Shown: one piece after another, positions 1-64,000 of the stretch
Layout: each line of letters begins with the position of its first letter
Position numbering within the stretch: position 1 is the stretch's first letter
NCBI GenBank assembly: GCA_022791775.1
Contig: JAAVZT010000003.1
Location: forward strand, 103,107 to 167,106
DNA: 64,000 nt
DNA from: Bacilli bacterium
GTDB taxonomy: Bacteria; Bacillota_I; Bacilli_A; RF39; UBA660
Reading direction: 5' to 3'
The notes under the pieces: model-generated
Seen by the model: only the letters and a program-made list of their open reading frames with translations
What the model was told of the DNA's origin: nothing
The model's database searches: none
Position numbers and translations under genes: made by a program

Positions 1-276
1 AACGAAGTCATTCAATTTCGAACCATTTTCATTGGCAGTGCTAACCGAAGTATTGTTCATCCAAGAGATATATTTAAAGAAGCAATCAAATATTCAGCCG
101 TTAAAATAATCGTATTACACAATCATCCAAGTGGAGATCCCACTCCATCCAAAGAAGATGCAATCTTTACAAACCGTCTTTTAAAGTCAGGAGAACTCTT
201 ACAAATACCCCTTATTGATCATATTATCATCGGAGCACAAAATTATTACAGTTTTTATGATTCTTGGATGAAATAA
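1..276 (+). CDS. radC: RadC-like JAMM-domain protein, C-terminal fragment (5' end lies outside the window)
   Basis: Frame 1 reads ...IVLHNHPSGDPTPSKEDAIFTNRLL...IDHIII... and stops with TAA at 274-276. The HNHPSG(D/E)xxPSxxD JAMM motif is typical of RadC. Confidence 0.7.
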   Translation, partial: NEVIQFRTIFIGSANRSIVHPRDIFKEAIKYSAVKIIVLHNHPSGDPTPSKEDAIFTNRLLKSGELLQIPLIDHIIIGAQNYYSFYDSWMK

Positions 277-313
277 AATCTAATTTTAGGGTAAGCTACA
301 AATAAGGTGATAA

Positions 314-976
314 ATGATGAAAAAGAAACGGTCTTTTTTTCTATTCTTAGTCTTATTAATGCTATTTATCAGTCAAGAAACAATTTGTGCATGGTTTCAA
401 AAAGATATCACTGTTGAGATTGATACAGTAATGGAACAAAAGATAAGAGAATTAGAAAAAGAATTAACAGATGCGCAGCAAATAATGAACATAAATCGCC
501 CGAATGAAGAGTTACTTTACACAAGACTTCTTCTACGGGATCCCTTTTTATTTTATGACATAATTACCATTCAAAAAGGATCAAAAGAAGGGATTCAAAT
601 AAATGCTGCAATCATAAATGAGCAAGGATTAGTGGGAATCGTAAAAAGTACAAAAGAACATTCAAGTGAAGTGCATTTGATTACAAATCAAAAGACTAAT
701 ATTTCTGTAAAAATAAAGGAAAACTATGGTCTTTTAGAAACTAATTCTAAAAAAGAAGGGTGGATAAAAAATTTGACAAAAGAATGTGACATTCAAATAG
801 GCGATGAGGTTTATACTTCCGGGTTAACAGAAATACCTGCTGGAATATTAATTGGAAAAGTATCTGATTTAAAAGAAGACAATTTAGGGCTTGTAAAAGA
901 AGTGAAAATTGACTTTGCGGCTGATATCGATCACATTTCTTATGTTATCGTATACCAAAAGGAGATGCTTCCATGA
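314..976 (+). CDS. mreC: Rod shape-determining protein MreC
   Basis: 220 aa with an N-terminal TM and a coiled-coil (ELEKELTDAQQ). The C-terminal beta domain carries GLVGIV...GDEVYTSGL...IPAGILIGKV, which is MreC-like. An mreD-like gene follows. Confidence 0.75.
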   Translation: MMKKKRSFFLFLVLLMLFISQETICAWFQKDITVEIDTVMEQKIRELEKELTDAQQIMNINRPNEELLYTRLLLRDPFLFYDIITIQKGSKEGIQINAAIINEQGLVGIVKSTKEHSSEVHLITNQKTNISVKIKENYGLLETNSKKEGWIKNLTKECDIQIGDEVYTSGLTEIPAGILIGKVSDLKEDNLGLVKEVKIDFAADIDHISYVIVYQKEMLP

Positions 977-1356
977 CTTTTTTTCTCCTTGGAGATCTAT
1001 TTTTGATTTTCTTTACCCACCAAATACCGAATTTATTTCTCCTTGGATTTTTAACAGATAAAAAAATTTCTTTCTTTTCTTGGCTTTCCTTTTCTCTTTT
1101 ATACGATGGTCTCATTTATCACACAAAAGGGCTTTTTTTTCTTTTATTTTTTCTATTTTTATTTTTAAAACAATTTCTAAGTTTAAAAAACGTATATTTT
1201 CTTTTTAATTTTTTCATTGTTCTCTTTTATTTCTTTATTAGTATTACAAGTCATACCAATTTTATATATATTTTTCAGAATTATGAAACAATTTTGAATA
1301 TCTTTTTTCTAAATATTTGTATGATTTTCCTCATAAAAAAACACCGAATTTCATAA
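973..1356 (+). CDS. Small polytopic membrane protein, MreD-like by position and hydrophobicity
   Basis: 127 aa and very hydrophobic (F/L-rich). Its start overlaps the mreC stop (ATGA). No diagnostic motif. Confidence 0.4.
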   Translation: MTFFLLGDLFLIFFTHQIPNLFLLGFLTDKKISFFSWLSFSLLYDGLIYHTKGLFFLLFFLFLFLKQFLSLKNVYFLFNFFIVLFYFFISITSHTNFIYIFQNYETILNIFFLNICMIFLIKKHRIS

Positions 1357-1374
1357 AATTCAACAGGTGATAGT

Positions 1375-2013
1375 ATGGATGAAATCGAATATCAAAAAAT
1401 GCGTTTAAAAAGAAAACATCAAACAAAAAGTAATATTTTTACTCCCAAAGGTCATAAAAATATTCGAAATCAAGAATTAGAGAAAACGATTTCTCGTTTT
1501 TTACTAGCAGTAATTGTTGTCTTATTAAGTACCATTTATGTTAATTGGTCAAGTACCAACAAAGAAATATTTCGCCAAAATGTATTTGAAAAAAATTTAT
1601 CCTTTACCAAAATAAATGCTTGGTATGAAAATTTATTTGGAAGTGTTTTACCAATCGATTTAAATTTGGGATCCAATACAATGGTCGGCAATCTTACTAA
1701 TGATTTTTTAAAGGTAAGCAAATATCATGATGGCGTAATGGCAAGTACCTCAAAAGAAAGTGCTATTCAGACGTTAAATAGCGGAATTGTCGTTTTTATT
1801 GGAGAAAAAGAACATTATAATAATACCATTATTATTCAAGGAATTGATGGCGTAGATATTTGGTATGGCAATGTGACAAATGTATCAGTAAATCTTTATG
1901 ATTATGTAGAAAAAAATACCTTACTAGGGAGTGCAATGGAAGACCATATTTACTTTGTTCTCCAAAAAGAAGGGCAATACTTAGATTATGAAGAATATAA
2001 AAGCCAAATTTAA
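1375..2013 (+). CDS. SpoIVFA-like membrane protein with a degenerate M23/LytM domain
   Basis: N-terminal basic region plus one TM. The C-terminus (IVVFIGEKEHYNNTIIIQGIDGVDIWYGNV...HIYFVLQKEG) is M23-like without a complete metal site. It sits directly upstream of an M50 site-2 protease, as spoIVFA-spoIVFB do in Bacillus. Confidence 0.5.
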   Translation: MDEIEYQKMRLKRKHQTKSNIFTPKGHKNIRNQELEKTISRFLLAVIVVLLSTIYVNWSSTNKEIFRQNVFEKNLSFTKINAWYENLFGSVLPIDLNLGSNTMVGNLTNDFLKVSKYHDGVMASTSKESAIQTLNSGIVVFIGEKEHYNNTIIIQGIDGVDIWYGNVTNVSVNLYDYVEKNTLLGSAMEDHIYFVLQKEGQYLDYEEYKSQI

Positions 2014-2806
2014 AATAAATTCCTGTACTTATTTTTTAATATTAATGGCTTTATTTTCGGGTTTTTTTAAAAATATTATTGTAATTCTAACCATCGTAAT
2101 CTTTCATGAACTAGGACATATCTTGATTTTAAAGCATTATGAATACGAGATAGAGTCGGTAGAAATATATCCATTTGGTGGAATTACTAAGGTTAACAAA
2201 CCCATTAATACACCCATAAAAAAAGAATTTTTCATTGCTTGTGGAGGAGTTTTGTTTCAGCTAATTTTAATCCTCATCTATCAAATTTGTTATCGAAATG
2301 GTTGGATCAATGATTATACTTATCTCCTTTTTCAAACTTACAATAAAGCTATTTTGATATTTAATTTATTACCCATGATACCCTTAGATGGAAGTGTTTT
2401 AGTTCACTCTTTACTAGAACGGTTCTTTTCTTACCAAAAAGCTTATTATCTTCATTTATGGATTTCTTTAGTTTCTCTTCTAATCTTTACAGTGGGACAT
2501 TTACTGAAAAGCTTAAATAATTATATGATTTTAACATTTCTGTTTTATAAAATATATGATGCTTATCAAAAACGCCTTTATTATCAAAATCGTTTTTATT
2601 TAGAGCGTTATCTATACAATTTTCCCTATATCGAGATAAAAAGTCATCCAAAATTTAATTTAAATTCTTTAAAAAAAGATACATTACATTTTTTTTGGCA
2701 AAATGATCGATATTTACATGAAAAAGAATTCTTAAAGCAGAAATTTACCATGGAAAAAAAATCTCTTTTTTCCCAATCGAAAATTGACAGAACAAGAATT
2801 CTTTGA
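1988..2806 (+). CDS. spoIVFB: Site-2 (M50B) intramembrane metalloprotease, SpoIVFB-like
   Basis: HELGH motif within a TM helix, followed by NLLPMIPLDGS (the LDG motif of S2P). 272 aa, polytopic. Position matches Bacillus (mreCD ... spoIVFA/B ... rplU). Confidence 0.65.
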   Translation: MKNIKAKFKINSCTYFLILMALFSGFFKNIIVILTIVIFHELGHILILKHYEYEIESVEIYPFGGITKVNKPINTPIKKEFFIACGGVLFQLILILIYQICYRNGWINDYTYLLFQTYNKAILIFNLLPMIPLDGSVLVHSLLERFFSYQKAYYLHLWISLVSLLIFTVGHLLKSLNNYMILTFLFYKIYDAYQKRLYYQNRFYLERYLYNFPYIEIKSHPKFNLNSLKKDTLHFFWQNDRYLHEKEFLKQKFTMEKKSLFSQSKIDRTRIL

Positions 2807-2820
2807 TAAACTAACGATGT

Positions 2821-2915
2821 TTTGAAAAGTCGTTTGGCTTTCAAAAACCGCTCGAAATAGGTTTTAAAACAAAATGTTACCTTTGTTCGGCGCGTCTTAA
2901 ATATAATAAAGGAGG
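2821..2915 (+). promoter_or_regulatory. 5' leader of the rplU-prp-rpmA operon with a hairpin (TTTGAAA-N11-TTTCAAA at 2821-2845); possible L21-leader-type element
   Basis: A ~110-nt untranslated region sits before a strong RBS (AAGGAGG at 2910-2916). The inverted repeat is visible directly. Firmicutes carry a structured leader RNA upstream of rplU. Confidence 0.3.
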
Positions 2916-2921
2916 TATGAA

Positions 2922-3224
2922 ATGAAAGCTATATTTGTTACAGGTGGAAAACAATATTATGTATCAGAAGGCGATACCATTTATGTAGAAAAGCTAGCAA
3001 ATGAAGTAGGAAGTGAAGTTAGCTTTGAAACTGTTTTATTTGTAGATGGAAAAGCAGGGAATCCTTATGTGGACAAAGCCAAAGTTGTTTGTACAGTAGA
3101 ACGCCATGGTCGTCAAAAGAAGATTGTGGTCTTCAAATATCGTCCAAAGAAAAAATATCGCAAAAAACAAGGACATAGACAACCATATACAAAATTAACT
3201 GTGAAAAAAATTGAAGTGAAGTAA
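2922..3224 (+). CDS. rplU: 50S ribosomal protein L21
   Basis: [25 protein letters not shown]... has the typical L21 N-terminus. 100 aa. Confidence 0.9.
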
Positions 3225-3225
3225 T

Positions 3226-3543
3226 ATGATTCACATAACCTTAAAGAGAAAAAATCAAATCGTAACAGAAATTTATTTAAAAGGTCATGCCTTGTATGAG
3301 GATTATGGTAAAGATATCGTTTGTGCTGGAGTATCCGCTATTTTAACAACTACGATTAACGGAATTTTAAAAATAAAGGAAAATGCAATTACATATCTTC
3401 AAAAAAAAGATTTTTTTCAAATTACGATTCAGAGTCAGGATAATGTTACAAAAGCTCTAATTGAAAATATGTTGGATTTATTTCAAGAGTTAGCAAAAAC
3501 ATATCCAAAAAATATTAAGATAGAAGGTGAGGAAGAAACATGA
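3226..3543 (+). CDS. prp: Ribosomal-processing cysteine protease Prp (YsxB family)
   Basis: 105 aa with the conserved DIVCAGVSA Cys motif. It lies between rplU and rpmA as in Bacillus and Staphylococcus. Confidence 0.8.
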
Positions 3544-3827
3544 GATTGATGAGTTTAAATTTACAATTATTCGCTCACAAAAAAGCACAAACTTCTACAC
3601 AAAACGGTCGTGATTCCAAAGGTCGCCGTTTAGGAGCAAAAGCAAGTGACGGACAATTAATATCTGCAGGATCTATCATTTATCGTCAACGTGGAACAAA
3701 GATTTATCCAGGAGAAAATGTAGGAATGGGAAAAGACCATACCTTATTTGCAAAAATCAAAGGATATGTCAAATTTGAACGTTTAGGAAGAGATAAAAAG
3801 AAAGTAAGTGTTTACGAAACAAAGTAA
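3540..3827 (+). CDS. rpmA: 50S ribosomal protein L27, with the Prp-cleaved N-terminal extension
   Basis: ...[32 protein letters not shown]...[23 protein letters not shown] matches the L27 consensus, including the FAHKK Prp cleavage context. Confidence 0.9.
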
Positions 3828-3842
3828 ACACTTTTTTGATAC

Positions 3843-3871
3843 TTGACAATTTTAAACTCCATGATAGAATA
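3843..3871 (+). promoter_or_regulatory. SigmaA-type promoter (TTGACA-16-TAGAAT) upstream of the first paralog gene
   Basis: TTGACA at 3843-3848, a 16-nt spacer, then TAGAAT. An RBS (GCGGGTG) and the ATG at 3886 follow. Confidence 0.45.
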
Positions 3872-3885
3872 AGCGGGTGATAAAT

Positions 3886-4833
3886 ATGAAACAAAAAAAA
3901 TTAAACAATTTACTAAAAGATTTAATGCGTTTAAGTTATAACTTACAAAATTGTTATAATGCCTTAAAAATAGCCGAAGAAAAAAATGAATCAAATGATA
4001 TTTGGAAGCAGAAAAAGAATATTCAACTAATTTTAGAATATGAAGCCAAAATATATCAAGCGTTATATCAAAGTGAGTCGATCGATTCGATTCAAAAAAA
4101 GATCCACGCTTTATTTTGCTTAAAAGAAATAAATCTTTGGAATTTAAAGGAAATAAATCCATTAGATATGCCCCTATATCGCATTATAAATCAAGTTGCA
4201 TTTGACCAAAATTGGTTTCAAATTCCAAAAGAAGTCGCAAGTGTTTTAGATTACGATTTTTTCTTTGATGAAGAAATCATGAGAGAGGCCCACCGTTTTT
4301 ACCAAAATACCATGCAATTAGCCAATCAAATTAGTTTATGGAAATTAGAACAAGCAAATATCCACTATTATGAATTATTAAACCAAAACAATAAAGCGGA
4401 ATGCTACCGTTTTCTCCTTATAAATCGAAGAGTAGAATCCTTTGTTTTAAATCAAAGTAGTTTATCATTTTCTAAAGGCAAAATAGAAAAGTGGTTCTTA
4501 GATGAGAGAGAAAAAATCACAACGGATCCTGAGATTATCTCGATGGGTGACGATATGTTTATGTCTTATTATTTGCAAATGTTTCGTGTTTTCATAAACG
4601 GAGTTATAAATTCGCCTAATTTAAATCACTTATATCAATCAAATATTTATTTATACATCCAAGCTAATTTCAAAGTATTAACTATAGAAAATCAAATTCA
4701 TATTCTAACTTTATTAGATGGTTATATTAGTCTTTTAGATTATCAAAGAGAATTTTTAAAATTATTAAAAGAAGAATTACAAAAAGAATATCAGGAGAAT
4801 AAAATAAAAAAAAGAATTGACAAAACAAATTAG
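3886..4833 (+). CDS. Hypothetical helical protein, paralog A of a tandem pair
   Basis: ~315 aa. A more likely start is the ATG at 3886 (MKQKK) with an RBS upstream; the ORF track starts at a GTG at 3877. No recognisable catalytic motif. Clear paralogy with the next gene (LNNLLKDLMRLSYNLQN vs LKNSLKEIMLLSYNVKK; NLW../NIWY; DMPLYR/DIPLLR). Confidence 0.55.
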   Translation: MKQKKLNNLLKDLMRLSYNLQNCYNALKIAEEKNESNDIWKQKKNIQLILEYEAKIYQALYQSESIDSIQKKIHALFCLKEINLWNLKEINPLDMPLYRIINQVAFDQNWFQIPKEVASVLDYDFFFDEEIMREAHRFYQNTMQLANQISLWKLEQANIHYYELLNQNNKAECYRFLLINRRVESFVLNQSSLSFSKGKIEKWFLDEREKITTDPEIISMGDDMFMSYYLQMFRVFINGVINSPNLNHLYQSNIYLYIQANFKVLTIENQIHILTLLDGYISLLDYQREFLKLLKEELQKEYQENKIKKRIDKTN

Positions 4834-4851
4834 AATGTTAAAATAAATGCC

Positions 4852-5805
4852 GTGATGGAAATGAAAAAAGAGCAATTAAAAAACAGTTTAAAAGAAATTA
4901 TGCTACTGAGTTATAATGTTAAGAAACGATACCAAAAAATAATTGAAGCCAAAAATAAAAATAATCATCGAGAACTAGCGAAAGAAATTGAATATTTAAA
5001 AATGGCAATTGATTATGAGAATAAAATATATGATAAGGTCATAGCGAGTCCATACCTAGAAGAATTTGAAACAAGTTTAAACCAAATAACATGTTTACCT
5101 GTTAGAAATATATTTTATGAAAATTTAGAGATATCTACATTAGATATACCATTATTAAGACCCCTAAATTATATTTCTTTTCTAAACATATGGTATGAAA
5201 AAATACCTGTGATATCATTAGAAGAAACATCAGAGGAAATGATTGCAAATATTCAAAAATCTTTTCAAATTGCTAATCAACTTAATTTACTAAAAAATCA
5301 AAAACAAGTATTATATTATGATTATCTTTTGTCTAAACAAGCGCAATATAATCGTAAGTACGAAAGACTAAGATATCGCAATATTTTTTTATTAAAAGAA
5401 TTAGAAGAACAAATGTTAAAAAGAAATTTTCGGCCTTATAACCCAGCTGAAATAGAAGCTCAATATCAAACTCAACTACAGTTTTATCGTAATGAAATCG
5501 ATCCTATGATGATAGAAGATATAAATGCGAACTTTTTAATGGACTTTCGAGCTGAAGTCATAAACTTAGAAGAAGACATCACGAATAAAGTAGAATTTTC
5601 TTGGTCCTTACGATTAACATATCTGATTTCATTTTTCTTGGTTTTATCAGAAGAAGATCAACTTAATGTATTAGAAGACCTAGAAAAAACAATTATGACC
5701 GCAGAAGATCCTAAAATAATCCAAACATATACAAGTCTTGCAGATGCGATAGATAGATGCCAGGAAGAAATCAAAGCAGAACAAAATCGAAAAAAACGTC
5801 AATAA
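4852..5805 (+). CDS. Hypothetical helical protein, paralog B of the tandem pair
   Basis: 317 aa and collinear with paralog A at roughly 30% identity by eye. It occupies the slot that spo0B holds between rpmA and obg in Bacillus. The early helices lack a His conserved between the two copies. Confidence 0.55.
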   Translation: MMEMKKEQLKNSLKEIMLLSYNVKKRYQKIIEAKNKNNHRELAKEIEYLKMAIDYENKIYDKVIASPYLEEFETSLNQITCLPVRNIFYENLEISTLDIPLLRPLNYISFLNIWYEKIPVISLEETSEEMIANIQKSFQIANQLNLLKNQKQVLYYDYLLSKQAQYNRKYERLRYRNIFLLKELEEQMLKRNFRPYNPAEIEAQYQTQLQFYRNEIDPMMIEDINANFLMDFRAEVINLEEDITNKVEFSWSLRLTYLISFFLVLSEEDQLNVLEDLEKTIMTAEDPKIIQTYTSLADAIDRCQEEIKAEQNRKKRQ

Positions 5806-5926
5806 ATTGCCAACTATTCAAACAAACCTCTTTATGATAAGATAAATATGTAATAGAATAAATGTAGAATCAGAAAGGGGAGAATGAACTATGTGGGCAT
5901 GGCTAAGAAGATTTTTATAATAGATT

Positions 5927-5954
5927 AAGCTTTCAATAGAAAGCTTTTTCTTTG
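5927..5954 (+). terminator. Rho-independent terminator (AAGCTTTC-AATA-GAAAGCTT followed by a T-run)
   Basis: A perfect 8-bp stem with a 4-nt loop, followed by TTTCTTTG. It sits downstream of paralog B. Confidence 0.6.
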
Positions 5955-6033
5955 TCTAAAATTGTAAACGAAATGAAATTAGACTTGGTCTTTTTTGGAT
6001 GGAACGATAAAATATACATAAGGAAGTGAGAAT

Positions 6034-6714
6034 ATGTTAAAAAATCAAGTGTTATTAAAAACGGTTAGTTTATATTTAATTTATTTTGTCTATACCTATT
6101 TTACAGGTTATCTAGTTCAAATGCTATCCTTTGTAAATGACACTTTAATAAAAATGTTATTAGATTTTGCATTTTTGGTTTTAATGATTATCATGTATCA
6201 AAAAAACTTAAAAGAAGAAGTCAAAGATTTAAAAAAGAATTATAAAATAGGACGTATCGTCAAAATTGTATTATTAGGAGTTGGAGCTACATTTCTTTTA
6301 AATATTGTCATGGGAGCAATTAGTGAAGCTATTTATCCAAATCTAGCTGCTGATCAAAATACTCAAGCTATTCAAAATTTGGCAAGTATTTCAATGCTTT
6401 ACACCATTTTTAAAACCATGTTTTTTGGGGTAATAGCAGAAGAATTATTATTTCGCGAATCCTTAAGTGAATGCGTAGAAAATAATGGATTATTTATCTT
6501 ATTAAGTGCGATCATTTATACTGCCATGAACTTTGTATTTGCTAGTAATTTAAATTCAGAAACTTTATTTATGGAACTAGCTATTTATTTTCTTCCTGCT
6601 TTATTATTTAGTTTTCTTTATGTCAAAAATAAGCGAAATATTATTTTAATTATGTTAATGAAATTTGTTTATAACTTTGTCCCATTGATTATTTTAATAG
6701 CAGATTTAGTATAA
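6034..6714 (+). CDS. CPBP (CAAX protease/Abi)-like polytopic membrane protein lacking the conserved His residues
   Basis: 226 aa with about 6 TM helices. Motif-1-like GVIAEELLFRE (EExxxR) is present. The whole protein contains no His, so CPBP motifs 2 and 3 (FxxxH, HxxxN) are absent. It is probably non-catalytic or very divergent. Confidence 0.4.
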   Translation: MLKNQVLLKTVSLYLIYFVYTYFTGYLVQMLSFVNDTLIKMLLDFAFLVLMIIMYQKNLKEEVKDLKKNYKIGRIVKIVLLGVGATFLLNIVMGAISEAIYPNLAADQNTQAIQNLASISMLYTIFKTMFFGVIAEELLFRESLSECVENNGLFILLSAIIYTAMNFVFASNLNSETLFMELAIYFLPALLFSFLYVKNKRNIILIMLMKFVYNFVPLIILIADLV

Positions 6715-6765
6715 AATAGGGGAAAGAATACAATAATAAAAAAAGAGTAAAAAGGAAGTGAGAAT

Positions 6766-7458
6766 TTGTCTAAAAAAGCCAAAGAATATGGTTTCATGAT
6801 TGTCCTGACTTTAGGAATTATTTGTTGTGGAATCTTAATTTCAAAGACATTTATAAGAACACCAGAAATTCCAACCAAAGAAAAACAAATAGCTTCCATA
6901 AACGAAAAGACGGGTACTGAAATTCAAAAATTAGAAACCGAAGATTACTATTATTATACAGTAGAAGATTTTGATCGGGAATTAAGCTATTCTTGGAAGT
7001 TTCAAAAAGAAAAGGGAAAAAATATTTCTGTCGAAGAAAGTTTAAACATTGATGCAGATTTACGGCTGTCCTTAAATGCCATAACCAAAGATACGCAAGA
7101 AATTGAAAACCGAGTAGAGCAAAATAAATTAATTATTACCTTTGATCATCATGGAGAATTGCCCCTAGAAGCAACCGTTAAACTAAATGTTAAAAAAAGA
7201 TTTGCCAATCACGAAAAATTATATTTATATTATTACAATCCTGAAGAAGATCAAATTGAATACATTGCTCATAATGTAGAAGTAAAAGATGGATATGTTG
7301 AATTTACCATTTCTCATTGTTCGGATTATTTTTTAACTGCCGCTGTTGTAAATGACGCTGTTGGTAATCCAAAAAGTTTAAATTATATTATTATTGGTTT
7401 AGTCGTAATTGTCTTTATTTTAATTGCAGTTACCTTAGTTCAATCCAAAAATAAATAA
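6766..7458 (+). CDS. Hypothetical bitopic membrane/surface protein
   Basis: 230 aa with an N-terminal TM (MIVLTLGIICCGILI) and a C-terminal TM (IIIGLVVIVFILIAVTLV). The segment between them is hydrophilic. No known motif. Confidence 0.45.
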   Translation: MSKKAKEYGFMIVLTLGIICCGILISKTFIRTPEIPTKEKQIASINEKTGTEIQKLETEDYYYYTVEDFDRELSYSWKFQKEKGKNISVEESLNIDADLRLSLNAITKDTQEIENRVEQNKLIITFDHHGELPLEATVKLNVKKRFANHEKLYLYYYNPEEDQIEYIAHNVEVKDGYVEFTISHCSDYFLTAAVVNDAVGNPKSLNYIIIGLVVIVFILIAVTLVQSKNK

Positions 7459-7519
7459 GACTCTGTCTTTTTTTTTTAAGAAAAAAATGGTAGAATAAAC
7501 GAATGAAAGGGAATAAATT

Positions 7520-8794
7520 ATGTTTGTTGATCTTGTAAAAATGAAATTAATTGCAGGAAGTGGTGGAAATGGCTGTACTGCTTTTCGAAGAGAAAAATAT
7601 GTTCCCATGGGTGGACCTGATGGTGGAAATGGTGGCAAAGGTGGCGACATTATTTTTAAAGTAGAAAAGGGTTTAAAAACATTAGTTGATCTAAAATACC
7701 ATAAGATTTTAAAAGCAAAAAAAGGAGAAAATGGTAAAGGAAGCAGTATGCACGGGAAAAAGGCAGAAGACATCATCGTGAAAGTGCCAGCTGGAACAAC
7801 TATTTTTGATGATGATTCTAGTTTAATATTAGCAGATTTATTAGAAGATCAAGAGGAATTCGTTGTAGCTAAAGGCGGTCGCGGAGGAAGAGGAAATAAA
7901 GCATTTGCAACTCAAAATGAACCGGCACCGAAATTTAGTGAATTGGGAGAGCCAGGAGAAATTCGTTATATTCGGTGTGAATTAAAAGTGTTAGCAGATG
8001 TTGGCTTAATTGGTATGCCAAGTGTGGGAAAAAGTACAATTTTAAGTCAAGTGAGTAATGCAAATCCCAAAATAGCTTCCTATCATTTTACAACGTTATC
8101 TCCAAATCTAGGACTAGTAAAATTAAAAGATGAACGATCTTTTGTCATTGCCGATCTTCCAGGATTAATTGAAGGTGCCCATGAAGGCGTAGGTCTTGGA
8201 ATTCAATTTTTGAAACACGCCATGCGAACCCGAATTTTAGCTCACGTAATTGATATGGCTGGAACTGAAGGAAGAAAGCCCTGGGAAGACTACACCTTAA
8301 TTCGCAAAGAAATGGAAAAATATCAAAAAGAATTAGCAGAAAAAAAAGAAATTGTAGTTGCGAATAAAATGGATGGAGAAAATTTTAAAGAAAATTTAAA
8401 GCTATTTAAAGAAAAATATCCGAATGTAAAAGTATTTGAAATCAGTGCTTTGAATAATCAAGGATTAGAAGAATTAATGAATTATTTTGCTGATTTATTA
8501 AAGACCATAGAAAAACAAGATATTTATGACGAAAAAGATTATGAAAGTACAGTAATTTATAAATTTCAAAATGAAAAGCCATATACAATTACGAAAGATC
8601 AAGATATTTGGATTTTAAAAGGCAAAGAAATTGAAAAGCTATTTTTGATGACTCGTTGGGAAGAAGAAGACGCTCAGCTTCGCTTTGCTAGAAAATTAAA
8701 AGGAATGAAAGTAGAAGAAGAATTAGAACGACTAGGAGCGAGAAGAGGAGATGAAGTAAAAATATTAGATTATATCTTCGTCTTCAAAGAATAA
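7520..8794 (+). CDS. obg: GTPase Obg (ObgE/CgtA)
   Basis: MFVDLVKMKLIAGSGGNGCTAFRREKYVPMGGPDGGNGGKGGDIIF is the Gly-rich Obg fold signature. G1-G4 motifs are present (GMPSVGKST, DLPG, NKMD). C-terminal OCT domain present. Confidence 0.92.
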   Translation: MFVDLVKMKLIAGSGGNGCTAFRREKYVPMGGPDGGNGGKGGDIIFKVEKGLKTLVDLKYHKILKAKKGENGKGSSMHGKKAEDIIVKVPAGTTIFDDDSSLILADLLEDQEEFVVAKGGRGGRGNKAFATQNEPAPKFSELGEPGEIRYIRCELKVLADVGLIGMPSVGKSTILSQVSNANPKIASYHFTTLSPNLGLVKLKDERSFVIADLPGLIEGAHEGVGLGIQFLKHAMRTRILAHVIDMAGTEGRKPWEDYTLIRKEMEKYQKELAEKKEIVVANKMDGENFKENLKLFKEKYPNVKVFEISALNNQGLEELMNYFADLLKTIEKQDIYDEKDYESTVIYKFQNEKPYTITKDQDIWILKGKEIEKLFLMTRWEEEDAQLRFARKLKGMKVEEELERLGARRGDEVKILDYIFVFKE

Positions 8795-9106
8795 ATGCTC
8801 ATTTAATTGAATCGACAAACTAGTATTTTGAGGCAATTCTAATATACTAGTTTTTTTAATGGGAAAATTTAATTTTAAAATTTGATTTTTCGGAAGATTG
8901 CGGTAAATATAAATCACTTTATTTTCTAAGTTTAAACCAATTACATCAATTGGTTCTTTCATAAAAAAAGTATGAATGGCATTACAATTTGGAAAAAGCA
9001 TTCCGTAATGAAAATTAGACTGGCCCATTAAACCCCAAAAACGTTCTGAAATAGAAAGGGCTTTTTTTATCAATATTCTTTGATTTTCTAAATTAAGATA
9101 CATCAT
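8765..9106 (-). CDS. DUF192-family protein (COG1430)
   Basis: 113 aa containing RFWGLMGQ...GMLFPN...IHTFFMKEPIDVIGLN...ILELP, a match to the DUF192 pattern. It converges on obg and overlaps its 3' end by 30 nt. Confidence 0.55.
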   Translation of the reverse strand: MMYLNLENQRILIKKALSISERFWGLMGQSNFHYGMLFPNCNAIHTFFMKEPIDVIGLNLENKVIYIYRNLPKNQILKLNFPIKKTSILELPQNTSLSIQLNEHLFFEDEDII

Positions 9107-9236
9107 ATCACCTTAACAAATTATATCAAAAATAAAGCTATTTATACGAAAAAATAAAAAAAATCAAAATAAAGATAGCAATCTAAAAATGATTATGCTA
9201 TACTTTTAATAGACTAGAAAATAAAGGGTGTATGTT

Positions 9237-10634
9237 ATGAGAAAAAAGTATAAAATTGCCTTATTAATCATTGGACTAATGATTATTGCGACTTTCTATA
9301 CCGGAGTGACTTATGCTTTATGGGTTAGAACATTTGAAGGAAATGAAACAAATGTGATAAAAGCAGGATGTTTTACAATTGGGTTTCAGGAAATGTCAAA
9401 ATCAATTAGCTTAAAAAATACCTATCCAATCAAAGATTCTGAAGCGTTACAAAAATCCAAGCCATATAAAGTTAAAATTTCAAATACATGTGATACCACG
9501 GATGCTGGATATGCAATTACTCTAAATACCTTAAACGTAAATGGTACCAAAATTGATGATGAAAAAATAAAAGTGGCTATTGGCGTGAACAATCAAACAC
9601 CTTCTGCTGGAAATATTTTAAAAAATATGGAAATTAATCAAGAAACAGCAAATCTAGAATTAGATGGAACATTATTGACGTCATATATTATTAATACAGG
9701 ATATATTGAAAAGTCAACTTCCAAAACTTTTGATTTATATTTATGGATTGACAGCAGTGCAGGAAATGAAGTAATGAATCAACAATTTGAAGCGAGCATT
9801 GTGGTGACGAGCTATGCAACCAAAATGAATACCTTAGAAACAGCCATTCAAACGGAAAATTCAGCGCGCAATGCTGGAAATGGAATTATAGAAGTAAGTC
9901 ATTCAAACTCAGAGTTAGCGAACAATAATTATAAAAATACAGAATATCGCTATGTTGGAGCAAATCCAAATAATTATATTATGTTTCAAAATGAAACTTG
10001 GAGAATTATAGGTCTTGTAAATACAATGGAGGGCCCTCGAATCAAAATTATTCGGGATCAACCACTTCGAGACGCTACAATCTTGTTAAATGAAGCAAAA
10101 AATAATTGGACCGAATCTAGTTTACAAGAATATTACACGAATACATATTTAAATACCTTAAATGAAGAAAGTAGAAATGTAATTGATACTGTAACATGGA
10201 ATTTGGGAAGTGCGATCGGTACTCTAAATACATTATCTTGGTATGAAGAAGAAAAGAAAGAAAATACCTTTGGAGCAAATCCAAATATATGGTCTGGAAA
10301 AATAGGCTTAATTTCTCCAAGCGACTATGGGTATGCTACAAGTGGTGGCGCTACAATCGATCGAAACATATGTTTAAATACAGAACTTTCTAAATTAAGT
10401 GAAAAATCAGAATGTATTGCCAATAATTGGCTATTTATTGCCAATAAATCACAGTGGTTCTTAACCGCTTCGCTCCAAAATGGAGAAAAATATTGGACCA
10501 TAAATGAGGCAGGAGACTTAGAAGAACAAAATGCTAACAGTGCCTATGCAGATCGTCCAACCCTTTATTTAAAAGCAGGGTTAACCGTTAAAAGTGGAAA
10601 TGGAACACCTGGAAACCCTTATATAATATTTTAA
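9237..10634 (+). CDS. Large secreted protein with a SipW-cognate-like N-terminus, directly upstream of the Tad locus
   Basis: ~466 aa. An ATG at 9237 follows the RBS AAAGGGTG; the ORF track starts at a GTG at 9228. The N-terminus is KKYK + hydrophobic + TGVTYALWVRTFEGNE. The rest is Asn/Thr-rich and looks beta-rich. The W-V-R-x-F-E-x-N stretch resembles the N-termini of the proteins at 48864 and 49492. Confidence 0.5.
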   Translation: MRKKYKIALLIIGLMIIATFYTGVTYALWVRTFEGNETNVIKAGCFTIGFQEMSKSISLKNTYPIKDSEALQKSKPYKVKISNTCDTTDAGYAITLNTLNVNGTKIDDEKIKVAIGVNNQTPSAGNILKNMEINQETANLELDGTLLTSYIINTGYIEKSTSKTFDLYLWIDSSAGNEVMNQQFEASIVVTSYATKMNTLETAIQTENSARNAGNGIIEVSHSNSELANNNYKNTEYRYVGANPNNYIMFQNETWRIIGLVNTMEGPRIKIIRDQPLRDATILLNEAKNNWTESSLQEYYTNTYLNTLNEESRNVIDTVTWNLGSAIGTLNTLSWYEEEKKENTFGANPNIWSGKIGLISPSDYGYATSGGATIDRNICLNTELSKLSEKSECIANNWLFIANKSQWFLTASLQNGEKYWTINEAGDLEEQNANSAYADRPTLYLKAGLTVKSGNGTPGNPYIIF

Positions 10635-10639
10635 GTAGA

Positions 10640-10661
10640 AAGCAAGTTATCTTGCTTTTTT
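10640..10661 (+). terminator. Rho-independent terminator (AAGCAAG-TTAT-CTTGCTT + T6)
   Basis: A 7-bp perfect stem followed by a T-run, immediately after the stop at 10634. Confidence 0.6.
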
Positions 10662-10663
10662 GA

Positions 10664-10692
10664 TTGCCATGAAAATCAATCTTTGTTATAAT
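10664..10692 (+). promoter_or_regulatory. SigmaA-type promoter for flp (TTGCCA-17-TATAAT)
   Basis: TTGCCA at 10664-10669, a 17-nt spacer, then TATAAT at 10687-10692. The RBS AGAGGTG lies at 10704-10710. Confidence 0.5.
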
Positions 10693-10716
10693 AAATACAT
10701 AATAGAGGTGGTTTAT

Positions 10717-10935
10717 GTGTTGAATCAAAAAGGCCAAGCATTAGTAGAATATGTGTTAATTGTTGCAATCATTAGTGTGATAACCATTAGTATAGTAAGT
10801 TACTTTGGGGGTTACTTAAAAGATTCAATTACCAAAACATCCTGCAGTTTAGTAGATCAAGAATATGAAGAAGGCGAAAAACCAGGAGAAGGAAAATGTG
10901 TAGATAAAAAAGAAAAATCAGATTTATGGAAATAG
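10717..10935 (+). CDS. flp: Flp/Fap-family pilin (Tad pilus major subunit)
   Basis: Start GTG 10717 or TTG 10720, 7-10 nt after the RBS AGAGGTG; the ATG at 10660 in the ORF track adds an implausible N-terminal extension. NQKGQALVEYVLIVAIISVITI is the Flp prepilin motif G/xxxxEY followed by a hydrophobic helix. ~72 aa. Confidence 0.7.
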   Translation: MLNQKGQALVEYVLIVAIISVITISIVSYFGGYLKDSITKTSCSLVDQEYEEGEKPGEGKCVDKKEKSDLWK

Positions 10936-10951
10936 TGTAGAGGGTGACAAT

Positions 10952-11305
10952 GTGAAAGAAAAAAAAGGGCAAGCACTAGTAGAATTTGTAATCATTCTTC
11001 CTATTTTTATTTTTATGTTATTAGCAATCATTGATGTTGGTAAAATGATCTATGTAAAAAATAGATTAGAAAGTGAAATGGATACAGTTGTCGAGTTATT
11101 TCATGGAAAAAAAACTTTTGATGAAATAAATAAGGAAGTACAACAAAATAGTTCAAAAACAAAACTTGAAATCAAAAATGAAAATAATAAATTTGTTACA
11201 TTTTATTTGAAAGAAGAAATACCCATTATTACGCCATTTCTTAATTTAATATTTAGGCCGCCCTATGAAGTAAAAGCGGAAAGGTCAATTTATTATGAAT
11301 CATAA
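10952..11305 (+). CDS. tadE: TadE-like pseudopilin
   Basis: Begins with GTG. KKGQALVEFVIILPIFIFMLLAIIDVGKMIYV is a TadE-like N-terminal domain (Gxxx-VEF + TM). 117 aa. Confidence 0.6.
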   Translation: MKEKKGQALVEFVIILPIFIFMLLAIIDVGKMIYVKNRLESEMDTVVELFHGKKTFDEINKEVQQNSSKTKLEIKNENNKFVTFYLKEEIPIITPFLNLIFRPPYEVKAERSIYYES

Positions 11306-11675
11306 AGGTCAAACATTAATTATCTTTGTCATTATGATTCCAATTTTAATCATTCTAGCAGCTTTAATCATCGACATTGGAATGATGACGAATATCAAAT
11401 TAAAAGCTTCAGGCACAACGAGAATCATATTAAATGAATTATATGAAAATCGTACACAGTCAAATATAGAATTGCAAGTAAAAGAGCTCTATCAAAAAAA
11501 TAATATTGAAATCTCCAAAATAAAAATAATTGGTCAAGAAGATTATTTTCAAATCGAACTTGAAACAATGGGACCTAGTATTTTTGGCAAGATAATTGGA
11601 ATACATGATTATAAAATATTTTTGAAAAAGACTGCCCGAATGAAAGAAAATCGATTAGAAATTTCAAAAGAATAG
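11295..11675 (+). CDS. TadE/TadF/TadG-like pseudopilin
   Basis: NHKGQTLIIFVIMIPILIILAALIIDIGMM is a TadE-like N-terminus. 126 aa. It overlaps the previous gene by 11 nt. Confidence 0.5.
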   Translation: MNHKGQTLIIFVIMIPILIILAALIIDIGMMTNIKLKASGTTRIILNELYENRTQSNIELQVKELYQKNNIEISKIKIIGQEDYFQIELETMGPSIFGKIIGIHDYKIFLKKTARMKENRLEISKE

Positions 11676-11686
11676 GAAGTGTATAT

Positions 11687-12466
11687 ATGATACGAAAAAA
11701 AGGAAAATCACTTTGTATTTTTTCTGCAAAAGGGGGAGTAGGAAAAACGATTACAACTCTAAATTTAGCAGGAATATTTAAACTAATTGAAAAAAAAGTA
11801 TTGATTATGGATATGGACTTAGCAAATGGGGGAGTTACAGTGGCCTTAAATTGTCCTTTTACCAGTACTATTTATAACTTTGTAGATGATTACAATAATA
11901 ATCGTTACAAAGAATTTAAAAACTATGTCACGAAATACGATGAATTTATTGATATTTTACCAAGTCCTAAAGATCCTCGTCAAGAAAGCAAAATTGATTC
12001 CAAATATATTGAAATTGCCTTAGATAAAGCACTATATAATTATGATATTGTATTAATTGATACAACTCATGATTTAAACGAACAAAATCTAGTTACCATG
12101 GATATCGTAGATGAAATTTTATTTGTTATGACCAATGATCCTTTGGATTTAAAAAATATGAAATCGTTACTAAGTATCTTTCGAGATTTAGAAAAAACAA
12201 ATTATAAAATCTTATTAAATAATAGTCGAGACCCATACAAAAAATATTTTTCAATCTTTGATATTCGCAGTATTATCAAAGCGAATATTGATTATACCTT
12301 ATCAAGTGAATTTTTTTTAAAGAATATTGATCAATATATCATGAATGGTAAAATCATTACATTAGAACCAAAAATGCCAAATGTATTTGCTAAAGATTAC
12401 TCTGTGCTGATGACGATTGCTGCTGATATCACGAAAGAAGAGGAAGAAAAAAATGAAAAGAAATAG
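11687..12466 (+). CDS. tadZ: TadZ/CpaE-like ParA/MinD-family ATPase (no receiver domain)
   Basis: Deviant Walker A (SAKGGVGKTITTLNLA). 259 aa. It sits between the pseudopilins and cpaF. Confidence 0.65.
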   Translation: MIRKKGKSLCIFSAKGGVGKTITTLNLAGIFKLIEKKVLIMDMDLANGGVTVALNCPFTSTIYNFVDDYNNNRYKEFKNYVTKYDEFIDILPSPKDPRQESKIDSKYIEIALDKALYNYDIVLIDTTHDLNEQNLVTMDIVDEILFVMTNDPLDLKNMKSLLSIFRDLEKTNYKILLNNSRDPYKKYFSIFDIRSIIKANIDYTLSSEFFLKNIDQYIMNGKIITLEPKMPNVFAKDYSVLMTIAADITKEEEEKNEKK

Positions 12467-13790
12467 TCTATTAGATGCATTCAATATTGAGCGAAAAGAA
12501 AAAGTTGTTTCTAATGTAACCGATTATGAGATATTTCCGGATAAAAAATTATTAGATGAGCTTCGAACAAGAATTGTGGAAAATCTAATTGATAAAGAAA
12601 TTCCAGAAGATAAACTATTGAATCAATTTATTAATGATGAAATAGATGAAACGATTGAAGGTTTTGATTTATCAAATTTAGAACGAAGTCATTTATACAA
12701 TTTAATTGATAATGAAATTAACGGCTACGGACCTTTAACCGAATTATTAGAAGATAAAAATATTACTGAAATTATGGTAAACAGTCCGAAAGAAATTTAC
12801 ATTGAAATTGATGGCCAAATTATAAAAGATGATAGCGTTTCTTTTATTAATGACGAACATATCATTAGAACAATTCAAAGACTAATTAATCCTTTAGGTC
12901 GAACTATAGATGCAACAAATCCAATGGTCGATTCAAGACTTCTAGATGGGTCCCGTATAAATGCCGTCATTCCACCATTATCAACAAAAGGTCCTGTAAT
13001 TACAATTCGAAAATTTAAAGAAGAAATGACTAGTGCTGATGATTTAATTCGAATTGGTTCAATGACACCCTATATGGCAACCTTTTTAGATGCAGCCGTA
13101 AGAGGAAAATGTAACATTATTATATGTGGTGGAACTGGTTCTGGAAAAACGACATTATTAAATATTATGAGTGGTTTTATTTCCCAAGATGAACGAATTA
13201 TTACGATTGAAGATGCAGCGGAATTGAAACTAAACCAACGTCATGTCATTTCCTTAGAAACTCGTATTACAAACTATGAACAAGAAGGAGAAATAACCAT
13301 TCGGGATTTAGTGATTAATTCTCTTAGAATGCGTCCTGATCGAATTATTGTTGGAGAAGTAAGAGGAAAAGAAGCTTTCGACATGTTACAAGCCATGAAT
13401 ACGGGACATGATGGTTCCATGACAACTTTGCATGCGAATGGACCGAAAGATGCCTTAAACCGTTTGGAAACTATGGTACTAATGAGTGGTTTAGATATTC
13501 CGATTCGAGCAATTCGAGAATATATTATTAATGCAATAGATTTAATTGTGAATATAGATCGAATGAGTGATGGAAGACGAAAAATAACTTCCATTGCAGA
13601 GCTAGAAGGAATGGAAGAAGATGAAATTCGTCTTCGAGAAATATTTGCTTTTCGGCAAAATGGATTAACATCAAAAAAAGAAGTAGATGGAGAATATATT
13701 CTTTATGAAGACAAAGTTCCCGACATCTATGAAAAGATTGCTTCAAAAGGAATAACAGAAATAGACGAAATGTTTCATATAAAAAAATAA
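12453..13790 (+). CDS. tadA: CpaF/TadA secretion ATPase (VirB11/TrbB family)
   Basis: Walker [13 protein letters not shown], Walker B IIVGEVRG, His box [19 protein letters not shown] 12453 follows the RBS GAGGAAGAA; the ORF track starts upstream at 12417. Confidence 0.85.
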
Positions 13791-13811
13791 GAAGAAAGAG
13801 GGTAAAAAAAA

Positions 13812-14819
13812 ATGGAGGGATTTATATGGCAAGTATTTGTTATTCAAGTATTTACAATTCTTGCTTTATTTGCCACAATTTTATTCTTACTTCGCGAATC
13901 TAAGTCCATTAAATATCAAAAAAGATTTGAACGCTTTGCATTACTTTCCGTAAAAGACTATGAAAAATCTTTCTTTGACATCTTATTAACCAAAACTTGG
14001 ATCATAATTCATAAAATAAGTAAATCATTCAGTAAAAGTGTTTTTCTAAAAAAATACAGTGAAAAATATGAAAAACACATTACGTTTGAAGAAAAAGATT
14101 TTAAATCGGGTATGGATTATGTCACAATCAAGTTTCTTACAGCATTTTGTTTCGTCATTTTTAACATGTTAACAATAATGTTTCAATATGCCAAAATCGG
14201 CTTTATTAGTTCTATTTTAGCCTTTTTCATTGGCTTTTTTGTCCCAGATCTCATTTTAAATATTCAATTCAAACAAAAAAGAAAACGAGTTGAAGATGAT
14301 TTACTAAAAGCCATTATTATTATGAATAATAGTTTTAAATCTGGTCGAAATATTATGCAAGCAGTTGAAATCGTAAAAAACGAACTAAATGGTCCCATTA
14401 GCGATGAATTTAAAAAAATATATATGGATATGACTTATGGACTAAGTTTAGATGTTGTATTTAATCGATTTTATGAACGGGTCAAGTTAGAAGATGCAAA
14501 ATATATTACATCATCACTAACTCTGTTAAACCGAACTGGTGGTAATATAGTAAGAGTATTCTCAACGATTGAAAAATCATTTTTTGATAAAAAGAAATTA
14601 TTAAACGAAATGAAAAGTTTAACAGCAGCTAGTATTTTTGTCTTTCGTGTCTTAATTGCTCTTCCATTTTTGTTTTCATTTCTAATTTTTTTAATGAATC
14701 CGAATTATTTTAATCCCTTTTTTGAAACCCCAGTTGGAATCATCTTATTTATATTAACGATTATCTTATATATATGTTACGTATTAACAATTAAAAAAGT
14801 ATTGAAGGTGAAAATGTAA
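13812..14819 (+). CDS. tadB: TadB-like inner-membrane protein (T2SS-F domain)
   Basis: 335 aa and polytopic, with a cytoplasmic T2SSF-like helical domain (LLKAIIIMNNSFKSGRNIMQAVEIV...). Follows tadA. Confidence 0.65.
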   Translation: MEGFIWQVFVIQVFTILALFATILFLLRESKSIKYQKRFERFALLSVKDYEKSFFDILLTKTWIIIHKISKSFSKSVFLKKYSEKYEKHITFEEKDFKSGMDYVTIKFLTAFCFVIFNMLTIMFQYAKIGFISSILAFFIGFFVPDLILNIQFKQKRKRVEDDLLKAIIIMNNSFKSGRNIMQAVEIVKNELNGPISDEFKKIYMDMTYGLSLDVVFNRFYERVKLEDAKYITSSLTLLNRTGGNIVRVFSTIEKSFFDKKKLLNEMKSLTAASIFVFRVLIALPFLFSFLIFLMNPNYFNPFFETPVGIILFILTIILYICYVLTIKKVLKVKM

Positions 14820-15523
14820 TGAAAAAAGAAAAGAGTTTAGTCCGACGGATATATTTAGAAAAAACCATTCAAAAAGTTGAACAAAAAATAGATTTACTAG
14901 GTATATATTGCCATTATAATGCAATCGATTTATTAAATTATCGGTTATTAATTTCGATCGCTATTTTCTCTATTTGTTTAATTGTTTTAAAAGAAGGATA
15001 TATTGTTGGACCTTTACTAACTTTAATATTTTATGTAGGAAGTGAATATCTTTTACTGGATATTCCAATTAAAAAAAGAGAAAAAAAACTAGAAGAAGAA
15101 GCTGTTTTTTTCTTTGAAGTATTATCATTGACATTAGAAAGTGGTCGTAATTTGAATGCTGCTCTTGATATCACTGCCGCCAATATTGATAATGAATTAT
15201 CAGCAGAATTTAAAAAGGCCCTAGCAGAAATCCATTTAGGAAAAAGTTTTACTGAAAGTATTACAGATATGAAAAAAAGAATTCCTAGTGATACAATAAA
15301 TAATGCATTATTAAATATTACTCAATCCAGCATTTTTGGAAATAGTATTTTAGAATCTTTAAATAATCAATTAGACTTTTTAAGAGAGAAAAGAATTTTA
15401 GAAGTAAAATCCGAGATTGCAAAACTGCCAACTAAAATCAGCGCCATTTCAGTTGTATTCTTTATTCCGATCATGCTTTTAGTTATTTTAACACCAGTTG
15501 TTTTAGAATTTTTATTTGGATAA
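14819..15523 (+). CDS. tadC: TadC-like inner-membrane protein (T2SS-F domain)
   Basis: 234 aa with T2SSF-like FFFEVLSLTLESGRNLNAALDITAAN and a C-terminal TM. ATGA overlap with tadB. Confidence 0.6.
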   Translation: MKKEKSLVRRIYLEKTIQKVEQKIDLLGIYCHYNAIDLLNYRLLISIAIFSICLIVLKEGYIVGPLLTLIFYVGSEYLLLDIPIKKREKKLEEEAVFFFEVLSLTLESGRNLNAALDITAANIDNELSAEFKKALAEIHLGKSFTESITDMKKRIPSDTINNALLNITQSSIFGNSILESLNNQLDFLREKRILEVKSEIAKLPTKISAISVVFFIPIMLLVILTPVVLEFLFG

Positions 15524-15556
15524 CTGATTAAAAAGGAAATGTAATAATTTAAATTT

Positions 15557-15642
15557 GCGAGAATGGCGGAATAGGTAGACGCGCTACTTTGAGGGGGTAG
15601 TGAATTATTTTTGTGAGAGTTCAAATCTCTTTTCTCGCACCA
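15557..15642 (+). tRNA. tRNA-Leu (anticodon GAG), type II with a long variable arm, CCA encoded
   Basis: The acceptor stem GCGAGAA pairs with TTCTCGC. The anticodon stem CTACT/GGTAG carries the loop TTGAGGG, giving anticodon GAG. The T-arm is GAGAGTTCAAATCTCTT, followed by discriminator A and CCA. Confidence 0.85.
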
Positions 15643-15689
15643 GAGAAGAATCTGCTCGAACTTTTATAGTTTTGAGCTTAATGATAAAT

Positions 15690-15719
15690 ATCAATTCTAG
15701 AAATGGAATTGATTTTTTG
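15690..15719 (+). terminator. Rho-independent terminator after the tRNA (ATCAATTC-N8-GAATTGAT + T6)
   Basis: A perfect 8-bp stem with a T-run at 15714-15719. Confidence 0.6.
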
Positions 15720-15748
15720 TTTTGTAAGAAAGTGAGGAGATTCTTAAA

Positions 15749-16024
15749 ATGGTAACAATAAAGAATGAAAAAATCGAAATGGAAGAAGCATTTAAAAATA
15801 AGATAGAATTTATTTGTAGTTTTTGTGGAACTACTCCTACTATTTATAATGGAAGTATAAAGATGATAGAACACACGAATTTGCAATATGTAGAACCTCA
15901 TAGAGTTATTATTAAAGGTGTAACTTTTCTAGCATTTAATTATGAAGCTAATATCTATATTGAAAACTTAAGTAATGCTATTCCACTAAAAGATTTAGAA
16001 GAATATATTAAGTCATTAAATTAA
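15749..16024 (+). CDS. Hypothetical small protein (first gene of the tRNA-adjacent island)
   Basis: 91 aa with an RBS (GAGGAGA). Contains a CSFCG Cys pair. No homology recognised. Confidence 0.35.
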   Translation: MVTIKNEKIEMEEAFKNKIEFICSFCGTTPTIYNGSIKMIEHTNLQYVEPHRVIIKGVTFLAFNYEANIYIENLSNAIPLKDLEEYIKSLN

Positions 16025-16093
16025 AATGATATTTATAAAAATCATTCCATTCTAACAATTGTTTAAGTTTTTCTAATGTGTTCAATATATGGT

Positions 16094-16167
16094 ATTGCAT
16101 ACTTTTTGCAACAATTTTGCAACTTTTTTGCAGGAAATTTGCAACAATTTTGCCTAGACATTGCAAG
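16094..16167. repeat. Cluster of TTGCAA-containing direct repeats (TTGCAACAATTTTGC x2 at 16106-16120 and 16139-16153, plus TTGCAT/TTGCAAG copies) upstream of the serine recombinase
   Basis: A directly visible 15-bp exact direct repeat. TTGCAA is itself palindromic. Confidence 0.6.
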
Positions 16168-16201
16168 TAATACTGGTAAAATAATATATGCTAATAAATA
16201 A

Positions 16202-18016
<1,815 letters not shown>

Positions 18017-18240
18017 TATGGGAATGATTGGAGTATCAAAAGATAATGAAACCTGTGTAGAAAATGAAGAAGAATTATTTTCTACAATACCACTCGATAG
18101 CATTTCAGAGAATGAATATATTTTTAGAAAAGAAAATAATTGTTAATACAAATGTATATACAATTTTTCCTTTTAAAATAAAGAACTTATACTGTTAGAA
18201 ACTCCGTTTGTATATACAAAAATTTAATTTTGTATGTACA

Positions 18241-18256
18241 TTTCGCAAGTGCGAAA
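18241..18256. repeat. 16-bp palindrome TTTCGCA-AG-TGCGAAA in the 450-bp intergenic region
   Basis: Visible directly. The 7-bp arms are perfectly inverted. Confidence 0.5.
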
Positions 18257-18463
18257 TAGGTGTTGGTGCACGAAAAATCGTTAGAAAGCCTTTGTTTATA
18301 AGGTTTTCTAGATTTCGTGGTGTTTTCTCATATCCTGTTGTCTTTTTTTCCTTTGTATTTTTACACGATTAGATAGTAAATTGGTTTAAAATATAGTATG
18401 ATCTTCATTAAGGAGTTACCTAAATATATGGATTGATATAATTAAATAAGAGAGGTCTGAAAA

Positions 18464-19381
18464 ATGATTAACATGAATGAAATTAAACAGAAAATAGAAA
18501 AACTCAAAGTTAGTTTGCCGAGTTTGAATATCGATAGTATTTTTTTGGAACAGGATGGAAAACTAGATAAAGTTTTTTATAGTGAAGAATGTTTACATGA
18601 GTTAAGAAGTTGTTCAAAATTATTAGTGGCAATGGCTATTGGAATTGCGATAGATAAAGGAATGATAACACTAGATACTTTTATTTATCCATCCATTAAA
18701 AATATTGTTGAAATTAGAAATGGAAAGAATTTAGAAAAAATTAAAAAATGGAAAATCAGAGATTTATTAACTCATACTACTGGTTATGAAAGTCAAATGA
18801 TGTCTGAAAGATTTATAAAGGATATTGACGAAAGCAAATTACTTGATTATGCACTTAATTTTGATATACCTTATAATGTTGGAACAAGATTTGCTTACAA
18901 TAATGTAGAACCATTTATATTATCAGTGTTTTTTCAAGAAACTTTCGGAATAAACCTATCTGATTTTATAAACGAAAATATATTTAAAAAATTAGATATT
19001 AAAGAATATAAATGGGATAATTTTGGAAAGTATTGTCCTGCTTCAACAGGACTTTATCTTAAACATAGTGATTTTCATAAAATTGGTAAATTATTATTAA
19101 ACAATGGAAAATACAATGATATTCAAGTAATACCAGAAACTTGGATAAATGAAATGTGTACATTACAGCTAGAAACACCTTCTGCATTTAAACCTGAAAG
19201 AGTGTTTCCAAAGGTTGGGGTTGGTTATTATACCTTTATTTCAACGAATAATTATATTTTTAGAGATGGTGCAGATGGACAATATATTATAATAAATAAA
19301 GAAAAAAATTTATTAATAACTATAATGTCAAAAGAAAAAGAAATGAAAAATGTGACAAAAATTTTAAGAAATTTAATATAG
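18464..19381 (+). CDS. Beta-lactamase-fold serine hydrolase (class C/PBP-like family)
   Basis: SxxK (SCSK), LLTHTTGY and YNN (YxN) motifs. 305 aa with no signal peptide evident. Confidence 0.55.
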   Translation: MINMNEIKQKIEKLKVSLPSLNIDSIFLEQDGKLDKVFYSEECLHELRSCSKLLVAMAIGIAIDKGMITLDTFIYPSIKNIVEIRNGKNLEKIKKWKIRDLLTHTTGYESQMMSERFIKDIDESKLLDYALNFDIPYNVGTRFAYNNVEPFILSVFFQETFGINLSDFINENIFKKLDIKEYKWDNFGKYCPASTGLYLKHSDFHKIGKLLLNNGKYNDIQVIPETWINEMCTLQLETPSAFKPERVFPKVGVGYYTFISTNNYIFRDGADGQYIIINKEKNLLITIMSKEKEMKNVTKILRNLI

Positions 19382-19391
19382 GAGGCAAGAT

Positions 19392-19829
19392 ATGAGTGAT
19401 GAACAATATATTGATATAGCAATAGAAATAAGTAGAAGTGCAAAATATCCCTATGGAGCTATTGTTGTTAAGGATAATAAAATAATTGGTCGAAGCGATG
19501 ATAGAACTTTAATGGAAACAAGTATATTTTCTCATGCTGAATTAGAAGCGATTGAAAGCGCTTCTAAAAATAAAACACTTTATGGAGACCTGAAAGGTGC
19601 AATAATGTATGTATCTTGTGAGCCTTGTATGATGTGTATGGTTGCAATACTTTACGAAGAGTTTAATAAATTGGTGTATGCTGCAACATTACAAGATAGT
19701 AATGATAATTATTGTCCAGAGATGATTACTAACATAAATGAATTGGCAAAATATTCTAAGAACAAAATAGAAATAGTAAAAGAATTACACAGAGATAAGG
19801 CTGTTGAAGTATTAAAGTCACATAATTGA
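19392..19829 (+). CDS. CDA-fold zinc-dependent deaminase (cytidine/deoxycytidylate/TadA-like superfamily)
   Basis: HAELEAI (H-A-E) and CEPCMMC (PCxxC) zinc-binding motifs. 145 aa. Confidence 0.65.
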   Translation: MSDEQYIDIAIEISRSAKYPYGAIVVKDNKIIGRSDDRTLMETSIFSHAELEAIESASKNKTLYGDLKGAIMYVSCEPCMMCMVAILYEEFNKLVYAATLQDSNDNYCPEMITNINELAKYSKNKIEIVKELHRDKAVEVLKSHN

Positions 19830-19838
19830 GGTGTAGTA

Positions 19839-20549
19839 ATGCAGGAAAGTTTGAAAATTAGTAACGATACAAATATGCAATTATCATATATCAGAATTTT
19901 AAATACTCTATATAATCAAGTGAAAAAAGATTGTGAAGATTTAGATTTAATTGGTTTTAAAGGAATAAAAATAGTTAATGATGATTTATTGAATTCTAGT
20001 TCTGACGGAAATTCAAAAGATAAGCTAATATTATTACCTAAAAATAAAACTGAAAGATACATTTGTGATAGGAAGTATGAGGTGGTAAAATCTACAATTT
20101 ATCATGAACTATGTCACATTGATTTAGCAAATAAATTACCACATTTACACTCTTTACACAAAAAATATATCGAATTAGAAGATTACATTAAATGTTTCAC
20201 AATAATGATTTATATAGAATATCTAGCACATTTAAAAAGTACAAAATATGAAAGTACAGAAAATATCGACAAATTTTTCTGCTCTGTTAACGATAGGAAA
20301 TGGGATTTTAATGATGATTGTGATTGTGTATGGTTTATAAAAGTGTCACCTTATGTCATTGCTAGGGCATTAGATAATAGATTTATTGATAAAGATTATG
20401 TTCAATTGATAGCTGATGAAGATGTAAAAAAACATATTTTAGAAATAAAAGAAATACTTTGTAGTCTACCATCAGAAAATTTAAATGATGATATGAGCAT
20501 ATTAGAAAAATTAGAGAATTATGTAAGTAATTATATAAAAAACGATTAA
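19839..20549 (+). CDS. Hypothetical protein with an HExxH-like motif (YHELCH)
   Basis: 236 aa containing STIYHELCHIDL, a possible metallopeptidase-like site. Otherwise unrecognised. Directly upstream of the CHAT protease gene. Confidence 0.4.
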   Translation: MQESLKISNDTNMQLSYIRILNTLYNQVKKDCEDLDLIGFKGIKIVNDDLLNSSSDGNSKDKLILLPKNKTERYICDRKYEVVKSTIYHELCHIDLANKLPHLHSLHKKYIELEDYIKCFTIMIYIEYLAHLKSTKYESTENIDKFFCSVNDRKWDFNDDCDCVWFIKVSPYVIARALDNRFIDKDYVQLIADEDVKKHILEIKEILCSLPSENLNDDMSILEKLENYVSNYIKND

Positions 20550-20578
20550 ATAGCTGTTTATTCAAGGGGATGAAATAA

Positions 20579-21643
20579 ATGTCATTTGTAACAATTTATT
20601 CAAATAATTTAAAAAGAAAAAAAGAAGAATTAAGTAGATTAAAAAAGGATAGAGTTAGATATGTTGATATAGTTAGTGGATGTAGCAAAAAAATAATTAG
20701 TGCTACTAAACAAGCTAATTCTACTAGATCAACTTCTACTTATAAAAGTAAACTAAATGAAATTGAACGTGAAAATAAGAAAAAATCTGACGCAGAAAAA
20801 AGGCTTGCTGATTATGATAAAAAAATTGCAATAAAAGAAAAAGAAGTATTAGTAGAAGAACAAAAACTGCTGAAAGCACAAGAAAATGAAGGCAAAGAGT
20901 TGGAAAGAGAAAGGAAAAGATCAATCGAAGAAATTAATAAAAATATAAATTTTCAAAGAATTGCTTATGAAGAATTAAATAATGAGATAAAAAAAATGAA
21001 AGAATCAAAAGAAAAAATAAATGTTTTATTTATAGCTTCAAATCCTGATATAGAATTGTTTGATAGTAGTGGGAACTCCTATCAGCAACAAAAATTAAAA
21101 TTAGATAAAGAAGCTAGAGAAATTCATGATTCAATTCAAAAATCATTAAAAAGAGATTCAATTAATTTTGAAACAAGGTGGGCAACTAGAATAACAGATT
21201 TATTTCAGTTTATAAATGAAGTTAATCCAACAATTTTGCATTTTAGTGGGCATGGAACAGCAGATGGAAAATTGGTGTTTCAAGATAATAAAGACCAACC
21301 CAAAACAGTAAATGTAGATACATTAGTTGAGATGATTAATGCTTCATCAGATGATATAAGATTAGTGGTACTAAATAATTGTTTTTCTTCTACTATCTCT
21401 GAAAAAATTATTGATAATATTGAAGCTTCAATTGGAATGAATACTTCAATTGGAGATGAAGCGGCAATTGTATTTGCGTCACAATTATATTCAGCCATTG
21501 GGTTTGGACATTCCTTAGAAAAGGCTTTTCAGCAAGCGATAGTGGCATTGAAATTGTATGAAATACCTGAAACTCAGACTCCTCAACTATTTGTAAATGA
21601 TAATTTTGAGGCAAAAGATATATATTTAGTAGCAAAAAAATAG
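20579..21643 (+). CDS. Coiled-coil + CHAT-domain (caspase-like) protease
   Basis: An N-terminal K/E-rich coiled-coil of ~150 aa. The C-terminal domain has the His/Cys dyad context ILHFSGHG ... LVVLNNCFSS, typical of CHAT/caspase folds. Confidence 0.6.
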   Translation: MSFVTIYSNNLKRKKEELSRLKKDRVRYVDIVSGCSKKIISATKQANSTRSTSTYKSKLNEIERENKKKSDAEKRLADYDKKIAIKEKEVLVEEQKLLKAQENEGKELERERKRSIEEINKNINFQRIAYEELNNEIKKMKESKEKINVLFIASNPDIELFDSSGNSYQQQKLKLDKEAREIHDSIQKSLKRDSINFETRWATRITDLFQFINEVNPTILHFSGHGTADGKLVFQDNKDQPKTVNVDTLVEMINASSDDIRLVVLNNCFSSTISEKIIDNIEASIGMNTSIGDEAAIVFASQLYSAIGFGHSLEKAFQQAIVALKLYEIPETQTPQLFVNDNFEAKDIYLVAKK

Positions 21644-21658
21644 TGAAAGGAGTTAATC

Positions 21659-22696
21659 ATGGATAATAACATAATTAAAAATGAAGACTTATTTGGAAAT
21701 TACTATAACAAAATAAATGAATTAATATTAAAGACAAAACATAGTGTTGCTAAAAATATAAATTCAGAAATGGTAGCATTATATTATGAAATAGGTGCTA
21801 CTATTAATGAACTTATAGAAAATTATCATTTAGAAGCCTCTCAAAATGATATTATAAAAATTTTTTCTGAAAAATTAACTAATGAGTTTGGACAAGGATT
21901 TAGTGTTCCAAGTTTGAAAAAAATGAAAAAGTTTTATCAAGTTTTTCAAGGTGGTTCCACACTGTGGAACCAGTTAAGTTGGAGTCATAATCGTTTAATA
22001 ATGAATATAGATGACGAAAACAAAAGAAATTTTTACTTAGAGGAATCTATAAAATCAAATTGGAGTGTTAGACAATTAGAAAGACAAATTAATAGTTTTT
22101 ATTATGAAAGATTACTATCTACTAGTGATAGTACTAAAAATGAAGTAAAAAATGAGATTAATACTTTGGAAAAGAAAGAAAAGGTAATAGATTTTATAAA
22201 AGATCCATATGTTCTAGAATTTTTAGATATTAAAGATCGAAGATTTTTAGAGAAGGATTTAGAATCTAATTTGCTTGAGCACATATCAGAATTTTTATTA
22301 GAATTAGGTAGAGGATTTTCATTTGTAGCAAGGCAAAGGAGAATAGATGTTGACGGGGATAATTTTTATATAGATTTGGTTTTTTATAATTATGTATTAA
22401 AATGCTTTGTTTTAATAGATTTAAAATTGGACAAATTGACTCATCAAGACATTGGTCAAATGGATTTTTATGTTAGGTATTTTGATAATGAAATTAAAGA
22501 TGAACATGACAATCCAACCATTGGAATAATATTATGCTCTGATAAGAAAGATACAATTGTTAAGTACTCTGTATTAAATGATAATAAAAATTTATTTGCC
22601 TCTAAATATCAACTATATTTGCCAACAGAAAAAGAATTAGCACTAGAGATTGAAAAACAAAAAGCAGAATATAATACTTTTTTGGATAATAAGTAA
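21659..22696 (+). CDS. DUF1016/YhcG-family PD-(D/E)xK nuclease
   Basis: The N-terminus (SVAKNINSEMVALYYEIGATINE) is typical of YhcG. C-terminal FYIDLVFYN...LIDLKLDK matches a PD-(D/E)xK core. 345 aa. Confidence 0.6.
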   Translation: MDNNIIKNEDLFGNYYNKINELILKTKHSVAKNINSEMVALYYEIGATINELIENYHLEASQNDIIKIFSEKLTNEFGQGFSVPSLKKMKKFYQVFQGGSTLWNQLSWSHNRLIMNIDDENKRNFYLEESIKSNWSVRQLERQINSFYYERLLSTSDSTKNEVKNEINTLEKKEKVIDFIKDPYVLEFLDIKDRRFLEKDLESNLLEHISEFLLELGRGFSFVARQRRIDVDGDNFYIDLVFYNYVLKCFVLIDLKLDKLTHQDIGQMDFYVRYFDNEIKDEHDNPTIGIILCSDKKDTIVKYSVLNDNKNLFASKYQLYLPTEKELALEIEKQKAEYNTFLDNK

Positions 22697-22793
22697 ACTA
22701 AAAATTGTAAATTATGAAAAAGTTATTGCTATTTAATTCTTAACTCGGTAAAATATTAGTAGATTTGATATTTATCAGTCTTCTTTTGTTCAA

Positions 22794-22823
22794 GAGTTCA
22801 AAATAGGCTCTGTAATCGCACCA
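22794..22823 (+). repeat. Degenerate copy of the tRNA-Leu 3' end (GAGTTCAAA...TCGCACCA); possible attR remnant
   Basis: GAGTTCAAA and TCGCACCA match the T-arm and acceptor 3' end of the tRNA at 15620-15642; the middle is divergent. Located ~100 bp after the last cargo gene. Confidence 0.35.
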
Positions 22824-22868
22824 AATTGATAGGAAACTCGAACTTATTATTCGAGAGCAATAAATATT

Positions 22869-22896
22869 AACTAGAAATACCGTCTAGTTTTTTTTG
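22869..22896 (+). terminator. Rho-independent terminator (AACTAG-N9-CTAGTT + T7)
   Basis: A 6-bp stem followed by TTTTTTT. Downstream of the DUF1016 gene. Confidence 0.5.
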
Positions 22897-23095
22897 TTAT
22901 TTAAAAATGGAAATGATACTTTATTTGTAAATGATTATTCTAAAAGTATTAAATTAAAAGACTTAGAAGTTCATATTAAAACAAATTAATTGTTTTAAAT
23001 CTAGGCGTACAAAATGAAGTACAATACTTGAGGTTAAAAGTATGTTCTTTTTGTACTTTTAATTTCTCTAAAAATAGAAAAGGAGAGATGAAAGA

Positions 23096-23574
23096 ATGAA
23101 AATTGCTATACTAAATAGAAAGAAAAGTTTTTATCAAATGGTAAATGATTCTAAAAGTGTTGTTGCGGATGAAATACTTTTTACAAGTGATAAGATATTC
23201 TTTGATAGTTTATCTGAAGAAGAATTAATGAAATGGGCAAATACTGTATTAGATTTTGTTTATGAGGATTTAGGCTACAAAAAAGAACAAATAATACATG
23301 CTCTCTACACATGGATGAAACAACTCCTCATATTCAGATTGTAGTTGTTCCTCTTATTAAAAAGTTTGATAAAAGAGTCAATCGTGAAAAATATTGTATA
23401 ACTAAAAAAGAATATATCAAAAGTAGCACCCACTTGTCTAAGCTACAAGATAAATTTTATGAAAGATTAAGAAATAAAGGATTTGAGATAGAACGAGGAG
23501 AAAAAAATACAGGTATTAAAAACTTACCCCCTAAACAATTAAAGGTGTTACTCGTATGTTTGAAAAGAATTTAG
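23096..23574 (+). pseudogene. MobV/Pre-family plasmid mobilisation relaxase, frameshifted and N-terminally truncated
   Basis: Two overlapping ORFs in different frames. Spliced across the frameshift near 23310 they read ...ILFTSDKIFFDSLSEEE...LHMDETTPHIQIVVVP...GFEIERGEKNTGIK. This matches the pMV158 MobM family (WIITSDKDFFEKL...HLDESTPHMHMGVVP...GFELERGKLNSEAK), including relaxase motif III HxDExxPH. The N-terminal catalytic region is missing. Confidence 0.7.
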
Positions 23575-23933
23575 ATAACATAAAATATAAAATGAATCGT
23601 GAATATAATAATATCCTTAAAACTATGAAAAGTGAAGCAAAAAGCTATCTTTGTTATTCTAAACCAATAGTTGGAACTTCACAGGAATATGCTGATTTAT
23701 GTGAAGTAAGACCTTACAATAGTAGTATAGATGGTGTTTATATTAGAGCAAATGATTTATATACATTACTTAAAGAAAAAGGTTTTAGTGAAGATATGAT
23801 ATCTATTATTTGGGGAGAATATGGTTTTGGGCCAAGATATCTAAGAACTATTAAAAATGAAGGAATTTATATTAATTATAATTCAATAATGAATTTAGGA
23901 AAAATAGAAGAGCAAAAACAAAAAACAATATAG
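23556..23933 (+). CDS. Hypothetical protein; possibly a further frameshifted C-terminal piece of the Mob gene
   Basis: 125 aa. It overlaps the end of the Mob fragment in another frame. No motif recognised. Confidence 0.25.
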   Translation: MFEKNLDNIKYKMNREYNNILKTMKSEAKSYLCYSKPIVGTSQEYADLCEVRPYNSSIDGVYIRANDLYTLLKEKGFSEDMISIIWGEYGFGPRYLRTIKNEGIYINYNSIMNLGKIEEQKQKTI

Positions 23934-24156
23934 TTTTATTTAGTAAAGGAAAACATTTTTAAAAATAATATCTTAATAAATAAAAATAAGTAGGTCTATT
24001 CCTTTAAAAGAATTAGAGCATTTTATCAAGTGTACATTTTAAATACAAACCAAATACGAAAAAAGCAAAATTATGTTGATTTAGTTTATTGTAATTTAAA
24101 ATGTGAGTAGTAAAATATGGTAAAATGCTTAAATTCTTGAAAAGGAGGAATAAATA

Positions 24157-24384
24157 TTGAATAAAAAGAATGCAGCAATTTATTGTTGTGTCAGCACGAA
24201 GGATCAGGCTCGTGAGGGTTATTCTCTACCTGAACAAATTGAAAAACTAGTAAATGATAATGAATGTGATATAGATTGTATGGCAGATGAATCAAATACT
24301 ACTACTTCAAATGGTAGAATGCTTATGAGAATAATGAATAGTGTAAGTCAAAATAAAATAGAAAGGATATCAATAATCATCTAA
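24157..24384 (+). pseudogene. Remnant of a large serine recombinase (N-terminal fragment with an internal deletion)
   Basis: AAIYCCVSTKDQAREGYSLPEQIEKL and SNGRMLMRIMNSVSQNKIERIS parallel the recombinase at 16283 ([25 protein letters not shown] ... [21 protein letters not shown]). About 70 residues between the two stretches are missing, and the protein stops after 75 aa. Confidence 0.7.
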
Positions 24385-24598
24385 AAAGTATTATTGAAAA
24401 GATTACTGAATTTTAATAAATAGTTATAATCTTTCTTCTTTGATTCAAAAATTAAAATAGTTTTAAAACGATATTTTGCTATACTAAAAATACGGTGAAT
24501 TAGGAGTTTAATAGCTTTGTATTTACAAATTGAAAGCTCTATTAAAAGCATTTTGAGAAAAGTTGAAGTAACTATAACAAGAGAAAGGATCTAAATTT

Positions 24599-24970
24599 AT
24601 GTCAAGAATATTAAAAAACAAAGAATTAGAAAATACAAGATTAGCAACAAATTATGGGGGCTGGATATATTGTGACAAATGTAATGAAAATATAGGATAT
24701 CTATGTTATTCGACCTATGATAAGTTAATATTAAAATATAAATGTAATTGTGGGAACCAGGGGAGTGCATTATTGGACTTTCAAGATAGCAATATAGGTA
24801 AAGGTTGCCAAGATGGATTAATTGTTATAAAAAATAGATTTTGTTGTCCCAAAGATAACGAACCATTAATTACAATATTAGATAAAAAAGTAGCACGTTA
24901 TGAAATAGAAATTACATGTAAATCTTGTGAAAGTATTTATAAAAAAAGAAAGGATTATAATAAAAAGTAA
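24599..24970 (+). CDS. Cys-rich putative zinc-ribbon protein
   Basis: 123 aa with CxxC pairs (CDKC, CNCGN, CCPKD, CKSCES). No homology recognised. Confidence 0.35.
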   Translation: MSRILKNKELENTRLATNYGGWIYCDKCNENIGYLCYSTYDKLILKYKCNCGNQGSALLDFQDSNIGKGCQDGLIVIKNRFCCPKDNEPLITILDKKVARYEIEITCKSCESIYKKRKDYNKK

Positions 24971-25087
24971 ATATATCGAAGCTATATTTTATATTGTCAC
25001 AATTAGTTGAGTAATAGTACTTAATTAAAAAAACTTGCAATATACATTATTCAAAGTTATAATAAGCTTTAATTAAGGGGAAAATTT

Positions 25088-25975
25088 ATGAAAGTGATTT
25101 CATTATCAAAGCGAAAGTTCAAAGATTTAACACCATTGGAGTTATCAAAAGAAGTTATAAATACAGAAGCAAAAATGTATCAATTAATATATAAAGGGCA
25201 AATTCTGATCTTTAAAAAGTTATATCAGAAAACGGGCAAAACATTTGCCAATAAACTGTATACAGTCGAAATGCTTTCTTGGCACCAAAAAGATTTACCT
25301 TTCAATTTTATAAATCCTGAATACTTAGTATCTGTTGGTGGGGAAATAGAAGGATTAGCACTAAAAAAAGTTTCAGGTATTCCATTCTCCACCTTATTAA
25401 ATAATAAAAAGATTGAGCCCAGTTTAATTCTAACTTTTATGAAAAAAATTGGTGAAATATTAAATCAACTCAGTTGTATTCGGAATACAACTGCTTTAAA
25501 AGATATATATATAAACGATTTACATGATTCTAATTTTTTAGTAAATCCAAAAACGGGAGAAATATTTGTCATCGATTTAGATAGTTGTAAAATTGGACAT
25601 AATATTTCCTTTCCATCTAGATTTTTAATATCATGTGATTTGATTCAAAATGCCGTTGGAAAATATCAAATTATAAAAGAAGATTACGAATTAAGTTATG
25701 TAGAAGCCAATGAAAATACAGATTTATATTGTTATATTATCTTAATATTGAATTATTTTTATGGAAATCCTGTATATCATTGGAACATAGAAGAGTTTTA
25801 TGAATATTTAAATTATTTAGAATATATTGGTATGTCTAGAGAATTGATTTATTGTATCAGTCTAATTATTACAAATAAAAAGAATGAAAATCCTCAGCAT
25901 TTATTAGATACCGTTACCAATGAACAAGTCTATCGTGCAAATAAAACAGTTTATCAAAGAATTCTTCGTAAATAA
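25088..25975 (+). CDS. Protein-kinase-like fold protein (APH/CotS family)
   Basis: NDLHDSNFLVNP matches the APH-family catalytic loop (GDLHPGNIL), and VIDLDSC is a DFD-like metal-binding motif. 295 aa. CotS-family spore-coat kinases share this fold. Confidence 0.45.
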   Translation: MKVISLSKRKFKDLTPLELSKEVINTEAKMYQLIYKGQILIFKKLYQKTGKTFANKLYTVEMLSWHQKDLPFNFINPEYLVSVGGEIEGLALKKVSGIPFSTLLNNKKIEPSLILTFMKKIGEILNQLSCIRNTTALKDIYINDLHDSNFLVNPKTGEIFVIDLDSCKIGHNISFPSRFLISCDLIQNAVGKYQIIKEDYELSYVEANENTDLYCYIILILNYFYGNPVYHWNIEEFYEYLNYLEYIGMSRELIYCISLIITNKKNENPQHLLDTVTNEQVYRANKTVYQRILRK

Positions 25976-26086
25976 AAAAGAAATTGATTAGATTATCCAA
26001 AAATAATCTTTTTTTATTACTTACAAAACTGTAATTGCTAAAAAAAAGTAGAAATTGATATAATTTTTTCAGAAAGGAAAATTTAA

Positions 26087-26851
26087 ATGCAAGTTTTAAA
26101 ATTAGATCAAATAAAAAAGTATTATGGAGTAAAGAAAAATATTACCAAGGCAATTGATAAAATAAGTTTAGATATTAATGAAAGTGAATTTGTTGCTATC
26201 ATGGGGGCGAGTGGAAGTGGAAAAACAACTCTTTTAAATTGCATTTCCACGATAGACACAGTAACCAGTGGTCATATTTGGATAGGATCAAAAGATATTA
26301 CTGAAATGAAAGAAGATGAACTTGCTGATTTTCGGCGAGAGAATTTAGGTTTTATTTTTCAAGACTTTAATTTATTAGATACATTAACTATAGAAGAAAA
26401 CATTGCACTTTCTTTAATTATCAATCATGAAAAACCTGATATTGTAAAAGAAAAAATACAAGAAATAGCATCCAAATTAGATATAGATAAAATTTTAGAT
26501 AAATATCCTTACGAAGTTTCAGGTGGTCAAAAACAACGTTGTGCTTGTGCAAGAGCTCTCATCAATCATCCGAAAATTATTTTAGCAGACGAACCAACTG
26601 GTGCCTTAGATTCTAAAGCTGCTAAAATGTTATTAGAAACGATGAAAGAAATGAATGATACCCTAAATGCTACTATATTAATGGTAACTCATGATTCATT
26701 TAGTGCCAGCTTTTGTCAGAGAGTTATTTTTATTAAAGATGGAAAAATATTTAATGAAATTTTTAAAGGAGCAAAAAATCGCCGAGAATTCTTTCATGAA
26801 ATTATAGATGTTATAACCCTTTTAGGAGGAGATTCTTCTGATGTTAAGTAA
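26087..26851 (+). CDS. ABC transporter ATP-binding protein (MacB/BceA-type)
   Basis: Walker A GASGSGKTT, signature VSGGQKQR, Walker B ILADEPTGALD. 254 aa. Confidence 0.85.
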   Translation: MQVLKLDQIKKYYGVKKNITKAIDKISLDINESEFVAIMGASGSGKTTLLNCISTIDTVTSGHIWIGSKDITEMKEDELADFRRENLGFIFQDFNLLDTLTIEENIALSLIINHEKPDIVKEKIQEIASKLDIDKILDKYPYEVSGGQKQRCACARALINHPKIILADEPTGALDSKAAKMLLETMKEMNDTLNATILMVTHDSFSASFCQRVIFIKDGKIFNEIFKGAKNRREFFHEIIDVITLLGGDSSDVK

Positions 26852-28823
26852 ACTAGCGTTTCAAAATGCAAAAAGGAGTTTAAAAGATTATGCTATATAT
26901 TTAATAACCATAACTCTTTCATTTTCTTTCATGTTTGCGTTTCATTTCATTAGTAATTCCAGTCAAGTATTAGAATTAAATAGTACAATGGAAAATTTTA
27001 AGTCAGCCATGTCTATCACTAATATTTTTATTGTTCTTGTAATATGTTTTTTAATTCATTACACAACTAAATTTATGTTGCAAAAAAGAAGCAAAGAATT
27101 TGGTACATATCAATTATTAGGAATTTGCAAAAAAGAGATTACCAAAATGTTTCTCTTAGAAAATATCATTCTAGGATTTATTGCCTTTTTAATGGCCGTT
27201 CCAATTGGATATCTTATTAGCATTTTTCTTTCATATATTATTATGAATATATTTAATTTACCAGAATTAGTTTCCATTGACATAGGAAAAAATGCAATTG
27301 TTTTCCCCAGTTTATATTTTATAATTATTTATATTATTGTTTTATTTCTTGCCCGAAGACAAATAAAAAAAAGGAAAATATATGATTTAATTTATTTTGA
27401 AAAGCAAAACGAAAAGAGAATTCACAAAAAAGATGGCTGTCGAAATATAATCTTTTTCTGTTCTCTTATCATGGGAATCATAGCTTTCATTTTATTCGAC
27501 CGCCAATTTTTAGAAATCGGAAAAGAACCTTCTTTTTCAATCATCTTAATTAGCTTGATTTTGATAATTATTAGTATTTATGGTGTTAGTATAACTTTGC
27601 CAGATTTTGTTTTGAATGCCATCTTAAAAAAGAAGAACTTAAAATATAAGGGAAATTATTTATTTTTAGCAAGAACCTTTTCCTCTAAAATCAAAAGCAT
27701 GAGTATTACAATAGGAACACTTACTGTTTTAATTACATTTACGTTAATAGCTTTAAATTTATCCAGTTTAATGAAAGGAATGTTCGAATATCAAATTAAT
27801 TTAACAAGTCCTTATGATATAGCTATGGAATTAGAAGAAGCAGAAATAGATGAATTTTTAGCTATGATTGAAAAAGAATATGAAATTAAAGAACAATTAA
27901 TTTATCATGGATACGAAGATAAAAATAAGAACATTCAAAATGCAGTAGAAATAGGGTGGAGAACTAAAACTCGAGTCATTGCTCTGAGTGATTTTAATAA
28001 ACTCTTAACAATGAAAAAAAATAAACCCATTGCCTTAAATGAAGACGAATATTATCTAAGTGTTACCAAAGAGTATGAAAGTAAATTTTTAGAAAGTCTA
28101 CCTATAAAAGAAATTAGCTTATCTAACGGGATTACATTAAAGCAAAAAGGGGTAACAAGTGCAGAATATACTAGTTCTTGGGGAGTCGGTTATGGCTATC
28201 TTTTAGTCGTTCCTGATCAAGCAATCACTGGATTAGATATACTTGATACACATTTAATTGTCAATACCAAAGAAAATACAACTGAAGAATTTGCTAATAA
28301 ATTAATGGAACAATATCAACCAGATTTATGTGAATCGACAGATTTCGGTTATGATATTTGTTATAATCTTGGCAATATTGAAGTAAAGGGAAAAGCCGAG
28401 GCAATGAACAAAGGCTTTATGACCATTTCTTCTTTTGTATGTTTTTATTTTGCACTAATCTTTACCGCAGTAGTAGGGACTATATTAGCCATCCACTCAC
28501 TAAGTGACGCAACTAAATATAAATACCATTATCAAGTACTAAATAAACTAGGCGTTCCAGAAAAAGAACTACATAATATTATATTCAAACAATTAAGTAT
28601 CTTTTTTCTATTTCCGCTTATTTATCCTGTAATCATTAGTTTTTTTACTATATTTTCTATGAATCGAATTTTTCAAATAGCGCTAACAAATGAATATATT
28701 TATTTAAGTTACTTCTGTTTCAGTTTTATTATTTTCTTTCTCATCTATGCAATCTATTTTTTTACCACTTATTTTGGATTTAAACGAAACATCGAAAATG
28801 TTTCTGCATCTCCATTTTTATAG
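26841..28823 (+). CDS. FtsX-family ABC permease, BceB-like (10 TM with a large extracellular loop)
   Basis: 660 aa. TM bundles at both ends flank a ~200-aa hydrophilic loop. Start overlaps the ATPase gene. This is the BceB/VraG-type architecture. Confidence 0.7.
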   Translation: MLSKLAFQNAKRSLKDYAIYLITITLSFSFMFAFHFISNSSQVLELNSTMENFKSAMSITNIFIVLVICFLIHYTTKFMLQKRSKEFGTYQLLGICKKEITKMFLLENIILGFIAFLMAVPIGYLISIFLSYIIMNIFNLPELVSIDIGKNAIVFPSLYFIIIYIIVLFLARRQIKKRKIYDLIYFEKQNEKRIHKKDGCRNIIFFCSLIMGIIAFILFDRQFLEIGKEPSFSIILISLILIIISIYGVSITLPDFVLNAILKKKNLKYKGNYLFLARTFSSKIKSMSITIGTLTVLITFTLIALNLSSLMKGMFEYQINLTSPYDIAMELEEAEIDEFLAMIEKEYEIKEQLIYHGYEDKNKNIQNAVEIGWRTKTRVIALSDFNKLLTMKKNKPIALNEDEYYLSVTKEYESKFLESLPIKEISLSNGITLKQKGVTSAEYTSSWGVGYGYLLVVPDQAITGLDILDTHLIVNTKENTTEEFANKLMEQYQPDLCESTDFGYDICYNLGNIEVKGKAEAMNKGFMTISSFVCFYFALIFTAVVGTILAIHSLSDATKYKYHYQVLNKLGVPEKELHNIIFKQLSIFFLFPLIYPVIISFFTIFSMNRIFQIALTNEYIYLSYFCFSFIIFFLIYAIYFFTTYFGFKRNIENVSASPFL

Positions 28824-28853
28824 TATAATAAGAGCAAAATTGGAGGTGAAAAA

Positions 28854-29513
28854 ATGGTTATAGGCATTCTAGAAGATGATAAGATCCTAGCTAGAAATTT
28901 AGCGAATCTTTTAAAAAAAGAGGGTTATATTGTAAAAGTGCTAGAGGATTATCAAAATATAATCCAAGAAATATTAAACCAAAATTTAGATATACTTTTG
29001 TTAGATATAAATTTACCATATTATAATGGCTTTGAAATTTGTAAAAAAATAAAAGAAAGCTTATCTATTCCCATTCTTTTTGTAACGAGTAGTAGCACCG
29101 CCGAAGATGAAATGAAAAGTATTCAAGTAGGTGGATTGGATTTTATTACCAAACCATATGATAAAACAATTTTACTAGAAAAAATTAAAAGAGCTTTAAA
29201 ACTAAGTGATCCAATTAATTTTCGTAATATTACTAAAAAAGGATACACTTTGGATCTGCATTTATCTTTATTAAAATACCAAAACCAAGAAATAGAACTC
29301 ACCAGAAATGAATTTCGGATTCTTTACTACTTTTTTATTAATTCCAATCGAATGATCAGTAAAGAAGAACTCCTAGATAAACTTTGGAATGACAAATACT
29401 ATTTAGACGATAATATATTAGCTGTTAATATAAATCGGTTAAGAAAAAAAGCCAAAGAAATTGGAATATCAGATTTCCTATCAAATGTGAAGAAGGAAGG
29501 ATATCACTTATGA
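28854..29513 (+). CDS. OmpR-family response regulator
   Basis: Receiver domain (ILEDD, phospho-acceptor context DILLLDINLP) plus a C-terminal winged-helix (LTRNEFRILYYF). 219 aa. Confidence 0.8.
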   Translation: MVIGILEDDKILARNLANLLKKEGYIVKVLEDYQNIIQEILNQNLDILLLDINLPYYNGFEICKKIKESLSIPILFVTSSSTAEDEMKSIQVGGLDFITKPYDKTILLEKIKRALKLSDPINFRNITKKGYTLDLHLSLLKYQNQEIELTRNEFRILYYFFINSNRMISKEELLDKLWNDKYYLDDNILAVNINRLRKKAKEIGISDFLSNVKKEGYHL

Positions 29514-30511
29514 ATTATTTATCCTATCTTGAAAATAAAATATTTGCCATTTTATTCCAAATTTTTACTATAATACTATTATTCTTGTTTCTTTTCTTTC
29601 TAAACATAAATGTTGTCATTATTCTAATGATTGCTTCTCTTCTAATTTTATTTCAAATAATTTACCATTTTATAAATTATTACTTTACCAAAAAAAGAAG
29701 CCAAAAGATTATCTCATTAGTAGATCACTTAACAGAAAAATATTATATATCCGAATTATTACCAAAACCAAAGAATATAGAAAATATAGCTTATTATTAT
29801 GCCTTAAAACTAGCCTGTAAAGCCATGAATGATAGAATGGGAAAAATAGAAGAGGAAAAATTAGAGTACCAAGAATATATTGAACGTTTTGTTCATGAAA
29901 TAAAAACTCCTATCGCCGCATTGTCATTAGCATTAGAGGAACAAAAAGAACTTGTTTTAAAAAATGAAGTAGATAAAATAAACCATTATATAGAGCAAAT
30001 ATTATTCTTTGCAAGAAGTGATACAACCGAAAAAGATTATTTTATAAAAAAAATAGAATTAAGCGATTTAATTCATCAAATCATTTTAAAAGAGAAATAT
30101 TATTTACGCCAAAAACATATAGAACTAGACATTCATGATTTAGAAATAATTTATTCAGATGAAAAATGGTTAACTTTTGTACTATCCGAAGTGATTGAAA
30201 ATAGCATAAAATATTTAGAAAAAGAGCAAAAGAAAATAGAGATATTTTGCGAAAAACAAAAAAATTGTGTGATTTTAATAATCGAAGATAATGGGAGTGG
30301 CATAAAAGAGTCTGATTTAAGAAGAGTATTTGAAAAAGGTTTTACGGGAAGTGATCGGACAAAAGCAAAGTCAACTGGAATCGGATTATATTTAGCTAAA
30401 AAGATTTGCAATAATCTAGGCCTTGGTTTTGAAATTGCTTCGTGCTATCAACAAGGAACCATTGTTAAAATAATATTTCCCGTCGATATCAAAAATCAAA
30501 TAAAAAAATAG
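29510..30511 (+). CDS. Intramembrane-sensing histidine kinase (BceS-like)
   Basis: Two N-terminal TM helices with a minimal loop. H-box FVHEIKTPIAAL. N/G boxes IIEDNGSGI and GTGIGLYLAKKI. 333 aa. ATGA overlap with the RR. Confidence 0.8.
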   Translation: MNYLSYLENKIFAILFQIFTIILLFLFLFFLNINVVIILMIASLLILFQIIYHFINYYFTKKRSQKIISLVDHLTEKYYISELLPKPKNIENIAYYYALKLACKAMNDRMGKIEEEKLEYQEYIERFVHEIKTPIAALSLALEEQKELVLKNEVDKINHYIEQILFFARSDTTEKDYFIKKIELSDLIHQIILKEKYYLRQKHIELDIHDLEIIYSDEKWLTFVLSEVIENSIKYLEKEQKKIEIFCEKQKNCVILIIEDNGSGIKESDLRRVFEKGFTGSDRTKAKSTGIGLYLAKKICNNLGLGFEIASCYQQGTIVKIIFPVDIKNQIKK

Positions 30512-30519
30512 GAGCAAAA

Positions 30520-30993
30520 ATGAATATTTATGAAATTTTAAAACAACTAAATGTGAAATATCAGGAAGTAGAACATGATCCAATTTATACTGTAAAAGAA
30601 GGTCAAAAAATAAAGTCTAAAATAGAAGGAATAAGTTGTAAAAATTTATTTCTAACCAATCACAAAGGACTCTACGTTTTAGTGATATTAAAGGATATAA
30701 CGAAGGTAAATATTAATCAAATCGCCAAAAGTATAAATAGTTCGCATCTCTCATTTGCTACGAAAGAGGAATTAATGAATATTTTAGGATTAACAGTTGG
30801 ATGTGTTTCACCATTTGGCATTATAAATGATAAAAAGAAACAAGTCAAAATATTGTTAGAAGATGTTTTATTAGATAAAAAACTATTATTTCATCCCAAC
30901 ATAAATACAAAAACATTAGCGATAACTACCAATGATTTAAAAAAGTTTATTATATGGAATAATCATGAGTATCAACTTATTCATATAAAATAA
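30520..30993 (+). CDS. ybaK: YbaK/ProX-family aminoacyl-tRNA deacylase
   Basis: 157 aa. The domain is YbaK-like, with conserved Gly/Lys context (KNLFLTN...LTVGCVSPFG). Confidence 0.55.
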   Translation: MNIYEILKQLNVKYQEVEHDPIYTVKEGQKIKSKIEGISCKNLFLTNHKGLYVLVILKDITKVNINQIAKSINSSHLSFATKEELMNILGLTVGCVSPFGIINDKKKQVKILLEDVLLDKKLLFHPNINTKTLAITTNDLKKFIIWNNHEYQLIHIK

Positions 30994-31386
30994 AAGTGTA
31001 GTGTTAGCAAAAACTTTTTTTTCTTTCATATTGTGACAGATTGTTTAAAAATTGACTTGATAATAAAACAAATGCTATCAGTTTAATAAGAGTATATCCG
31101 ATTATCTTCTTCTTATATAACTTCTCGTTTTTCCAGCGAACCAAAAAGGCAATTAAATAATTTGGAAATGATAGAACTAACTTATCAAAAAGAAGATTAT
31201 GTAGTGATAGAAGAAAGAAGATTAGCTCAAAATGAGCAATTGGGTAGAAAAGAAGGAAAGGCTATACTTTAAATTTATGATTAGATGAAACAGCAGCAGA
31301 TAATCTGGATGCCATGAATAAAAGTTTTTTTAGTAAGATTAATTAGTGCAAGTTATAGTATAGAGCCCGTTTATGTTTAGCCTGAG

Positions 31387-31448
31387 AAAGATTAGATACA
31401 TGAAAAAAAGACAATGTTTTAAAGCGTTGTCATTTTTATCTAATCTTT
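31387..31448. other. Nested inverted repeat/terminator-like structure in the 500-bp non-coding ybaK-ruvA spacer
   Basis: Outer arms AAAGATTAGATA (31387-98) and TATCTAATCTTT (31437-48). Inner hairpin GACAA-N12-TTGTC followed by ATTTTT. No credible ORF on either strand. Confidence 0.4.
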
Positions 31449-31509
31449 TAAAATTTATTTTACTTTTTTTTAATACGTTTGTATGATAGAATGAAAAAAG
31501 GTGAAAGAT

Positions 31510-32067
31510 ATGTATAATTATATTAAAGGATACGTGAAAATCGGAGAAAATAACTATATTGTAGTAGAAAATAATGGGATTGGATATCAAATCTTTGTAG
31601 GCAACCCCTTTAGTTTTCCAACTGATAAAGAAGTATGCATTTATACTTACTGCCATATTAGTGAAAAAGAGTATTCCTTATATGGTTTCCAAACGTTAGA
31701 AGAGAAAGAACTATTTTTAAAATTAATTAATGTAAAAGGGCTAGGTCCCAAAATGGCTCTTCCAATGTTAGCGACTGGCAGTGTAGCTGGCATAATTGAT
31801 GCAATCGATCGAGAAAATATTCTTTACTTAAAAAAATTTCCTAAAATCGGGGAGAAAGTAGCTCGTCAAATTATTTTAGATTTGAAAGGCAAATTAGCTT
31901 CGCAAGTTAGCGCAGGAATCGTTTCTTCTAATTTTGATGAATTAGTGAGTGTATTAGAAAGCTTAGGATATAAATCGTTAAATATTAAAAAAATTCTTCC
32001 TCAAATGGATGAAAGCCACGATATTGAATTACAAGTAAAGGAAGCCTTAAAATTATTATTAAAATGA
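31510..32067 (+). CDS. ruvA: Holliday junction DNA helicase RuvA
   Basis: MYNYIKGYV...NNGIGYQIFV is the RuvA N-terminal OB domain. The HhH region is LINVKGLGPKMAL...KKFPKIGEKVARQII. ATG 31510 follows the RBS AAAAGGTGA. Confidence 0.85.
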   Translation: MYNYIKGYVKIGENNYIVVENNGIGYQIFVGNPFSFPTDKEVCIYTYCHISEKEYSLYGFQTLEEKELFLKLINVKGLGPKMALPMLATGSVAGIIDAIDRENILYLKKFPKIGEKVARQIILDLKGKLASQVSAGIVSSNFDELVSVLESLGYKSLNIKKILPQMDESHDIELQVKEALKLLLK

Positions 32068-32597
32068 AAATAGGAATTGATATTGATGATACTTTAACCG
32101 AAACCCAAAAAAAATTTCAGCAAGAAATAAAAAAATATTGTCGGCGAAATAAAATAATAAGAGAGAAAGAGACTCAACGGTTAACCGAAGAGCAATTTCA
32201 AAAATTTATGCAAGAGCAAGGAAGGATATATCTAGAGTTAAAACTAAAAAAGAAAGCTCGAAAAGTTTTACAAAAATGGAATCAAAATGGTCATCAAATT
32301 TATTTTGTGACAGCAAGATCAGAACAAGACTGTCCGAAAGTAGAAGAATATACAAAAGATTATTTACAATATTTCAATATCCCATATCAAAAAATTATTT
32401 TTAATGCACAAAACAAAGGAAAAGATTGTAAAAAATTAAATTTAGATGTTTTTATTGATGATCGAGAAAGCGTTTTAGATAGTTTCAATCAATCTAAAAC
32501 ATTTTTAGTCCGCTTTATAAATAACAAAAAAAATTATAGTAAATATACCAAAGTTTGTAGTTGGAAAGAATTAGAAAAAATCATGAAGTTTTTATAG
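32064..32597 (+). CDS. HAD-superfamily hydrolase (5'(3')-deoxyribonucleotidase-like), inserted between ruvA and ruvB
   Basis: [11 protein letters not shown] is HAD motif I (DxDxT/L). 177 aa. It overlaps the ruvA stop. Confidence 0.5.
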
Positions 32598-32608
32598 AAA
32601 GGAATTAT

Positions 32609-33616
32609 ATGGAAGAAGAAAACATTTTAACAAGAGAAGAATTAATCGAAGATAAATTAGAAGAAAATATTCGTCCACAGAATTTAGAAGAATATGTAGG
32701 GCAAAAAGATATTACCGATAATTTAAGAGTTTTTATCGAAGCAGCCAAAATGCGAAATGAATCTTTAGATCACGTATTATTATATGGGCCACCTGGTCTT
32801 GGTAAGACGACTCTTGCACATATTATTGCCAATGAATTAGGGGTAAATTTAAAAACTGCTAGTGGACCCTCTTTAGAAAAAAGTGGTGATTTAGCTGCTG
32901 TTTTATCGAATTTAGAACCAGGAGATGTATTATTTATTGATGAAATTCATCGGATGCCAAAATTTATTGAAGAAATTTTATATCCAGCGATGGAAGACTT
33001 TGAATTAGATATTGTAATTAATAATGACGGGCGAAGTCGAAGTATTAAAATTGACTTGCCACCATTTACGCTAGTAGGAGCAACCACTAGAGCAGGAGAT
33101 ATTTCCAGTCCGTTAAGAGATCGATTTGGAATTATTTCAAAATTAAATTATTATTCTACAAGTGAATTATTCCAAATCGTCAAACGAACCAGTCGTGTTC
33201 TAACAATGGATATAACCGATTCTGCCGCGATGGAAATTAGCCAAAGATGTCGTAAAACGCCACGAATTGCCAATCGTCTATTTAAACGCGTACGTGATTT
33301 TGCTTTAGTAAAGAATTCGAACACAATTGATGAAACAACCACTATGGATGCTTTAAATCGTTTGAAAGTAGATCCTTATGGTTTAGATGCAATCGATATC
33401 GAGTATTTAAATTCCTTAATCCATAAATTTAATGGTGGACCCGTAGGAGTGGAAACGATTGCTACTAGTATTGGAGAAGAAGTCTCTACAATAGAAGATG
33501 TAGTGGAACCCTTTTTATTGCAAGAAGGATTTATCAAACGTACTCCACGGGGACGAATGGTTACGAATAAAAGCTATGAGCATTTAAAAATCCCTTACAA
33601 TGAGAGTTTATTTTAA
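32609..33616 (+). CDS. ruvB: Holliday junction DNA helicase RuvB
   Basis: [11 protein letters not shown]...[14 protein letters not shown] (Walker A), DEIHR (Walker B/sensor), and a C-terminal winged helix. ATG 32609 follows the RBS AGAAAGGAA. Confidence 0.9.
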
Positions 33617-33618
33617 AA

Positions 33619-33870
33619 ATGGAAGCAGAACAAATATTAAAAAGTCATTTGAATTTGCTACATACTACAAAAATGGGAGCGATTCGAATTCAAAAAAATT
33701 TAAGATTAACCCCCAAAGAAGATGTAGTGACATATTGTAAAAATAAAATACTCGATAAAAAAAGTTTAATCTACCAGCAGGGAAAAAATTGGTATTGTAA
33801 AATAGATCAGGTCATAGTTACAATCCATGCTTCAAGTTATACCATCATAACAGCACATATTGTCAAATGA
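33619..33870 (+). CDS. Small conserved protein, DUF3781-like
   Basis: 83 aa. LHTTKMGAIRIQKNL ... GKNWYCK ... IVTIHASSYTIITAH resembles my recollection of the DUF3781 pattern. Unverified. Confidence 0.4.
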   Translation: MEAEQILKSHLNLLHTTKMGAIRIQKNLRLTPKEDVVTYCKNKILDKKSLIYQQGKNWYCKIDQVIVTIHASSYTIITAHIVK

Positions 33871-33961
33871 CTTTTTTGAAAGATAAAAAGTGAAGGAAAA
33901 GCAATAGACATATATTGTCTTTTTTTTTATAATAGTAACAAGTTAAAAGGAGATGCTTCTT

Positions 33962-35005
33962 ATGAAATTAGAAGATTTTAATTATGAATTGCCAGAAGAA
34001 TTAATTGCGCAAACCCCAAGAAAAAATCGGGATTCATCTAAACTTTTAGTAATGGATCGAGATACAGGAAAGATAACCCATCAGCACTTTAGCGATTTAA
34101 CCAAATTATTAGTTCCCAATGATATTTTAGTCATCAATAATACCAAAGTGATCCCTGCAAGACTAATCGGAGAAAAAGAAGATACTCATGCGACCATTGA
34201 ACTCTTGTTGTTAAAAGATTTAGATGATAATGTTTGGGAATGTTTGTCAAGGCCATTTAAACGTTTAAAAAACAAAACAAGATTGACCTTTGGAAATGGC
34301 AAACTAAAAGCTGAAGTCATTGCCAAAAAAACAGAAGGGATTGTACATGTAAGATTTATATATGAAGGTATATTTTTAGAAATCTTAGATCAACTTGGAA
34401 AGATGCCATTACCACCTTATATTCATCAAGAATTAGCAGAAAAAGATCGATATAATACCGTATATGCTCAAAATATCGGCAGTGCTGCCGCTCCGACAGC
34501 AGGACTACATTTTACTAAAGAATTACTAAGTCAGTTAAAAGACAATCAAATTAAAATTGTAGAAGTAACTCTTCATGTCGGACTTGGGACCTTTCGGCCA
34601 GTGGAAACAGAAGATATATTAAGTCATCATATGCATAGCGAATATTATGAACTAAAAGAAGAAGAGGCCAATATATTAAAGGAAGCAAAGCAAAAAGGAC
34701 ATCGTATTATTGCAGTTGGAACAACATCCACCCGAGTTTTAGAAACCATTTATCAAAAATACCAAACTTTTCAAAGTTGTTCTGGTTACACAGATATTTT
34801 TATTTATCCAGGATATCAATTTCAAGCCATCGATTGCTTAATAACTAATTTTCATCTTCCAAAAAGTACGTTAGTCATGCTCGTAAGTGCATTTTCAAAG
34901 CGGGAATATATTTTAAATGCATACCAAGAAGCCATTCAAAAGGGATATTATTTTTTCTCTTTTGGAGATGCCATGTTTTTAAAAAAAGAACCTAAGTTGC
35001 ATTAA
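33962..35005 (+). CDS. queA: S-adenosylmethionine:tRNA ribosyltransferase-isomerase QueA
   Basis: MKLEDFNYELPEELIAQTPRKNRDSSKLLV is the classic QueA N-terminus. ~347 aa. Confidence 0.9.
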   Translation: MKLEDFNYELPEELIAQTPRKNRDSSKLLVMDRDTGKITHQHFSDLTKLLVPNDILVINNTKVIPARLIGEKEDTHATIELLLLKDLDDNVWECLSRPFKRLKNKTRLTFGNGKLKAEVIAKKTEGIVHVRFIYEGIFLEILDQLGKMPLPPYIHQELAEKDRYNTVYAQNIGSAAAPTAGLHFTKELLSQLKDNQIKIVEVTLHVGLGTFRPVETEDILSHHMHSEYYELKEEEANILKEAKQKGHRIIAVGTTSTRVLETIYQKYQTFQSCSGYTDIFIYPGYQFQAIDCLITNFHLPKSTLVMLVSAFSKREYILNAYQEAIQKGYYFFSFGDAMFLKKEPKLH

Positions 35006-35007
35006 GT

Positions 35008-35973
35008 TCATTTAAATTCTAAATAAATATTTGATTTAAACAGATGCTCTGTAATTTCAATTTGCCCAGAGTCCGCTTCTTTTAATTCTTCATTATCTAC
35101 CAAAAAATATTTATGTTGCAAATAATCTTTTCCGTCTTTACTAACTGGATCATCCCATGTTAAGTCTAAGTGTAACCATTCTTCATCTAAATAAACAGCA
35201 TTCCATACATGCCCTTCTTTTTCTGAATCGTTCTTGTCAGGAGTAGTAGCAATTTTATAATTAGGAAGATTTAATTTAGATAGAAAAATAGCCATAACAT
35301 CCGTATATCCGTTACAAGTTGCATATCCTTCAAACAAAGGTCCATAAGCTAGATAGGATTGATAAGAGGAAGCTCCTTGTTCGTTCCTTGAAATATCATA
35401 TTTGGTATGATTAATAATATAATCATGAAAGGCTTTAATTTGCTCATAATAAGAATCATTTACATCAATTTCATTTGCAATAATTTCCTTTACTTTTTCT
35501 TCAATTTGTTGAATCATTTCTGTTGAATAAAGATATTCTACATGAATAGTGATTTCACCTGCTTCCGATAAGGTCGTTTTAATATTAGAAAAACTGTGAA
35601 ATGGATGAACATAATTGTTAATATGAGTCAGTAAATCTTGATCTTGACTAAATTCTTTCATATCCCGAATGCAATCATGATATTCATTGGGACAATAAAA
35701 AGTAACATCATTCCATCCCTTATTAACAATGGTATAAAAAATATTTTTTAAATCTTTTTTGCTAAGAGGAATAAGAGCAGGAAGACTTTTTACAAAATGA
35801 AAGGAATCCGTTTTTACATAAGACGATTTTTCATTTGTTACTGTGGTTGGTTGTCGTTCAATGAAAGACGTTAAAACTTGACTAATCCCCGAAATTTGAG
35901 TAAACAAAAAAAGCAAGAAAACGGAACATAAAATTGAAACTATATTTTGACGAATCCATTTCAAAAAAACCAA
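35008..35973 (-). CDS. Transglutaminase-like cysteine-protease-fold protein with an N-terminal TM/signal
   Basis: GYATCNGYTDVMAIFL (Cys), EGHVWNAVYL (His) and DLTWDD (Asp) form the transglutaminase-core triad. 321 aa. Confidence 0.7.
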   Translation of the reverse strand: MVFLKWIRQNIVSILCSVFLLFLFTQISGISQVLTSFIERQPTTVTNEKSSYVKTDSFHFVKSLPALIPLSKKDLKNIFYTIVNKGWNDVTFYCPNEYHDCIRDMKEFSQDQDLLTHINNYVHPFHSFSNIKTTLSEAGEITIHVEYLYSTEMIQQIEEKVKEIIANEIDVNDSYYEQIKAFHDYIINHTKYDISRNEQGASSYQSYLAYGPLFEGYATCNGYTDVMAIFLSKLNLPNYKIATTPDKNDSEKEGHVWNAVYLDEEWLHLDLTWDDPVSKDGKDYLQHKYFLVDNEELKEADSGQIEITEHLFKSNIYLEFK

Positions 35974-35996
35974 CTACTTTCTAACATAATTTTATC

Positions 35997-36029
35997 ATTA
36001 AAAAATGAAGTAAGCAAATGTTACTTCAT
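35997..36029 (-). terminator. Rho-independent terminator of rpsT (ATGAAGTAA-N7-TTACTTCAT, with a T-run on the minus strand)
   Basis: A 9-bp perfect stem. The A-run on the + strand at 36000-36004 reads as U-run after the hairpin on the minus strand. Confidence 0.55.
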
Positions 36030-36284
36030 ATCTTTTACTTTTTGAGATAGTCTACTTTTTTGGCGGTTAGCAGTATTTTCCTTCATAAGTCCTTTACTAA
36101 CAGCTTGGTCGACATACTTTTGTGTTTCAGCAAATAATGTTTTTGCCTTTTCTTTATCATTCGTAAGGATTGCTTTATCACAATCTTTAATCAAATTCTT
36201 AACGCGAGCTTTTAATTCATGATTATTTTCTGTTTTTTTGGCAATTACCTTTATCGCTTTTTTTGAACTTTTAATATTAGCCAT
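36021..36284 (-). CDS. rpsT: 30S ribosomal protein S20
   Basis: MANIKSSKKAIKVIAKKTENNHELKARVKN... is the S20 signature. Confidence 0.9.
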   Translation of the reverse strand: MANIKSSKKAIKVIAKKTENNHELKARVKNLIKDCDKAILTNDKEKAKTLFAETQKYVDQAVSKGLMKENTANRQKSRLSQKVKDMK

Positions 36285-36440
36285 AAATATCTCCCTTCTA
36301 GACCTAATTCAAGTATCATTTTAACAAAATTATATAGTGAATGCAACGAAAATATGTCAAAAAGGCGGAAGTTTCTAAAAAAGTATAAAAAATGATTTAT
36401 CGAATTCATATTATTCCATTTTAAAGCCAAAATAAAAAGG

Positions 36441-37187
36441 GTGATAAAAGTGAAACAAACTCTTTTTTTAGAAGTAGCAGAAAAATGTCAAAATAAAAAA
36501 TTACTTCTACAGCAAAAAACAAAGAAAGGAAATCACATTCGTCATTATCATGTTCTAGAAAAGAATAAAAAAGAACTAAAAAGAGATCCTGGAGATTATT
36601 TTAGTATTCAATTTACTAAAGAAATATTAAAAAAAAGTCCCCAATTAATTCAAAAAGAGTTTCATAAAATTATGCAATCTTTTTTGAAAAAATACCATAA
36701 AAACAAAACAGTGTTAGTAGTTGGTCTAGGAAATAGTGATATTTTAGTGGATTCTTTTGGAGCTCGTGTTACCAATAAAATGATTGCTACAAATCAATAT
36801 AATGATTTTTTAACCATCCCTAAAATTGCTTTGTTAAATCCAAATGTAATGGGCAAAACCGGAATCTCCTCATTTAAATTAATTCAATTAGTAGTAAAAG
36901 ATTTAAATCCAGATGTGATTATTATTTTAGATTCACTATCTACGAGCAATGAAACATATTTAAATCAAACGATTGAAATTACCGACACCGGAATCATTCC
37001 AGGAAGTGCCCTGCGAACCAATAAAGAAATTAACAAAAATACGTTTCATATTCCAATTTTAAGTATTGGTGTTCCTTTTATGTATGAACAAAAAGGACAA
37101 TTTTTAGAAAGTATCTATTTAAAACAAGATTTAGAAGATATCTCCTCATTTATCGCAGAAAGTTTGAATCAAATACTAATGTCCTAA
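36441..37187 (+). CDS. gpr: GPR-family (germination protease/HybD-like) endopeptidase, short form
   Basis: VLVVGLGNSDILVDSFGARV matches the GPR/YyaC family core. It sits between rpsT and spoIIP, where gpr lies in B. subtilis. Only ~245 aa, against ~370 for canonical GPR. The start may be the GTG at 36450. Confidence 0.5.
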   Translation: MIKVKQTLFLEVAEKCQNKKLLLQQKTKKGNHIRHYHVLEKNKKELKRDPGDYFSIQFTKEILKKSPQLIQKEFHKIMQSFLKKYHKNKTVLVVGLGNSDILVDSFGARVTNKMIATNQYNDFLTIPKIALLNPNVMGKTGISSFKLIQLVVKDLNPDVIIILDSLSTSNETYLNQTIEITDTGIIPGSALRTNKEINKNTFHIPILSIGVPFMYEQKGQFLESIYLKQDLEDISSFIAESLNQILMS

Positions 37188-37242
37188 TTCGACAGAATAC
37201 TTGATCATAATACCATATAATGAAAGCAAAGAGGGTATGTAT

Positions 37243-38199
37243 ATGGTAAGACGATTTGTGGGAAAAAGAACCAAAAAAAAGACAAGTCACAAAATTGTGC
37301 TGTTTTTTTCCTTGCTTCTTTTTTCTTTTTTTCTGACATTTCACTTTGTAGTTCGAAATATGAAACAAAAAATGACCAGCCAAGAAATAGTTGATTTATT
37401 ATTTCAAAATGGAATGGGTCAAAATAAATTTTTTGATTTTTTAAAAATGAATCCCACTGAATTTTTGTTTTCTTCAGCAATGGGCATACATTTATCGAAA
37501 AGTGAAAGTGTTTTTTCAGAAGAAGAAGAGAGTGGACCTGTATATGAATATGTGCCAGATCCAAGTCCTAATAGTTCTTCCAAAGATCCCATAATTTATA
37601 TTTATAACACACATCAAACAGAAGGATATAGTAAAGAAGGAATTAGTGAGTATGATATTGAGCCCACAGTTTTATTTGCTAGCTACTATTTACGAGAAAA
37701 ACTAAATGATTTAAGTTTACCAACCATAGTAGAAACAACCGAAATAGGAGAAGTTCTCCGAATTCATCAATGGCGATATAGCGAATCATATAACGCCAGT
37801 CGTTACCTAATTAAGGATGCAATCGAAAAACATAAAAATTTAACATATTTTTTAGATATTCATCGCGATAGCATTTCATATGAAGCATCAACTACGGAAT
37901 ATAATGGAAAAAAATATGCCAAAGTTCTATTTGTAATTGGAAAAGAACATAATCAATATGAACGAAATTTAACCTTTGCAAATACCATCAACGAAAAATT
38001 AAAACTTAAAATACCAACTATATCGAGAGGGGTAATCGGAAAAGAAGGAAAAGGCGTCAATGGGATATACAATCAAGATTTAAGTCCCAATTCTCTTCTA
38101 ATTGAAACGGGTGGACAATATAATAATATAGCAGAAGTTACAAATACGATGGAAATAATTGCCCAAGTTTTAAAAGAATATATTGAGGAGAAATCATAA
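37243..38199 (+). CDS. spoIIP: Stage II sporulation protein P (SpoIIP)
   Basis: N-terminal TM. IIYIYNTHQTEGY ... YFLDIHRDS are SpoIIP-family motifs. ATG 37243 follows the RBS AAGAGGG. Confidence 0.75.
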   Translation: MVRRFVGKRTKKKTSHKIVLFFSLLLFSFFLTFHFVVRNMKQKMTSQEIVDLLFQNGMGQNKFFDFLKMNPTEFLFSSAMGIHLSKSESVFSEEEESGPVYEYVPDPSPNSSSKDPIIYIYNTHQTEGYSKEGISEYDIEPTVLFASYYLREKLNDLSLPTIVETTEIGEVLRIHQWRYSESYNASRYLIKDAIEKHKNLTYFLDIHRDSISYEASTTEYNGKKYAKVLFVIGKEHNQYERNLTFANTINEKLKLKIPTISRGVIGKEGKGVNGIYNQDLSPNSLLIETGGQYNNIAEVTNTMEIIAQVLKEYIEEKS

Positions 38200-38528
38200 T
38201 GGAAAAGAAACAAAAACCGAATTGGGGAATGCGAGTGATAATACTTCTATTTATATTATATTTATCATTATCTATTGCCATGGAATCAGGGTATTATGAA
38301 GCAAAATTAAATCAAAAAACAACCTTAACCGAAGAAAGTATTGAACAATTTGAAAAGGATGTGCGAGAAGGAAAAAATGTAGATATTAAAGATTATGTAG
38401 TAGAAAAAAAACGTGATTTTTCAAATGGAGCCACAAAAACAGGTGTTTTTTTATCTTCTTTAGTCGAAGATTTTATGTCAGAAGGGATTACCCAAATGGT
38501 AAATGTGTTAAAGAAATTATTTACCTGA
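38199..38528 (+). CDS. yqxA: YqxA-like small sporulation-associated membrane protein
   Basis: 109 aa with an N-terminal TM. Located between spoIIP and lepA as in B. subtilis. ATGA overlap with spoIIP. Confidence 0.5.
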   Translation: MEKKQKPNWGMRVIILLFILYLSLSIAMESGYYEAKLNQKTTLTEESIEQFEKDVREGKNVDIKDYVVEKKRDFSNGATKTGVFLSSLVEDFMSEGITQMVNVLKKLFT

Positions 38529-38565
38529 TTTTAATTCTTGTGTATAATAGCAACTAGGTGAAAAT

Positions 38566-40365
38566 ATGATCAAACAAGAAAATATCCGTAATTTTTCTAT
38601 TATTGCCCATATCGATCATGGAAAAAGTACATTAGCAGATCGGATTTTGGAAATAACAGGAAATGTTAATCAACATGAAATGAAAGATCAACTTTTAGAT
38701 AGTATGGATTTAGAACGGGAGCGGGGAATAACAATTAAATTAAACGCAGTAGCTTTAACTTATCAAAAGGGAGCTGAAGAATATCTTTTAAATTTAATTG
38801 ATACCCCAGGTCACGTCGACTTTTCTTATGAGGTAAGTCGCTCACTAGCTGCTTGTGAAGGAGCCATTTTAGTGGTCGATGCTGCCCAAGGAATTGAAGC
38901 TCAGACGCTTGCTAATCTTTATTTAGCTTTAGAGCAAGATTTAAAAATAATTCCAGTCATCAATAAAATTGACTTACCCAATGCAAATATTCCAAAAGTA
39001 AAAGAAGAATTAAAAACCGTCTTAGGATTTAAAGAAGAAGAGATATTATTGTGTAGTGGAAAGACTGGTTTAGGCGTAAAAGAATTAATTGATGAAATAA
39101 TTAACCGAATTCCAGCTCCAAAAATTAACAACAATTTACCAACCCGAGCTTTAGTATTTGACTCTTATTTTGATCCATATAAAGGAGTAGTCGCACTCGC
39201 AAAAGTATTTGAAGGCTCCCTAAAAGTAGGCGATGAAATTAAATTTATGGCAACTGACCATGAATATGACATTACCGAATTAGGAGTGCATACGCCAAAG
39301 GCAGAAAAATGGGAAGAATTAAGAAGCGGAGAGGTTGGTTATTTGTGCGCAAGTGTAAAAGAAATTAGTTCCGTTCAAGTAGGAGATACGATCACGACGA
39401 AAAAAAATCCTGCCACAAATCCCATTGTAGGTTATAAGCCTATGAAGCCCATGGTATACTCCGGAATATTTCCTGTTGAACCCAATAAATATGATGCCTT
39501 AAAAGAAGCTTTCTTAAAATTAAAACTAAATGATGCCGCCTTAAGCTATGAACCAGAAACAAGCGATGCATTAGGATTTGGCTTTCGAGTGGGTTTTTTA
39601 GGTTTATTACATATGGATATTATTATGGAGAGAATTGAACGAGAATTTGATTTAGAAATCATCGCTACCAGTCCAAGTGTAATCTATGAAATTACGTTAA
39701 CCAATCAAGAAGAAATAACGATTGATAGTCCTAATAAAATGCCAGATAGTGTTAAAATCAAAGAAATACGCGAGCCTTACATTTATACAAATATCATAGT
39801 TCCGAAAGATTATATCGGTGCCATTATGGAACTATGTCAAAACAAAAGAGGAATTTATAAATCTTTAGAATATATTGATGAAAGCCGTGTCAACATTCAC
39901 TATGAAGTGCCACTTTCCGAAATCGTTTATGATTTCTTCGACAAGTTAAAAAGTTTTACCAAGGGATATGCATCCTTTGACTACGAAATCGTAGGGTATC
40001 GACCAAGTAAACTAGTAAAAATGGACATTTTATTAAATGGAACAATCGTCGACGCTTTATCTGTAATTGTCCATAAAGATTTTGCTTATGCAAGAGGAAG
40101 AACAATCGTGAACAAACTAAAAGAAATCATTCCCCGACAATTATTTCAAGTTCCAATTCAAGCAAGCATTGGCTCTAAAGTAATTGCAAGAGAAAATATT
40201 AGTGCGATGAAAAAAAATGTTCTAGCTAAATGTTATGGTGGAGATATTACACGAAAAAGAAAACTCTTAGAAAAGCAAAAAGAGGGAAAGAAGCGGATGA
40301 AAATGGTCGGGAATGTAGAAGTTCCGAAAGAAGCATTCTTAGAAGTCTTAAGTGAGGAAAAATAA
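38566..40365 (+). CDS. lepA: Elongation factor 4 (LepA)
   Basis: [20 protein letters not shown] (G1), [14 protein letters not shown], plus the LepA C-terminal domain. 599 aa. Confidence 0.95.
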
Positions 40366-41447
40366 TGAAATCGGCATATATTCATATTCCTTTTTGCCAT
40401 ACTATTTGTAGTTATTGTGATTTTTGTAAAATGTTTTATCAGCCAAAATGGGTTCATGATTATCTCATTTGTTTAAAAGAAGAAATCTCCGATCGTTATC
40501 AAGAAGAAGAAATTAAAACCCTTTATATCGGCGGAGGAACTCCATCTTGTCTATCCACCCAGGAATTAGAATATTTATTTCAAATCACTAACTTATTTCA
40601 AAAAAGCCCTCATATGGAATTTACAATAGAGTGCAATGTGAATGATTTAACCGAAGAAAAATTAGACCTTTTTTCCAAATATGGAATAACTCGTCTCAGT
40701 ATAGGGATTCAATCCTTCCAAGAAAAAAAACAAATTATTATGGGACGTAAGCATGATTTTGAAGAAGTCGAAAAAAAAATCAAAATGGTTCGTCAAAAGG
40801 GTTTTTCCAACCTTAATATTGATTTAATTTATGGATTTCCAAATGAAACCTTGAAAGATCTGAAAGAAGATTTAAAACTTATCTTAAAATTAAATCCAGA
40901 ACATGTAAGTACTTATGGCCTAATTTTATCAGAACATACTTTATTACACATAAATAAAGTAAATCCAATAGATGAAGAAGTAGAACTAAAATGTTATAAC
41001 GAAATATGCAAAGCCCTGAAAAAGAAAAAGTATTATCATTATGAAGTAAGTAATTTTGCGAAAAAGGGATACGAATCCTTGCATAATTTAAATTATTGGA
41101 ATAATGAAGAATACTATGGTTTCGGGCTTTCTGCTTCTGGATATATCGATTCTATCCGCTATACGAATACATTTAGTTTAACCAAATATTTTAAAAAGGA
41201 TTATGACAAAGAAAAAGAATTTTTATCAAAAAAAGATAAAATGGATTTAGAAATGATGCTAGGTTTAAGAAAAATAAAAGGAATTCATATAGGCAATTTT
41301 GAAAAAAAATATAAAATTTCACTGAAAGATACTTATCCGATTGAACCTTTATTAAAAAAGAAAGAATTAATACAAAAAAAGGGATATCTTTTTATCAATC
41401 CGTCCAAACTATATGTGATGAATGAAATACTCATTAAATTAATTTGA
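40365..41447 (+). CDS. hemW: Radical SAM heme chaperone HemW (HemN-like)
   Basis: IPFCHTICSYCDFC is the CxxxCxxC radical-SAM motif. 360 aa. One-nt overlap with the lepA stop. Located between lepA and hrcA-side genes as in Bacillus. Confidence 0.85.
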   Translation: MKSAYIHIPFCHTICSYCDFCKMFYQPKWVHDYLICLKEEISDRYQEEEIKTLYIGGGTPSCLSTQELEYLFQITNLFQKSPHMEFTIECNVNDLTEEKLDLFSKYGITRLSIGIQSFQEKKQIIMGRKHDFEEVEKKIKMVRQKGFSNLNIDLIYGFPNETLKDLKEDLKLILKLNPEHVSTYGLILSEHTLLHINKVNPIDEEVELKCYNEICKALKKKKYYHYEVSNFAKKGYESLHNLNYWNNEEYYGFGLSASGYIDSIRYTNTFSLTKYFKKDYDKEKEFLSKKDKMDLEMMLGLRKIKGIHIGNFEKKYKISLKDTYPIEPLLKKKELIQKKGYLFINPSKLYVMNEILIKLI

Positions 41448-41460
41448 ATGGAATGATAAT

Positions 41461-41991
41461 ATGGTTAAAAAATCGATCTCTATCTTTTGCTTCTTTTTTT
41501 TGTTTCTAACCACAAGTAATGCAAGTGCAGACATGACAGCTTTTGAAGTATTAAACGGGACTTTACTCGTTCCGTTTGAATCGAAAAATAATGTTTATAC
41601 CATCTTATTAAATCAAGGAGAAGATACAGTCCAATTCGATTATCAATTAGCAAGCGGTGCAACCATAGAAATAATAAATCCAAAATATGACCCCAATAAA
41701 TTAGAAAACAAAATGGAAATTATGATTACAGGAGAAAAGAAAGAAGAAAAGCAAATCTACGAATTTTATCTTGAAAAAGAAAAGCAGGCAATCCCTACAT
41801 TCAAAAGTGATCAAGACTTGGCATTTTCGCCTTCCAAAAAAGAACGTAGTCCATATTTAATACCAGCCATTCTAATATCCTATATTTTTATAATATCGAT
41901 ATTATTTTATTTTTTAATTATTCGTTTTTGGAAGTCAAAAACGTTATCAAAGAGAGGAATGAGAAAAAATCACCTACATAAAATGAAGTAG
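41461..41991 (+). CDS. Hypothetical secreted/membrane-anchored protein
   Basis: N-terminal signal peptide (FCFFFLFLTTSNASA) and a C-terminal TM anchor. 176 aa. Confidence 0.45.
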   Translation: MVKKSISIFCFFFLFLTTSNASADMTAFEVLNGTLLVPFESKNNVYTILLNQGEDTVQFDYQLASGATIEIINPKYDPNKLENKMEIMITGEKKEEKQIYEFYLEKEKQAIPTFKSDQDLAFSPSKKERSPYLIPAILISYIFIISILFYFLIIRFWKSKTLSKRGMRKNHLHKMK

Positions 41992-42000
41992 GTGATTTTT

Positions 42001-42612
42001 TTGAAACAAATTGCACATCGAGGATTAGTTACAAACAAAAAGGAAGAAAATACTATAAAATCCTTTCTTCAAGCCATAAAAAGTCCCGATTATGTTGGGT
42101 TTGAATGTGATGTACGTACTAGTAAAGATGGAATTTTTGTCATTCATCATGATTTATTTATTGAAGGAAATTTAGTGCGATTTTTAACATATCAGGAATT
42201 AAAAAAATATCATCTTCCCAAATTAGAAGACGTTTTAAAACTAAAAACAAATAAAATAAAATTAATTGAAGTAAAAGAAGCCAATTTAAACATCGATGAA
42301 TTTGCTAATTTAATAAAAAAATATCCCCAAAATAATGTATATATTATGTCATTTGATAATCAAGTCATTCAAAAATTAAAAAAGAAAGAATTAAAAGTTA
42401 AATTAGGGGTTTTAAATTATGTACTTAATAGTGAAAATTCCTATGAAGAATACGATTTTATAGGAATTTTATCGGGTGTAATGTCAGAAGAACTATATGA
42501 ATATTTTACTGCAAATAATATAGAAATCATGATTTATGGAATTTTAAACAAAAAGAAACTCGGTTTTTATGAAAATGTCTACTATATTGTCGATGCCAAA
42601 AAAAAGACGTGA
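42001..42612 (+). CDS. Glycerophosphodiester phosphodiesterase (GDPD) family protein
   Basis: IAHRG ... FECDVRTSKDGIFVIHHD is the GDPD catalytic core (HR...E.D...DG...HD). The start is TTG 42001 (or GTG 41992) after the RBS TAGGTGA. Confidence 0.7.
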   Translation: MKQIAHRGLVTNKKEENTIKSFLQAIKSPDYVGFECDVRTSKDGIFVIHHDLFIEGNLVRFLTYQELKKYHLPKLEDVLKLKTNKIKLIEVKEANLNIDEFANLIKKYPQNNVYIMSFDNQVIQKLKKKELKVKLGVLNYVLNSENSYEEYDFIGILSGVMSEELYEYFTANNIEIMIYGILNKKKLGFYENVYYIVDAKKKT

Positions 42613-42653
42613 CGAAAAAAAATGTTATGGTATAATACTGTTAACAATAGGAG

Positions 42654-44945
42654 TTGAGTCAAGTGGAAAGAGAAGATTTGGAAAATACAAAAGAAATTCA
42701 GAATTTAGATGAATTACGAGAAAAAGCAATTGACACATTAGAATTGGAATTCTTAGAAGTTTTAGATGAAAACAGGGAAGCGAGTACAGAGGAATTTATA
42801 AAAGAAGTAGAAGAACGAAACGAAGAACTTGTACAAGACGAAAAACCAAAAGAAGAACTTCAAGAAACGAAAAAGAAATCAGCCTGGAAAGAAAAAATCG
42901 TTGTGTGGAAAGAAAAATGGCAGAATTTACCCAAGCAAAAAAAAGCCCTCATTTTAATTGGAATTCTAATCTTATGTATTTTAATCGGCTTAGGAATATA
43001 CTTTTTAATTCCTGAAAAAGAAGAAAAGAAAGAAGAAAAAGGACCAGATATTATCGTTAATTTAGATAATTATCGTTATCAAAATGGAACACTCATCTTT
43101 TTAAACTCAAATAAAAAGGAAATTGGTCAATATGAATGTCAAAATAAAGATCAAGAACTTTGCTACGTTGCCTATTATAGTAATGAAGATAATTTTGACG
43201 AAGAGCATAACCTTTATGAAGATGGCACCAAGATTCCAAGAAGAAGTAATATTTTCTTAGATCGATATGTTTTTATTAGTGATAATAAATCAAAAGAAGA
43301 AGAGCTTCTAAGTCTTTATGATATAGAAGAAGCCAATATAATAGATCAGTATTTACTTGTGAAAGGTTATCAAAATTTAGAAAATCAAGTCATTTTAAAA
43401 GATAGTCAAAATAAATATGGATTATATCGTTTTACCCTAGAAGGGTTGACAAAAGGAATCGATTTTCAATATGAATATTTAGGTGTTATGGAATCCAAAG
43501 AAAGCCCAAATCGCCTTATCAGTAAAAACAACAACAAGTGGCAATTATTAGACTTCGATAATAAGACTGTTTCAAAAGCATTTTCAAATGAGATAAAGAA
43601 TTACAACGATCATCACATTACAATAAAAGATAATGAAAATCATTATCATGTAGTAGATTATAATAATAATGAACTAAATGAAGGAAATTATGAATATATC
43701 GAATTATTGGACAACTATATTTTATTCATTGAAAATCAAACTCTTTTTGTAAAAGATTATGAAAATAATAAAATGAATTTAGAAGGAATTTCTCTTGCTA
43801 GTAGAGATTATATTCCAACGTTAATCTATACAAAAGAAAATAAATTATTGGAAACAAAAAAAAGTTTTGAAACTTCCTTTCAAGGGGCATGGATGAATAT
43901 AGATATTTATAACGAAAATCAAAAAGAAACAAAACAGCTTAATATTCAAGAAGGACGTATTTCTAAAGATCTTGTTAACATGGATTATTTTGATGGAACA
44001 TTATACTTTTATAAAGATCAAGAAAAAAAAGAATTATTAGGAAATTATACATGTAAAAATAAAAATCAAATCGAGGAAAATACAAGTGAATTGAACAATT
44101 GTAAAATAGCGACTGAATCTTTCTATCAAGACAATGAATTAGAAGCAAGTAAAAAAGATCGTCTTGGAACTTTACCAATTTATAACGAAAGATATATTTT
44201 TATAACAGATAATTTAGACAAAAATACCAACATTATTTTATATGATTTAAAAGAGAAGAAGGAACTATCAAAATACCGAAGTGTAGATGCTGGAGCGTAC
44301 ACTAATACCACAAATTTAACGCTTGTGACCACTAGCAATACACCAATAATGGCGGAAAATACCAACGGAAAATATGGAATTTTTAAAATTAGCTACGATA
44401 AAGTGGAAGGAATAGATGGCTTAGGATTTCAGTTTGATCACGTTGAACGAATTGGGTTTCATTACTTAGTTCAAGACCAAAGTGGTTATCGTTTAATAAA
44501 TCATGAAGGGAAAAATCCATCAGGTTCTGTCACCAATAAAATTGTAAAATATAATGATAAATATATGGTTACCGCAAAAGATAATCAATATTATCTGTAT
44601 CATTTTGATGGAAGCGTAATCGATAATCGCGGTTATCAATATATCGAATTGTATGATGATTACTATGCTTGCGTTCAAAATACTAACTTAAAATTATATG
44701 CTTACAACGATTCCGAATATGATTATTTCCAAAAAGAAAATTTTACCCTAAAACGAACCAATTATTCAGGAAGTGGAACTTTAGCTTTTCGTATCATAAT
44801 CAATCAAAAAAAGGCTACCGTAGAAATAGGATTACCAAATGATTCTTATGATTCAAAAAAAATCGTACTATTAGAAAAAACAATTACTCCACCAATAGAC
44901 GATTCTGATGATGAAAGAAAGGAAACATCGAGTGATGAAGAATAA
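42654..44945 (+). CDS. Large membrane-anchored protein with an acidic N-terminus, one TM and repeated beta-rich extracellular modules
   Basis: 763 aa. TM is ALILIGILILCILIGLGIYFLI. Internal repeats (…GTLIFLNSNKKEIGQYECQNKDQELCY… and …GTLYFYKDQEKKELLGNYTCKNKNQ…) and xKYG(L/I)(Y/F)(R/K) modules resemble WG-type beta repeats. The start may be the GTG at 42663. Confidence 0.5.
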   Translation: MSQVEREDLENTKEIQNLDELREKAIDTLELEFLEVLDENREASTEEFIKEVEERNEELVQDEKPKEELQETKKKSAWKEKIVVWKEKWQNLPKQKKALILIGILILCILIGLGIYFLIPEKEEKKEEKGPDIIVNLDNYRYQNGTLIFLNSNKKEIGQYECQNKDQELCYVAYYSNEDNFDEEHNLYEDGTKIPRRSNIFLDRYVFISDNKSKEEELLSLYDIEEANIIDQYLLVKGYQNLENQVILKDSQNKYGLYRFTLEGLTKGIDFQYEYLGVMESKESPNRLISKNNNKWQLLDFDNKTVSKAFSNEIKNYNDHHITIKDNENHYHVVDYNNNELNEGNYEYIELLDNYILFIENQTLFVKDYENNKMNLEGISLASRDYIPTLIYTKENKLLETKKSFETSFQGAWMNIDIYNENQKETKQLNIQEGRISKDLVNMDYFDGTLYFYKDQEKKELLGNYTCKNKNQIEENTSELNNCKIATESFYQDNELEASKKDRLGTLPIYNERYIFITDNLDKNTNIILYDLKEKKELSKYRSVDAGAYTNTTNLTLVTTSNTPIMAENTNGKYGIFKISYDKVEGIDGLGFQFDHVERIGFHYLVQDQSGYRLINHEGKNPSGSVTNKIVKYNDKYMVTAKDNQYYLYHFDGSVIDNRGYQYIELYDDYYACVQNTNLKLYAYNDSEYDYFQKENFTLKRTNYSGSGTLAFRIIINQKKATVEIGLPNDSYDSKKIVLLEKTITPPIDDSDDERKETSSDEE

Positions 44946-45912
44946 TCAAAAAAAGGGAGTATTTATTACCATTATCGTGTTATTAATTATTTTTCTCCCT
45001 TTATCCGTTTGTTCTTTTGTTCTTCACTTGATGAATGAAAATAAGCCAAAAGAAAAAATATTAAATAATCCAACAAAACAATTTCAATTTAATAATAGTT
45101 TATATTTTTATTCTTCGCTTGGAAATTTGTTGCGCATTTATGAGTGCCAAAATCCAACAGGATTATGCGATTATGCTACAAGTAAGACAAATGATCAAAA
45201 GTATGCTCTTGATTATTATCAACAAGACGAACCCCAAAAGATTGAATTAATTAAAGAGCGTTATGCGTTTTTGGTTGATGCCGAAACAGAAGAAAATGCC
45301 AAACCTTTTCTATATGATGTAACAACGGATCATAAATATACCAGTTATGCTTCTGTGAAAAACTATGGAATAGGGATAGAAAATGATTTATTTATTGTCG
45401 AAAATGAAACAGGAAAATTTGGATTATTAAGCTTAAAAGAGAATCCGACCTTAAAAATAAAATTTGAATATGACTTTTTAGGACTTGCCAATTTTAAAAA
45501 CGATGATGAAGAAAAATTAATGAGCGATTTCTTTGTTGGATTAAAAGATAATGCTTGGTTTTTATTAGATATGAATGGTGCAGTATTAACCGAAGCCATT
45601 ACTTCAGAAATTGTTTCTTTCAATGGAAAAAATATTATTGTAAAAACAAAAGATGGATATTATTTAACCGATTATCAAAATAATATGGTTTTATCAAATG
45701 GACCTTTTCAAAATTTATTTTTTACAGGGAAATATTTAAATATATTGGAAAAAGATAATCAATTTTATATTTATGATATTACGTCTTCTTCCATAATATC
45801 TAAGACCATAACCGTTCTTCCAAATGACAAAATAACTTCAAAAATAAACGAAAATGGGAACTTGGATATCATTGTAAATCAGAAGATAGTAGATACCATT
45901 GCACTTTCCTAA
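44935..45912 (+). CDS. Paralogous membrane-anchored repeat protein (same module type as the upstream gene)
   Basis: N-terminal TM, then LYFYSSLGNLLRIYECQNPTGLCDY and GKFGLLSL/KFEYDFLG modules that parallel the 763-aa protein. ATG 44935 overlaps the upstream stop. Confidence 0.5.
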   Translation: MKNNQKKGVFITIIVLLIIFLPLSVCSFVLHLMNENKPKEKILNNPTKQFQFNNSLYFYSSLGNLLRIYECQNPTGLCDYATSKTNDQKYALDYYQQDEPQKIELIKERYAFLVDAETEENAKPFLYDVTTDHKYTSYASVKNYGIGIENDLFIVENETGKFGLLSLKENPTLKIKFEYDFLGLANFKNDDEEKLMSDFFVGLKDNAWFLLDMNGAVLTEAITSEIVSFNGKNIIVKTKDGYYLTDYQNNMVLSNGPFQNLFFTGKYLNILEKDNQFYIYDITSSSIISKTITVLPNDKITSKINENGNLDIIVNQKIVDTIALS

Positions 45913-45959
45913 ATAATTTAGTAAAATAAAAACAAGTTTGCAAAGAACTAGAGGAGTAA

Positions 45960-46125
45960 AAAGAAATACATTATAAGAGAATTTGTGGCTGGTGAAAACA
46001 AATATGTATGATTTTGAAGGTTGCTAGGGAGCAAAAAAACGCAGAATTCTGCGATATCAAAAAGAGAAACAAGAAAGGTGGTACCACGGGTTCACTCGTC
46101 CTTCGGCATCATCTTTTTTTGTTGG
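45960..46125 (+). promoter_or_regulatory. T-box riboswitch leader upstream of valS
   Basis: AAAGGTGGTACCACGGG at ~46074-46090 matches the T-box consensus AGGGTGGNACCGCG. A U-run follows (CATCATCTTTTTTTG). A palindrome GCAGAATTCTGC sits at 46041-46052. The downstream gene is an aminoacyl-tRNA synthetase. Confidence 0.55.
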
Positions 46126-46165
46126 AACAAAAGAAATCGAAACGTATTTAGAAAGAAGGAATATT

Positions 46166-48676
46166 ATGTTAGAACCAAAATATAATCATTTAAAAATTGA
46201 AAACGGAAAATATGAAAACTGGAAACGGAAAGGTTTATTTGCAAGTGGAGATAAAGATAAAAAACCATATACGATCGTTATTCCACCTCCTAATGTAACA
46301 GGCCGTTTGCATCTAGGACATGCTTGGGATACCACTTTGCAAGATATCATTATTCGATATAAAAGAATGTGTGGATTTGATGCTCTATGGATACCAGGAA
46401 TGGATCACGCTGGCATATCCACCCAAGCCAAAGTAGATAAGAAGTTGAAAGAAGAAGGAGTTAATCCACGTAGTTTATCAAGAGAAGAATGGACAAAAAA
46501 AGCGTGGGAATGGAAAGAAGAATACGCCAATATTATTTATGACCAATGGGGGAAATTAGGCCTATCTTTAGATTATCAAAAAGAAAGATTTACATTAGAC
46601 GAAGGATTATCTAAAGCTGTTCGAAAAGTATTTGTTGACCTTTATAACGAAGGACTCATTTATCGAGGAGAGAGAATCATCAATTGGGATCCAGTTGCCA
46701 TGACAGCTTTATCAAACGAAGAAGTAATTTATAAGGATGTGGAAGGTGCTTTTTATCATATAAAATATTACTTAAAAGAGAAAGATAAATATCTTGAAAT
46801 TGCTACCACTCGTCCTGAAACGTTGTTTGGAGATACTGCTATTGCTGTTAATCCAAATGATGAACGCTATAAAGAATTTATTGGTCAAAAAGTGATTTTG
46901 CCTCTAGTAAATAGAGAAATTCCCGTAATAGGAGATCTTCATGCCGATCCAAAATTTGGAACAGGAGTCGTAAAAATTACACCAGCTCATGATCCAAATG
47001 ATTATGAAGTTGGATTACGTCATAATTTACCTCGAATTATTGTAATGAATCTAGATGGTACAATGAATGAAAATGCCAATGAGTATCAAGGTTTAGATCG
47101 TTTTCAATGTCGAAAAAAAGTAGTAGAAGACTTAAAAAAACAAAATTTACTTATTAAAATTGAAAAAATGATTCATAATGTAGGGCATTCTGAACGAACA
47201 GATTGTCAAGTAGAGCCCTTTCTGTCAAAACAATGGTTTGTTAAAATGCGTCCTTTAGCTGATGCAGTTTTAAAAAATCAAAAAGACAAAACGAACAAAG
47301 TTCACTTTTTACCAGAACGCTATGAAAAAATTATGAATCACTGGATGGAAATTACATATGATTGGTGTATCTCAAGACAACTTTGGTGGGGACATCGTAT
47401 ACCTGCTTGGTATAAAAATAACGAAATATATGTTGGTATGACCCCTCCCAAGGAAGATGGTTGGATTCAAGAAGAAGATGTACTAGATACTTGGTTTAGT
47501 AGTGCCTTATGGCCGTTTAGTACCCTTGGATGGCCAGAAAAAACCGAAGACTTTAACCGCTATTATCCAACAAATATATTGGTAACAGGTTATGATATTA
47601 TTCCGTTTTGGGTAAATCGGATGACGTTTCAAGGGCTTCATTTTACAGGAAAAAGACCATTTGAATATTGCATGATTCATGGCTTAATACGCGACAGCGA
47701 AGGAAGAAAGATGAGTAAATCGCTCGGAAATGGTGTAGATCCGATGGATGTCATTAAAAAATATGGAGCAGATGCCTTAAGATATTACTTAGCTACTTCA
47801 ACCGCTTTAGGTACTGATTTACGTTATGAAGAAGAAAAAGTAAAATCTACTTGGAATTTCATCAATAAAATATGGAATGCTTCTCGTTTTGTATTAATGA
47901 ATACAGATCATCAAAATGTCATCCAACCAAAAGAGCTAAATCATTCTGATAAATGGATTTTAACTCGTTATGAAAATACCATAAAAAACGTTCAAAAATT
48001 TATGGATCGCTACGAATTTCAAAATGTAGGAACTTTATTATATAACTTTATTTGGAATGATTTTTGCGATTCTTATATCGAAATGGCAAAATATTCCATT
48101 CAAAGTGAGAACACCAAAGCCACATTATCATTTATCATAAAAGGTATATTAAAAATGCTCCATCCATTTATGCCATTTGTAACGGATGAAATTTACAATG
48201 AAATTACTGGAGAAGAAATTACAATCAGTGATTACCCAACTTACGAAAAAAGATTTATTTTTAAGGAAGAAGAACAAGAAGGAAATAATTTGTTAGAATT
48301 TGTAAAGACATTTCGAAATATAAAACAAGAAAATAATATTGGAAAAGATTATCAAGTTTATTTCGAAACCTCTATTCCAAATATAGCCTTACAATTATTA
48401 AAATTAGAAGAAAAAATCATAACAAATCCCATCAAAATGTCATCTTACCCAGTTACTAGTAAGCCTTATAAAGCCATTATCTTCTATGAAAAAGAAGAAA
48501 CAATCGAAGATAAAGAATTAAAACAAAAGCAAATAAAGATTCTACAAGCCAGCATTGAAAGACGAACAAAGTTGCTAGCCAATAAAAACTATATTCAAAA
48601 AGCTCCCACTCATTTAGTAGAAGAAGAAAAACAAAAATTAAAAGAAGAGCAAGAAAAATTGGTAAATTTATTATAA
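46166..48676 (+). CDS. valS: Valine--tRNA ligase
   Basis: HIGH motif (PPPNVTGRLHLGHAW), KMSKS, and a C-terminal coiled-coil. 836 aa. Confidence 0.95.
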   Translation: MLEPKYNHLKIENGKYENWKRKGLFASGDKDKKPYTIVIPPPNVTGRLHLGHAWDTTLQDIIIRYKRMCGFDALWIPGMDHAGISTQAKVDKKLKEEGVNPRSLSREEWTKKAWEWKEEYANIIYDQWGKLGLSLDYQKERFTLDEGLSKAVRKVFVDLYNEGLIYRGERIINWDPVAMTALSNEEVIYKDVEGAFYHIKYYLKEKDKYLEIATTRPETLFGDTAIAVNPNDERYKEFIGQKVILPLVNREIPVIGDLHADPKFGTGVVKITPAHDPNDYEVGLRHNLPRIIVMNLDGTMNENANEYQGLDRFQCRKKVVEDLKKQNLLIKIEKMIHNVGHSERTDCQVEPFLSKQWFVKMRPLADAVLKNQKDKTNKVHFLPERYEKIMNHWMEITYDWCISRQLWWGHRIPAWYKNNEIYVGMTPPKEDGWIQEEDVLDTWFSSALWPFSTLGWPEKTEDFNRYYPTNILVTGYDIIPFWVNRMTFQGLHFTGKRPFEYCMIHGLIRDSEGRKMSKSLGNGVDPMDVIKKYGADALRYYLATSTALGTDLRYEEEKVKSTWNFINKIWNASRFVLMNTDHQNVIQPKELNHSDKWILTRYENTIKNVQKFMDRYEFQNVGTLLYNFIWNDFCDSYIEMAKYSIQSENTKATLSFIIKGILKMLHPFMPFVTDEIYNEITGEEITISDYPTYEKRFIFKEEEQEGNNLLEFVKTFRNIKQENNIGKDYQVYFETSIPNIALQLLKLEEKIITNPIKMSSYPVTSKPYKAIIFYEKEETIEDKELKQKQIKILQASIERRTKLLANKNYIQKAPTHLVEEEKQKLKEEQEKLVNLL

Positions 48677-48795
48677 GCTAAGAGATCTTATATTATTTGA
48701 GAGAATTTGAGACATAGAAATATGTCTTTTTCTTATTAAGAAAATTTACTTGACTATATAAAACATTATAATTTTAATGATATTTATACAAATTA

Positions 48796-48847
48796 TGGTA
48801 TAATTATAGTCACAATAGTTACATCATAGAAAATAGGATTCTATGAT
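48796..48847 (+). promoter_or_regulatory. Extended -10 promoter (TGGTATAAT, 48796-48804) followed by a 9-bp-arm inverted repeat ATCATAGAA-N7-TTCTATGAT (48823-48847), a putative operator
   Basis: Directly visible. The IR lies between the -10 element and the RBS GGTGAGGAG of the first SipW-cognate-like gene. Confidence 0.45.
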
Positions 48848-48863
48848 AAGGTGAGGAGTGTAT

Positions 48864-49439
48864 ATGGAGAAGAAAAGACAAAATAAAATTCTTGCGATTG
48901 TAGCCATTTGTATTGCTTTATTGGGTATGGGATTCTCCTATGCAAGTATGAGTACTAAGCTAGACATTAAAGGTTTCGCTACCATAAGCAGTGCTAATTG
49001 GGATGTTCATTTTGAAAATCTATCCCATGCCACTTTAATTGGCCAGGCAATTGAAAAAAAACATCCTACCATCACAGATAATTCAACATCGATTAGTACC
49101 TATGATGTGATGTTTCAAGCCGCAAAAGATGGAATTAGTTATGATATCGAAATTGTCAATGGTGGAGGAATCGATGCCAAAATCACATCTTTAAACATAT
49201 CAAAACCAATTTGCAAAGGCAGTGGAATTTCATCAAGTAACGATGAACAGTTAGTTTGCAATAATTTGCAATATACGATCAAATACTTAGATGGTACTCC
49301 GTTAAAAATTGGCGATATTTTAAAAAAAGGTACAACTACTTATGCTAGATTAAAGCTGGTTTATGAGGGGAGTGATTTACCTTTCGAAGAAGTAAGAATT
49401 AACGATTTAGGAATCACCATTCTATATTCCCAAAATTAA
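48864..49439 (+). CDS. Small secreted protein A with a SipW-cognate-like signal peptide (putative fibre/pilin-like subunit)
   Basis: ~191 aa from ATG 48864. N-terminus is KKRQNK + hydrophobic + GMGFSYASMST, then SANWDVHFENLS. C-terminus is ...DLGITILYSQN. Paralog of the next gene. Confidence 0.55.
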   Translation: MEKKRQNKILAIVAICIALLGMGFSYASMSTKLDIKGFATISSANWDVHFENLSHATLIGQAIEKKHPTITDNSTSISTYDVMFQAAKDGISYDIEIVNGGGIDAKITSLNISKPICKGSGISSSNDEQLVCNNLQYTIKYLDGTPLKIGDILKKGTTTYARLKLVYEGSDLPFEEVRINDLGITILYSQN

Positions 49440-49491
49440 AAGTGGGAAAAGAAGTGATTAATAAATAGATTAAAAAATAGGAGGAAATTGT

Positions 49492-50079
49492 ATGGAAAAA
49501 GAAAGAAAAACAAAATTTTTAGCTATTTTAGCTATCTGTATTGCGGTGGTTGGATTAACGGTTGGATTTGCAGCTTTTAGCTCAGCTTTAACAATTAATG
49601 GGACAAGTACCATAAAATCATCTAGTTGGCAAGTAAGATTTGAAAACTTATCTGCTGTAACAAAAACGGGGACAGCAACAGAGGTAAGCGCTCCAACTGT
49701 TAATACAAATGATACCAATATTGGAGATTATGACGTTACACTAACAACCCCAGGAGATTCAATCAGTTATACATTTGATGTTGCAAATAATGGTACATTT
49801 GATGCTGAAGTGACCACTATTACAATTCCAACGCCAACTTGCACAGGGAACGGTGCCAATGCAGAAATCGATGCCAAAAACGTATGTGATAACTTAAATT
49901 ATACCTTGACTTATGAAGATGGAACCGCAATTACTGCTACTGACGCTATTTTAGCAGGTCAAAGAAAAAGATTAAAATTAACACTTACTTATAGTAATAC
50001 GGTTACTGCTGAAAAGTTAGCTAGTGATGATGTGGCTATTAGCAATTTAGGAATTACAATTCTTTACTCTCAAAAGTAA
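49492..50079 (+). CDS. Small secreted protein B with a SipW-cognate-like signal peptide (paralog of A)
   Basis: 195 aa. N-terminus is KERKTK + hydrophobic + VGFAAFSSALT, then SSSWQVRFENLS. C-terminus is ...SNLGITILYSQK. Thr/Ala-rich. Confidence 0.55.
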   Translation: MEKERKTKFLAILAICIAVVGLTVGFAAFSSALTINGTSTIKSSSWQVRFENLSAVTKTGTATEVSAPTVNTNDTNIGDYDVTLTTPGDSISYTFDVANNGTFDAEVTTITIPTPTCTGNGANAEIDAKNVCDNLNYTLTYEDGTAITATDAILAGQRKRLKLTLTYSNTVTAEKLASDDVAISNLGITILYSQK

Positions 50080-50192
50080 TAAAATTCTTAAAAATTAAAA
50101 ATATAGAAAAGTGCAATCTAATTTCTTCTCGATGGCATTAATGGTTGTACTTTACTATATTTATTAGAAAAATGTTTAAAAGAAGGTGAAAC

Positions 50193-51329
50193 ATGAAAAA
50201 AAGTACGATCAAATTATTAATCATTGAATTTTTTTTAATATTTCTTTTACTATTAAATATTTTTTTAATAAATATAAAGAATCTTTATCTTTTATCAGGA
50301 ATGCTATTTTTTTTCTCACTTGTGACTGTTTGTCTATTAGGATATGAAAAAAATAGGCAGCGGTTTAAAAAAGACATTATTTTAAATATTGTGATATCTA
50401 CAGTTACTTTTCAGATTGTTCTATATTTATCTGGAATTTATCTAGGCTTCTTTAAAAATGGTTATAGTTTAACCTTATTCAACATATTAAAAAATATAAT
50501 TCCAATCTTTTTAATAATTCTCGTTTCAGAATTTTTAAGATACTGTATCAATGTGAAGGGTCAAAAAGAGAAAATAGTTATAGTCCTTTCTGTTCTTATT
50601 TTCGTTTTAATCGATGTCTCTTTACAAATTCATTTATATCAATTACAAAATAAAAAGGATGTATTTGAGCTTTTCTCTTATCTAGTTTTACCTAGTATCT
50701 CTAAAAATATATTACTCACTTATTTATCCATAAAGTTTGGTTACGAATCTAGTATTTTATATCGAAATATTATGGAACTGACCATCTACTTTATGCCAAT
50801 TTTACCAGATATTAATATTTATCTGAATGCAGTTTTAAATTTTATTTTCCCGCTTTTCTTATTTTACATTAACTATCAAAACTTTAATCCAAAAGAAAAC
50901 CAAAAAGATATAAGAAAAAAGAATTTTGGTTATCAAATAACAGGTGGTATTGTTACTTGTATATTTGTTATAATTGTTGCTTTAATCAGCGGGATTTTTC
51001 CAATATATGCTTTGGTGATCGGCTCAGAATCAATGATGCCCGAAATCAACAAGGGAGATATCGTTATCATTAAAAAATTAAACGGAAAACAGTTAATGGA
51101 TTTAGAAGAAAGAGATATCTTAGCCTTTCAGTATAATAAGAAAGTAGTAGTTCATCGAATTATTGAAATCCATGAAGTGAATGGAAATTATACCTTTAAA
51201 ACAAAAGGAGATAATAATAATACAGAAGATGAAGGGATTATTGACGAAAAAAAAGTAATAGGAAAAGTCATTTCGAGAGTACCTTATTTAGGGTATCCAA
51301 CAGTATGGCTCAACGAAGCAATGAATTAG
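50193..51329 (+). CDS. SipW-type (S26B, ER/archaeal-type) signal peptidase I fused to a ~250-aa N-terminal polytopic membrane domain
   Basis: The C-terminal ~120 aa (GSESMMPEINKGDIVIIKK ... VVVHRIIEI ... KGDNN) match the SipW Ser/His-type catalytic core (SGSMEP...GD...HR). About 7 TM helices precede it. Canonical SipW is ~190 aa. Confidence 0.65.
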   Translation: MKKSTIKLLIIEFFLIFLLLLNIFLINIKNLYLLSGMLFFFSLVTVCLLGYEKNRQRFKKDIILNIVISTVTFQIVLYLSGIYLGFFKNGYSLTLFNILKNIIPIFLIILVSEFLRYCINVKGQKEKIVIVLSVLIFVLIDVSLQIHLYQLQNKKDVFELFSYLVLPSISKNILLTYLSIKFGYESSILYRNIMELTIYFMPILPDINIYLNAVLNFIFPLFLFYINYQNFNPKENQKDIRKKNFGYQITGGIVTCIFVIIVALISGIFPIYALVIGSESMMPEINKGDIVIIKKLNGKQLMDLEERDILAFQYNKKVVVHRIIEIHEVNGNYTFKTKGDNNNTEDEGIIDEKKVIGKVISRVPYLGYPTVWLNEAMN

Positions 51330-51338
51330 GAGGAAAAT

Positions 51339-52457
51339 ATGAAACAAAGATCAAAATATGATGGTATGGAGAAACAATATTATGTAGAAAAAAAGAAACT
51401 AAATGTAAAAGCCTGGTTTTTCATATTGATATTACCAGCCTTTGCCTTATTATTATTAAGTGCTTATTGTATGAAAGATGCGATTAATTTAGATAAGAAT
51501 CAAAATAATGTTTCTTATCATGAAATAGGGAAAATAGATTATAAAGTTTATCTAAAAGAAAACAATTATTATACAGAAAAATTTTTACCGAAAGAAATGA
51601 AATATATAGCTAATCTAATAAATACCATTAATGTGGACTTTAATTATGAAATGCACTCTACTAACAATTTAGATTACAACTATACCTATAAAATTACAGC
51701 CAATTTATTAGTTACAGATAAAAATGATAAAACAAAAGTATTATATGAAAAACCTTCAATTTTATTAGAAGAAACCACTAAGAAGATAACGGCTAATAAT
51801 TTTATCATTAATGAAGATATTGATATTGATTATGACGAGTATAATAATTATGTCAATGCTTTTAAAAAAGATTATGCTCTAACAGTAGATAGCAAATTAA
51901 TATTAACCCTCGAAGTGAAAACCAATGGAACATATCAAACTGTAAAAGATTTGAAGACCAATAATCAGTTACAAATTTCAATTCCTTTATCTGAACAAAC
52001 TATTGATATTACCATGGATTCCAAAGAATTAAATGATAAAGGGGTACTTACAAGTGAGACCTCCTTTCAAATAAATAATATTATTCTCTTTATCGCGGGA
52101 ATTACCCTTGGTATAGTTTCTATAACTTTGTTAGGAATTGCACTTTATCTATTTGTAACAACTAGAAGAAAAAAAGATTTATATCATACAACAGTAGACA
52201 AATATTTAAAAGAATATGATCGTGTAATTATAACCAGCAAACAACCAAATGTGGATGAAAGATTATTTGATGAAATTATTCGTGTTATGACAATCGAAGA
52301 ACTTTTGGATTTACATGATATGACTAAAGAACCCATTATATATTATGAAGTGATTCCAAATGAAAAAAGTTATTTTATTGTAATTCATAATCGTTTACTT
52401 TATAAACTTACAATTACCAAAGCATGGTTAGAGAGAAATCAAGGCGATGACAACTAG
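51339..52457 (+). CDS. Bitopic/2-TM membrane protein of unknown function within the SipW locus
   Basis: 372 aa. TM1 at ~25-45, a ~190-aa extracytoplasmic region, TM2 (ILFIAGITLGIVSITLLGIALYLFV), then a ~110-aa cytoplasmic tail. Confidence 0.45.
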   Translation: MKQRSKYDGMEKQYYVEKKKLNVKAWFFILILPAFALLLLSAYCMKDAINLDKNQNNVSYHEIGKIDYKVYLKENNYYTEKFLPKEMKYIANLINTINVDFNYEMHSTNNLDYNYTYKITANLLVTDKNDKTKVLYEKPSILLEETTKKITANNFIINEDIDIDYDEYNNYVNAFKKDYALTVDSKLILTLEVKTNGTYQTVKDLKTNNQLQISIPLSEQTIDITMDSKELNDKGVLTSETSFQINNIILFIAGITLGIVSITLLGIALYLFVTTRRKKDLYHTTVDKYLKEYDRVIITSKQPNVDERLFDEIIRVMTIEELLDLHDMTKEPIIYYEVIPNEKSYFIVIHNRLLYKLTITKAWLERNQGDDN

Positions 52458-53829
52458 AATGAAAAAACGGTTTAATCGTAATCCTAAAGATAAAACAATA
52501 TTTTTCCTAGTATTATTCTCAAGCTTGTCTATTATAGGAATGTCCATTGGCTTTTCAGCTTTAAACACAGAATTAAGTATCAGCGGAGATGCATACGTGC
52601 GAGTCGATGAAGAAATTCGTATTACAGATTTAAAAATGCTAGAAGCAATAAACGGAGCTTATGAAACCTATAACAGTAAATATAGTAAAGATACCAATAG
52701 TATGTTTGTAACATTACCAAATAATAATTCAACAATGACTTATCAAGTCACAATTGTAAATAAAAGTAGTTTAAATTATAAGTTAAAAGATATTTTGGAA
52801 GAAAGCAATACTAATTCAAATATTTCTTATGAAATAATTCACATCAGTATGAATGATAGAATTGAAAGTAATTCCACTATAACTTTTCAAATAAAGGTTA
52901 CATCTCGTTTGGATAATCAAAAAACAGCTATAGTCTTAAAATACCTTTTTGAAATTGCCGATAATTGTCAATACAATATTGGTCATGAATTTGCCTTTGA
53001 TTATACTGGAGAAGAACAAAACTTTGTCGTTCCATGCGATGGGACTTACAAATTAGAAACATGGGGAGCACAAGGTGGGAATATCTCGAATAGTTGTATT
53101 GGCGGATACGGTGCATACGCCCGTGGCAGTATGAAATTAGAAACAAATGAAAAATTATATGTTAATGTAGGCGGACAAGGTTCCACTGTTTTAATAAATC
53201 CCACCATTGTTAGATCATTAGGGGGTTATAATGGAGGAGGCTATGGGTTAACCGATCATGCTTACAATACTTCAGGAGGAGGAGGAGCGACTCATATTTC
53301 AAAAAATTCTGGAATCTTATCAAGTTTATCAACGGAAAATAATAATTTATCTTTACTAATAGCTAGTGCTGGTGGAGGAGGAGCATATTCTAATAATATC
53401 GGAGCTGTAAATGGTGGTTGCGGCGGTGGTATAAAAGGATGTAATGGAATTAGCCATCCAGAATATACAAGATTTGGTACAGCAACAGGAGCTACACAAA
53501 TATCAGGTGGAACTACAATCATGATAGGAGATAGTTTTATAGAGACTAGTGGTTTTGGGAAAGGCGCAGATGCTCCAGATAATTCTGGTTCTGGAGGTGG
53601 TGGTGGCTACTATGGTGGAGGAGCACACGTAGGTGGTGCTGGTGCAGGAGGTTCTTCATACATCGGTAATTCTCTATTAACCACCAAAGAAATGTATTGT
53701 TATAACTGTGAGGAATCTTCTGAAATAAATACAAAAACCATTAGAACTACAAATGCGAGCGTAGATGCAATTAGCAATTATGCTAAAAAAGGAAACGGTT
53801 ATGCTAAAATCACTTATTTAGGCAAATAA
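52447..53829 (+). CDS. Large secreted Gly-rich protein with a SipW-cognate-like N-terminus
   Basis: 460 aa. N-terminus is KKRFNRNPKDK + hydrophobic + GMSIGFSALNTE. The C-terminal half has Gly-rich low-complexity tracts (GGGGATH, AGGGGAYS, GGCGGGIKGCNG, GSGGGGGYYGGGAHVGGAGAGG). Confidence 0.5.
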   Translation: MTTRMKKRFNRNPKDKTIFFLVLFSSLSIIGMSIGFSALNTELSISGDAYVRVDEEIRITDLKMLEAINGAYETYNSKYSKDTNSMFVTLPNNNSTMTYQVTIVNKSSLNYKLKDILEESNTNSNISYEIIHISMNDRIESNSTITFQIKVTSRLDNQKTAIVLKYLFEIADNCQYNIGHEFAFDYTGEEQNFVVPCDGTYKLETWGAQGGNISNSCIGGYGAYARGSMKLETNEKLYVNVGGQGSTVLINPTIVRSLGGYNGGGYGLTDHAYNTSGGGGATHISKNSGILSSLSTENNNLSLLIASAGGGGAYSNNIGAVNGGCGGGIKGCNGISHPEYTRFGTATGATQISGGTTIMIGDSFIETSGFGKGADAPDNSGSGGGGGYYGGGAHVGGAGAGGSSYIGNSLLTTKEMYCYNCEESSEINTKTIRTTNASVDAISNYAKKGNGYAKITYLGK

Positions 53830-53923
53830 TTAAATATAGCGAATTTTCCTCCTAATCAATTAAACGAAAAAGCTTGATTTTATCAAAAAGGAATGTTAGC
53901 ATATCAAAAAAGGAAAAAAATTT

Positions 53924-54928
53924 ATGAATAACCAAAATATTGAAGAAATTTACAAAAGCTTTTTTCCAAAATTGGAAGCACAATTTAAATCTATTGAATA
54001 TCGAATACCTATTTCTAAAAAAGAATATCTTTCCATTGCCAAAGAAACAATTTGGAAAATGACAAAAAAAGATGTTACAACAAGCCAAATAATGAATCAG
54101 ATCTACCAAAAATTAAAAGATTACAGGAACCAACCACATTCTTTTAAAGAAACAAATTCTAGTTTTTCTCTCCAAGAATACTGTCAACAAATAGAACAAA
54201 ATTATTTCACCATTGAAGAAGAGCGAGCTTATATTCAAAAAATCCAAAAAGGGGATAAAATAGCAAAGAGAGAGTTTGTACAAAAATACTTAAAATATGT
54301 AATCTATGTCGCTAAAAATTATATTGTATCAGGAATAGAAATGGATGACCTAGTAGCAGAAGGTAATTTAGGACTTTATGATGCATTAAATCATTATGAC
54401 GAAACCAAAGGTCGCTTTACAACCTACGCAAGACCATACATCCAAAAGAGAATATGCCGATTAATCCAGTCTTCTTTTCTTTCACAACAAGTTATCCTAG
54501 AAATTAATTCCTATCAAAAAAAATTAAAAATACTAGAAATAAGTTTGAATCGCTCAATTACCATAAACGAACGCGCCGAATATATGTCTTTACCTGTAGC
54601 AACAATAGAACGATATGAATTTATTTGGAATATGTTGATAGAGAAAACACTAAAATGTCAAGATAGTGATGATCCAACCTTTGATTCTTACTATTTGATA
54701 TATAAAACATTTCAATTAAAAGAAAACATTGCTAAAATAATAGAAAAATTACCTCCAAACTACCAAGAGGTAATAAAAATTAGATACATGGGCTCTAGAA
54801 AATTAAAATTCCAAGAAGTTGCAGATAAACTAGGAACAAGTCGCCAAAATATTCAACAGATAGAAGCAAGAGCTTTAAAACGTATTCGAAAAATGCCTGA
54901 AGCAGCTATATTAGAAGAATATCTATAA
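53924..54928 (+). CDS. Sigma-70-family RNA polymerase sigma factor with a ~100-aa N-terminal extension
   Basis: Region 2 (YLKYVIYVAKNY...DDLVAEGNLGLYDALNHYDETKGRFTTYARPYI) and region 4 HTH (KLPPNYQEVIKIRYMG...FQEVADKLGTSRQNIQQIEARALKRIR). 334 aa. Confidence 0.7.
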   Translation: MNNQNIEEIYKSFFPKLEAQFKSIEYRIPISKKEYLSIAKETIWKMTKKDVTTSQIMNQIYQKLKDYRNQPHSFKETNSSFSLQEYCQQIEQNYFTIEEERAYIQKIQKGDKIAKREFVQKYLKYVIYVAKNYIVSGIEMDDLVAEGNLGLYDALNHYDETKGRFTTYARPYIQKRICRLIQSSFLSQQVILEINSYQKKLKILEISLNRSITINERAEYMSLPVATIERYEFIWNMLIEKTLKCQDSDDPTFDSYYLIYKTFQLKENIAKIIEKLPPNYQEVIKIRYMGSRKLKFQEVADKLGTSRQNIQQIEARALKRIRKMPEAAILEEYL

Positions 54929-55036
54929 AAAATAGATATTTTTTTAATAATTTAAATCTAACATATTTGTAAGAAAGTTAGGAAAAACTAGGAAGTAAGT
55001 CAAATTTATGATACACTTAATATAGTTGGTGAAGTT

Positions 55037-56074
55037 ATGAAACGAATAAAACGTTACTTTTTGTCAATCGGCTTATTTTTTATATTATTTGGAATCACCT
55101 TTTACTATATCTTTTCCAAATATTCTTTAACCGAATTTTACCTTTCATTTCAAAAATGCAATCATTTTTTTATTTTAGGTGCTTTCTTTTGTGTCCTCCT
55201 ATATTTATTATTAGGGGCAATTTTTACTAAAAAAATGTTTCAAGCTTTTCAAACATCCATAACTTGGTTTCAAAGTTTAAGTTATAATTGTATCGAAATA
55301 TACTTTTCGGCAGTTACACCTTCTAGTACAGGAGGTCAGCCAGTCGAAGCATATTATATGGGAAGAGATAAAATTCCTTATCAAAAAAGTACCGTAGTAA
55401 TTTTATTAAATACCATTTTGTATAAATTGGCAATTGTCATATTAGGATTAATTGGAATGATATTTGTCCCTAAATTAATTTTTCAAAACGGCTGGTTTTT
55501 TACATTTCTTATGCTGCTTGGTCTATTTATTAATATCGTAGTCATTGTATTCTTTACCTGTCTTATTTACTCCAAAACCTTACCGCAAAAAATGTTAAAA
55601 ATAGGAATGAATCTTTTATCTTTTTTACATTTATTAAAAGGAGAAGAAAAAAAGAAAAAAGAGGAGAATATGAACACTATAATGAAAGACTATCAAAATT
55701 GTGCTGAATTTACTCAAAACCATCCGAAAATAATTCTAAAATCCTTTGGGTATATTTTATTACAACGCATTTGTCTTTTTGGAGTAAGTTATTTTATCTA
55801 TAGAGCATTTGGTCTAAACGACTATAATTTCTTTGCCATTTTGTTTTTACAAATTGCGATTACGCAAGCTACAGACTGTGTTCCTTTTCCTGGCGGAGTA
55901 ATGGCTGGAGAAACTTTAACTTACCAAATCACATCCATTTTATATGGAACGGAACTAGCTTTTTCTTCCATGTTATTGTTAAGAGGAATCAGTTTTTACT
56001 TTTTAGTTTTTTTAAGTAGTTTATTCTTTGTAATATATCATTTTAAAAGCAGTAGAAAGAGGAAAGAATTATGA
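55037..56074 (+). CDS. Lysylphosphatidylglycerol-synthase-TM-region-like (UPF0104/flippase-like) membrane protein
   Basis: 345 aa with ~8 TM helices. Size and topology fit this family. It sits adjacent to phospholipid-synthesis genes. Assignment by architecture only. Confidence 0.4.
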   Translation: MKRIKRYFLSIGLFFILFGITFYYIFSKYSLTEFYLSFQKCNHFFILGAFFCVLLYLLLGAIFTKKMFQAFQTSITWFQSLSYNCIEIYFSAVTPSSTGGQPVEAYYMGRDKIPYQKSTVVILLNTILYKLAIVILGLIGMIFVPKLIFQNGWFFTFLMLLGLFINIVVIVFFTCLIYSKTLPQKMLKIGMNLLSFLHLLKGEEKKKKEENMNTIMKDYQNCAEFTQNHPKIILKSFGYILLQRICLFGVSYFIYRAFGLNDYNFFAILFLQIAITQATDCVPFPGGVMAGETLTYQITSILYGTELAFSSMLLLRGISFYFLVFLSSLFFVIYHFKSSRKRKEL

Positions 56075-56697
56075 TTGGAATATATAATTACACAGTTTTA
56101 TTTACCTTATTTGGAACTATTACGGGCTTAATCAGCATAACTGAAGCAATGAGTGGTAACCTTGAAATTGCTTTATTAGGATTACTTGTTTGTGGCTTTT
56201 TTGACATGTTTGATGGAACTATTGCTCGAACGAAAAAAAATCGAACCGAATTTGAAATTCAATATGGAATCCAATTAGACTCTTTATCTGATGTCGTATG
56301 TTTTGGAGCACTTCCTACTATAATTGCCTTTCAAATCACTAAACCACTTGGCCTTTGGCAATCTCTAACCATTTTATATATGGTAGCAAGTATTTCTCGT
56401 CTTGCCTATTTCAATGTGGAAGAAGCAATGCGAAGAGAAAAAGAGAATGGAAGAAGAAAAACCTATACAGGATTACCTGTTACAACTGCCGCAATTATAT
56501 TCCCAATTTTGTATTTATTTTCTTTTTGGATCCCAAATTTCTTTCCTGTGTTCTATTTAACAGGCGTCTTAATCACGGCATGTTTTCACATTTCTAAAAT
56601 AAAAGTTCCGCATTTAGAAAAGAAAGGATTGATAATATGTCTGATCATCGGAATCGTCTTATTGAGTTTAATAAGCTTTCTACTGTTTCTAGCATAG
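56071..56697 (+). CDS. pssA: CDP-alcohol phosphatidyltransferase (phosphatidylserine synthase-like)
   Basis: DMFDGTIARTKKNRTEFEIQYGIQLDSLSDVV is the CDP-OH transferase motif D-G-x2-A-R-x8-G-x3-D-x3-D. 208 aa. Psd lies downstream. Confidence 0.75.
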   Translation: MIGIYNYTVLFTLFGTITGLISITEAMSGNLEIALLGLLVCGFFDMFDGTIARTKKNRTEFEIQYGIQLDSLSDVVCFGALPTIIAFQITKPLGLWQSLTILYMVASISRLAYFNVEEAMRREKENGRRKTYTGLPVTTAAIIFPILYLFSFWIPNFFPVFYLTGVLITACFHISKIKVPHLEKKGLIICLIIGIVLLSLISFLLFLA

Positions 56698-57509
56698 AAA
56701 AAAACGGTATTTGTCTGCGTTTTTTGTATCATACTATGTTAGGTAGATGTTTTTTAAAAATAATGATTCAACCTTGGCTTTCTAATTTAATTGGTCAATT
56801 ATTTGAAACAAGATTATCTAAAATCGGAATAAACCATTTTATAAAAAAACATCAAATCGATCTAACTCGCTTTGAAAAAAAAGAATATTGTTCTTTTAAC
56901 GATTTCTTTTCTAGAAAATTAAAAGAATCCGCTTGGAAAGCCGACAGAAATTTTTTATGCGCCCCATGTGATGGAAAGCTAAGTGTTTACAAAATTAATG
57001 ATGATTTAACTTTATCGATCAAGCATTCTCGTTATACCATTTCCTCCCTGATTCAAGAGGAGGAAATAGCAAATCGATATCAAGAAGGATGGTGTTTCGT
57101 TTTTCGTTTAACTCCTGATGATTATCATCGCTATCACTTTATAGATGATGGAGAAATCATTCAGCAAAAAAAAATTAATGGAGTCTTTCATACCGTAAGA
57201 CCTATTGCCCAAGAAAAATATCCCATTTTTTCAGAAAATACAAGAGAAATAACGATTATGAATACGAAAAACTTTCAGACGATAACTCAAATTGAAGTAG
57301 GAGCTTTACTTGTTGGAAAAATTGCAAATCACTCCCTCCAAGCTTTTCAAAAAGGAGAGGAAAAGGGAACCTTTTTATTTGGAGGATCTACTATTATTTT
57401 ATTAGTAGAAAAAAATGCAATACAGATTAATCCCACATTACTATGCAATACAATGCATCATTTAGAAACCATTGTCCATTATCAAGATCAATTAGGTGTA
57501 AAAAATTAG
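56637..57509 (+). CDS. psd: Phosphatidylserine decarboxylase proenzyme
   Basis: C-terminal FGGSTIILL (the GST self-cleavage site) and a FHYIDDGE region. The start is uncertain; it may be the downstream ATG at 56736, which would remove the 60-nt overlap with pssA. Confidence 0.7.
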   Translation: MSDHRNRLIEFNKLSTVSSIEKNGICLRFLYHTMLGRCFLKIMIQPWLSNLIGQLFETRLSKIGINHFIKKHQIDLTRFEKKEYCSFNDFFSRKLKESAWKADRNFLCAPCDGKLSVYKINDDLTLSIKHSRYTISSLIQEEEIANRYQEGWCFVFRLTPDDYHRYHFIDDGEIIQQKKINGVFHTVRPIAQEKYPIFSENTREITIMNTKNFQTITQIEVGALLVGKIANHSLQAFQKGEEKGTFLFGGSTIILLVEKNAIQINPTLLCNTMHHLETIVHYQDQLGVKN

Positions 57510-57518
57510 CATTTATAT

Positions 57519-57577
57519 TTGACAAGTGCTAATTTTTTAGTATAATAGTATTAGCACTTGAATATAATAGGTGCTAG
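57519..57577 (+). promoter_or_regulatory. SigmaA promoter (TTGACA-16-TATAAT) with a CIRCE-like HrcA operator (TTAGCACTT-N9-AGGTGCTAG, 57551-57577) and an additional AGTGCTAA half-site in the spacer
   Basis: TTGACA at 57519-57524 and TATAAT at 57541-57546. The operator is CIRCE-like (consensus TTAGCACTC-N9-GAGTGCTAA) and lies immediately downstream, ahead of the hrcA RBS GGAGG. Confidence 0.75.
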
Positions 57578-57589
57578 GAGGTTCGATAG

Positions 57590-58597
57590 ATGAATAGTCG
57601 TCAAGAAACACTATTAAAAGAAATTGTTGAATCTTATATTAAAACAGTTAAGCCAGTTGGAAGTAAATCACTTTGTGAAAAATTAAAGTGTTCTTCTGCA
57701 ACCATACGAAATGAAATGGCAGAATTAGAAGAAGCTGGTTTACTTGAAAAAAACCATATTTCTTCAGGGCGTATTCCCAGTGAAGCAGGATATCGCTATT
57801 ATGTAGAACATCTCATGCGACCGAAAGAACTTACCGGTGAAGATGTCTTAAAACTGCAAACTATTTTTGGAAATCGAGATTTGGTTTTGTCAGATGCCAT
57901 TACACAATGTGTCGAAATCATTAGTGACATTACAAATTATACCAGTATTGTTTTAGGAAAAAAATCACATGCTAATGCTCTCCAGCAAGTAAGCATAATT
58001 CCACTAAAGCAAGACAAGATTGTTGCTCTAGTGTGCACAGACCAAGGCATCGTCCAAAATAGACAATTTACGATTCCACCTACTGTTAAAATGGAAGAGC
58101 TTGTCAAAACGAGTGAAATAATTAATAAAATGTTAATTGGAACTCCAATTGATGAAGTAAGCGAAAGATTAGAATTTGATGTAAAGCCAATTATCAGTAA
58201 ACGAATTGAACAATACGAATCGGTTTATCATATCTTCATGGAAGCATTTCAAAATTTTGCCACAAATGTTCAAGAAAACATTCATTTAAGTGGTAAATAT
58301 AAATTAATGGAAAAACCCGAATACAATGATGTAGAGGAAATTCGAAAAATTGCTTCCAAATTTGAAGACGAAGACCTAATCAAGAAAATTGAAGAAAAGA
58401 AAGGTTCCAAAGGAATTAACATTTATATTGGGGAAGAAAATGAATTTGATCCAAATGTAACCGTTATCAAAACAACCTATCATATTAATGGAGAAGAAGG
58501 AACAATCGCTATTATTGGCCCAAAACGAATGGAATATGATCGGGTAGTTGGACTTCTTTCTTATATCAATGAAAATTTAAATGACGAAAGAGAGTGA
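57590..58597 (+). CDS. hrcA: Heat-inducible transcription repressor HrcA
   Basis: MNSRQETLLKEIVESYIKTVKPVGSKSL... is the winged-helix N-terminus typical of HrcA. 335 aa. Located upstream of grpE-dnaK. Confidence 0.9.
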   Translation: MNSRQETLLKEIVESYIKTVKPVGSKSLCEKLKCSSATIRNEMAELEEAGLLEKNHISSGRIPSEAGYRYYVEHLMRPKELTGEDVLKLQTIFGNRDLVLSDAITQCVEIISDITNYTSIVLGKKSHANALQQVSIIPLKQDKIVALVCTDQGIVQNRQFTIPPTVKMEELVKTSEIINKMLIGTPIDEVSERLEFDVKPIISKRIEQYESVYHIFMEAFQNFATNVQENIHLSGKYKLMEKPEYNDVEEIRKIASKFEDEDLIKKIEEKKGSKGINIYIGEENEFDPNVTVIKTTYHINGEEGTIAIIGPKRMEYDRVVGLLSYINENLNDERE

Positions 58598-58602
58598 CCT
58601 AA

Positions 58603-59169
58603 GTGGAAGAAAAAATAGAAAAAAAAGAACCACAAATTGAACCAATTGTGGAAAAAACAGAAAACGAACTTCCAAAAAAGAAAGAAAAAAAGAATAAAAA
58701 GGAAAAAATAAATGATGCTGAAATTCTAAAATTAAAAGAAGAAAACGTTTTATTAAACGATAAAGTTTTAAGAATTAATGCTGAGTTACAAAATATCAAG
58801 CGCCGAAATAATGAAGAAATGAGTCGTCTATTAAAATATGATGGCGAAAACTTAATCAAAAAAATACTTCCGATCATAGACAATTTTGAACGGGCCATCA
58901 ACATGGACGATGAAAATTTAGAAGACGAAGTAAGTAAATTCTTAAGTGGCTTCAAAATGATTTATTCTAATTTAAAAAATATATTAGAAGAATTTGAAAT
59001 CAAAGAAATAGAATGTCTAGGTAAAGAATTTAGCCCTGAAAATATGGAAGCTGTATTAACTGACCATATAGAAGGAAAAGAAAAAAATACAGTCATTGAT
59101 GTCCTACAAAAAGGATATTGTTATAAAGATAAAATTATAAGACCAGCTATGGTCAAAGTAAATGATTAA
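58603..59169 (+). CDS. grpE: Nucleotide exchange factor GrpE
   Basis: K/E-rich N-terminal tail, a coiled-coil, and a C-terminal domain (LKYDGENLIKKILPIIDNFERA, GFKMIYSNL, VLQKGYCYKDKIIRPAMVKV). GTG start. Confidence 0.85.
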   Translation: MEEKIEKKEPQIEPIVEKTENELPKKKEKKNKKEKINDAEILKLKEENVLLNDKVLRINAELQNIKRRNNEEMSRLLKYDGENLIKKILPIIDNFERAINMDDENLEDEVSKFLSGFKMIYSNLKNILEEFEIKEIECLGKEFSPENMEAVLTDHIEGKEKNTVIDVLQKGYCYKDKIIRPAMVKVND

Positions 59170-59184
59170 AAGAAAGGTGATTAA

Positions 59185-61005
<1,821 letters not shown>

Positions 61006-61006
61006 A

Positions 61007-61036
61007 AAAGTTCTAGGAAACTAGAGCTTTTCTATA
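61007..61036 (+). terminator. Rho-independent terminator after dnaK (AGTTCTAG-GAAA-CTAGAGCT + TTTTC)
   Basis: An 8-bp stem with one G-U pair and a GAAA tetraloop, followed by a U-run. Confidence 0.5.
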
Positions 61037-61050
61037 GTGAAAGGAAAATT

Positions 61051-62856
61051 ATGAAAGAATACAAAAATCGAAAGGAAGTCGAAGAAAAATATAAATTTTC
61101 TTTAACCGATTTTTTTCAAAATGATGAAGAATGGGAAAAAGAATATCAAACATTACAAACTAATATAGCAATATTAGCAAATTATAAAGGAAAAATAAAA
61201 GATCCCCACAAACTACAAGAATATTTAGAAAAAATGATTCCACTTTCTAATTCATTATTAGATTTATATGTTTATGCTTATTTACAACATGACGTTGATT
61301 TAGAGAACAAAACTTATTTAGAAATGAAAAATAAAATATTAAATCTAAATGTAGAATGGGAACAAACAAACGCCTTTTTTGAGCCAGAAATAATAGAACT
61401 ATCTCTAGAAGAATGGCAAAAATTAAGTAACAAAACTGCTCTTCAAAAATATAAAAGATGGTTAGAAGAAATCTATCAACAAAAAAAACATATTTTAAAT
61501 GCAGAAGAAGAGAAATACATTTCCTTATTAAGTGATACTTATTCCAGTTATAGTCATATTTCTTCTTCACTCTTAAATAGCGAACATCACTACGGAAAAA
61601 TTAAACTCGCAACAGGAAAAACTTATGAAATCGCTCCCAATAATATTCGTTTTCTAAAACAACAAGGTACCAAAGAAGAAAGAAGAAAAATTCATCACAA
61701 ATTTGGTAAAACATTAAAACAATATGAAAATACAGAAAGTTTTTTGCTACATAATTATATAAAAAACAATATAAATTTAGCAAAAATAAGGAATTACAAA
61801 AATCCATGGCAACGAAAATTAGAACAAGTCCATCTTCCAAACGAAGTATTTGAAAATTTAAAATCATCAGCCAAAAAGTATGCTTCTGTATGGCATGATT
61901 ATTTCAAATTAATGAAAGAAGTACTTGGGCTAAAAGAACTTCACTCTTATGATCTAAGCTTAGATTGGGGAAAAAACAATCTAGAGTATTCGATCGAAGA
62001 AGCAGAAGAATTGATTCAAAATGCTTTAAAGCCACTCGGACCAACTTATCAAGCAAAATTAAATAAAGTATTTCAAAACCATTATATAGACTACTGTCAG
62101 TATAAGGGAAAAGTAAGTGGTGGCTATAGTTTTTCAACCAACACCCAAGATTCTCGTATTGTCTTAAGTTTTAAAGGCTCTTATCAGGATATTTTAACGA
62201 TTGCACATGAAGCAGGACACAATGTTCATCATCAATTTATCCAAGAAAATAATCCTTCTTGGTACTGTGATAGTTCTACCTTTGTTGCTGAAGTAGCTTC
62301 TTTAACCAATGAATTTTTATTAAACCACTATATGGCTAATCACGTAAATGACCAACATTTGCGAAGAAAAAGTATCGAACATACTCTAAAGACTTTTCAA
62401 AATAACTTCTTTGGAGCAATAATGGAAGGTGAAATGGAACAAGAAATGTATGAACATGTGGAAAAAGGCAATCTTTTAACTGCAGAATACTTAAATAAAT
62501 TAGCTCGAAACGCCCAAAAAGAATATCAAGGCCTAACCATCCAATATGATAAATATTCTGATTTAATGTGGGTAACAAGAAGTCACTACTATATGAATTT
62601 CTACTTATATAGCTACGCAGTTTGTGTAAGTATTGCAGCCATATTAGCTCAAAAAATTATTGCAAATGAATCTAGAATATTAGAGCAATATCAAACTTTT
62701 TTATCATGCGGTTCTAATATGTATCCTGAAGAAATTTATCAAACTCTAGGTATCGATTTAAAAGATCCTAACGTTTTTGAAAATGCAATTCAATATTTTC
62801 AAGAACAATTAACGTTATATCAAGAATTAGAAAAAGAAGGTGTAAAAAATGAATAA
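61051..62856 (+). CDS. pepF: Oligoendopeptidase F (M3B family)
   Basis: HEAGHNVHH zinc site (HExxH). ~600 aa. Overall M3B PepF-like layout. Confidence 0.8.
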
Positions 62857-63964
62857 AAAAGACTATTATGAAGTTTTAGGTCTTTCCAAAGGAGCAACAG
62901 ATGAAGAAATCAAAAGAGCCTTTCGAAAACTTGCAAAACAATATCATCCAGATGTCAATAAAGATCCTGGAGCGGAAGAAAAATTTAAAGAAATAGGAGA
63001 AGCTTATTCTGTCTTATCAGATCCAGATAAAAAAAGACAATACGACCAATTTGGTCATGCGGCTTTCCAAAATGGTGGCGGAGCTGGTTTTGGAGGATTT
63101 AACGCAGAAGACTTTGATTTTAGTAGTATTTTTGACGATTTATTCGGAGGGTCTTTTGGAGGATTTTCATCCTTTGGTTCACAAAGAAAAAGCACTAACC
63201 GTCCCCAAAAAGGCCGTGACCGTTTAATCCAAATCAACTTAACTTTTGATGAAGCAATTCATGGTTGCAAAAAAACAGTTGCTCTTTCGCTAGAAGAAGA
63301 ATGTGATAAATGTAAAGGTAAAGGCGGATTCGGCGAAAAAACTTGTTCACATTGTAACGGAAGAGGAAGAGTAATCGAAGAACAAAGAAGTTTTTTAGGC
63401 ATTTTTCAAACAGAAACGACTTGCTCTTATTGTAATGGCAAAGGCAAAACATATGAAGAAAAATGCAATAGTTGTCGCGGAACAGGCCACGTAAAAAAAG
63501 AAAAAGAATTAGAAATAACCATCCCAGAAGGTGTAGATACAGGTCACCAGCTAAAAATAACAGGTAAAGGAGAAGCAGGTTATAACGGAGGCCCTAATGG
63601 AGATATTTATTTTGAATTTAAAGTAAAAGAAAGTCCTATCTTCATACGAGAAGATCTAGATCTTTATTTAGAAGTGCCAATTACCATAACAGATGCCATT
63701 CTTGGCTGTAAAAAAGAAATTCCTACTACAGATGGAAGTGTTATATTAGAAATAAAAGCCGGAACTCAAAATGGAAACAAACTTAAACTAAAAGGCAAAG
63801 GCGTTAAAAACGTCAATGGACGTAATAAAGGTGATTTATATGTTATTGTTAAAGTAATCATCCCAACAAAACTAACAAGAGAACAGAAGAAAATCATTGA
63901 AGAACTTAGAAAAACTAATCTAAATGAAGAAAGCGAAATCCGAAAATTTAATCAATATTTATAA
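62849..63964 (+). CDS. dnaJ: Chaperone DnaJ (Hsp40)
   Basis: J-domain ([31 protein letters not shown]), a G/F-rich region, four CxxCxGxG zinc-finger repeats and a C-terminal domain. The start overlaps pepF by 8 nt. Confidence 0.95.
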
Positions 63965-63967
63965 AAA

Positions 63968-63998
63968 AAGTACAAAAAAAGTGTACTTTTTTTAATTT
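63968..63998 (+). terminator. Rho-independent terminator after dnaJ (AGTACA-N7-TGTACT + T-run)
   Basis: A 6-bp stem followed by TTTTTTTAATTTT. Confidence 0.5.
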
Positions 63999-64000
63999 TT

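Follow-up and report, generated by a model that had tools for sequence, protein, structure and literature searches.

The gene at positions 9237-10634 of the window (the 64,000-nucleotide stretch of Bacilli DNA analysed here) probably encodes a Sec-exported, two-domain binding protein, either secreted or displayed at the cell surface, that carries a processed N-terminus of the TasA type and a lectin-like head. The composition of this protein, hereafter the target, is well supported: a TasA-type signal peptide is followed by a beta-sandwich of the TasA superfamily and then by a DUF6273 head with a C-type-lectin-like fold. Because the signal peptide resembles those encoded beside a SipW-like signal peptidase elsewhere in the window, it is plausible but unproven that the target is a substrate of this enzyme. 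The gene and its parts are laid out as follows.

9237..10634, + strand: target ORF, 465 aa, a member of a large uncharacterised family from uncultured gut Bacilli
9237..9317, + strand: signal peptide, residues 1-27, with a KKYK n-region and a helix at residues 2-20
9318..9359, + strand: conserved segment, residues 28-41, LWVRTFEGNETNVI, disordered in both models (pLDDT <50)
9348..9821, + strand: TasA/camelysin-like beta-sandwich domain, residues 38-195
9879..10631, + strand: C-terminal DUF6273-type, C-type-lectin-like domain, residues ~215-465

A sequence-only reading of this DNA had described the product as 466 residues long. The open reading frame stands, with the length corrected to 465 residues plus the stop codon, and the N-terminus quoted in that reading is present as MRKKYKIALLIIGLMIIATFYTGVTYALWVRTFEGNE. 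The ATG at 9237 is preceded by a Shine-Dalgarno-like AAAGGGTG. The family to which the protein belongs comprises full-length homologs in more than 2,100 clusters at 90% identity (>2,136). Its members are dispersed, single MAGs having at least 6 to 8 of them, and the earlier suggestion of a family scattered through the genome is supported to this extent.

The top structural match to the target is TasA, and a TasA-like jelly-roll/beta-sandwich core is found in the model. Within the N-terminal domain, C45 and C85 are invariant across a 44-sequence family alignment. The C-terminal domain, in which C379 and C393 are invariant in the family, has the C-type-lectin-like fold of known DUF6273 domains. 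DUF6273 (PF19789) matches residues 286-446 of the target with 21.8 bits (E 1.9e-4), which is under the Pfam threshold of 23.5 bits, and is matched by 5 of 46 family members at E <= 0.01 (best 1.4e-7). A comparison of the family profile with PDB sequences gave nothing but a spurious kinase match (E 0.19).

The signal peptide of the target has a strongly basic n-region, an h-region of about 18-19 residues and an aromatic Y..W belt, with a predicted signal peptidase I site at T-Y-A↓L-W. The predicted cleavage motif of the family is [ST]-Y-A↓L-W, in which a small residue (-3), an aromatic residue (-2) and Ala (-1) precede the cut and position +2 is aromatic. The consensus over 127 family N-termini reads S/T at P-3, Y/F at P-2, A/S at P-1 and W/F at P+2, with 101 Trp and 20 Phe at the last of these. 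A cleavage site is preferred over a membrane anchor because positions -3 and -1 almost always carry a small residue in these 127 divergent N-termini. The long h-region would also fit an uncleaved membrane anchor, which counts against the predicted processing.

Two profile models of the TasA system were applied. TIGR04088, the NCBIfam model for the SipW-cognate class of signal peptide (cut-off at least 19 bits), gave no match to the target as the full-length protein, as a 60-aa fragment or as a 40-aa fragment; the positive control, B. subtilis TasA, scored 40.1 bits. Sub-threshold matches occur in 8 of 97 family N-termini (best E 0.0035), and the member at L036 reaches 15.1 bits. Because the three SipW-adjacent proteins of the window also fall below this model, TIGR04088 is non-discriminating in this clade. 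Peptidase_M73 (PF12389, TasA superfamily; cut-off at least 22.5 bits) did not match the target either, and it reached E <= 0.01 in 3 of 46 members, again sub-threshold (best 1.5e-4; 20.6 bits and E 4.4e-4 for the L036 member).

TasA is cut at T-W-A↓A-F, to which T-Y-A↓L-W of the target can be likened: both have small-aromatic-Ala, then an aromatic residue at mature position +2. The two proteins also share N-x-hydrophobic-x-x-G-x-hydrophobic-x-hydrophobic leading into the first strand. The donor strand of TasA begins right at the SipW cleavage site (PMC9674648), and the equivalent position in the target is occupied by the conserved, model-disordered segment. By likeness to TasA residues 28-38, residues 28-41 of the target are a candidate donor strand. 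In contrast to TasA, a SipW-processed fibre former, the target is a candidate SipW substrate and, speculatively, a fibre component; it scores below the TIGR04088 and PF12389 thresholds and has no adjoining SipW gene. It also carries a 250-aa lectin-like domain absent from TasA, and its family is multi-copy and dispersed.

The SipW-like peptidase of the window is encoded in a cassette at 48.8-53.8 kb.

48864..50079, + strand: pair of small secreted paralogs of 191 and 195 aa, N-termini of the G-F/Y-A↓A/S-F type, candidate fibre subunits
50193..51329, + strand: SipW/ER-type signal peptidase I (TIGR02228, 85 bits) with a long polytopic N-terminal membrane domain
51339..52457, + strand: protein with a DUF5305 match of 57 bits and two TM segments
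52447..53829, + strand: 460-aa protein combining an N-terminus of the cassette type with a glycine-rich ALK_LTK_GRD domain (127 bits)

In the peptidase, the membrane domain contains at least 7 hydropathy segments, and S278, H321 and GDN339 are candidates for the catalytic residues; the enzyme scores 67 bits against NF046067 (SipW), relative to a cut-off of 190. In the literature, DUF5305 has been proposed to assist signal peptidase I as an accessory subunit, and the 460-aa protein is a candidate “head-bearing” subunit. The gene order of the cassette is conserved in L168-L173 and L177, and an identical cassette is present in NCBI GCA_965115265.1 on contig CBCPBS010000001.1. In the fibre loci described for the TasA superfamily, DUF5305 and a signal peptidase I of the multi-TM kind accompany minor and tip subunits (bioRxiv 10.64898/2026.01.04.697558; PMC11821415). 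Judged from gene content, the cassette matches the parts of AbpX/Tafi-type loci, namely a polytopic signal peptidase I, DUF5305, small subunits (here only candidates) and a larger accessory subunit.

The design attributed to an AbpX/Tafi tip or accessory subunit, a pilin-like N-domain joined to a distal domain, is also that of the target, and such proteins with a DUF6273 head are present in the AbpX/Tafi-like cassettes of L169 and L172. The SipW/DUF5305 cassette of L169 encodes a 725-aa protein with a cassette-type N-terminus and a DUF6273 match of 115 bits, and a 789-aa cassette protein of L172 matches the C-terminal HMM of the target family at 9e-29. The target differs in lying 39 kb from the cassette and its peptidase, and in belonging to a separate N-domain subfamily marked by an S-Y-A-L-W motif and a conserved Cys pair. 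A look among the loci for stand-alone N-domains of the target type (~200 aa), as potential major subunits, turned up only the split or truncated genes of L050 and L073.

The sequence-only reading had placed the N-terminus of the target in the same class as those of the three SipW-adjacent proteins, and this placement is upheld by the specificity of an HMM built from the target-family N-terminus. When this HMM was searched against 5,580 ORFs, the small proteins of the window scored E 3.7e-5 and 4.3e-4, and the non-family matches at E <0.01 were SipW-cassette proteins (8e-7 to 4e-4), drawn from four different genomes, together with one 178-aa ORF in L076. When the profile of the target family is aligned with that of the small-protein family beside SipW, hhalign reports E 2.8e-6 for residues 1-56. 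The signal peptide accounts for a large part of the N-terminal similarity. Alignment from residue 22 onward, without the signal peptide, is not significant (E 4.5e-3, probability 8%), and an HMM of residues 28-200 recovered no small-family protein, so homology past the first ~50 mature residues is undemonstrated by sequence.

One specific resemblance was not borne out by alignment. The small proteins at 48864-50079 do contain WDVHFENL and WQVRFENL, as had been read, and WVRTFEGN of the target had been taken to echo them. However, hhalign of the two family profiles and a four-sequence MAFFT alignment give another, gapless register, in which Y26-A27-L28-W29 of the target lies over F-A-A-F of the small protein (T-Y-A-L-W over G-F-A-A-F) and C45-F46-T-I-G-F50-Q-E52 lies over W46-Q-V-R-F50-E-N52. 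The position equivalent to the W46 stretch therefore lies 17 residues downstream of W29...N36, and the echo is non-homologous. The register of W29...N36 with W46...L53 was rejected on the disagreement of these two independent alignments and on the lack of conservation of F33 and E34; L28 and W29, unlike F33 and E34, are conserved at 90% or more in the 44-sequence alignment. The F-E match between the target and the small proteins is due to chance. Pairwise identity among the four N-termini (target and three SipW-adjacent proteins) is 10-21% by MAFFT.

No SipW gene was found within 10 kb at any of 83 family loci. The search was sensitive enough, given that the same query found a short SipW in L174 at 3.5e-17. 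This locus is the one nearby case, with a different, short SipW at 2.7 kb and two transposase genes between. SipW-type peptidases of more than one kind exist in these bacteria, which counts against naming a single enzyme for the target. A family member (P0032) and a SipW homolog (P0247), suspected of sharing a 55.69-kb contig, proved to lie on separate contigs.

Two alternatives bear directly on these data. It is somewhat unlikely that the target is simply a lectin-like surface protein of a generic kind, exported or anchored in the membrane, whose N-terminus stays in place as a signal anchor or is removed by a housekeeping signal peptidase, whose likeness to cassette proteins reflects shared TasA-like ancestry rather than peptidase specificity, and which joins no fibre. 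Consistent with such a protein are the missing TIGR04088 match, the lack of a SipW gene within 10 kb at the 83 family loci, the basic n-region with its 18-19 aa h-region and aromatic belt, and the abundance of the family, which far exceeds that of the cassettes (>2,136 clusters versus 163 to 264). Moreover, other secreted proteins of these bacteria carry ordinary V-F-A type signal peptides, which imply a general signal peptidase activity. This explanation has more difficulty with the near-invariant small residues at -3 and -1, with a segment past the predicted site that is conserved yet modelled as disordered, and with an N-terminal HMM that is specific for SipW-cassette proteins. It is highly improbable that hydrophobic signal peptides and Asn/Thr-rich beta proteins merely happen to look alike here. 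In favour of chance are the low pairwise identity, the coincidental W-V-R-x-FE-x-N stretch and the loss of profile significance without the signal peptide. However, among the 5,580 ORFs no other ORF with a signal peptide or TM segment reached E <0.01 except the 178-aa ORF in L076, the top structural match is TasA, and M73 and TIGR04088 recur as sub-threshold matches.

A further alternative concerns the Tad pilus locus, which lies directly downstream of the target.

8765..9106, - strand: DUF192 gene, a conserved upstream neighbour of the Tad locus in relatives
10637..10660, + strand: hairpin resembling an intrinsic terminator, with a T-run behind it, immediately past the target stop codon
10664..10692, + strand: sigma-70-type flp promoter, TTGCCA-17-TATAAT, with extended TG
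10723..15523, + strand: Tad pilus operon (flp, two tadE-like genes, tadZ-like, tadA, tadB and tadC)

The operon encodes TadA with a T2SSE domain and TadB and TadC with T2SSF domains. A terminator of the target's own, previously placed at 10640-10661, is matched by the hairpin at 10637-10660, which folds with -10.3 kcal/mol (z = -3.2 versus shuffles) ahead of its T-run; it was absent from the output of a consensus terminator scan. The promoter previously assigned to flp at 10664-10692 proved to be the best promoter match in 8700-16300, agreeing at 11 of 12 positions. With this terminator and promoter between them, and with the corresponding slot empty in L089 and L093, the target is neither part of the tad transcription unit nor conserved with it. 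Prepilin or TadE-type N-termini (PF04964, PF07811, PF13400) are present in three downstream genes and absent from the target. The target resembles the Tad pseudopilins TadE, TadF and TadG in its N-terminal hydrophobic segment and its place directly upstream of flp, but unlike them it lacks a prepilin site of the G/XXXXE type as well as any TadE or Tad domain. Membership of the Tad machinery was rejected on the lack of a pilin motif and on a slot that is variable or empty in a Tad-centred census.

The earlier description of the gene as a neighbour rather than an operon member is right as to the separate unit, and perhaps too dismissive as to the neighbourhood, given that three subfamilies adjoin Tad. 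It might be argued that the target is an adhesin or accessory factor coupled to the adjacent pilus though separately transcribed, for instance through joint deployment in attachment, which we regard as improbable. Tad operons are flanked by family members in several lineages. The order DUF192(-)-X-flp recurs in the window, L001-3, L006, L007 and L068; at L036 a family gene overlaps the end of tadC. The Tad-adjacent copies fall into at least three subfamilies with 30-39% identity to each other, and 4 such loci were observed among 78, compared with ~0.1 expected at random by a rough estimate. At further Tad loci in the clade, different large secreted proteins are encoded ahead of the pilus genes, among them one in L101 (738 aa) that matches the target-family profile. 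Against such coupling stand the separate terminator and strong flp promoter, the empty DUF192-flp slot in the close relatives L089 and L093, and the location of most family copies (76 of 83 loci) away from Tad. The target also lacks a prepilin or TadE-like motif, and Tad pili are not known to have a tip adhesin.

For the processed two-domain binding protein that we favour, the following mechanism can be outlined. The signal peptide would be cut after [S/T]-Y-A27, exposing the conserved L-W-V... as the new N-terminus, whose second residue is aromatic like that of TasA. The chances appear evenly balanced that the cutting enzyme is a signal peptidase I of the ER/SipW type, for which the polytopic enzyme at 50193-51329 with its DUF5305 partner is the only candidate in the window. 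The gene is transcribed apart from the Tad operon, and the lectin-like head presumably binds a host, dietary or microbial ligand. We speculate that the freed N-terminal strand might plug into a TasA-like subunit by donor-strand complementation, in which case the target could serve at the tip of the fibre encoded at 48.8-53.8 kb, as its nucleator or as a subunit decorating it.

A broader scheme, which we consider unlikely, is that each genome of these uncultured gut Bacilli carries 5 to 10 dispersed “orphan” genes whose products combine a TasA-like adaptor, a conserved donor strand (L-W-V...) and a variable lectin-like head. After SipW-type cleavage, these products would serve as interchangeable tips or nucleators on one TasA/AbpX-like fibre, giving a Gram-positive donor-strand fibre a modular set of swappable adhesins, and one lineage would have been recruited repeatedly beside Tad to form an adhesion island.

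Parallels to parts of this architecture exist. TapA of B. subtilis, to which the target may be likened, is a SipW-processed accessory protein with an extra domain and an N-terminus like the TasA donor strand, and has been proposed to supply the first donor strand (PMC9674648). TapA differs from the target in having no sequence similarity to it, a different extra domain and a location inside the tasA operon. DUF6273 in phage receptor-binding proteins has been described as C-type-lectin-like (PMC10743442). Of the DUF6273 systems compared, the IgA protease of Thomasclavelia ramosa has this domain at its N-terminus and an M64 peptidase domain that the target lacks, and the phage “tentaclins” are diversified by DGRs, of which no element was seen for the target.

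Donor-strand fibres of the TasA superfamily with a dedicated signal peptidase and DUF5305 have been recognised only recently across bacteria and archaea, and their tip and accessory subunits are still predicted. The target links such a cassette to an unannotated multi-copy family and to the DUF6273 lectin-like domain of a gut IgA protease and phage receptor-binding proteins. If the family is not cleaved by the SipW-like enzyme and loaded onto fibres, it still represents a sizeable group of probable surface lectins needing annotation. If it is, the N-terminal signature could be used to find substrates genome-wide. Cleavage by the SipW-like enzyme and loading onto a fibre would give these abundant uncultured gut bacteria a variable repertoire of adhesins, directed at host or dietary ligands, that shapes their attachment.

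The sequence-only reading had described the protein encoded at 9237-10634 as a neighbor of the Tad pilus operon and a substrate of a SipW-like peptidase. Its description of the locus is correct, because the ORF, the hairpin, the promoter, and the Tad genes were all found:

9237-10634, + strand: target ORF, 465 amino acids, with the Shine-Dalgarno-like sequence AAAGGGTG upstream
10637-10660: terminator-like hairpin (10-bp stem, 4-nt loop) directly after the target stop codon, then a T-run
10664-10692: promoter upstream of flp, TTGCCA-17-TATAAT with an extended TG

The protein begins with MRKKYKIALLIIGLMIIATFYTGVTYALWVRTFEGNE, as had been quoted. The hairpin has a folding energy of -10.3 kcal/mol (z = -3.2 relative to shuffles), and the promoter is the top match across the 7.6 kb scanned. 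The target stop codon lies 88 bp from the flp start, and flp is accompanied 3′ of the target by two tadE-like genes, a tadZ-like ATPase gene, tadA, tadB, and tadC.

It is well supported that the target is exported, and that it consists of a TasA-like N-domain and a DUF6273 lectin-like head. An AlphaFold model built from a 44-sequence alignment (pLDDT 85) has the following parts:

Residues 2-20: helix
Residues 20-37: disordered stretch
Residues 38-195: beta-sandwich
Residues ~215-465: second globular domain

The Pfam DUF6273 model scores 21.8 bits on the target, below its threshold of 23.5, and matches five of 46 divergent family members. The sole other Pfam family to match more than one member is camelysin/Peptidase_M73 (3 of 46, best E 1.5e-4). 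In phage receptor-binding proteins targeted by DGRs, DUF6273 has been described as C-type-lectin-like (PMC10743442), and residues 31-322 of a matched IgA protease from Thomasclavelia ramosa are annotated as this domain (PMC12402451).

The proposal of a dispersed family is borne out. Homologues of the target form more than 2,100 clusters at 90% identity, nearly all full-length and unannotated, with labels such as uncultured gut “Bacilli,” “Tenericutes,” “Mycoplasma sp. CAG:956,” and “Candidatus Ventrenecus.” At least 6 to 8 copies occur in single MAGs. Membership of the target in a large, dispersed, multi-copy family is well supported. Target-type N-domains (S-Y-A-x-W plus a Cys pair) also occur on proteins with longer C-terminal regions unlike the DUF6273 part, as in tandem genes of ~660-670 codons at three retrieved loci (L029, L030, L038) and at 14242-16284 of a fourth (L010). 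Such genes sometimes form tandem arrays of three or four.

The SipW-like peptidase of the window resides in a separate gene cassette, whose two small secreted proteins carry the motifs cited originally:

48864-49439: small1, carrying WDVHFENL
49492-50079: small2, carrying WQVRFENL
50193-51329: SipW-like peptidase, 378 amino acids
51339-52457: DUF5305 protein with two TM segments
52447-53829: 460-aa protein with a cassette-type N-terminus and a glycine-rich ALK_LTK_GRD domain (127 bits)

With the archaeal/ER-type signal peptidase I model the peptidase reaches 85 bits, and with the SipW model 67 bits (cut-off 190). At least seven hydropathy-defined membrane segments precede S278/H321/GDN339. Loci recently described for donor-strand fibres of the TasA superfamily (AbpX, Tafi) have their own signal peptidase I of about ten TM helices, accompanied by a DUF5305 accessory protein, by minor subunits, and by proteins predicted to form the tip (bioRxiv 10.64898/2026.01.04.697558; PMC11821415). 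The cassette in the window matches this arrangement with its two small subunits, polytopic signal peptidase I, DUF5305 protein, and 460-aa protein, whose ALK/LTK glycine-rich domain is an unusual candidate head. The order small-small-peptidase-DUF5305 is kept in other genomes, where the head-bearing protein varies (553 aa, 814 aa, or with DUF6273).

The motif quoted for the substrate claim, W-V-R-x-FE-x-N, does not survive alignment. Profiles of 44 target homologs (residues 1-200) and ~120 small-protein homologs align without gaps, 1-56 on 1-56 (probability 88%, E 2.8e-6), and MAFFT applied directly to the four N-termini, the check that the sequence-only reading had proposed, gives the identical register. 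T-Y-A-L-W of the target falls over S-Y-A-S-M, G-F-A-A-F, and G-F-S-A-L, and C45-F-T-I-G-F50-Q-E-M falls over W-D-V-H-F-E-N-L and W-Q-V-R-F-E-N-L. Because W29-V-R-T-F-E-G-N is 17 residues off the position equivalent to W-x-V-x-F-E-N-L, and because the family conserves L28 and W29 but neither F33 nor E34, we reject this echo as chance.

The broader likeness of the N-termini stands. An HMM built on residues 1-100 of the family was compared with 5,580 ORFs (≥60 aa) from 2.3 Mb of retrieved loci plus the window, among them numerous other membrane proteins and proteins with signal peptides. The top nonfamily matches were SipW-cassette proteins from four genomes (E 8e-7 to 4e-4), with small1 at E 3.7e-5 and small2 at E 4.3e-4. 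The sole further nonfamily ORF below 0.01 encodes 178 aa at locus L076, with the similar N-terminus A-T-S-Y-A-Y-Y. Judged from these comparisons, the class resemblance is real, and pure chance is a very improbable explanation for it. The likeness is concentrated in the signal peptide, cleavage region, and first strand: without the first 21 residues the hhalign match weakens to E 4.5e-3 (probability 8%), and an HMM of residues 28-200 matched zero small-family proteins. Elsewhere in the window, a secreted protein at 314-976 has SQETICA|WFQKD after its h-region, an Ala then W-F that recalls the same cleavage-site style; the N-terminal HMM did not match it.

Residues at the predicted cut, tallied over 127 distinct target-family and 89 small-protein-family N-termini

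P-3: target family S 113, T 13; small-protein family G, A, or V
P-2: target family Y 118, F 8; small-protein family F or Y
P-1: target family A 105, S 21; small-protein family A 87
P+1: target family mostly L; small-protein family mostly A
P+2: target family W 101, F 20; small-protein family F, L, or Y

Both predicted sites mirror T-W-A|A-F of TasA. Divergent target-family members read GTSYAYF or GVSYAAF, then N-x-I-T-T-G-S-I-x-M, in the style of camelysin/TasA. The TasA sequence used as a control was identified as TasA by NCBIfam and scored 40 bits with the curated model TIGR04088. This model reported no match to the target and sub-threshold matches in 8 of 97 family N-termini (best E 0.0035; the member at locus L036 reaches 15.1 bits, cut-off 19), which leaves the target formally outside this class. 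All three SipW-adjacent proteins of the window also fail the model, which is evidently blind to this clade.

The proximity to Tad genes raises the alternative of a Tad-coupled adhesin. Orthologs of 51-62% identity share the gene order Obg, DUF192 (- strand), target ortholog, sometimes a glycosyltransferase, and flp (L001-3, L006, L007). Two more distant members also adjoin Tad genes: one with ~30% identity sits in the equivalent position, 100 bp from flp (L068), and the gene of another, with ~32% identity, overlaps tadC at its end (L036). Four Tad-adjacent loci from three subfamilies were seen among 78, versus a roughly estimated ~0.1 expected by chance. A Tad-centred scan of metagenome contigs speaks against a fixed link: DUF192 is followed directly by flp at two loci (L089, L093), unrelated large secreted proteins lie upstream at others, and a 738-aa protein matching the family profile precedes the operon at one (L101). 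In our reading, surface or adhesin genes of varying kinds can occupy the position beside Tad, which is not that of a fixed operon member. Co-deployment is hinted, yet is not required by the family, and Tad coupling is a rather improbable account of the target.

Several other features of these neighborhoods were observed. The DUF192 gene (8765-9106, - strand in the window) is the conserved upstream neighbor of the Tad operon throughout this clade (also in L001, L006, L068, L089, and L093), with or without an intervening gene before flp. The closest relatives have a family-2 glycosyltransferase gene between the target ortholog and flp (L001, 11494-12432; L006, 11695-12636), which is split into two ORFs in L002 and absent from the window. 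Directly 3′ of tadC in L092 (13207-14388) is a 393-aa protein with the small2-like N-terminus TVAFAALSTTLNINGTAYLDAAKWGIRFENLS, a further TasA-cassette-type N-module beside a Tad operon. TadB has 335 aa in the window and ~500 aa in L093 (8464-9975), L094 (3062-4573), and L122 (838-2337), where an extra N-terminal region looks extracellular. Immediately 3′ of the window's Tad operon, 16226-22696 encodes a large serine recombinase (Resolvase, Recombinase, and Zn-ribbon), then a beta-lactamase-fold protein, a CHAT-domain protein, and a YhcG/DUF1016 nuclease. This segment may be an inserted mobile element, because at the ortholog locus L001 two hypothetical genes and then ruvA/ruvB come after the operon instead.

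No SipW homolog lies within 10 kb of the family gene in any of the 83 family-centred loci. The single nearby case (L174) places a family gene 2.7 kb from a different, short SipW of 169 aa, with two Transposase_mut genes between. That cluster (14312-21560) is of a second kind, in which four small secreted proteins and one protein exceeding 1,200 aa are interspersed with a pair of short S26-type peptidases (169 and 163 aa); these bacteria therefore have more than one SipW-type enzyme. The 83 loci count against a tight link between the family and SipW cassettes. That the target is a generic anchored or secreted lectin that uses no special peptidase is an alternative we consider unlikely. The original substrate claim is supported in part: the class of N-terminus holds, the quoted motif does not, and the enzyme is a candidate.

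At locus L169, the gene immediately upstream of the two small subunits encodes 725 aa with a cassette-type N-terminus, SIGYSALSTTLKINGVASV, and its product matches DUF6273 at 115 bits. At L172, a 789-aa protein whose N-terminus resembles that of the window's glycine-rich protein matches the family's C-terminal profile (E 9e-29). These two proteins show that a fibre-type N-module joined to a DUF6273 head is a design used inside SipW cassettes, and the target is the same design on a sister N-module. [quoted passage not shown] It is plausible, with the balance about even, that a SipW/ER-type signal peptidase cuts the target at the predicted A27|L28 site. More speculatively, and with a low likelihood, the freed L-W-V strand would dock into the putative fibre encoded at 48.8-53.8 kb or into another TasA-like subunit.

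Follow-up and report, generated by a model that had tools for sequence, protein, structure and literature searches.

A candidate surface-fibre cassette of uncultured gut Bacilli, with a signal peptidase that carries a fused CAAX-protease-like membrane domain

Cleavage sites of the TasA type are known to block peptidases of the LepB type. In haloarchaea, the tafi loci encode the TafA/E pilins, the TafD peptidase, the DUF5305 protein TafG and the tip protein TafC, and the dedicated peptidase was shown genetically to process the pilin. The AbpX loci of archaea and of Bacillota/Chloroflexota contain a major subunit, an AbpX-like minor subunit, a tip, a ten-TM SPase I and a DUF5305 protein (bioRxiv 10.64898/2026.01.04.697558). 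[quoted passage not shown]

In the window analyzed here (the whole stretch of DNA, 64,000 nucleotides), six ORFs named A to F all lie on the + strand at the positions initially given for them (Table 1). Genes A to E (48864-53829) form a cassette that is kept in uncultured gut Bacilli and in two Saccharibacteria, with an identical gene order on metagenome contigs at varying chromosomal sites. The DUF5305 gene is found immediately 3' of the long peptidase gene in 78 of the 80 species loci, and one to six small pilin paralogs stand immediately 5' of the peptidase gene in 73 of them. In 40/80 loci there is also a large protein whose N-domain is pilin-like, and in 36 of these 40 its gene comes immediately 3' of the DUF5305 gene. 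Neither a cell-wall anchor (LPXTG, SLH) nor a sortase is encoded within the cassette. We propose, with a probability of about 0.68, that A to E encode a surface-fibre system that depends on Sec and is of the TasA superfamily type; its processing machine would be the signal peptidase with its fused CAAX-protease-like domain, working together with the DUF5305 partner. The original prediction had described a SipW-dependent extracellular assembly system with major subunits (A/B) and a tip or adaptor giant. The analysis supports a dedicated extracellular assembly cassette depending on a SipW/ER-type signal peptidase, with paralogous major/minor subunits and a larger subunit bearing a head domain. 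The catalytic Ser and His are present, and the co-occurrence of the genes in other genomes is strong over the 80 species loci.

Table 1. Coordinates of the features of the locus, numbered along the window.
Feature	Position	Strand	Description
Promoter-like site	48777..48804	+	ATGATA, 16 nt spacer, TATAAT with upstream TG (extended -10); 10/12 matches
Inverted repeat	48823..48847	+	ATCATAGAA-N7-TTCTATGAT; perfect 9-nt arms, in the 5' leader, ends 3 nt upstream of the RBS
Gene A, pilin-like subunit paralog	48864..49439	+	191 aa; predicted signal peptide ending ...GFSYA
Gene B, pilin-like subunit	49492..50079	+	195 aa; nearer than A to the family consensus
Gene C, residues 1-231	50193..50885	+	eight-helix CAAX-protease/CPBP-fold membrane domain, degenerate motifs
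Gene C, residues 245-378	50925..51329	+	anchor helix 245-266 and ER/archaeal-type (SipW-like) signal peptidase I domain
Gene D, DUF5305 protein	51339..52457	+	57.4 bits (cut-off 29); stop overlaps E start by 11 nt
Gene E, residues 1-190	52447..53016	+	signal peptide with GFSA(L) motif, then pilin-like domain akin to A/B
Gene E, residues 198-460	53038..53829	+	ALK/LTK-type glycine-rich domain PF12810, variable head
Gene F, divergent sigma-70-family factor	53924..54928	+	regions 2 and 4; region 2 from residue 118
AT-rich hairpin and T-run	54920..54946	+	TATCTA-N7-TAGATA; spans F stop codon (54926-54928); read from sequence

The products of A and B are paralogs sharing 43% identity (E 4e-50), and the W-x-V-x-FENLS stretch initially noticed is indeed common to both. 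The N-terminal motif G(M/L)xxGF(S/A)xxS ascribed to the two proteins is exact in B and only approximate in A (GMGFSYAS). For gene A, the ATG at 48864 is preferred over the GTG at 48858, with the RBS GGTGAGGAG located 6 nt upstream, and public gene calls concur; the predicted mature protein has about 164 aa, a pI of 5.3 and 2 Cys. The B protein is composed of a signal helix (residues 2-28), a conserved extended segment (28-47) and a beta-sandwich (48-194), and has a conserved Cys117/Cys132 pair. A and B stay below threshold with every Pfam and NCBIfam model, and a profile search of the small subunits against PDB sequences gave no match. The most recurrent family is PF12389 (camelysin/TasA), with sub-threshold matches in 31 of 48 family members (best E 3.6e-4). 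The predicted cleavage-site consensus of the small-protein family, G-[FY]-A↓A-[FYL]-[ST], resembles the SipW site of TasA, TWA↓AFND, in having aromatic residues at P2 and P2'. The segment right after this predicted site is the best-conserved stretch of the family and shows partly alternating hydrophobics (L-x-I, A-x-V); in B, this segment (28-47) holds a putative donor strand, AFSSALTINGTSTI...

The structure model of B (mean pLDDT 90) displays the signal helix, then the conserved segment, which is unstructured, and finally the beta-sandwich. Foldseek, which had been suggested as a check on models of the small proteins, returned the TasA fibre among the best matches of B, together with the AbpA pilus, CfaB, the Saci_0406 thread and FimG, at a probability of 0.97-0.99. 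More generally, the small proteins give confident beta-sandwich models, and the structures that match them best are fibre subunits of the donor-strand kind (thread, Tafi, AbpA, TasA); these matches are moderate, and generic beta-sandwich domains give similar scores. The hhalign comparison of the family with AbpX reached a score of 40.6 (probability 81%, 150 columns), against 17.4 +/- 1.4 for shuffles that keep the signal peptide, and the match is weak once the signal peptide is removed (score 20.4, E 0.02, z about 3 versus shuffles). Fold matches of this level would also suit secreted or surface-bound monomers, such as camelysin-like coat proteins or adhesins, that form no filament and need a dedicated peptidase only for their aromatic P2/P2' site, which the housekeeping enzyme would not cut. 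A TasA-type site that blocks LepB could alone account for such a peptidase, and none of the cassette genes is an anchor or a nucleator comparable to TapA. We nevertheless consider monomers unlikely, since donor strands typically look like this post-cleavage segment, top-conserved, with part-alternating hydrophobics and no structure in the monomer model, and since one to six tandem paralogs accompanied by a large protein sharing only the pilin-like N-domain correspond to the major/minor/tip layout of tafi and AbpX. We therefore favor a fibre and infer that the cassette products form filaments.

The C-terminal part of C had been read as a SipW/ER-type peptidase core with a Ser/His dyad, and the analysis confirms it: residues 253-376 match NCBIfam TIGR02228, the archaeal-type signal peptidase I, with 85.4 bits (cut-off 51.85), and S280, H321, R322, D340 and D346 are invariant in 55 homologs. 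This catalytic domain shares 29% identity with SEC11A, and C scores 67 bits with the Bacillus SipW equivalog model, the cut-off of which is 190. The N-terminal extension, first estimated at about seven TM segments, does exist and is larger than this count, with eight predicted helices in residues 3-231 followed by the peptidase anchor helix 245-266, nine in total. It has a recognizable CAAX-protease/CPBP fold, with no Pfam match, no match among PDB sequences and a PF02517 signal in 0/55 members. The fusion architecture is fixed, as it is found in 1415 clusters at 50% identity, nearly all of the best 150 being 370-390 aa long.

The motifs of this domain are E113-x-x-R116, F137-x-x-x-D141, S168-x-x-x-N172 and K122, their equivalences with the CPBP motifs being drawn from helix order and not from a residue-level structural alignment. 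The spacing of motif 1, E-x-x-R, is one residue under the canonical E-x-x-x-R. E113, R116, K122, D/E141 and N172 are kept in 55/55 homologs; no column of the N-domain conserves a His among these homologs, and the His of motifs 2 and 3 are both absent. The five invariant polar residues could mark an active site. Along with the CPBP fold, the fusion fixed across all the clusters and the existence of active bacterial CPBP proteases such as MroQ, they would be compatible with an intramembrane protease that degrades signal peptides or cuts the precursors a second time, and that is not a scaffold. Such an activity seems unlikely given the loss of both His, the lack of PF02517 signal, and the resemblance of FxxxD and of the degenerate motif 1 to the non-catalytic SpbR, SpdC and LnsB. 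We read the N-domain of C as a degenerate, probably non-catalytic CPBP fold. The idea that this polytopic domain has no analog does not hold, considering the ten-TM signal peptidases encoded with DUF5305 proteins in AbpX loci, the CPBP fold itself and the SpbR-SpsB precedent.

The 2-TM membrane protein announced after the peptidase is D, with hydrophobic segments at 20-49 and 242-276, and we propose that it assists the signal peptidase as an accessory subunit. The 460-aa Gly-rich secreted protein is E, in which an N-terminal signal-like segment precedes a match to PF12810 (ALK_LTK_GRD) at residues 198-458, with 127 bits over model positions 7-243 of 243; a phmmer search with this glycine-rich domain against PDB sequences gave no match. 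A/B and the N-domain of E are relatives (hhalign probability 86.6%, E 4.5e-6, and reciprocal phmmer matches), and in other species the same N-domain carries DUF285/LRR, dockerin, DUF6273 or Flg_new heads. A bacteriocin/immunity-type module in which A and B would be secreted toxins finds an argument only in the CPBP fold of C combined with the known link between Abi proteins and bacteriocins, to which CPBP/Abi proteins often give immunity. It is highly improbable because A and B are beta-sandwich proteins of about 17 kDa with pilin-like matches, their genes are linked to those of DUF5305 and of large proteins with adhesin-like heads, and no transporter or modification genes are present.

Upstream of A, the inverted repeat initially reported behind an extended -10 element is perfect (9 nt) and is located just 3' of TGgTATAAT (48796-48804). 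Promoter-like hexamers in this AT-rich DNA are not above chance or shuffled sequence (43 found versus 41.3 expected), so that a promoter upstream of A is plausible from its position, which is its sole support. The repeat folds as RNA with -12.3 kcal/mol (z -2.3) and may act as an operator or form an mRNA hairpin. A related repeat, TAGAA-N7-TTCTA, occupies the equivalent position in the closest relative, L088, and no exact or good second copy was found within the window.

Gene F encodes, as first described, a sigma-70-family factor with an N-terminal extension of about 100 aa, and starts 94 nt beyond the end of E in the same orientation; no terminator-like site was found between the two genes. 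The hairpin at its end, which was missed by a terminator scan biased toward G+C, may mark where the transcription unit ends, and F may be co-transcribed with the cassette in the source species. These observations, together with the divergence of F, which has one distant relative only at E<=1e-20, and the related repeat of the closest relative, would fit the self-contained six-gene system originally proposed, where F drives the operon and a regulator, taken here as a repressor, acts on the inverted repeat. This model is improbable: F stands beside the cassette in same-species assemblies only, a sigma-70 gene (or match) occurs within 8 kb in only one of the 80 species loci, and the nearest other species possesses A-B-C-D-E, including the GRD head, at another chromosomal site and devoid of a sigma gene. 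Moreover, the promoter-like site upstream of A has an extended -10 of the housekeeping type, the cassette has no regulator gene, and the repeat is single in the window. The label of dedicated sigma factor is not supported: F neighbors the cassette in the source species alone and is not conserved along with it. F and the leader repeat are species-local features, which at most concern operon regulation and stand outside the machine.

From these data, the following mechanism can be proposed. A, B and E would be made with a class-specific signal peptide ending in L-[ST]-[ILV]-G-[FY]-A↓A-[FYL]-[ST], and the ER/archaeal-type peptidase domain of C, at the outer membrane face, would cut them at that site. 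The cut would bare the conserved amphipathic N-terminal strand A-F-S-x-T-L-x-I-x-G-x-A-x-V, which could enter the beta-sandwich of a neighboring subunit by donor-strand complementation, so that B and A polymerize into a thin filament. E may dock through its pilin-like N-domain and display its glycine-rich head as a tip or decorating adhesin, the head being presumably exchanged for other binding modules in other species. The eight-helix domain of C and D most likely associate as a signal-peptidase complex dedicated to docking or gating this class of precursors, a role that may be likened to that of S. aureus SpbR, acting in trans on SpsB.

Compared with tapA-sipW-tasA of B. subtilis, the cassette likewise encodes a dedicated ER/archaeal-type signal peptidase beside its substrates. 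The predicted cleavage sites have Ala at P1/P1' and aromatics at P2/P2' as in TasA, the mature protein is a beta-sandwich with an N-terminal strand for which the TasA fibre is among the best structural matches, and a weak PF12389 signal recurs in the small proteins. In contrast, A and B are below the PF12389 threshold, the 231-aa CPBP-like domain of C is absent from Bacillus SipW, and a DUF5305 partner and a large subunit with a swappable head are present while TapA is not. The AbpX loci share the gene set with a polytopic SPase I and a DUF5305 accessory protein, as well as an acidic subunit that contains a single Cys pair and in which residue 2 of the mature chain is aromatic. They differ by the weak similarity of the mature domain (E 0.02, z about 3), by an acidic residue at position 4, linked to Ca2+ binding, that the cassette subunits do not conserve, by SLH/LPXTG anchors, c-di-GMP genes and two-component genes that the cassette lacks, and by ten helices in the peptidase instead of the nine predicted in C; the searched part of the AbpX preprint (bioRxiv 10.64898/2026.01.04.697558) makes no mention of CAAX, CPBP or Rce1.

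The tafi loci resemble the cassette in pairing a DUF5305 protein with a dedicated peptidase and in having minor and tip subunits with variable domains, but their subunits bear Tat signals whereas Sec-type basic-hydrophobic signals are found here, TafD, with four TM segments, bears its extra domain at the C-terminus and has no N-terminal CPBP-like one, and an Lrp-like regulator is present. SpbR-SpsB offers another degenerate CAAX-protease-like polytopic protein acting with a type I signal peptidase, and motif 2 of SpbR, FIYLD, follows the FxxxD pattern of F137-V-L-I-D141 in C. However, SpbR is a separate inhibitor of a P-type (LepB-like) peptidase whereas the C domain is fused in cis to an ER-type one, and no sequence-level homology between SpbR and this domain was detected. 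The domain also departs from Rce1/SpdC (CPBP, type II CAAX protease superfamily, PF02517) by the absence of a PF02517 HMM match in 55 members, by the lack of both catalytic His and by the altered motif 1 spacing. As for the head of E, residues 198-458 cover nearly the full ALK/LTK glycine-rich domain model (PF12810), but in a bacterial surface protein, joined to a pilin-like module and without kinase context. Finally, the system had been considered possibly undescribed, which is true of the widespread clade represented here and not of the type of system, already published, as tafi, AbpX and TasA loci follow the same logic.

The locus comprises six head-to-tail open reading frames, A to F, all lying on the + strand downstream of valS in a region of unremarkable G+C content. 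For gene A, the ATG at 48864 was preferred over the GTG at 48858, and public gene calls use the same start. C and D are 9 nt apart, and the reading frames of D and E share 11 nt. F is followed by an LPG-synthase-like membrane gene, a pssA-like gene and a psd-like gene, then by hrcA, grpE and dnaK. The three lipid genes (LPG_synthase_TM-like, CDP-alcohol phosphatidyltransferase and phosphatidylserine decarboxylase) form a compact operon with overlapping reading frames (56071/56074 and 56637/56697). Upstream of valS lie two adjoining genes, located by transfer of coordinates from contig L091, for which no Pfam match is recorded in same-species contigs. A PADLOC search for defence systems returned nothing for A-E and a partial MzaA match for F as its sole result, and an anti-phage defence reading was rejected on these grounds.

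Features of the locus and of its surroundings in the window
Feature	Position	Strand	Length (aa)	Description
First upstream gene	42654-44945	+	763	before valS
Second upstream gene	44911-45912	+	333	before valS
Inverted repeat	48823-48847			5' leader of A
A	48864-49439	+	191	small pilin-like paralog
B	49492-50079	+	195	small pilin-like paralog
C	50193-51329	+	378	long signal peptidase with N-terminal membrane domain
D	51339-52457	+	372	DUF5305 protein
E	52447-53829	+	460	large subunit, pilin-like N-domain and head
F	53924-54928	+	334	sigma-70 family
Lipid operon	55037-57509			3' of F

A and B, the two small proteins, are paralogs with 43% identity. B matches a hypothetical protein from a "Bacilli bacterium" MAG at 100% identity, and a large protein collection contains 163 homologs of it, each about 195 aa long; a Pfam domain is absent from all of those listed, and the few that are named are called "hypothetical protein". 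No Pfam or NCBIfam model reached its threshold for A or B, and single-sequence and profile searches of PDB sequences gave nothing meaningful. The family alignment displays an invariant Cys pair and a PGDS-x-S-Y-x-F-D-V-x-N-x-G-T motif, and its strongest conservation, with a partly alternating hydrophobic pattern, is found directly after the hydrophobic N-terminus, that is, after the predicted cleavage site. The AlphaFold2 monomer model of B, built from 48 sequences, is confident (pLDDT 90) and consists of a signal helix (residues 2-28), an unstructured extended segment outside the fold (29-47) and a beta-sandwich. With this model, fibre subunits rank first in a Foldseek search of the PDB (AbpA bundling pilus, TasA fibre, CfaB, Sulfolobus thread and FimG), the top matches 7ueg, 8aur and 7pnb having probabilities of 0.97-0.99, but with TM-scores of 0.31-0.37 and E-values of about 2e-3. 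The camelysin/TasA family PF12389 is the most recurrent family among sub-threshold matches (31/48 family members, best E 3.6e-4). Aligned by hhalign with the Pyrococcus abyssi AbpX sequence taken from the supplement of the AbpX preprint, the family profile scored 40.6 (probability 81%), against 17.4 +/- 1.4 for shuffles that keep the signal peptide, and the mature part alone gave a weak match (score 20.4, E 0.02, z about 3).

We drew a consensus for the predicted cleavage site from 87 motif-bearing subunits across 80 species loci: L-[ST]-[ILV]-G-[FY]-A/A-[FYL]-[ST]-x-T-L-x-I-x-[GS]-x-A-x-V, the slash marking the cut. It carries an aromatic residue at P2 and P2' and Ala at P1 and P1', the same arrangement as in the SipW-specific site of TasA (TWA/AFND). 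A and B are thus very probably distant subunits of the TasA superfamily. They would polymerise by strand donation; in the alternative reading they remain monomers.

Residues 253-376 of C pass the NCBIfam model of archaeal/ER-type signal peptidase I (TIGR02228, 85.4 bits for a cut-off of 51.85). Since C reaches 67 bits with the Bacillus SipW equivalog NF046067, below its cut-off of 190, we consider the protein SipW-like in type and not an ortholog of Bacillus SipW. The expected Ser/His dyad is present as S280 and H321, which are invariant, together with R322, D340 and D346, in 55/55 homologs. In the structural model (pLDDT 88), eight helices spanning residues 3-231 are followed by a basic linker, an anchor helix (245-266) and a beta-rich catalytic domain, which is predicted to be outside the cell because the basic N-terminus would be inside and the chain crosses the membrane nine times.

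According to this model, the N-terminal extension of C (residues 1-231) is an eight-helix CAAX-protease (CPBP) fold. Only the fold search was informative here: PF02517 was not among the 25 most recurrent families listed in a Pfam scan of 55 C-family members at E<=5, and a profile search of PDB sequences with the N-domain found no CPBP chain. One possibility is that this domain is an active intramembrane protease, as the conservation of E113, R116, K122, D/E141 and N172, each in 55/55 homologs, together with that of F137 and S168, might suggest. However, no His is conserved anywhere in residues 1-244 of the 55 homologs, and the motifs E113xxR116, F137xxx[D/E]141 and S168xxxN172, mapped by helix order only, do not match the canonical catalytic motifs EExxxR, FxxxH and HxxxD/N. 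This degenerate pattern is characteristic of non-catalytic bacterial CAAX-like proteins such as SpbR. In Staphylococcus aureus, SpbR, whose motif 2 reads FIYLD, is a binding partner of the signal peptidase SpsB and regulates its activity (PMC12260438).

A profile search with the N-domain of C recovered 1415 clusters at 50% identity. Among the best 150 of these, almost all are 370-390 aa long with the N-domain at residues 1-235, indicating that the fusion of the CPBP-like domain to the peptidase is old and fixed. The same search yielded P0264, a protein of 812 aa in which the CPBP-like N-domain (1-234) is followed by metallophosphatase and 5'-nucleotidase domains with no signal peptidase; it may represent a genuine second kind of fusion, or else an artefact of assembly or gene calling. 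Its reading as a fusion of signal peptidase and DUF5305 was rejected, as the domain after the N-domain is the metallophosphatase/5'-nucleotidase and not DUF5305.

D belongs to the DUF5305 family (PF17231, 57.4 bits for a gathering cut-off of 29, profile positions 1-215 of 217) and has two hydrophobic segments (20-49 and 242-276), giving a two-TM topology. The tafi and AbpX papers propose DUF5305 as an accessory subunit of signal peptidase and report that it is sometimes fused to the peptidase. E carries the same signal/cleavage motif as A and B (GFSALNTELSISG), and its N-domain is related to them (hhalign 86.6%, E 4.5e-6). Searches of PDB sequences with D and E gave no match. Residues 198-458 of E are a glycine-rich domain of the ALK/LTK type (ALK_LTK_GRD, PF12810, 127.1 bits for a gathering cut-off of 24.5). 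In other species, the same N-domain precedes DUF285/LRR, dockerin, DUF6273 or Flg_new modules or unassigned sequence, in proteins of up to 1328 aa. This variety of heads on one N-domain fits a role of E as a variable tip or decorating adhesin.

The conservation of the locus was studied in one genome per GTDB species, using an alignment of 14 closer sequences as query, and the content of the 80 loci found was determined by predicting ORFs and comparing them with the window's proteins in phmmer. Judged by record titles, uncultured gut Bacilli are the source of most loci, and some of their MAGs carry the label Tenericutes, Mollicutes, Mycoplasma or Erysipelotrichaceae. DUF5305 lies directly 3' of the peptidase in 78/80 loci, and one to six small paralogs lie directly upstream of it in 73/80. 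A large protein with a pilin-like N-domain is encoded in 40 of the 80 loci, directly after DUF5305 in 36 of those 40. On metagenome contigs, the cassette stands beside differing housekeeping genes (efp, tsf, ytxH) and once beside an integrase. The chromosomal site of the cassette differs between species (L001, L002 at 6323-7318, L004, L088, L090): the gene before it may be valS, efp, tsf, ytxH or one with a GAF domain. L002 and L003 have a gene for a phage-type integrase directly 5' of it, a hint of mobility of the cassette. Some loci are expanded: a rabbit-gut Bacilli MAG (L057:3033-7902) has six tandem pilin paralogs of about 212-229 aa each before the peptidase, and L045, L063 and L084 have second copies of the peptidase and/or DUF5305 nearby.

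Two of the 80 loci are from Saccharibacteria MAGs (L084:3713-11007 and L081:329-5645), with the order pilin, long peptidase, DUF5305 and large protein. One of them lies on a 735-kb Nanosyncoccaceae contig (734,667 bases), and L084 has an additional second pair of pilin and DUF5305. These cassettes suggest that the system has spread horizontally outside the Bacilli, or that episymbionts make use of it.

The six-gene arrangement initially proposed recurs as five genes: A-E are shared across species, but a sigma-70 gene occurs within 8 kb of the cassette in 1/80 loci. F, a divergent member of the sigma-70 family, contains regions 2 and 4 (PF04542, 48.5 bits; PF04545, 43.9 bits; TIGR02937, 88.2 bits for a cut-off of 42.9). 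In the closest other species, where B is 83% identical, A-B-C-D-E(GRD) follows efp with no sigma gene. The valS...sigma...hrcA arrangement is kept in same-species assemblies, the sole place where F is seen next to the cassette. Thus A-E is the conserved unit and F a local neighbour, and the idea of a dedicated sigma factor was abandoned on synteny. F may still be co-transcribed in this genome, because E is not followed by a terminator-like site, whereas behind F there is an AT-rich hairpin and a T-run. A homolog search with F returned one distant protein (32% identity) and not the identical one that same-species contigs encode, which points either to strong divergence of F or to poor indexing of it.

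The leader of A contains a -10-like site extended by TG, as well as an inverted repeat with perfectly matching 9-nt arms (ATCATAGAA-N7-TTCTATGAT). Promoter-like hexamers are equally common in shuffled sequence, and the RNA folding of the repeat is modest (z -2.3). F and this repeat could form a private regulatory circuit, a view that the near absence of sigma genes at the other loci and the lack of a second good copy of the repeat within the window speak against. No exact copy was found upstream of other cassettes, a degenerate version being present in the closest relative only, and the repeat was rejected as a regulon operator. Rfam matched no known RNA family in the leader; its curated families in the window are an L21 leader (36.4 bits, gathering score 36) and one tRNA, at 2836-2907 and 15557-15639.

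From these components, folds, conserved residues and linkage, we infer an assembly path. Sec would insert the precursors, and a complex of C and D would cut them at G[FY]A/A[FYL][ST]. The freed N-terminal strand of each subunit would complete the sandwich of its neighbour, building a shaft of B (with A) to which E would add the head. The CPBP-like domain may act as a non-catalytic docking or gating module for the A/B/E substrate class. In a further-reaching reading, to which we assign a probability of roughly 0.3, the fixed fusion of a degenerate CPBP domain with an ER-type peptidase would constitute, together with the DUF5305 protein that always accompanies it, a prokaryotic multi-part "signal peptidase complex" specialised for fibre biogenesis. 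As parts of that same joint reading, the CPBP-like domain could capture the class-specific signal peptide in the membrane and hand the cut donor strand to the growing fibre, serving as an assembly platform as well as a processing enzyme, and the cassette could build adhesive fibres of a family not recognised before, whose heads can be exchanged (GRD, LRR/DUF285, dockerin, DUF6273). Such fibres would then occur widely among uncultured gut Bacilli with small genomes, and in Saccharibacteria as well, and may mediate attachment to hosts, other bacteria or particles. As a Rosetta-stone case, the fusion would moreover indicate that signal peptidases generally have CAAX-like pseudo-proteases as partners, in the way that SpsB has SpbR.

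Donor-strand fibres of the TasA type are increasingly recognised, across domains of life, as a route to biofilm matrices and pili that needs neither chaperone-usher nor sortase machinery. The cassette would extend this principle to a large unannotated clade, as the number of N-domain clusters illustrates, and would assign a definite role to proteins so far annotated as "hypothetical". To our knowledge, the surface biology of uncultured gut Bacilli and Saccharibacteria is almost unexplored, and the modular adhesin heads may decide what these cells attach to. The polytopic domain of the peptidase, as a CAAX-protease-like pseudo-enzyme, would link fibre biogenesis to the recently described control of signal peptidases by CAAX-like proteins.

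The locus logic of the cassette matches that of TasA/SipW and of haloarchaeal tafi (TafD peptidase and TafG DUF5305), and the match with AbpX loci is especially close. The AbpX preprint (2026, bioRxiv 10.64898/2026.01.04.697558) describes polytopic signal peptidases, DUF5305, minor subunits and tip proteins in archaea and Bacillota. As these systems share its logic, the kind of system is already known, and the suggestion of an undescribed SipW-dependent system holds only for the clade in uncultured gut Bacilli and Saccharibacteria. We did not find the CPBP fold of the peptidase extension stated in the searchable literature. Unlike AbpX, the A/B subunit family lacks the acidic residue that is linked to calcium, and anchor genes are missing from the cassette. 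It is further set apart by a subunit family that, judged by its sequences, escapes all curated models and appears weakly linked to AbpX and TasA, and by the modular heads of its large subunits.
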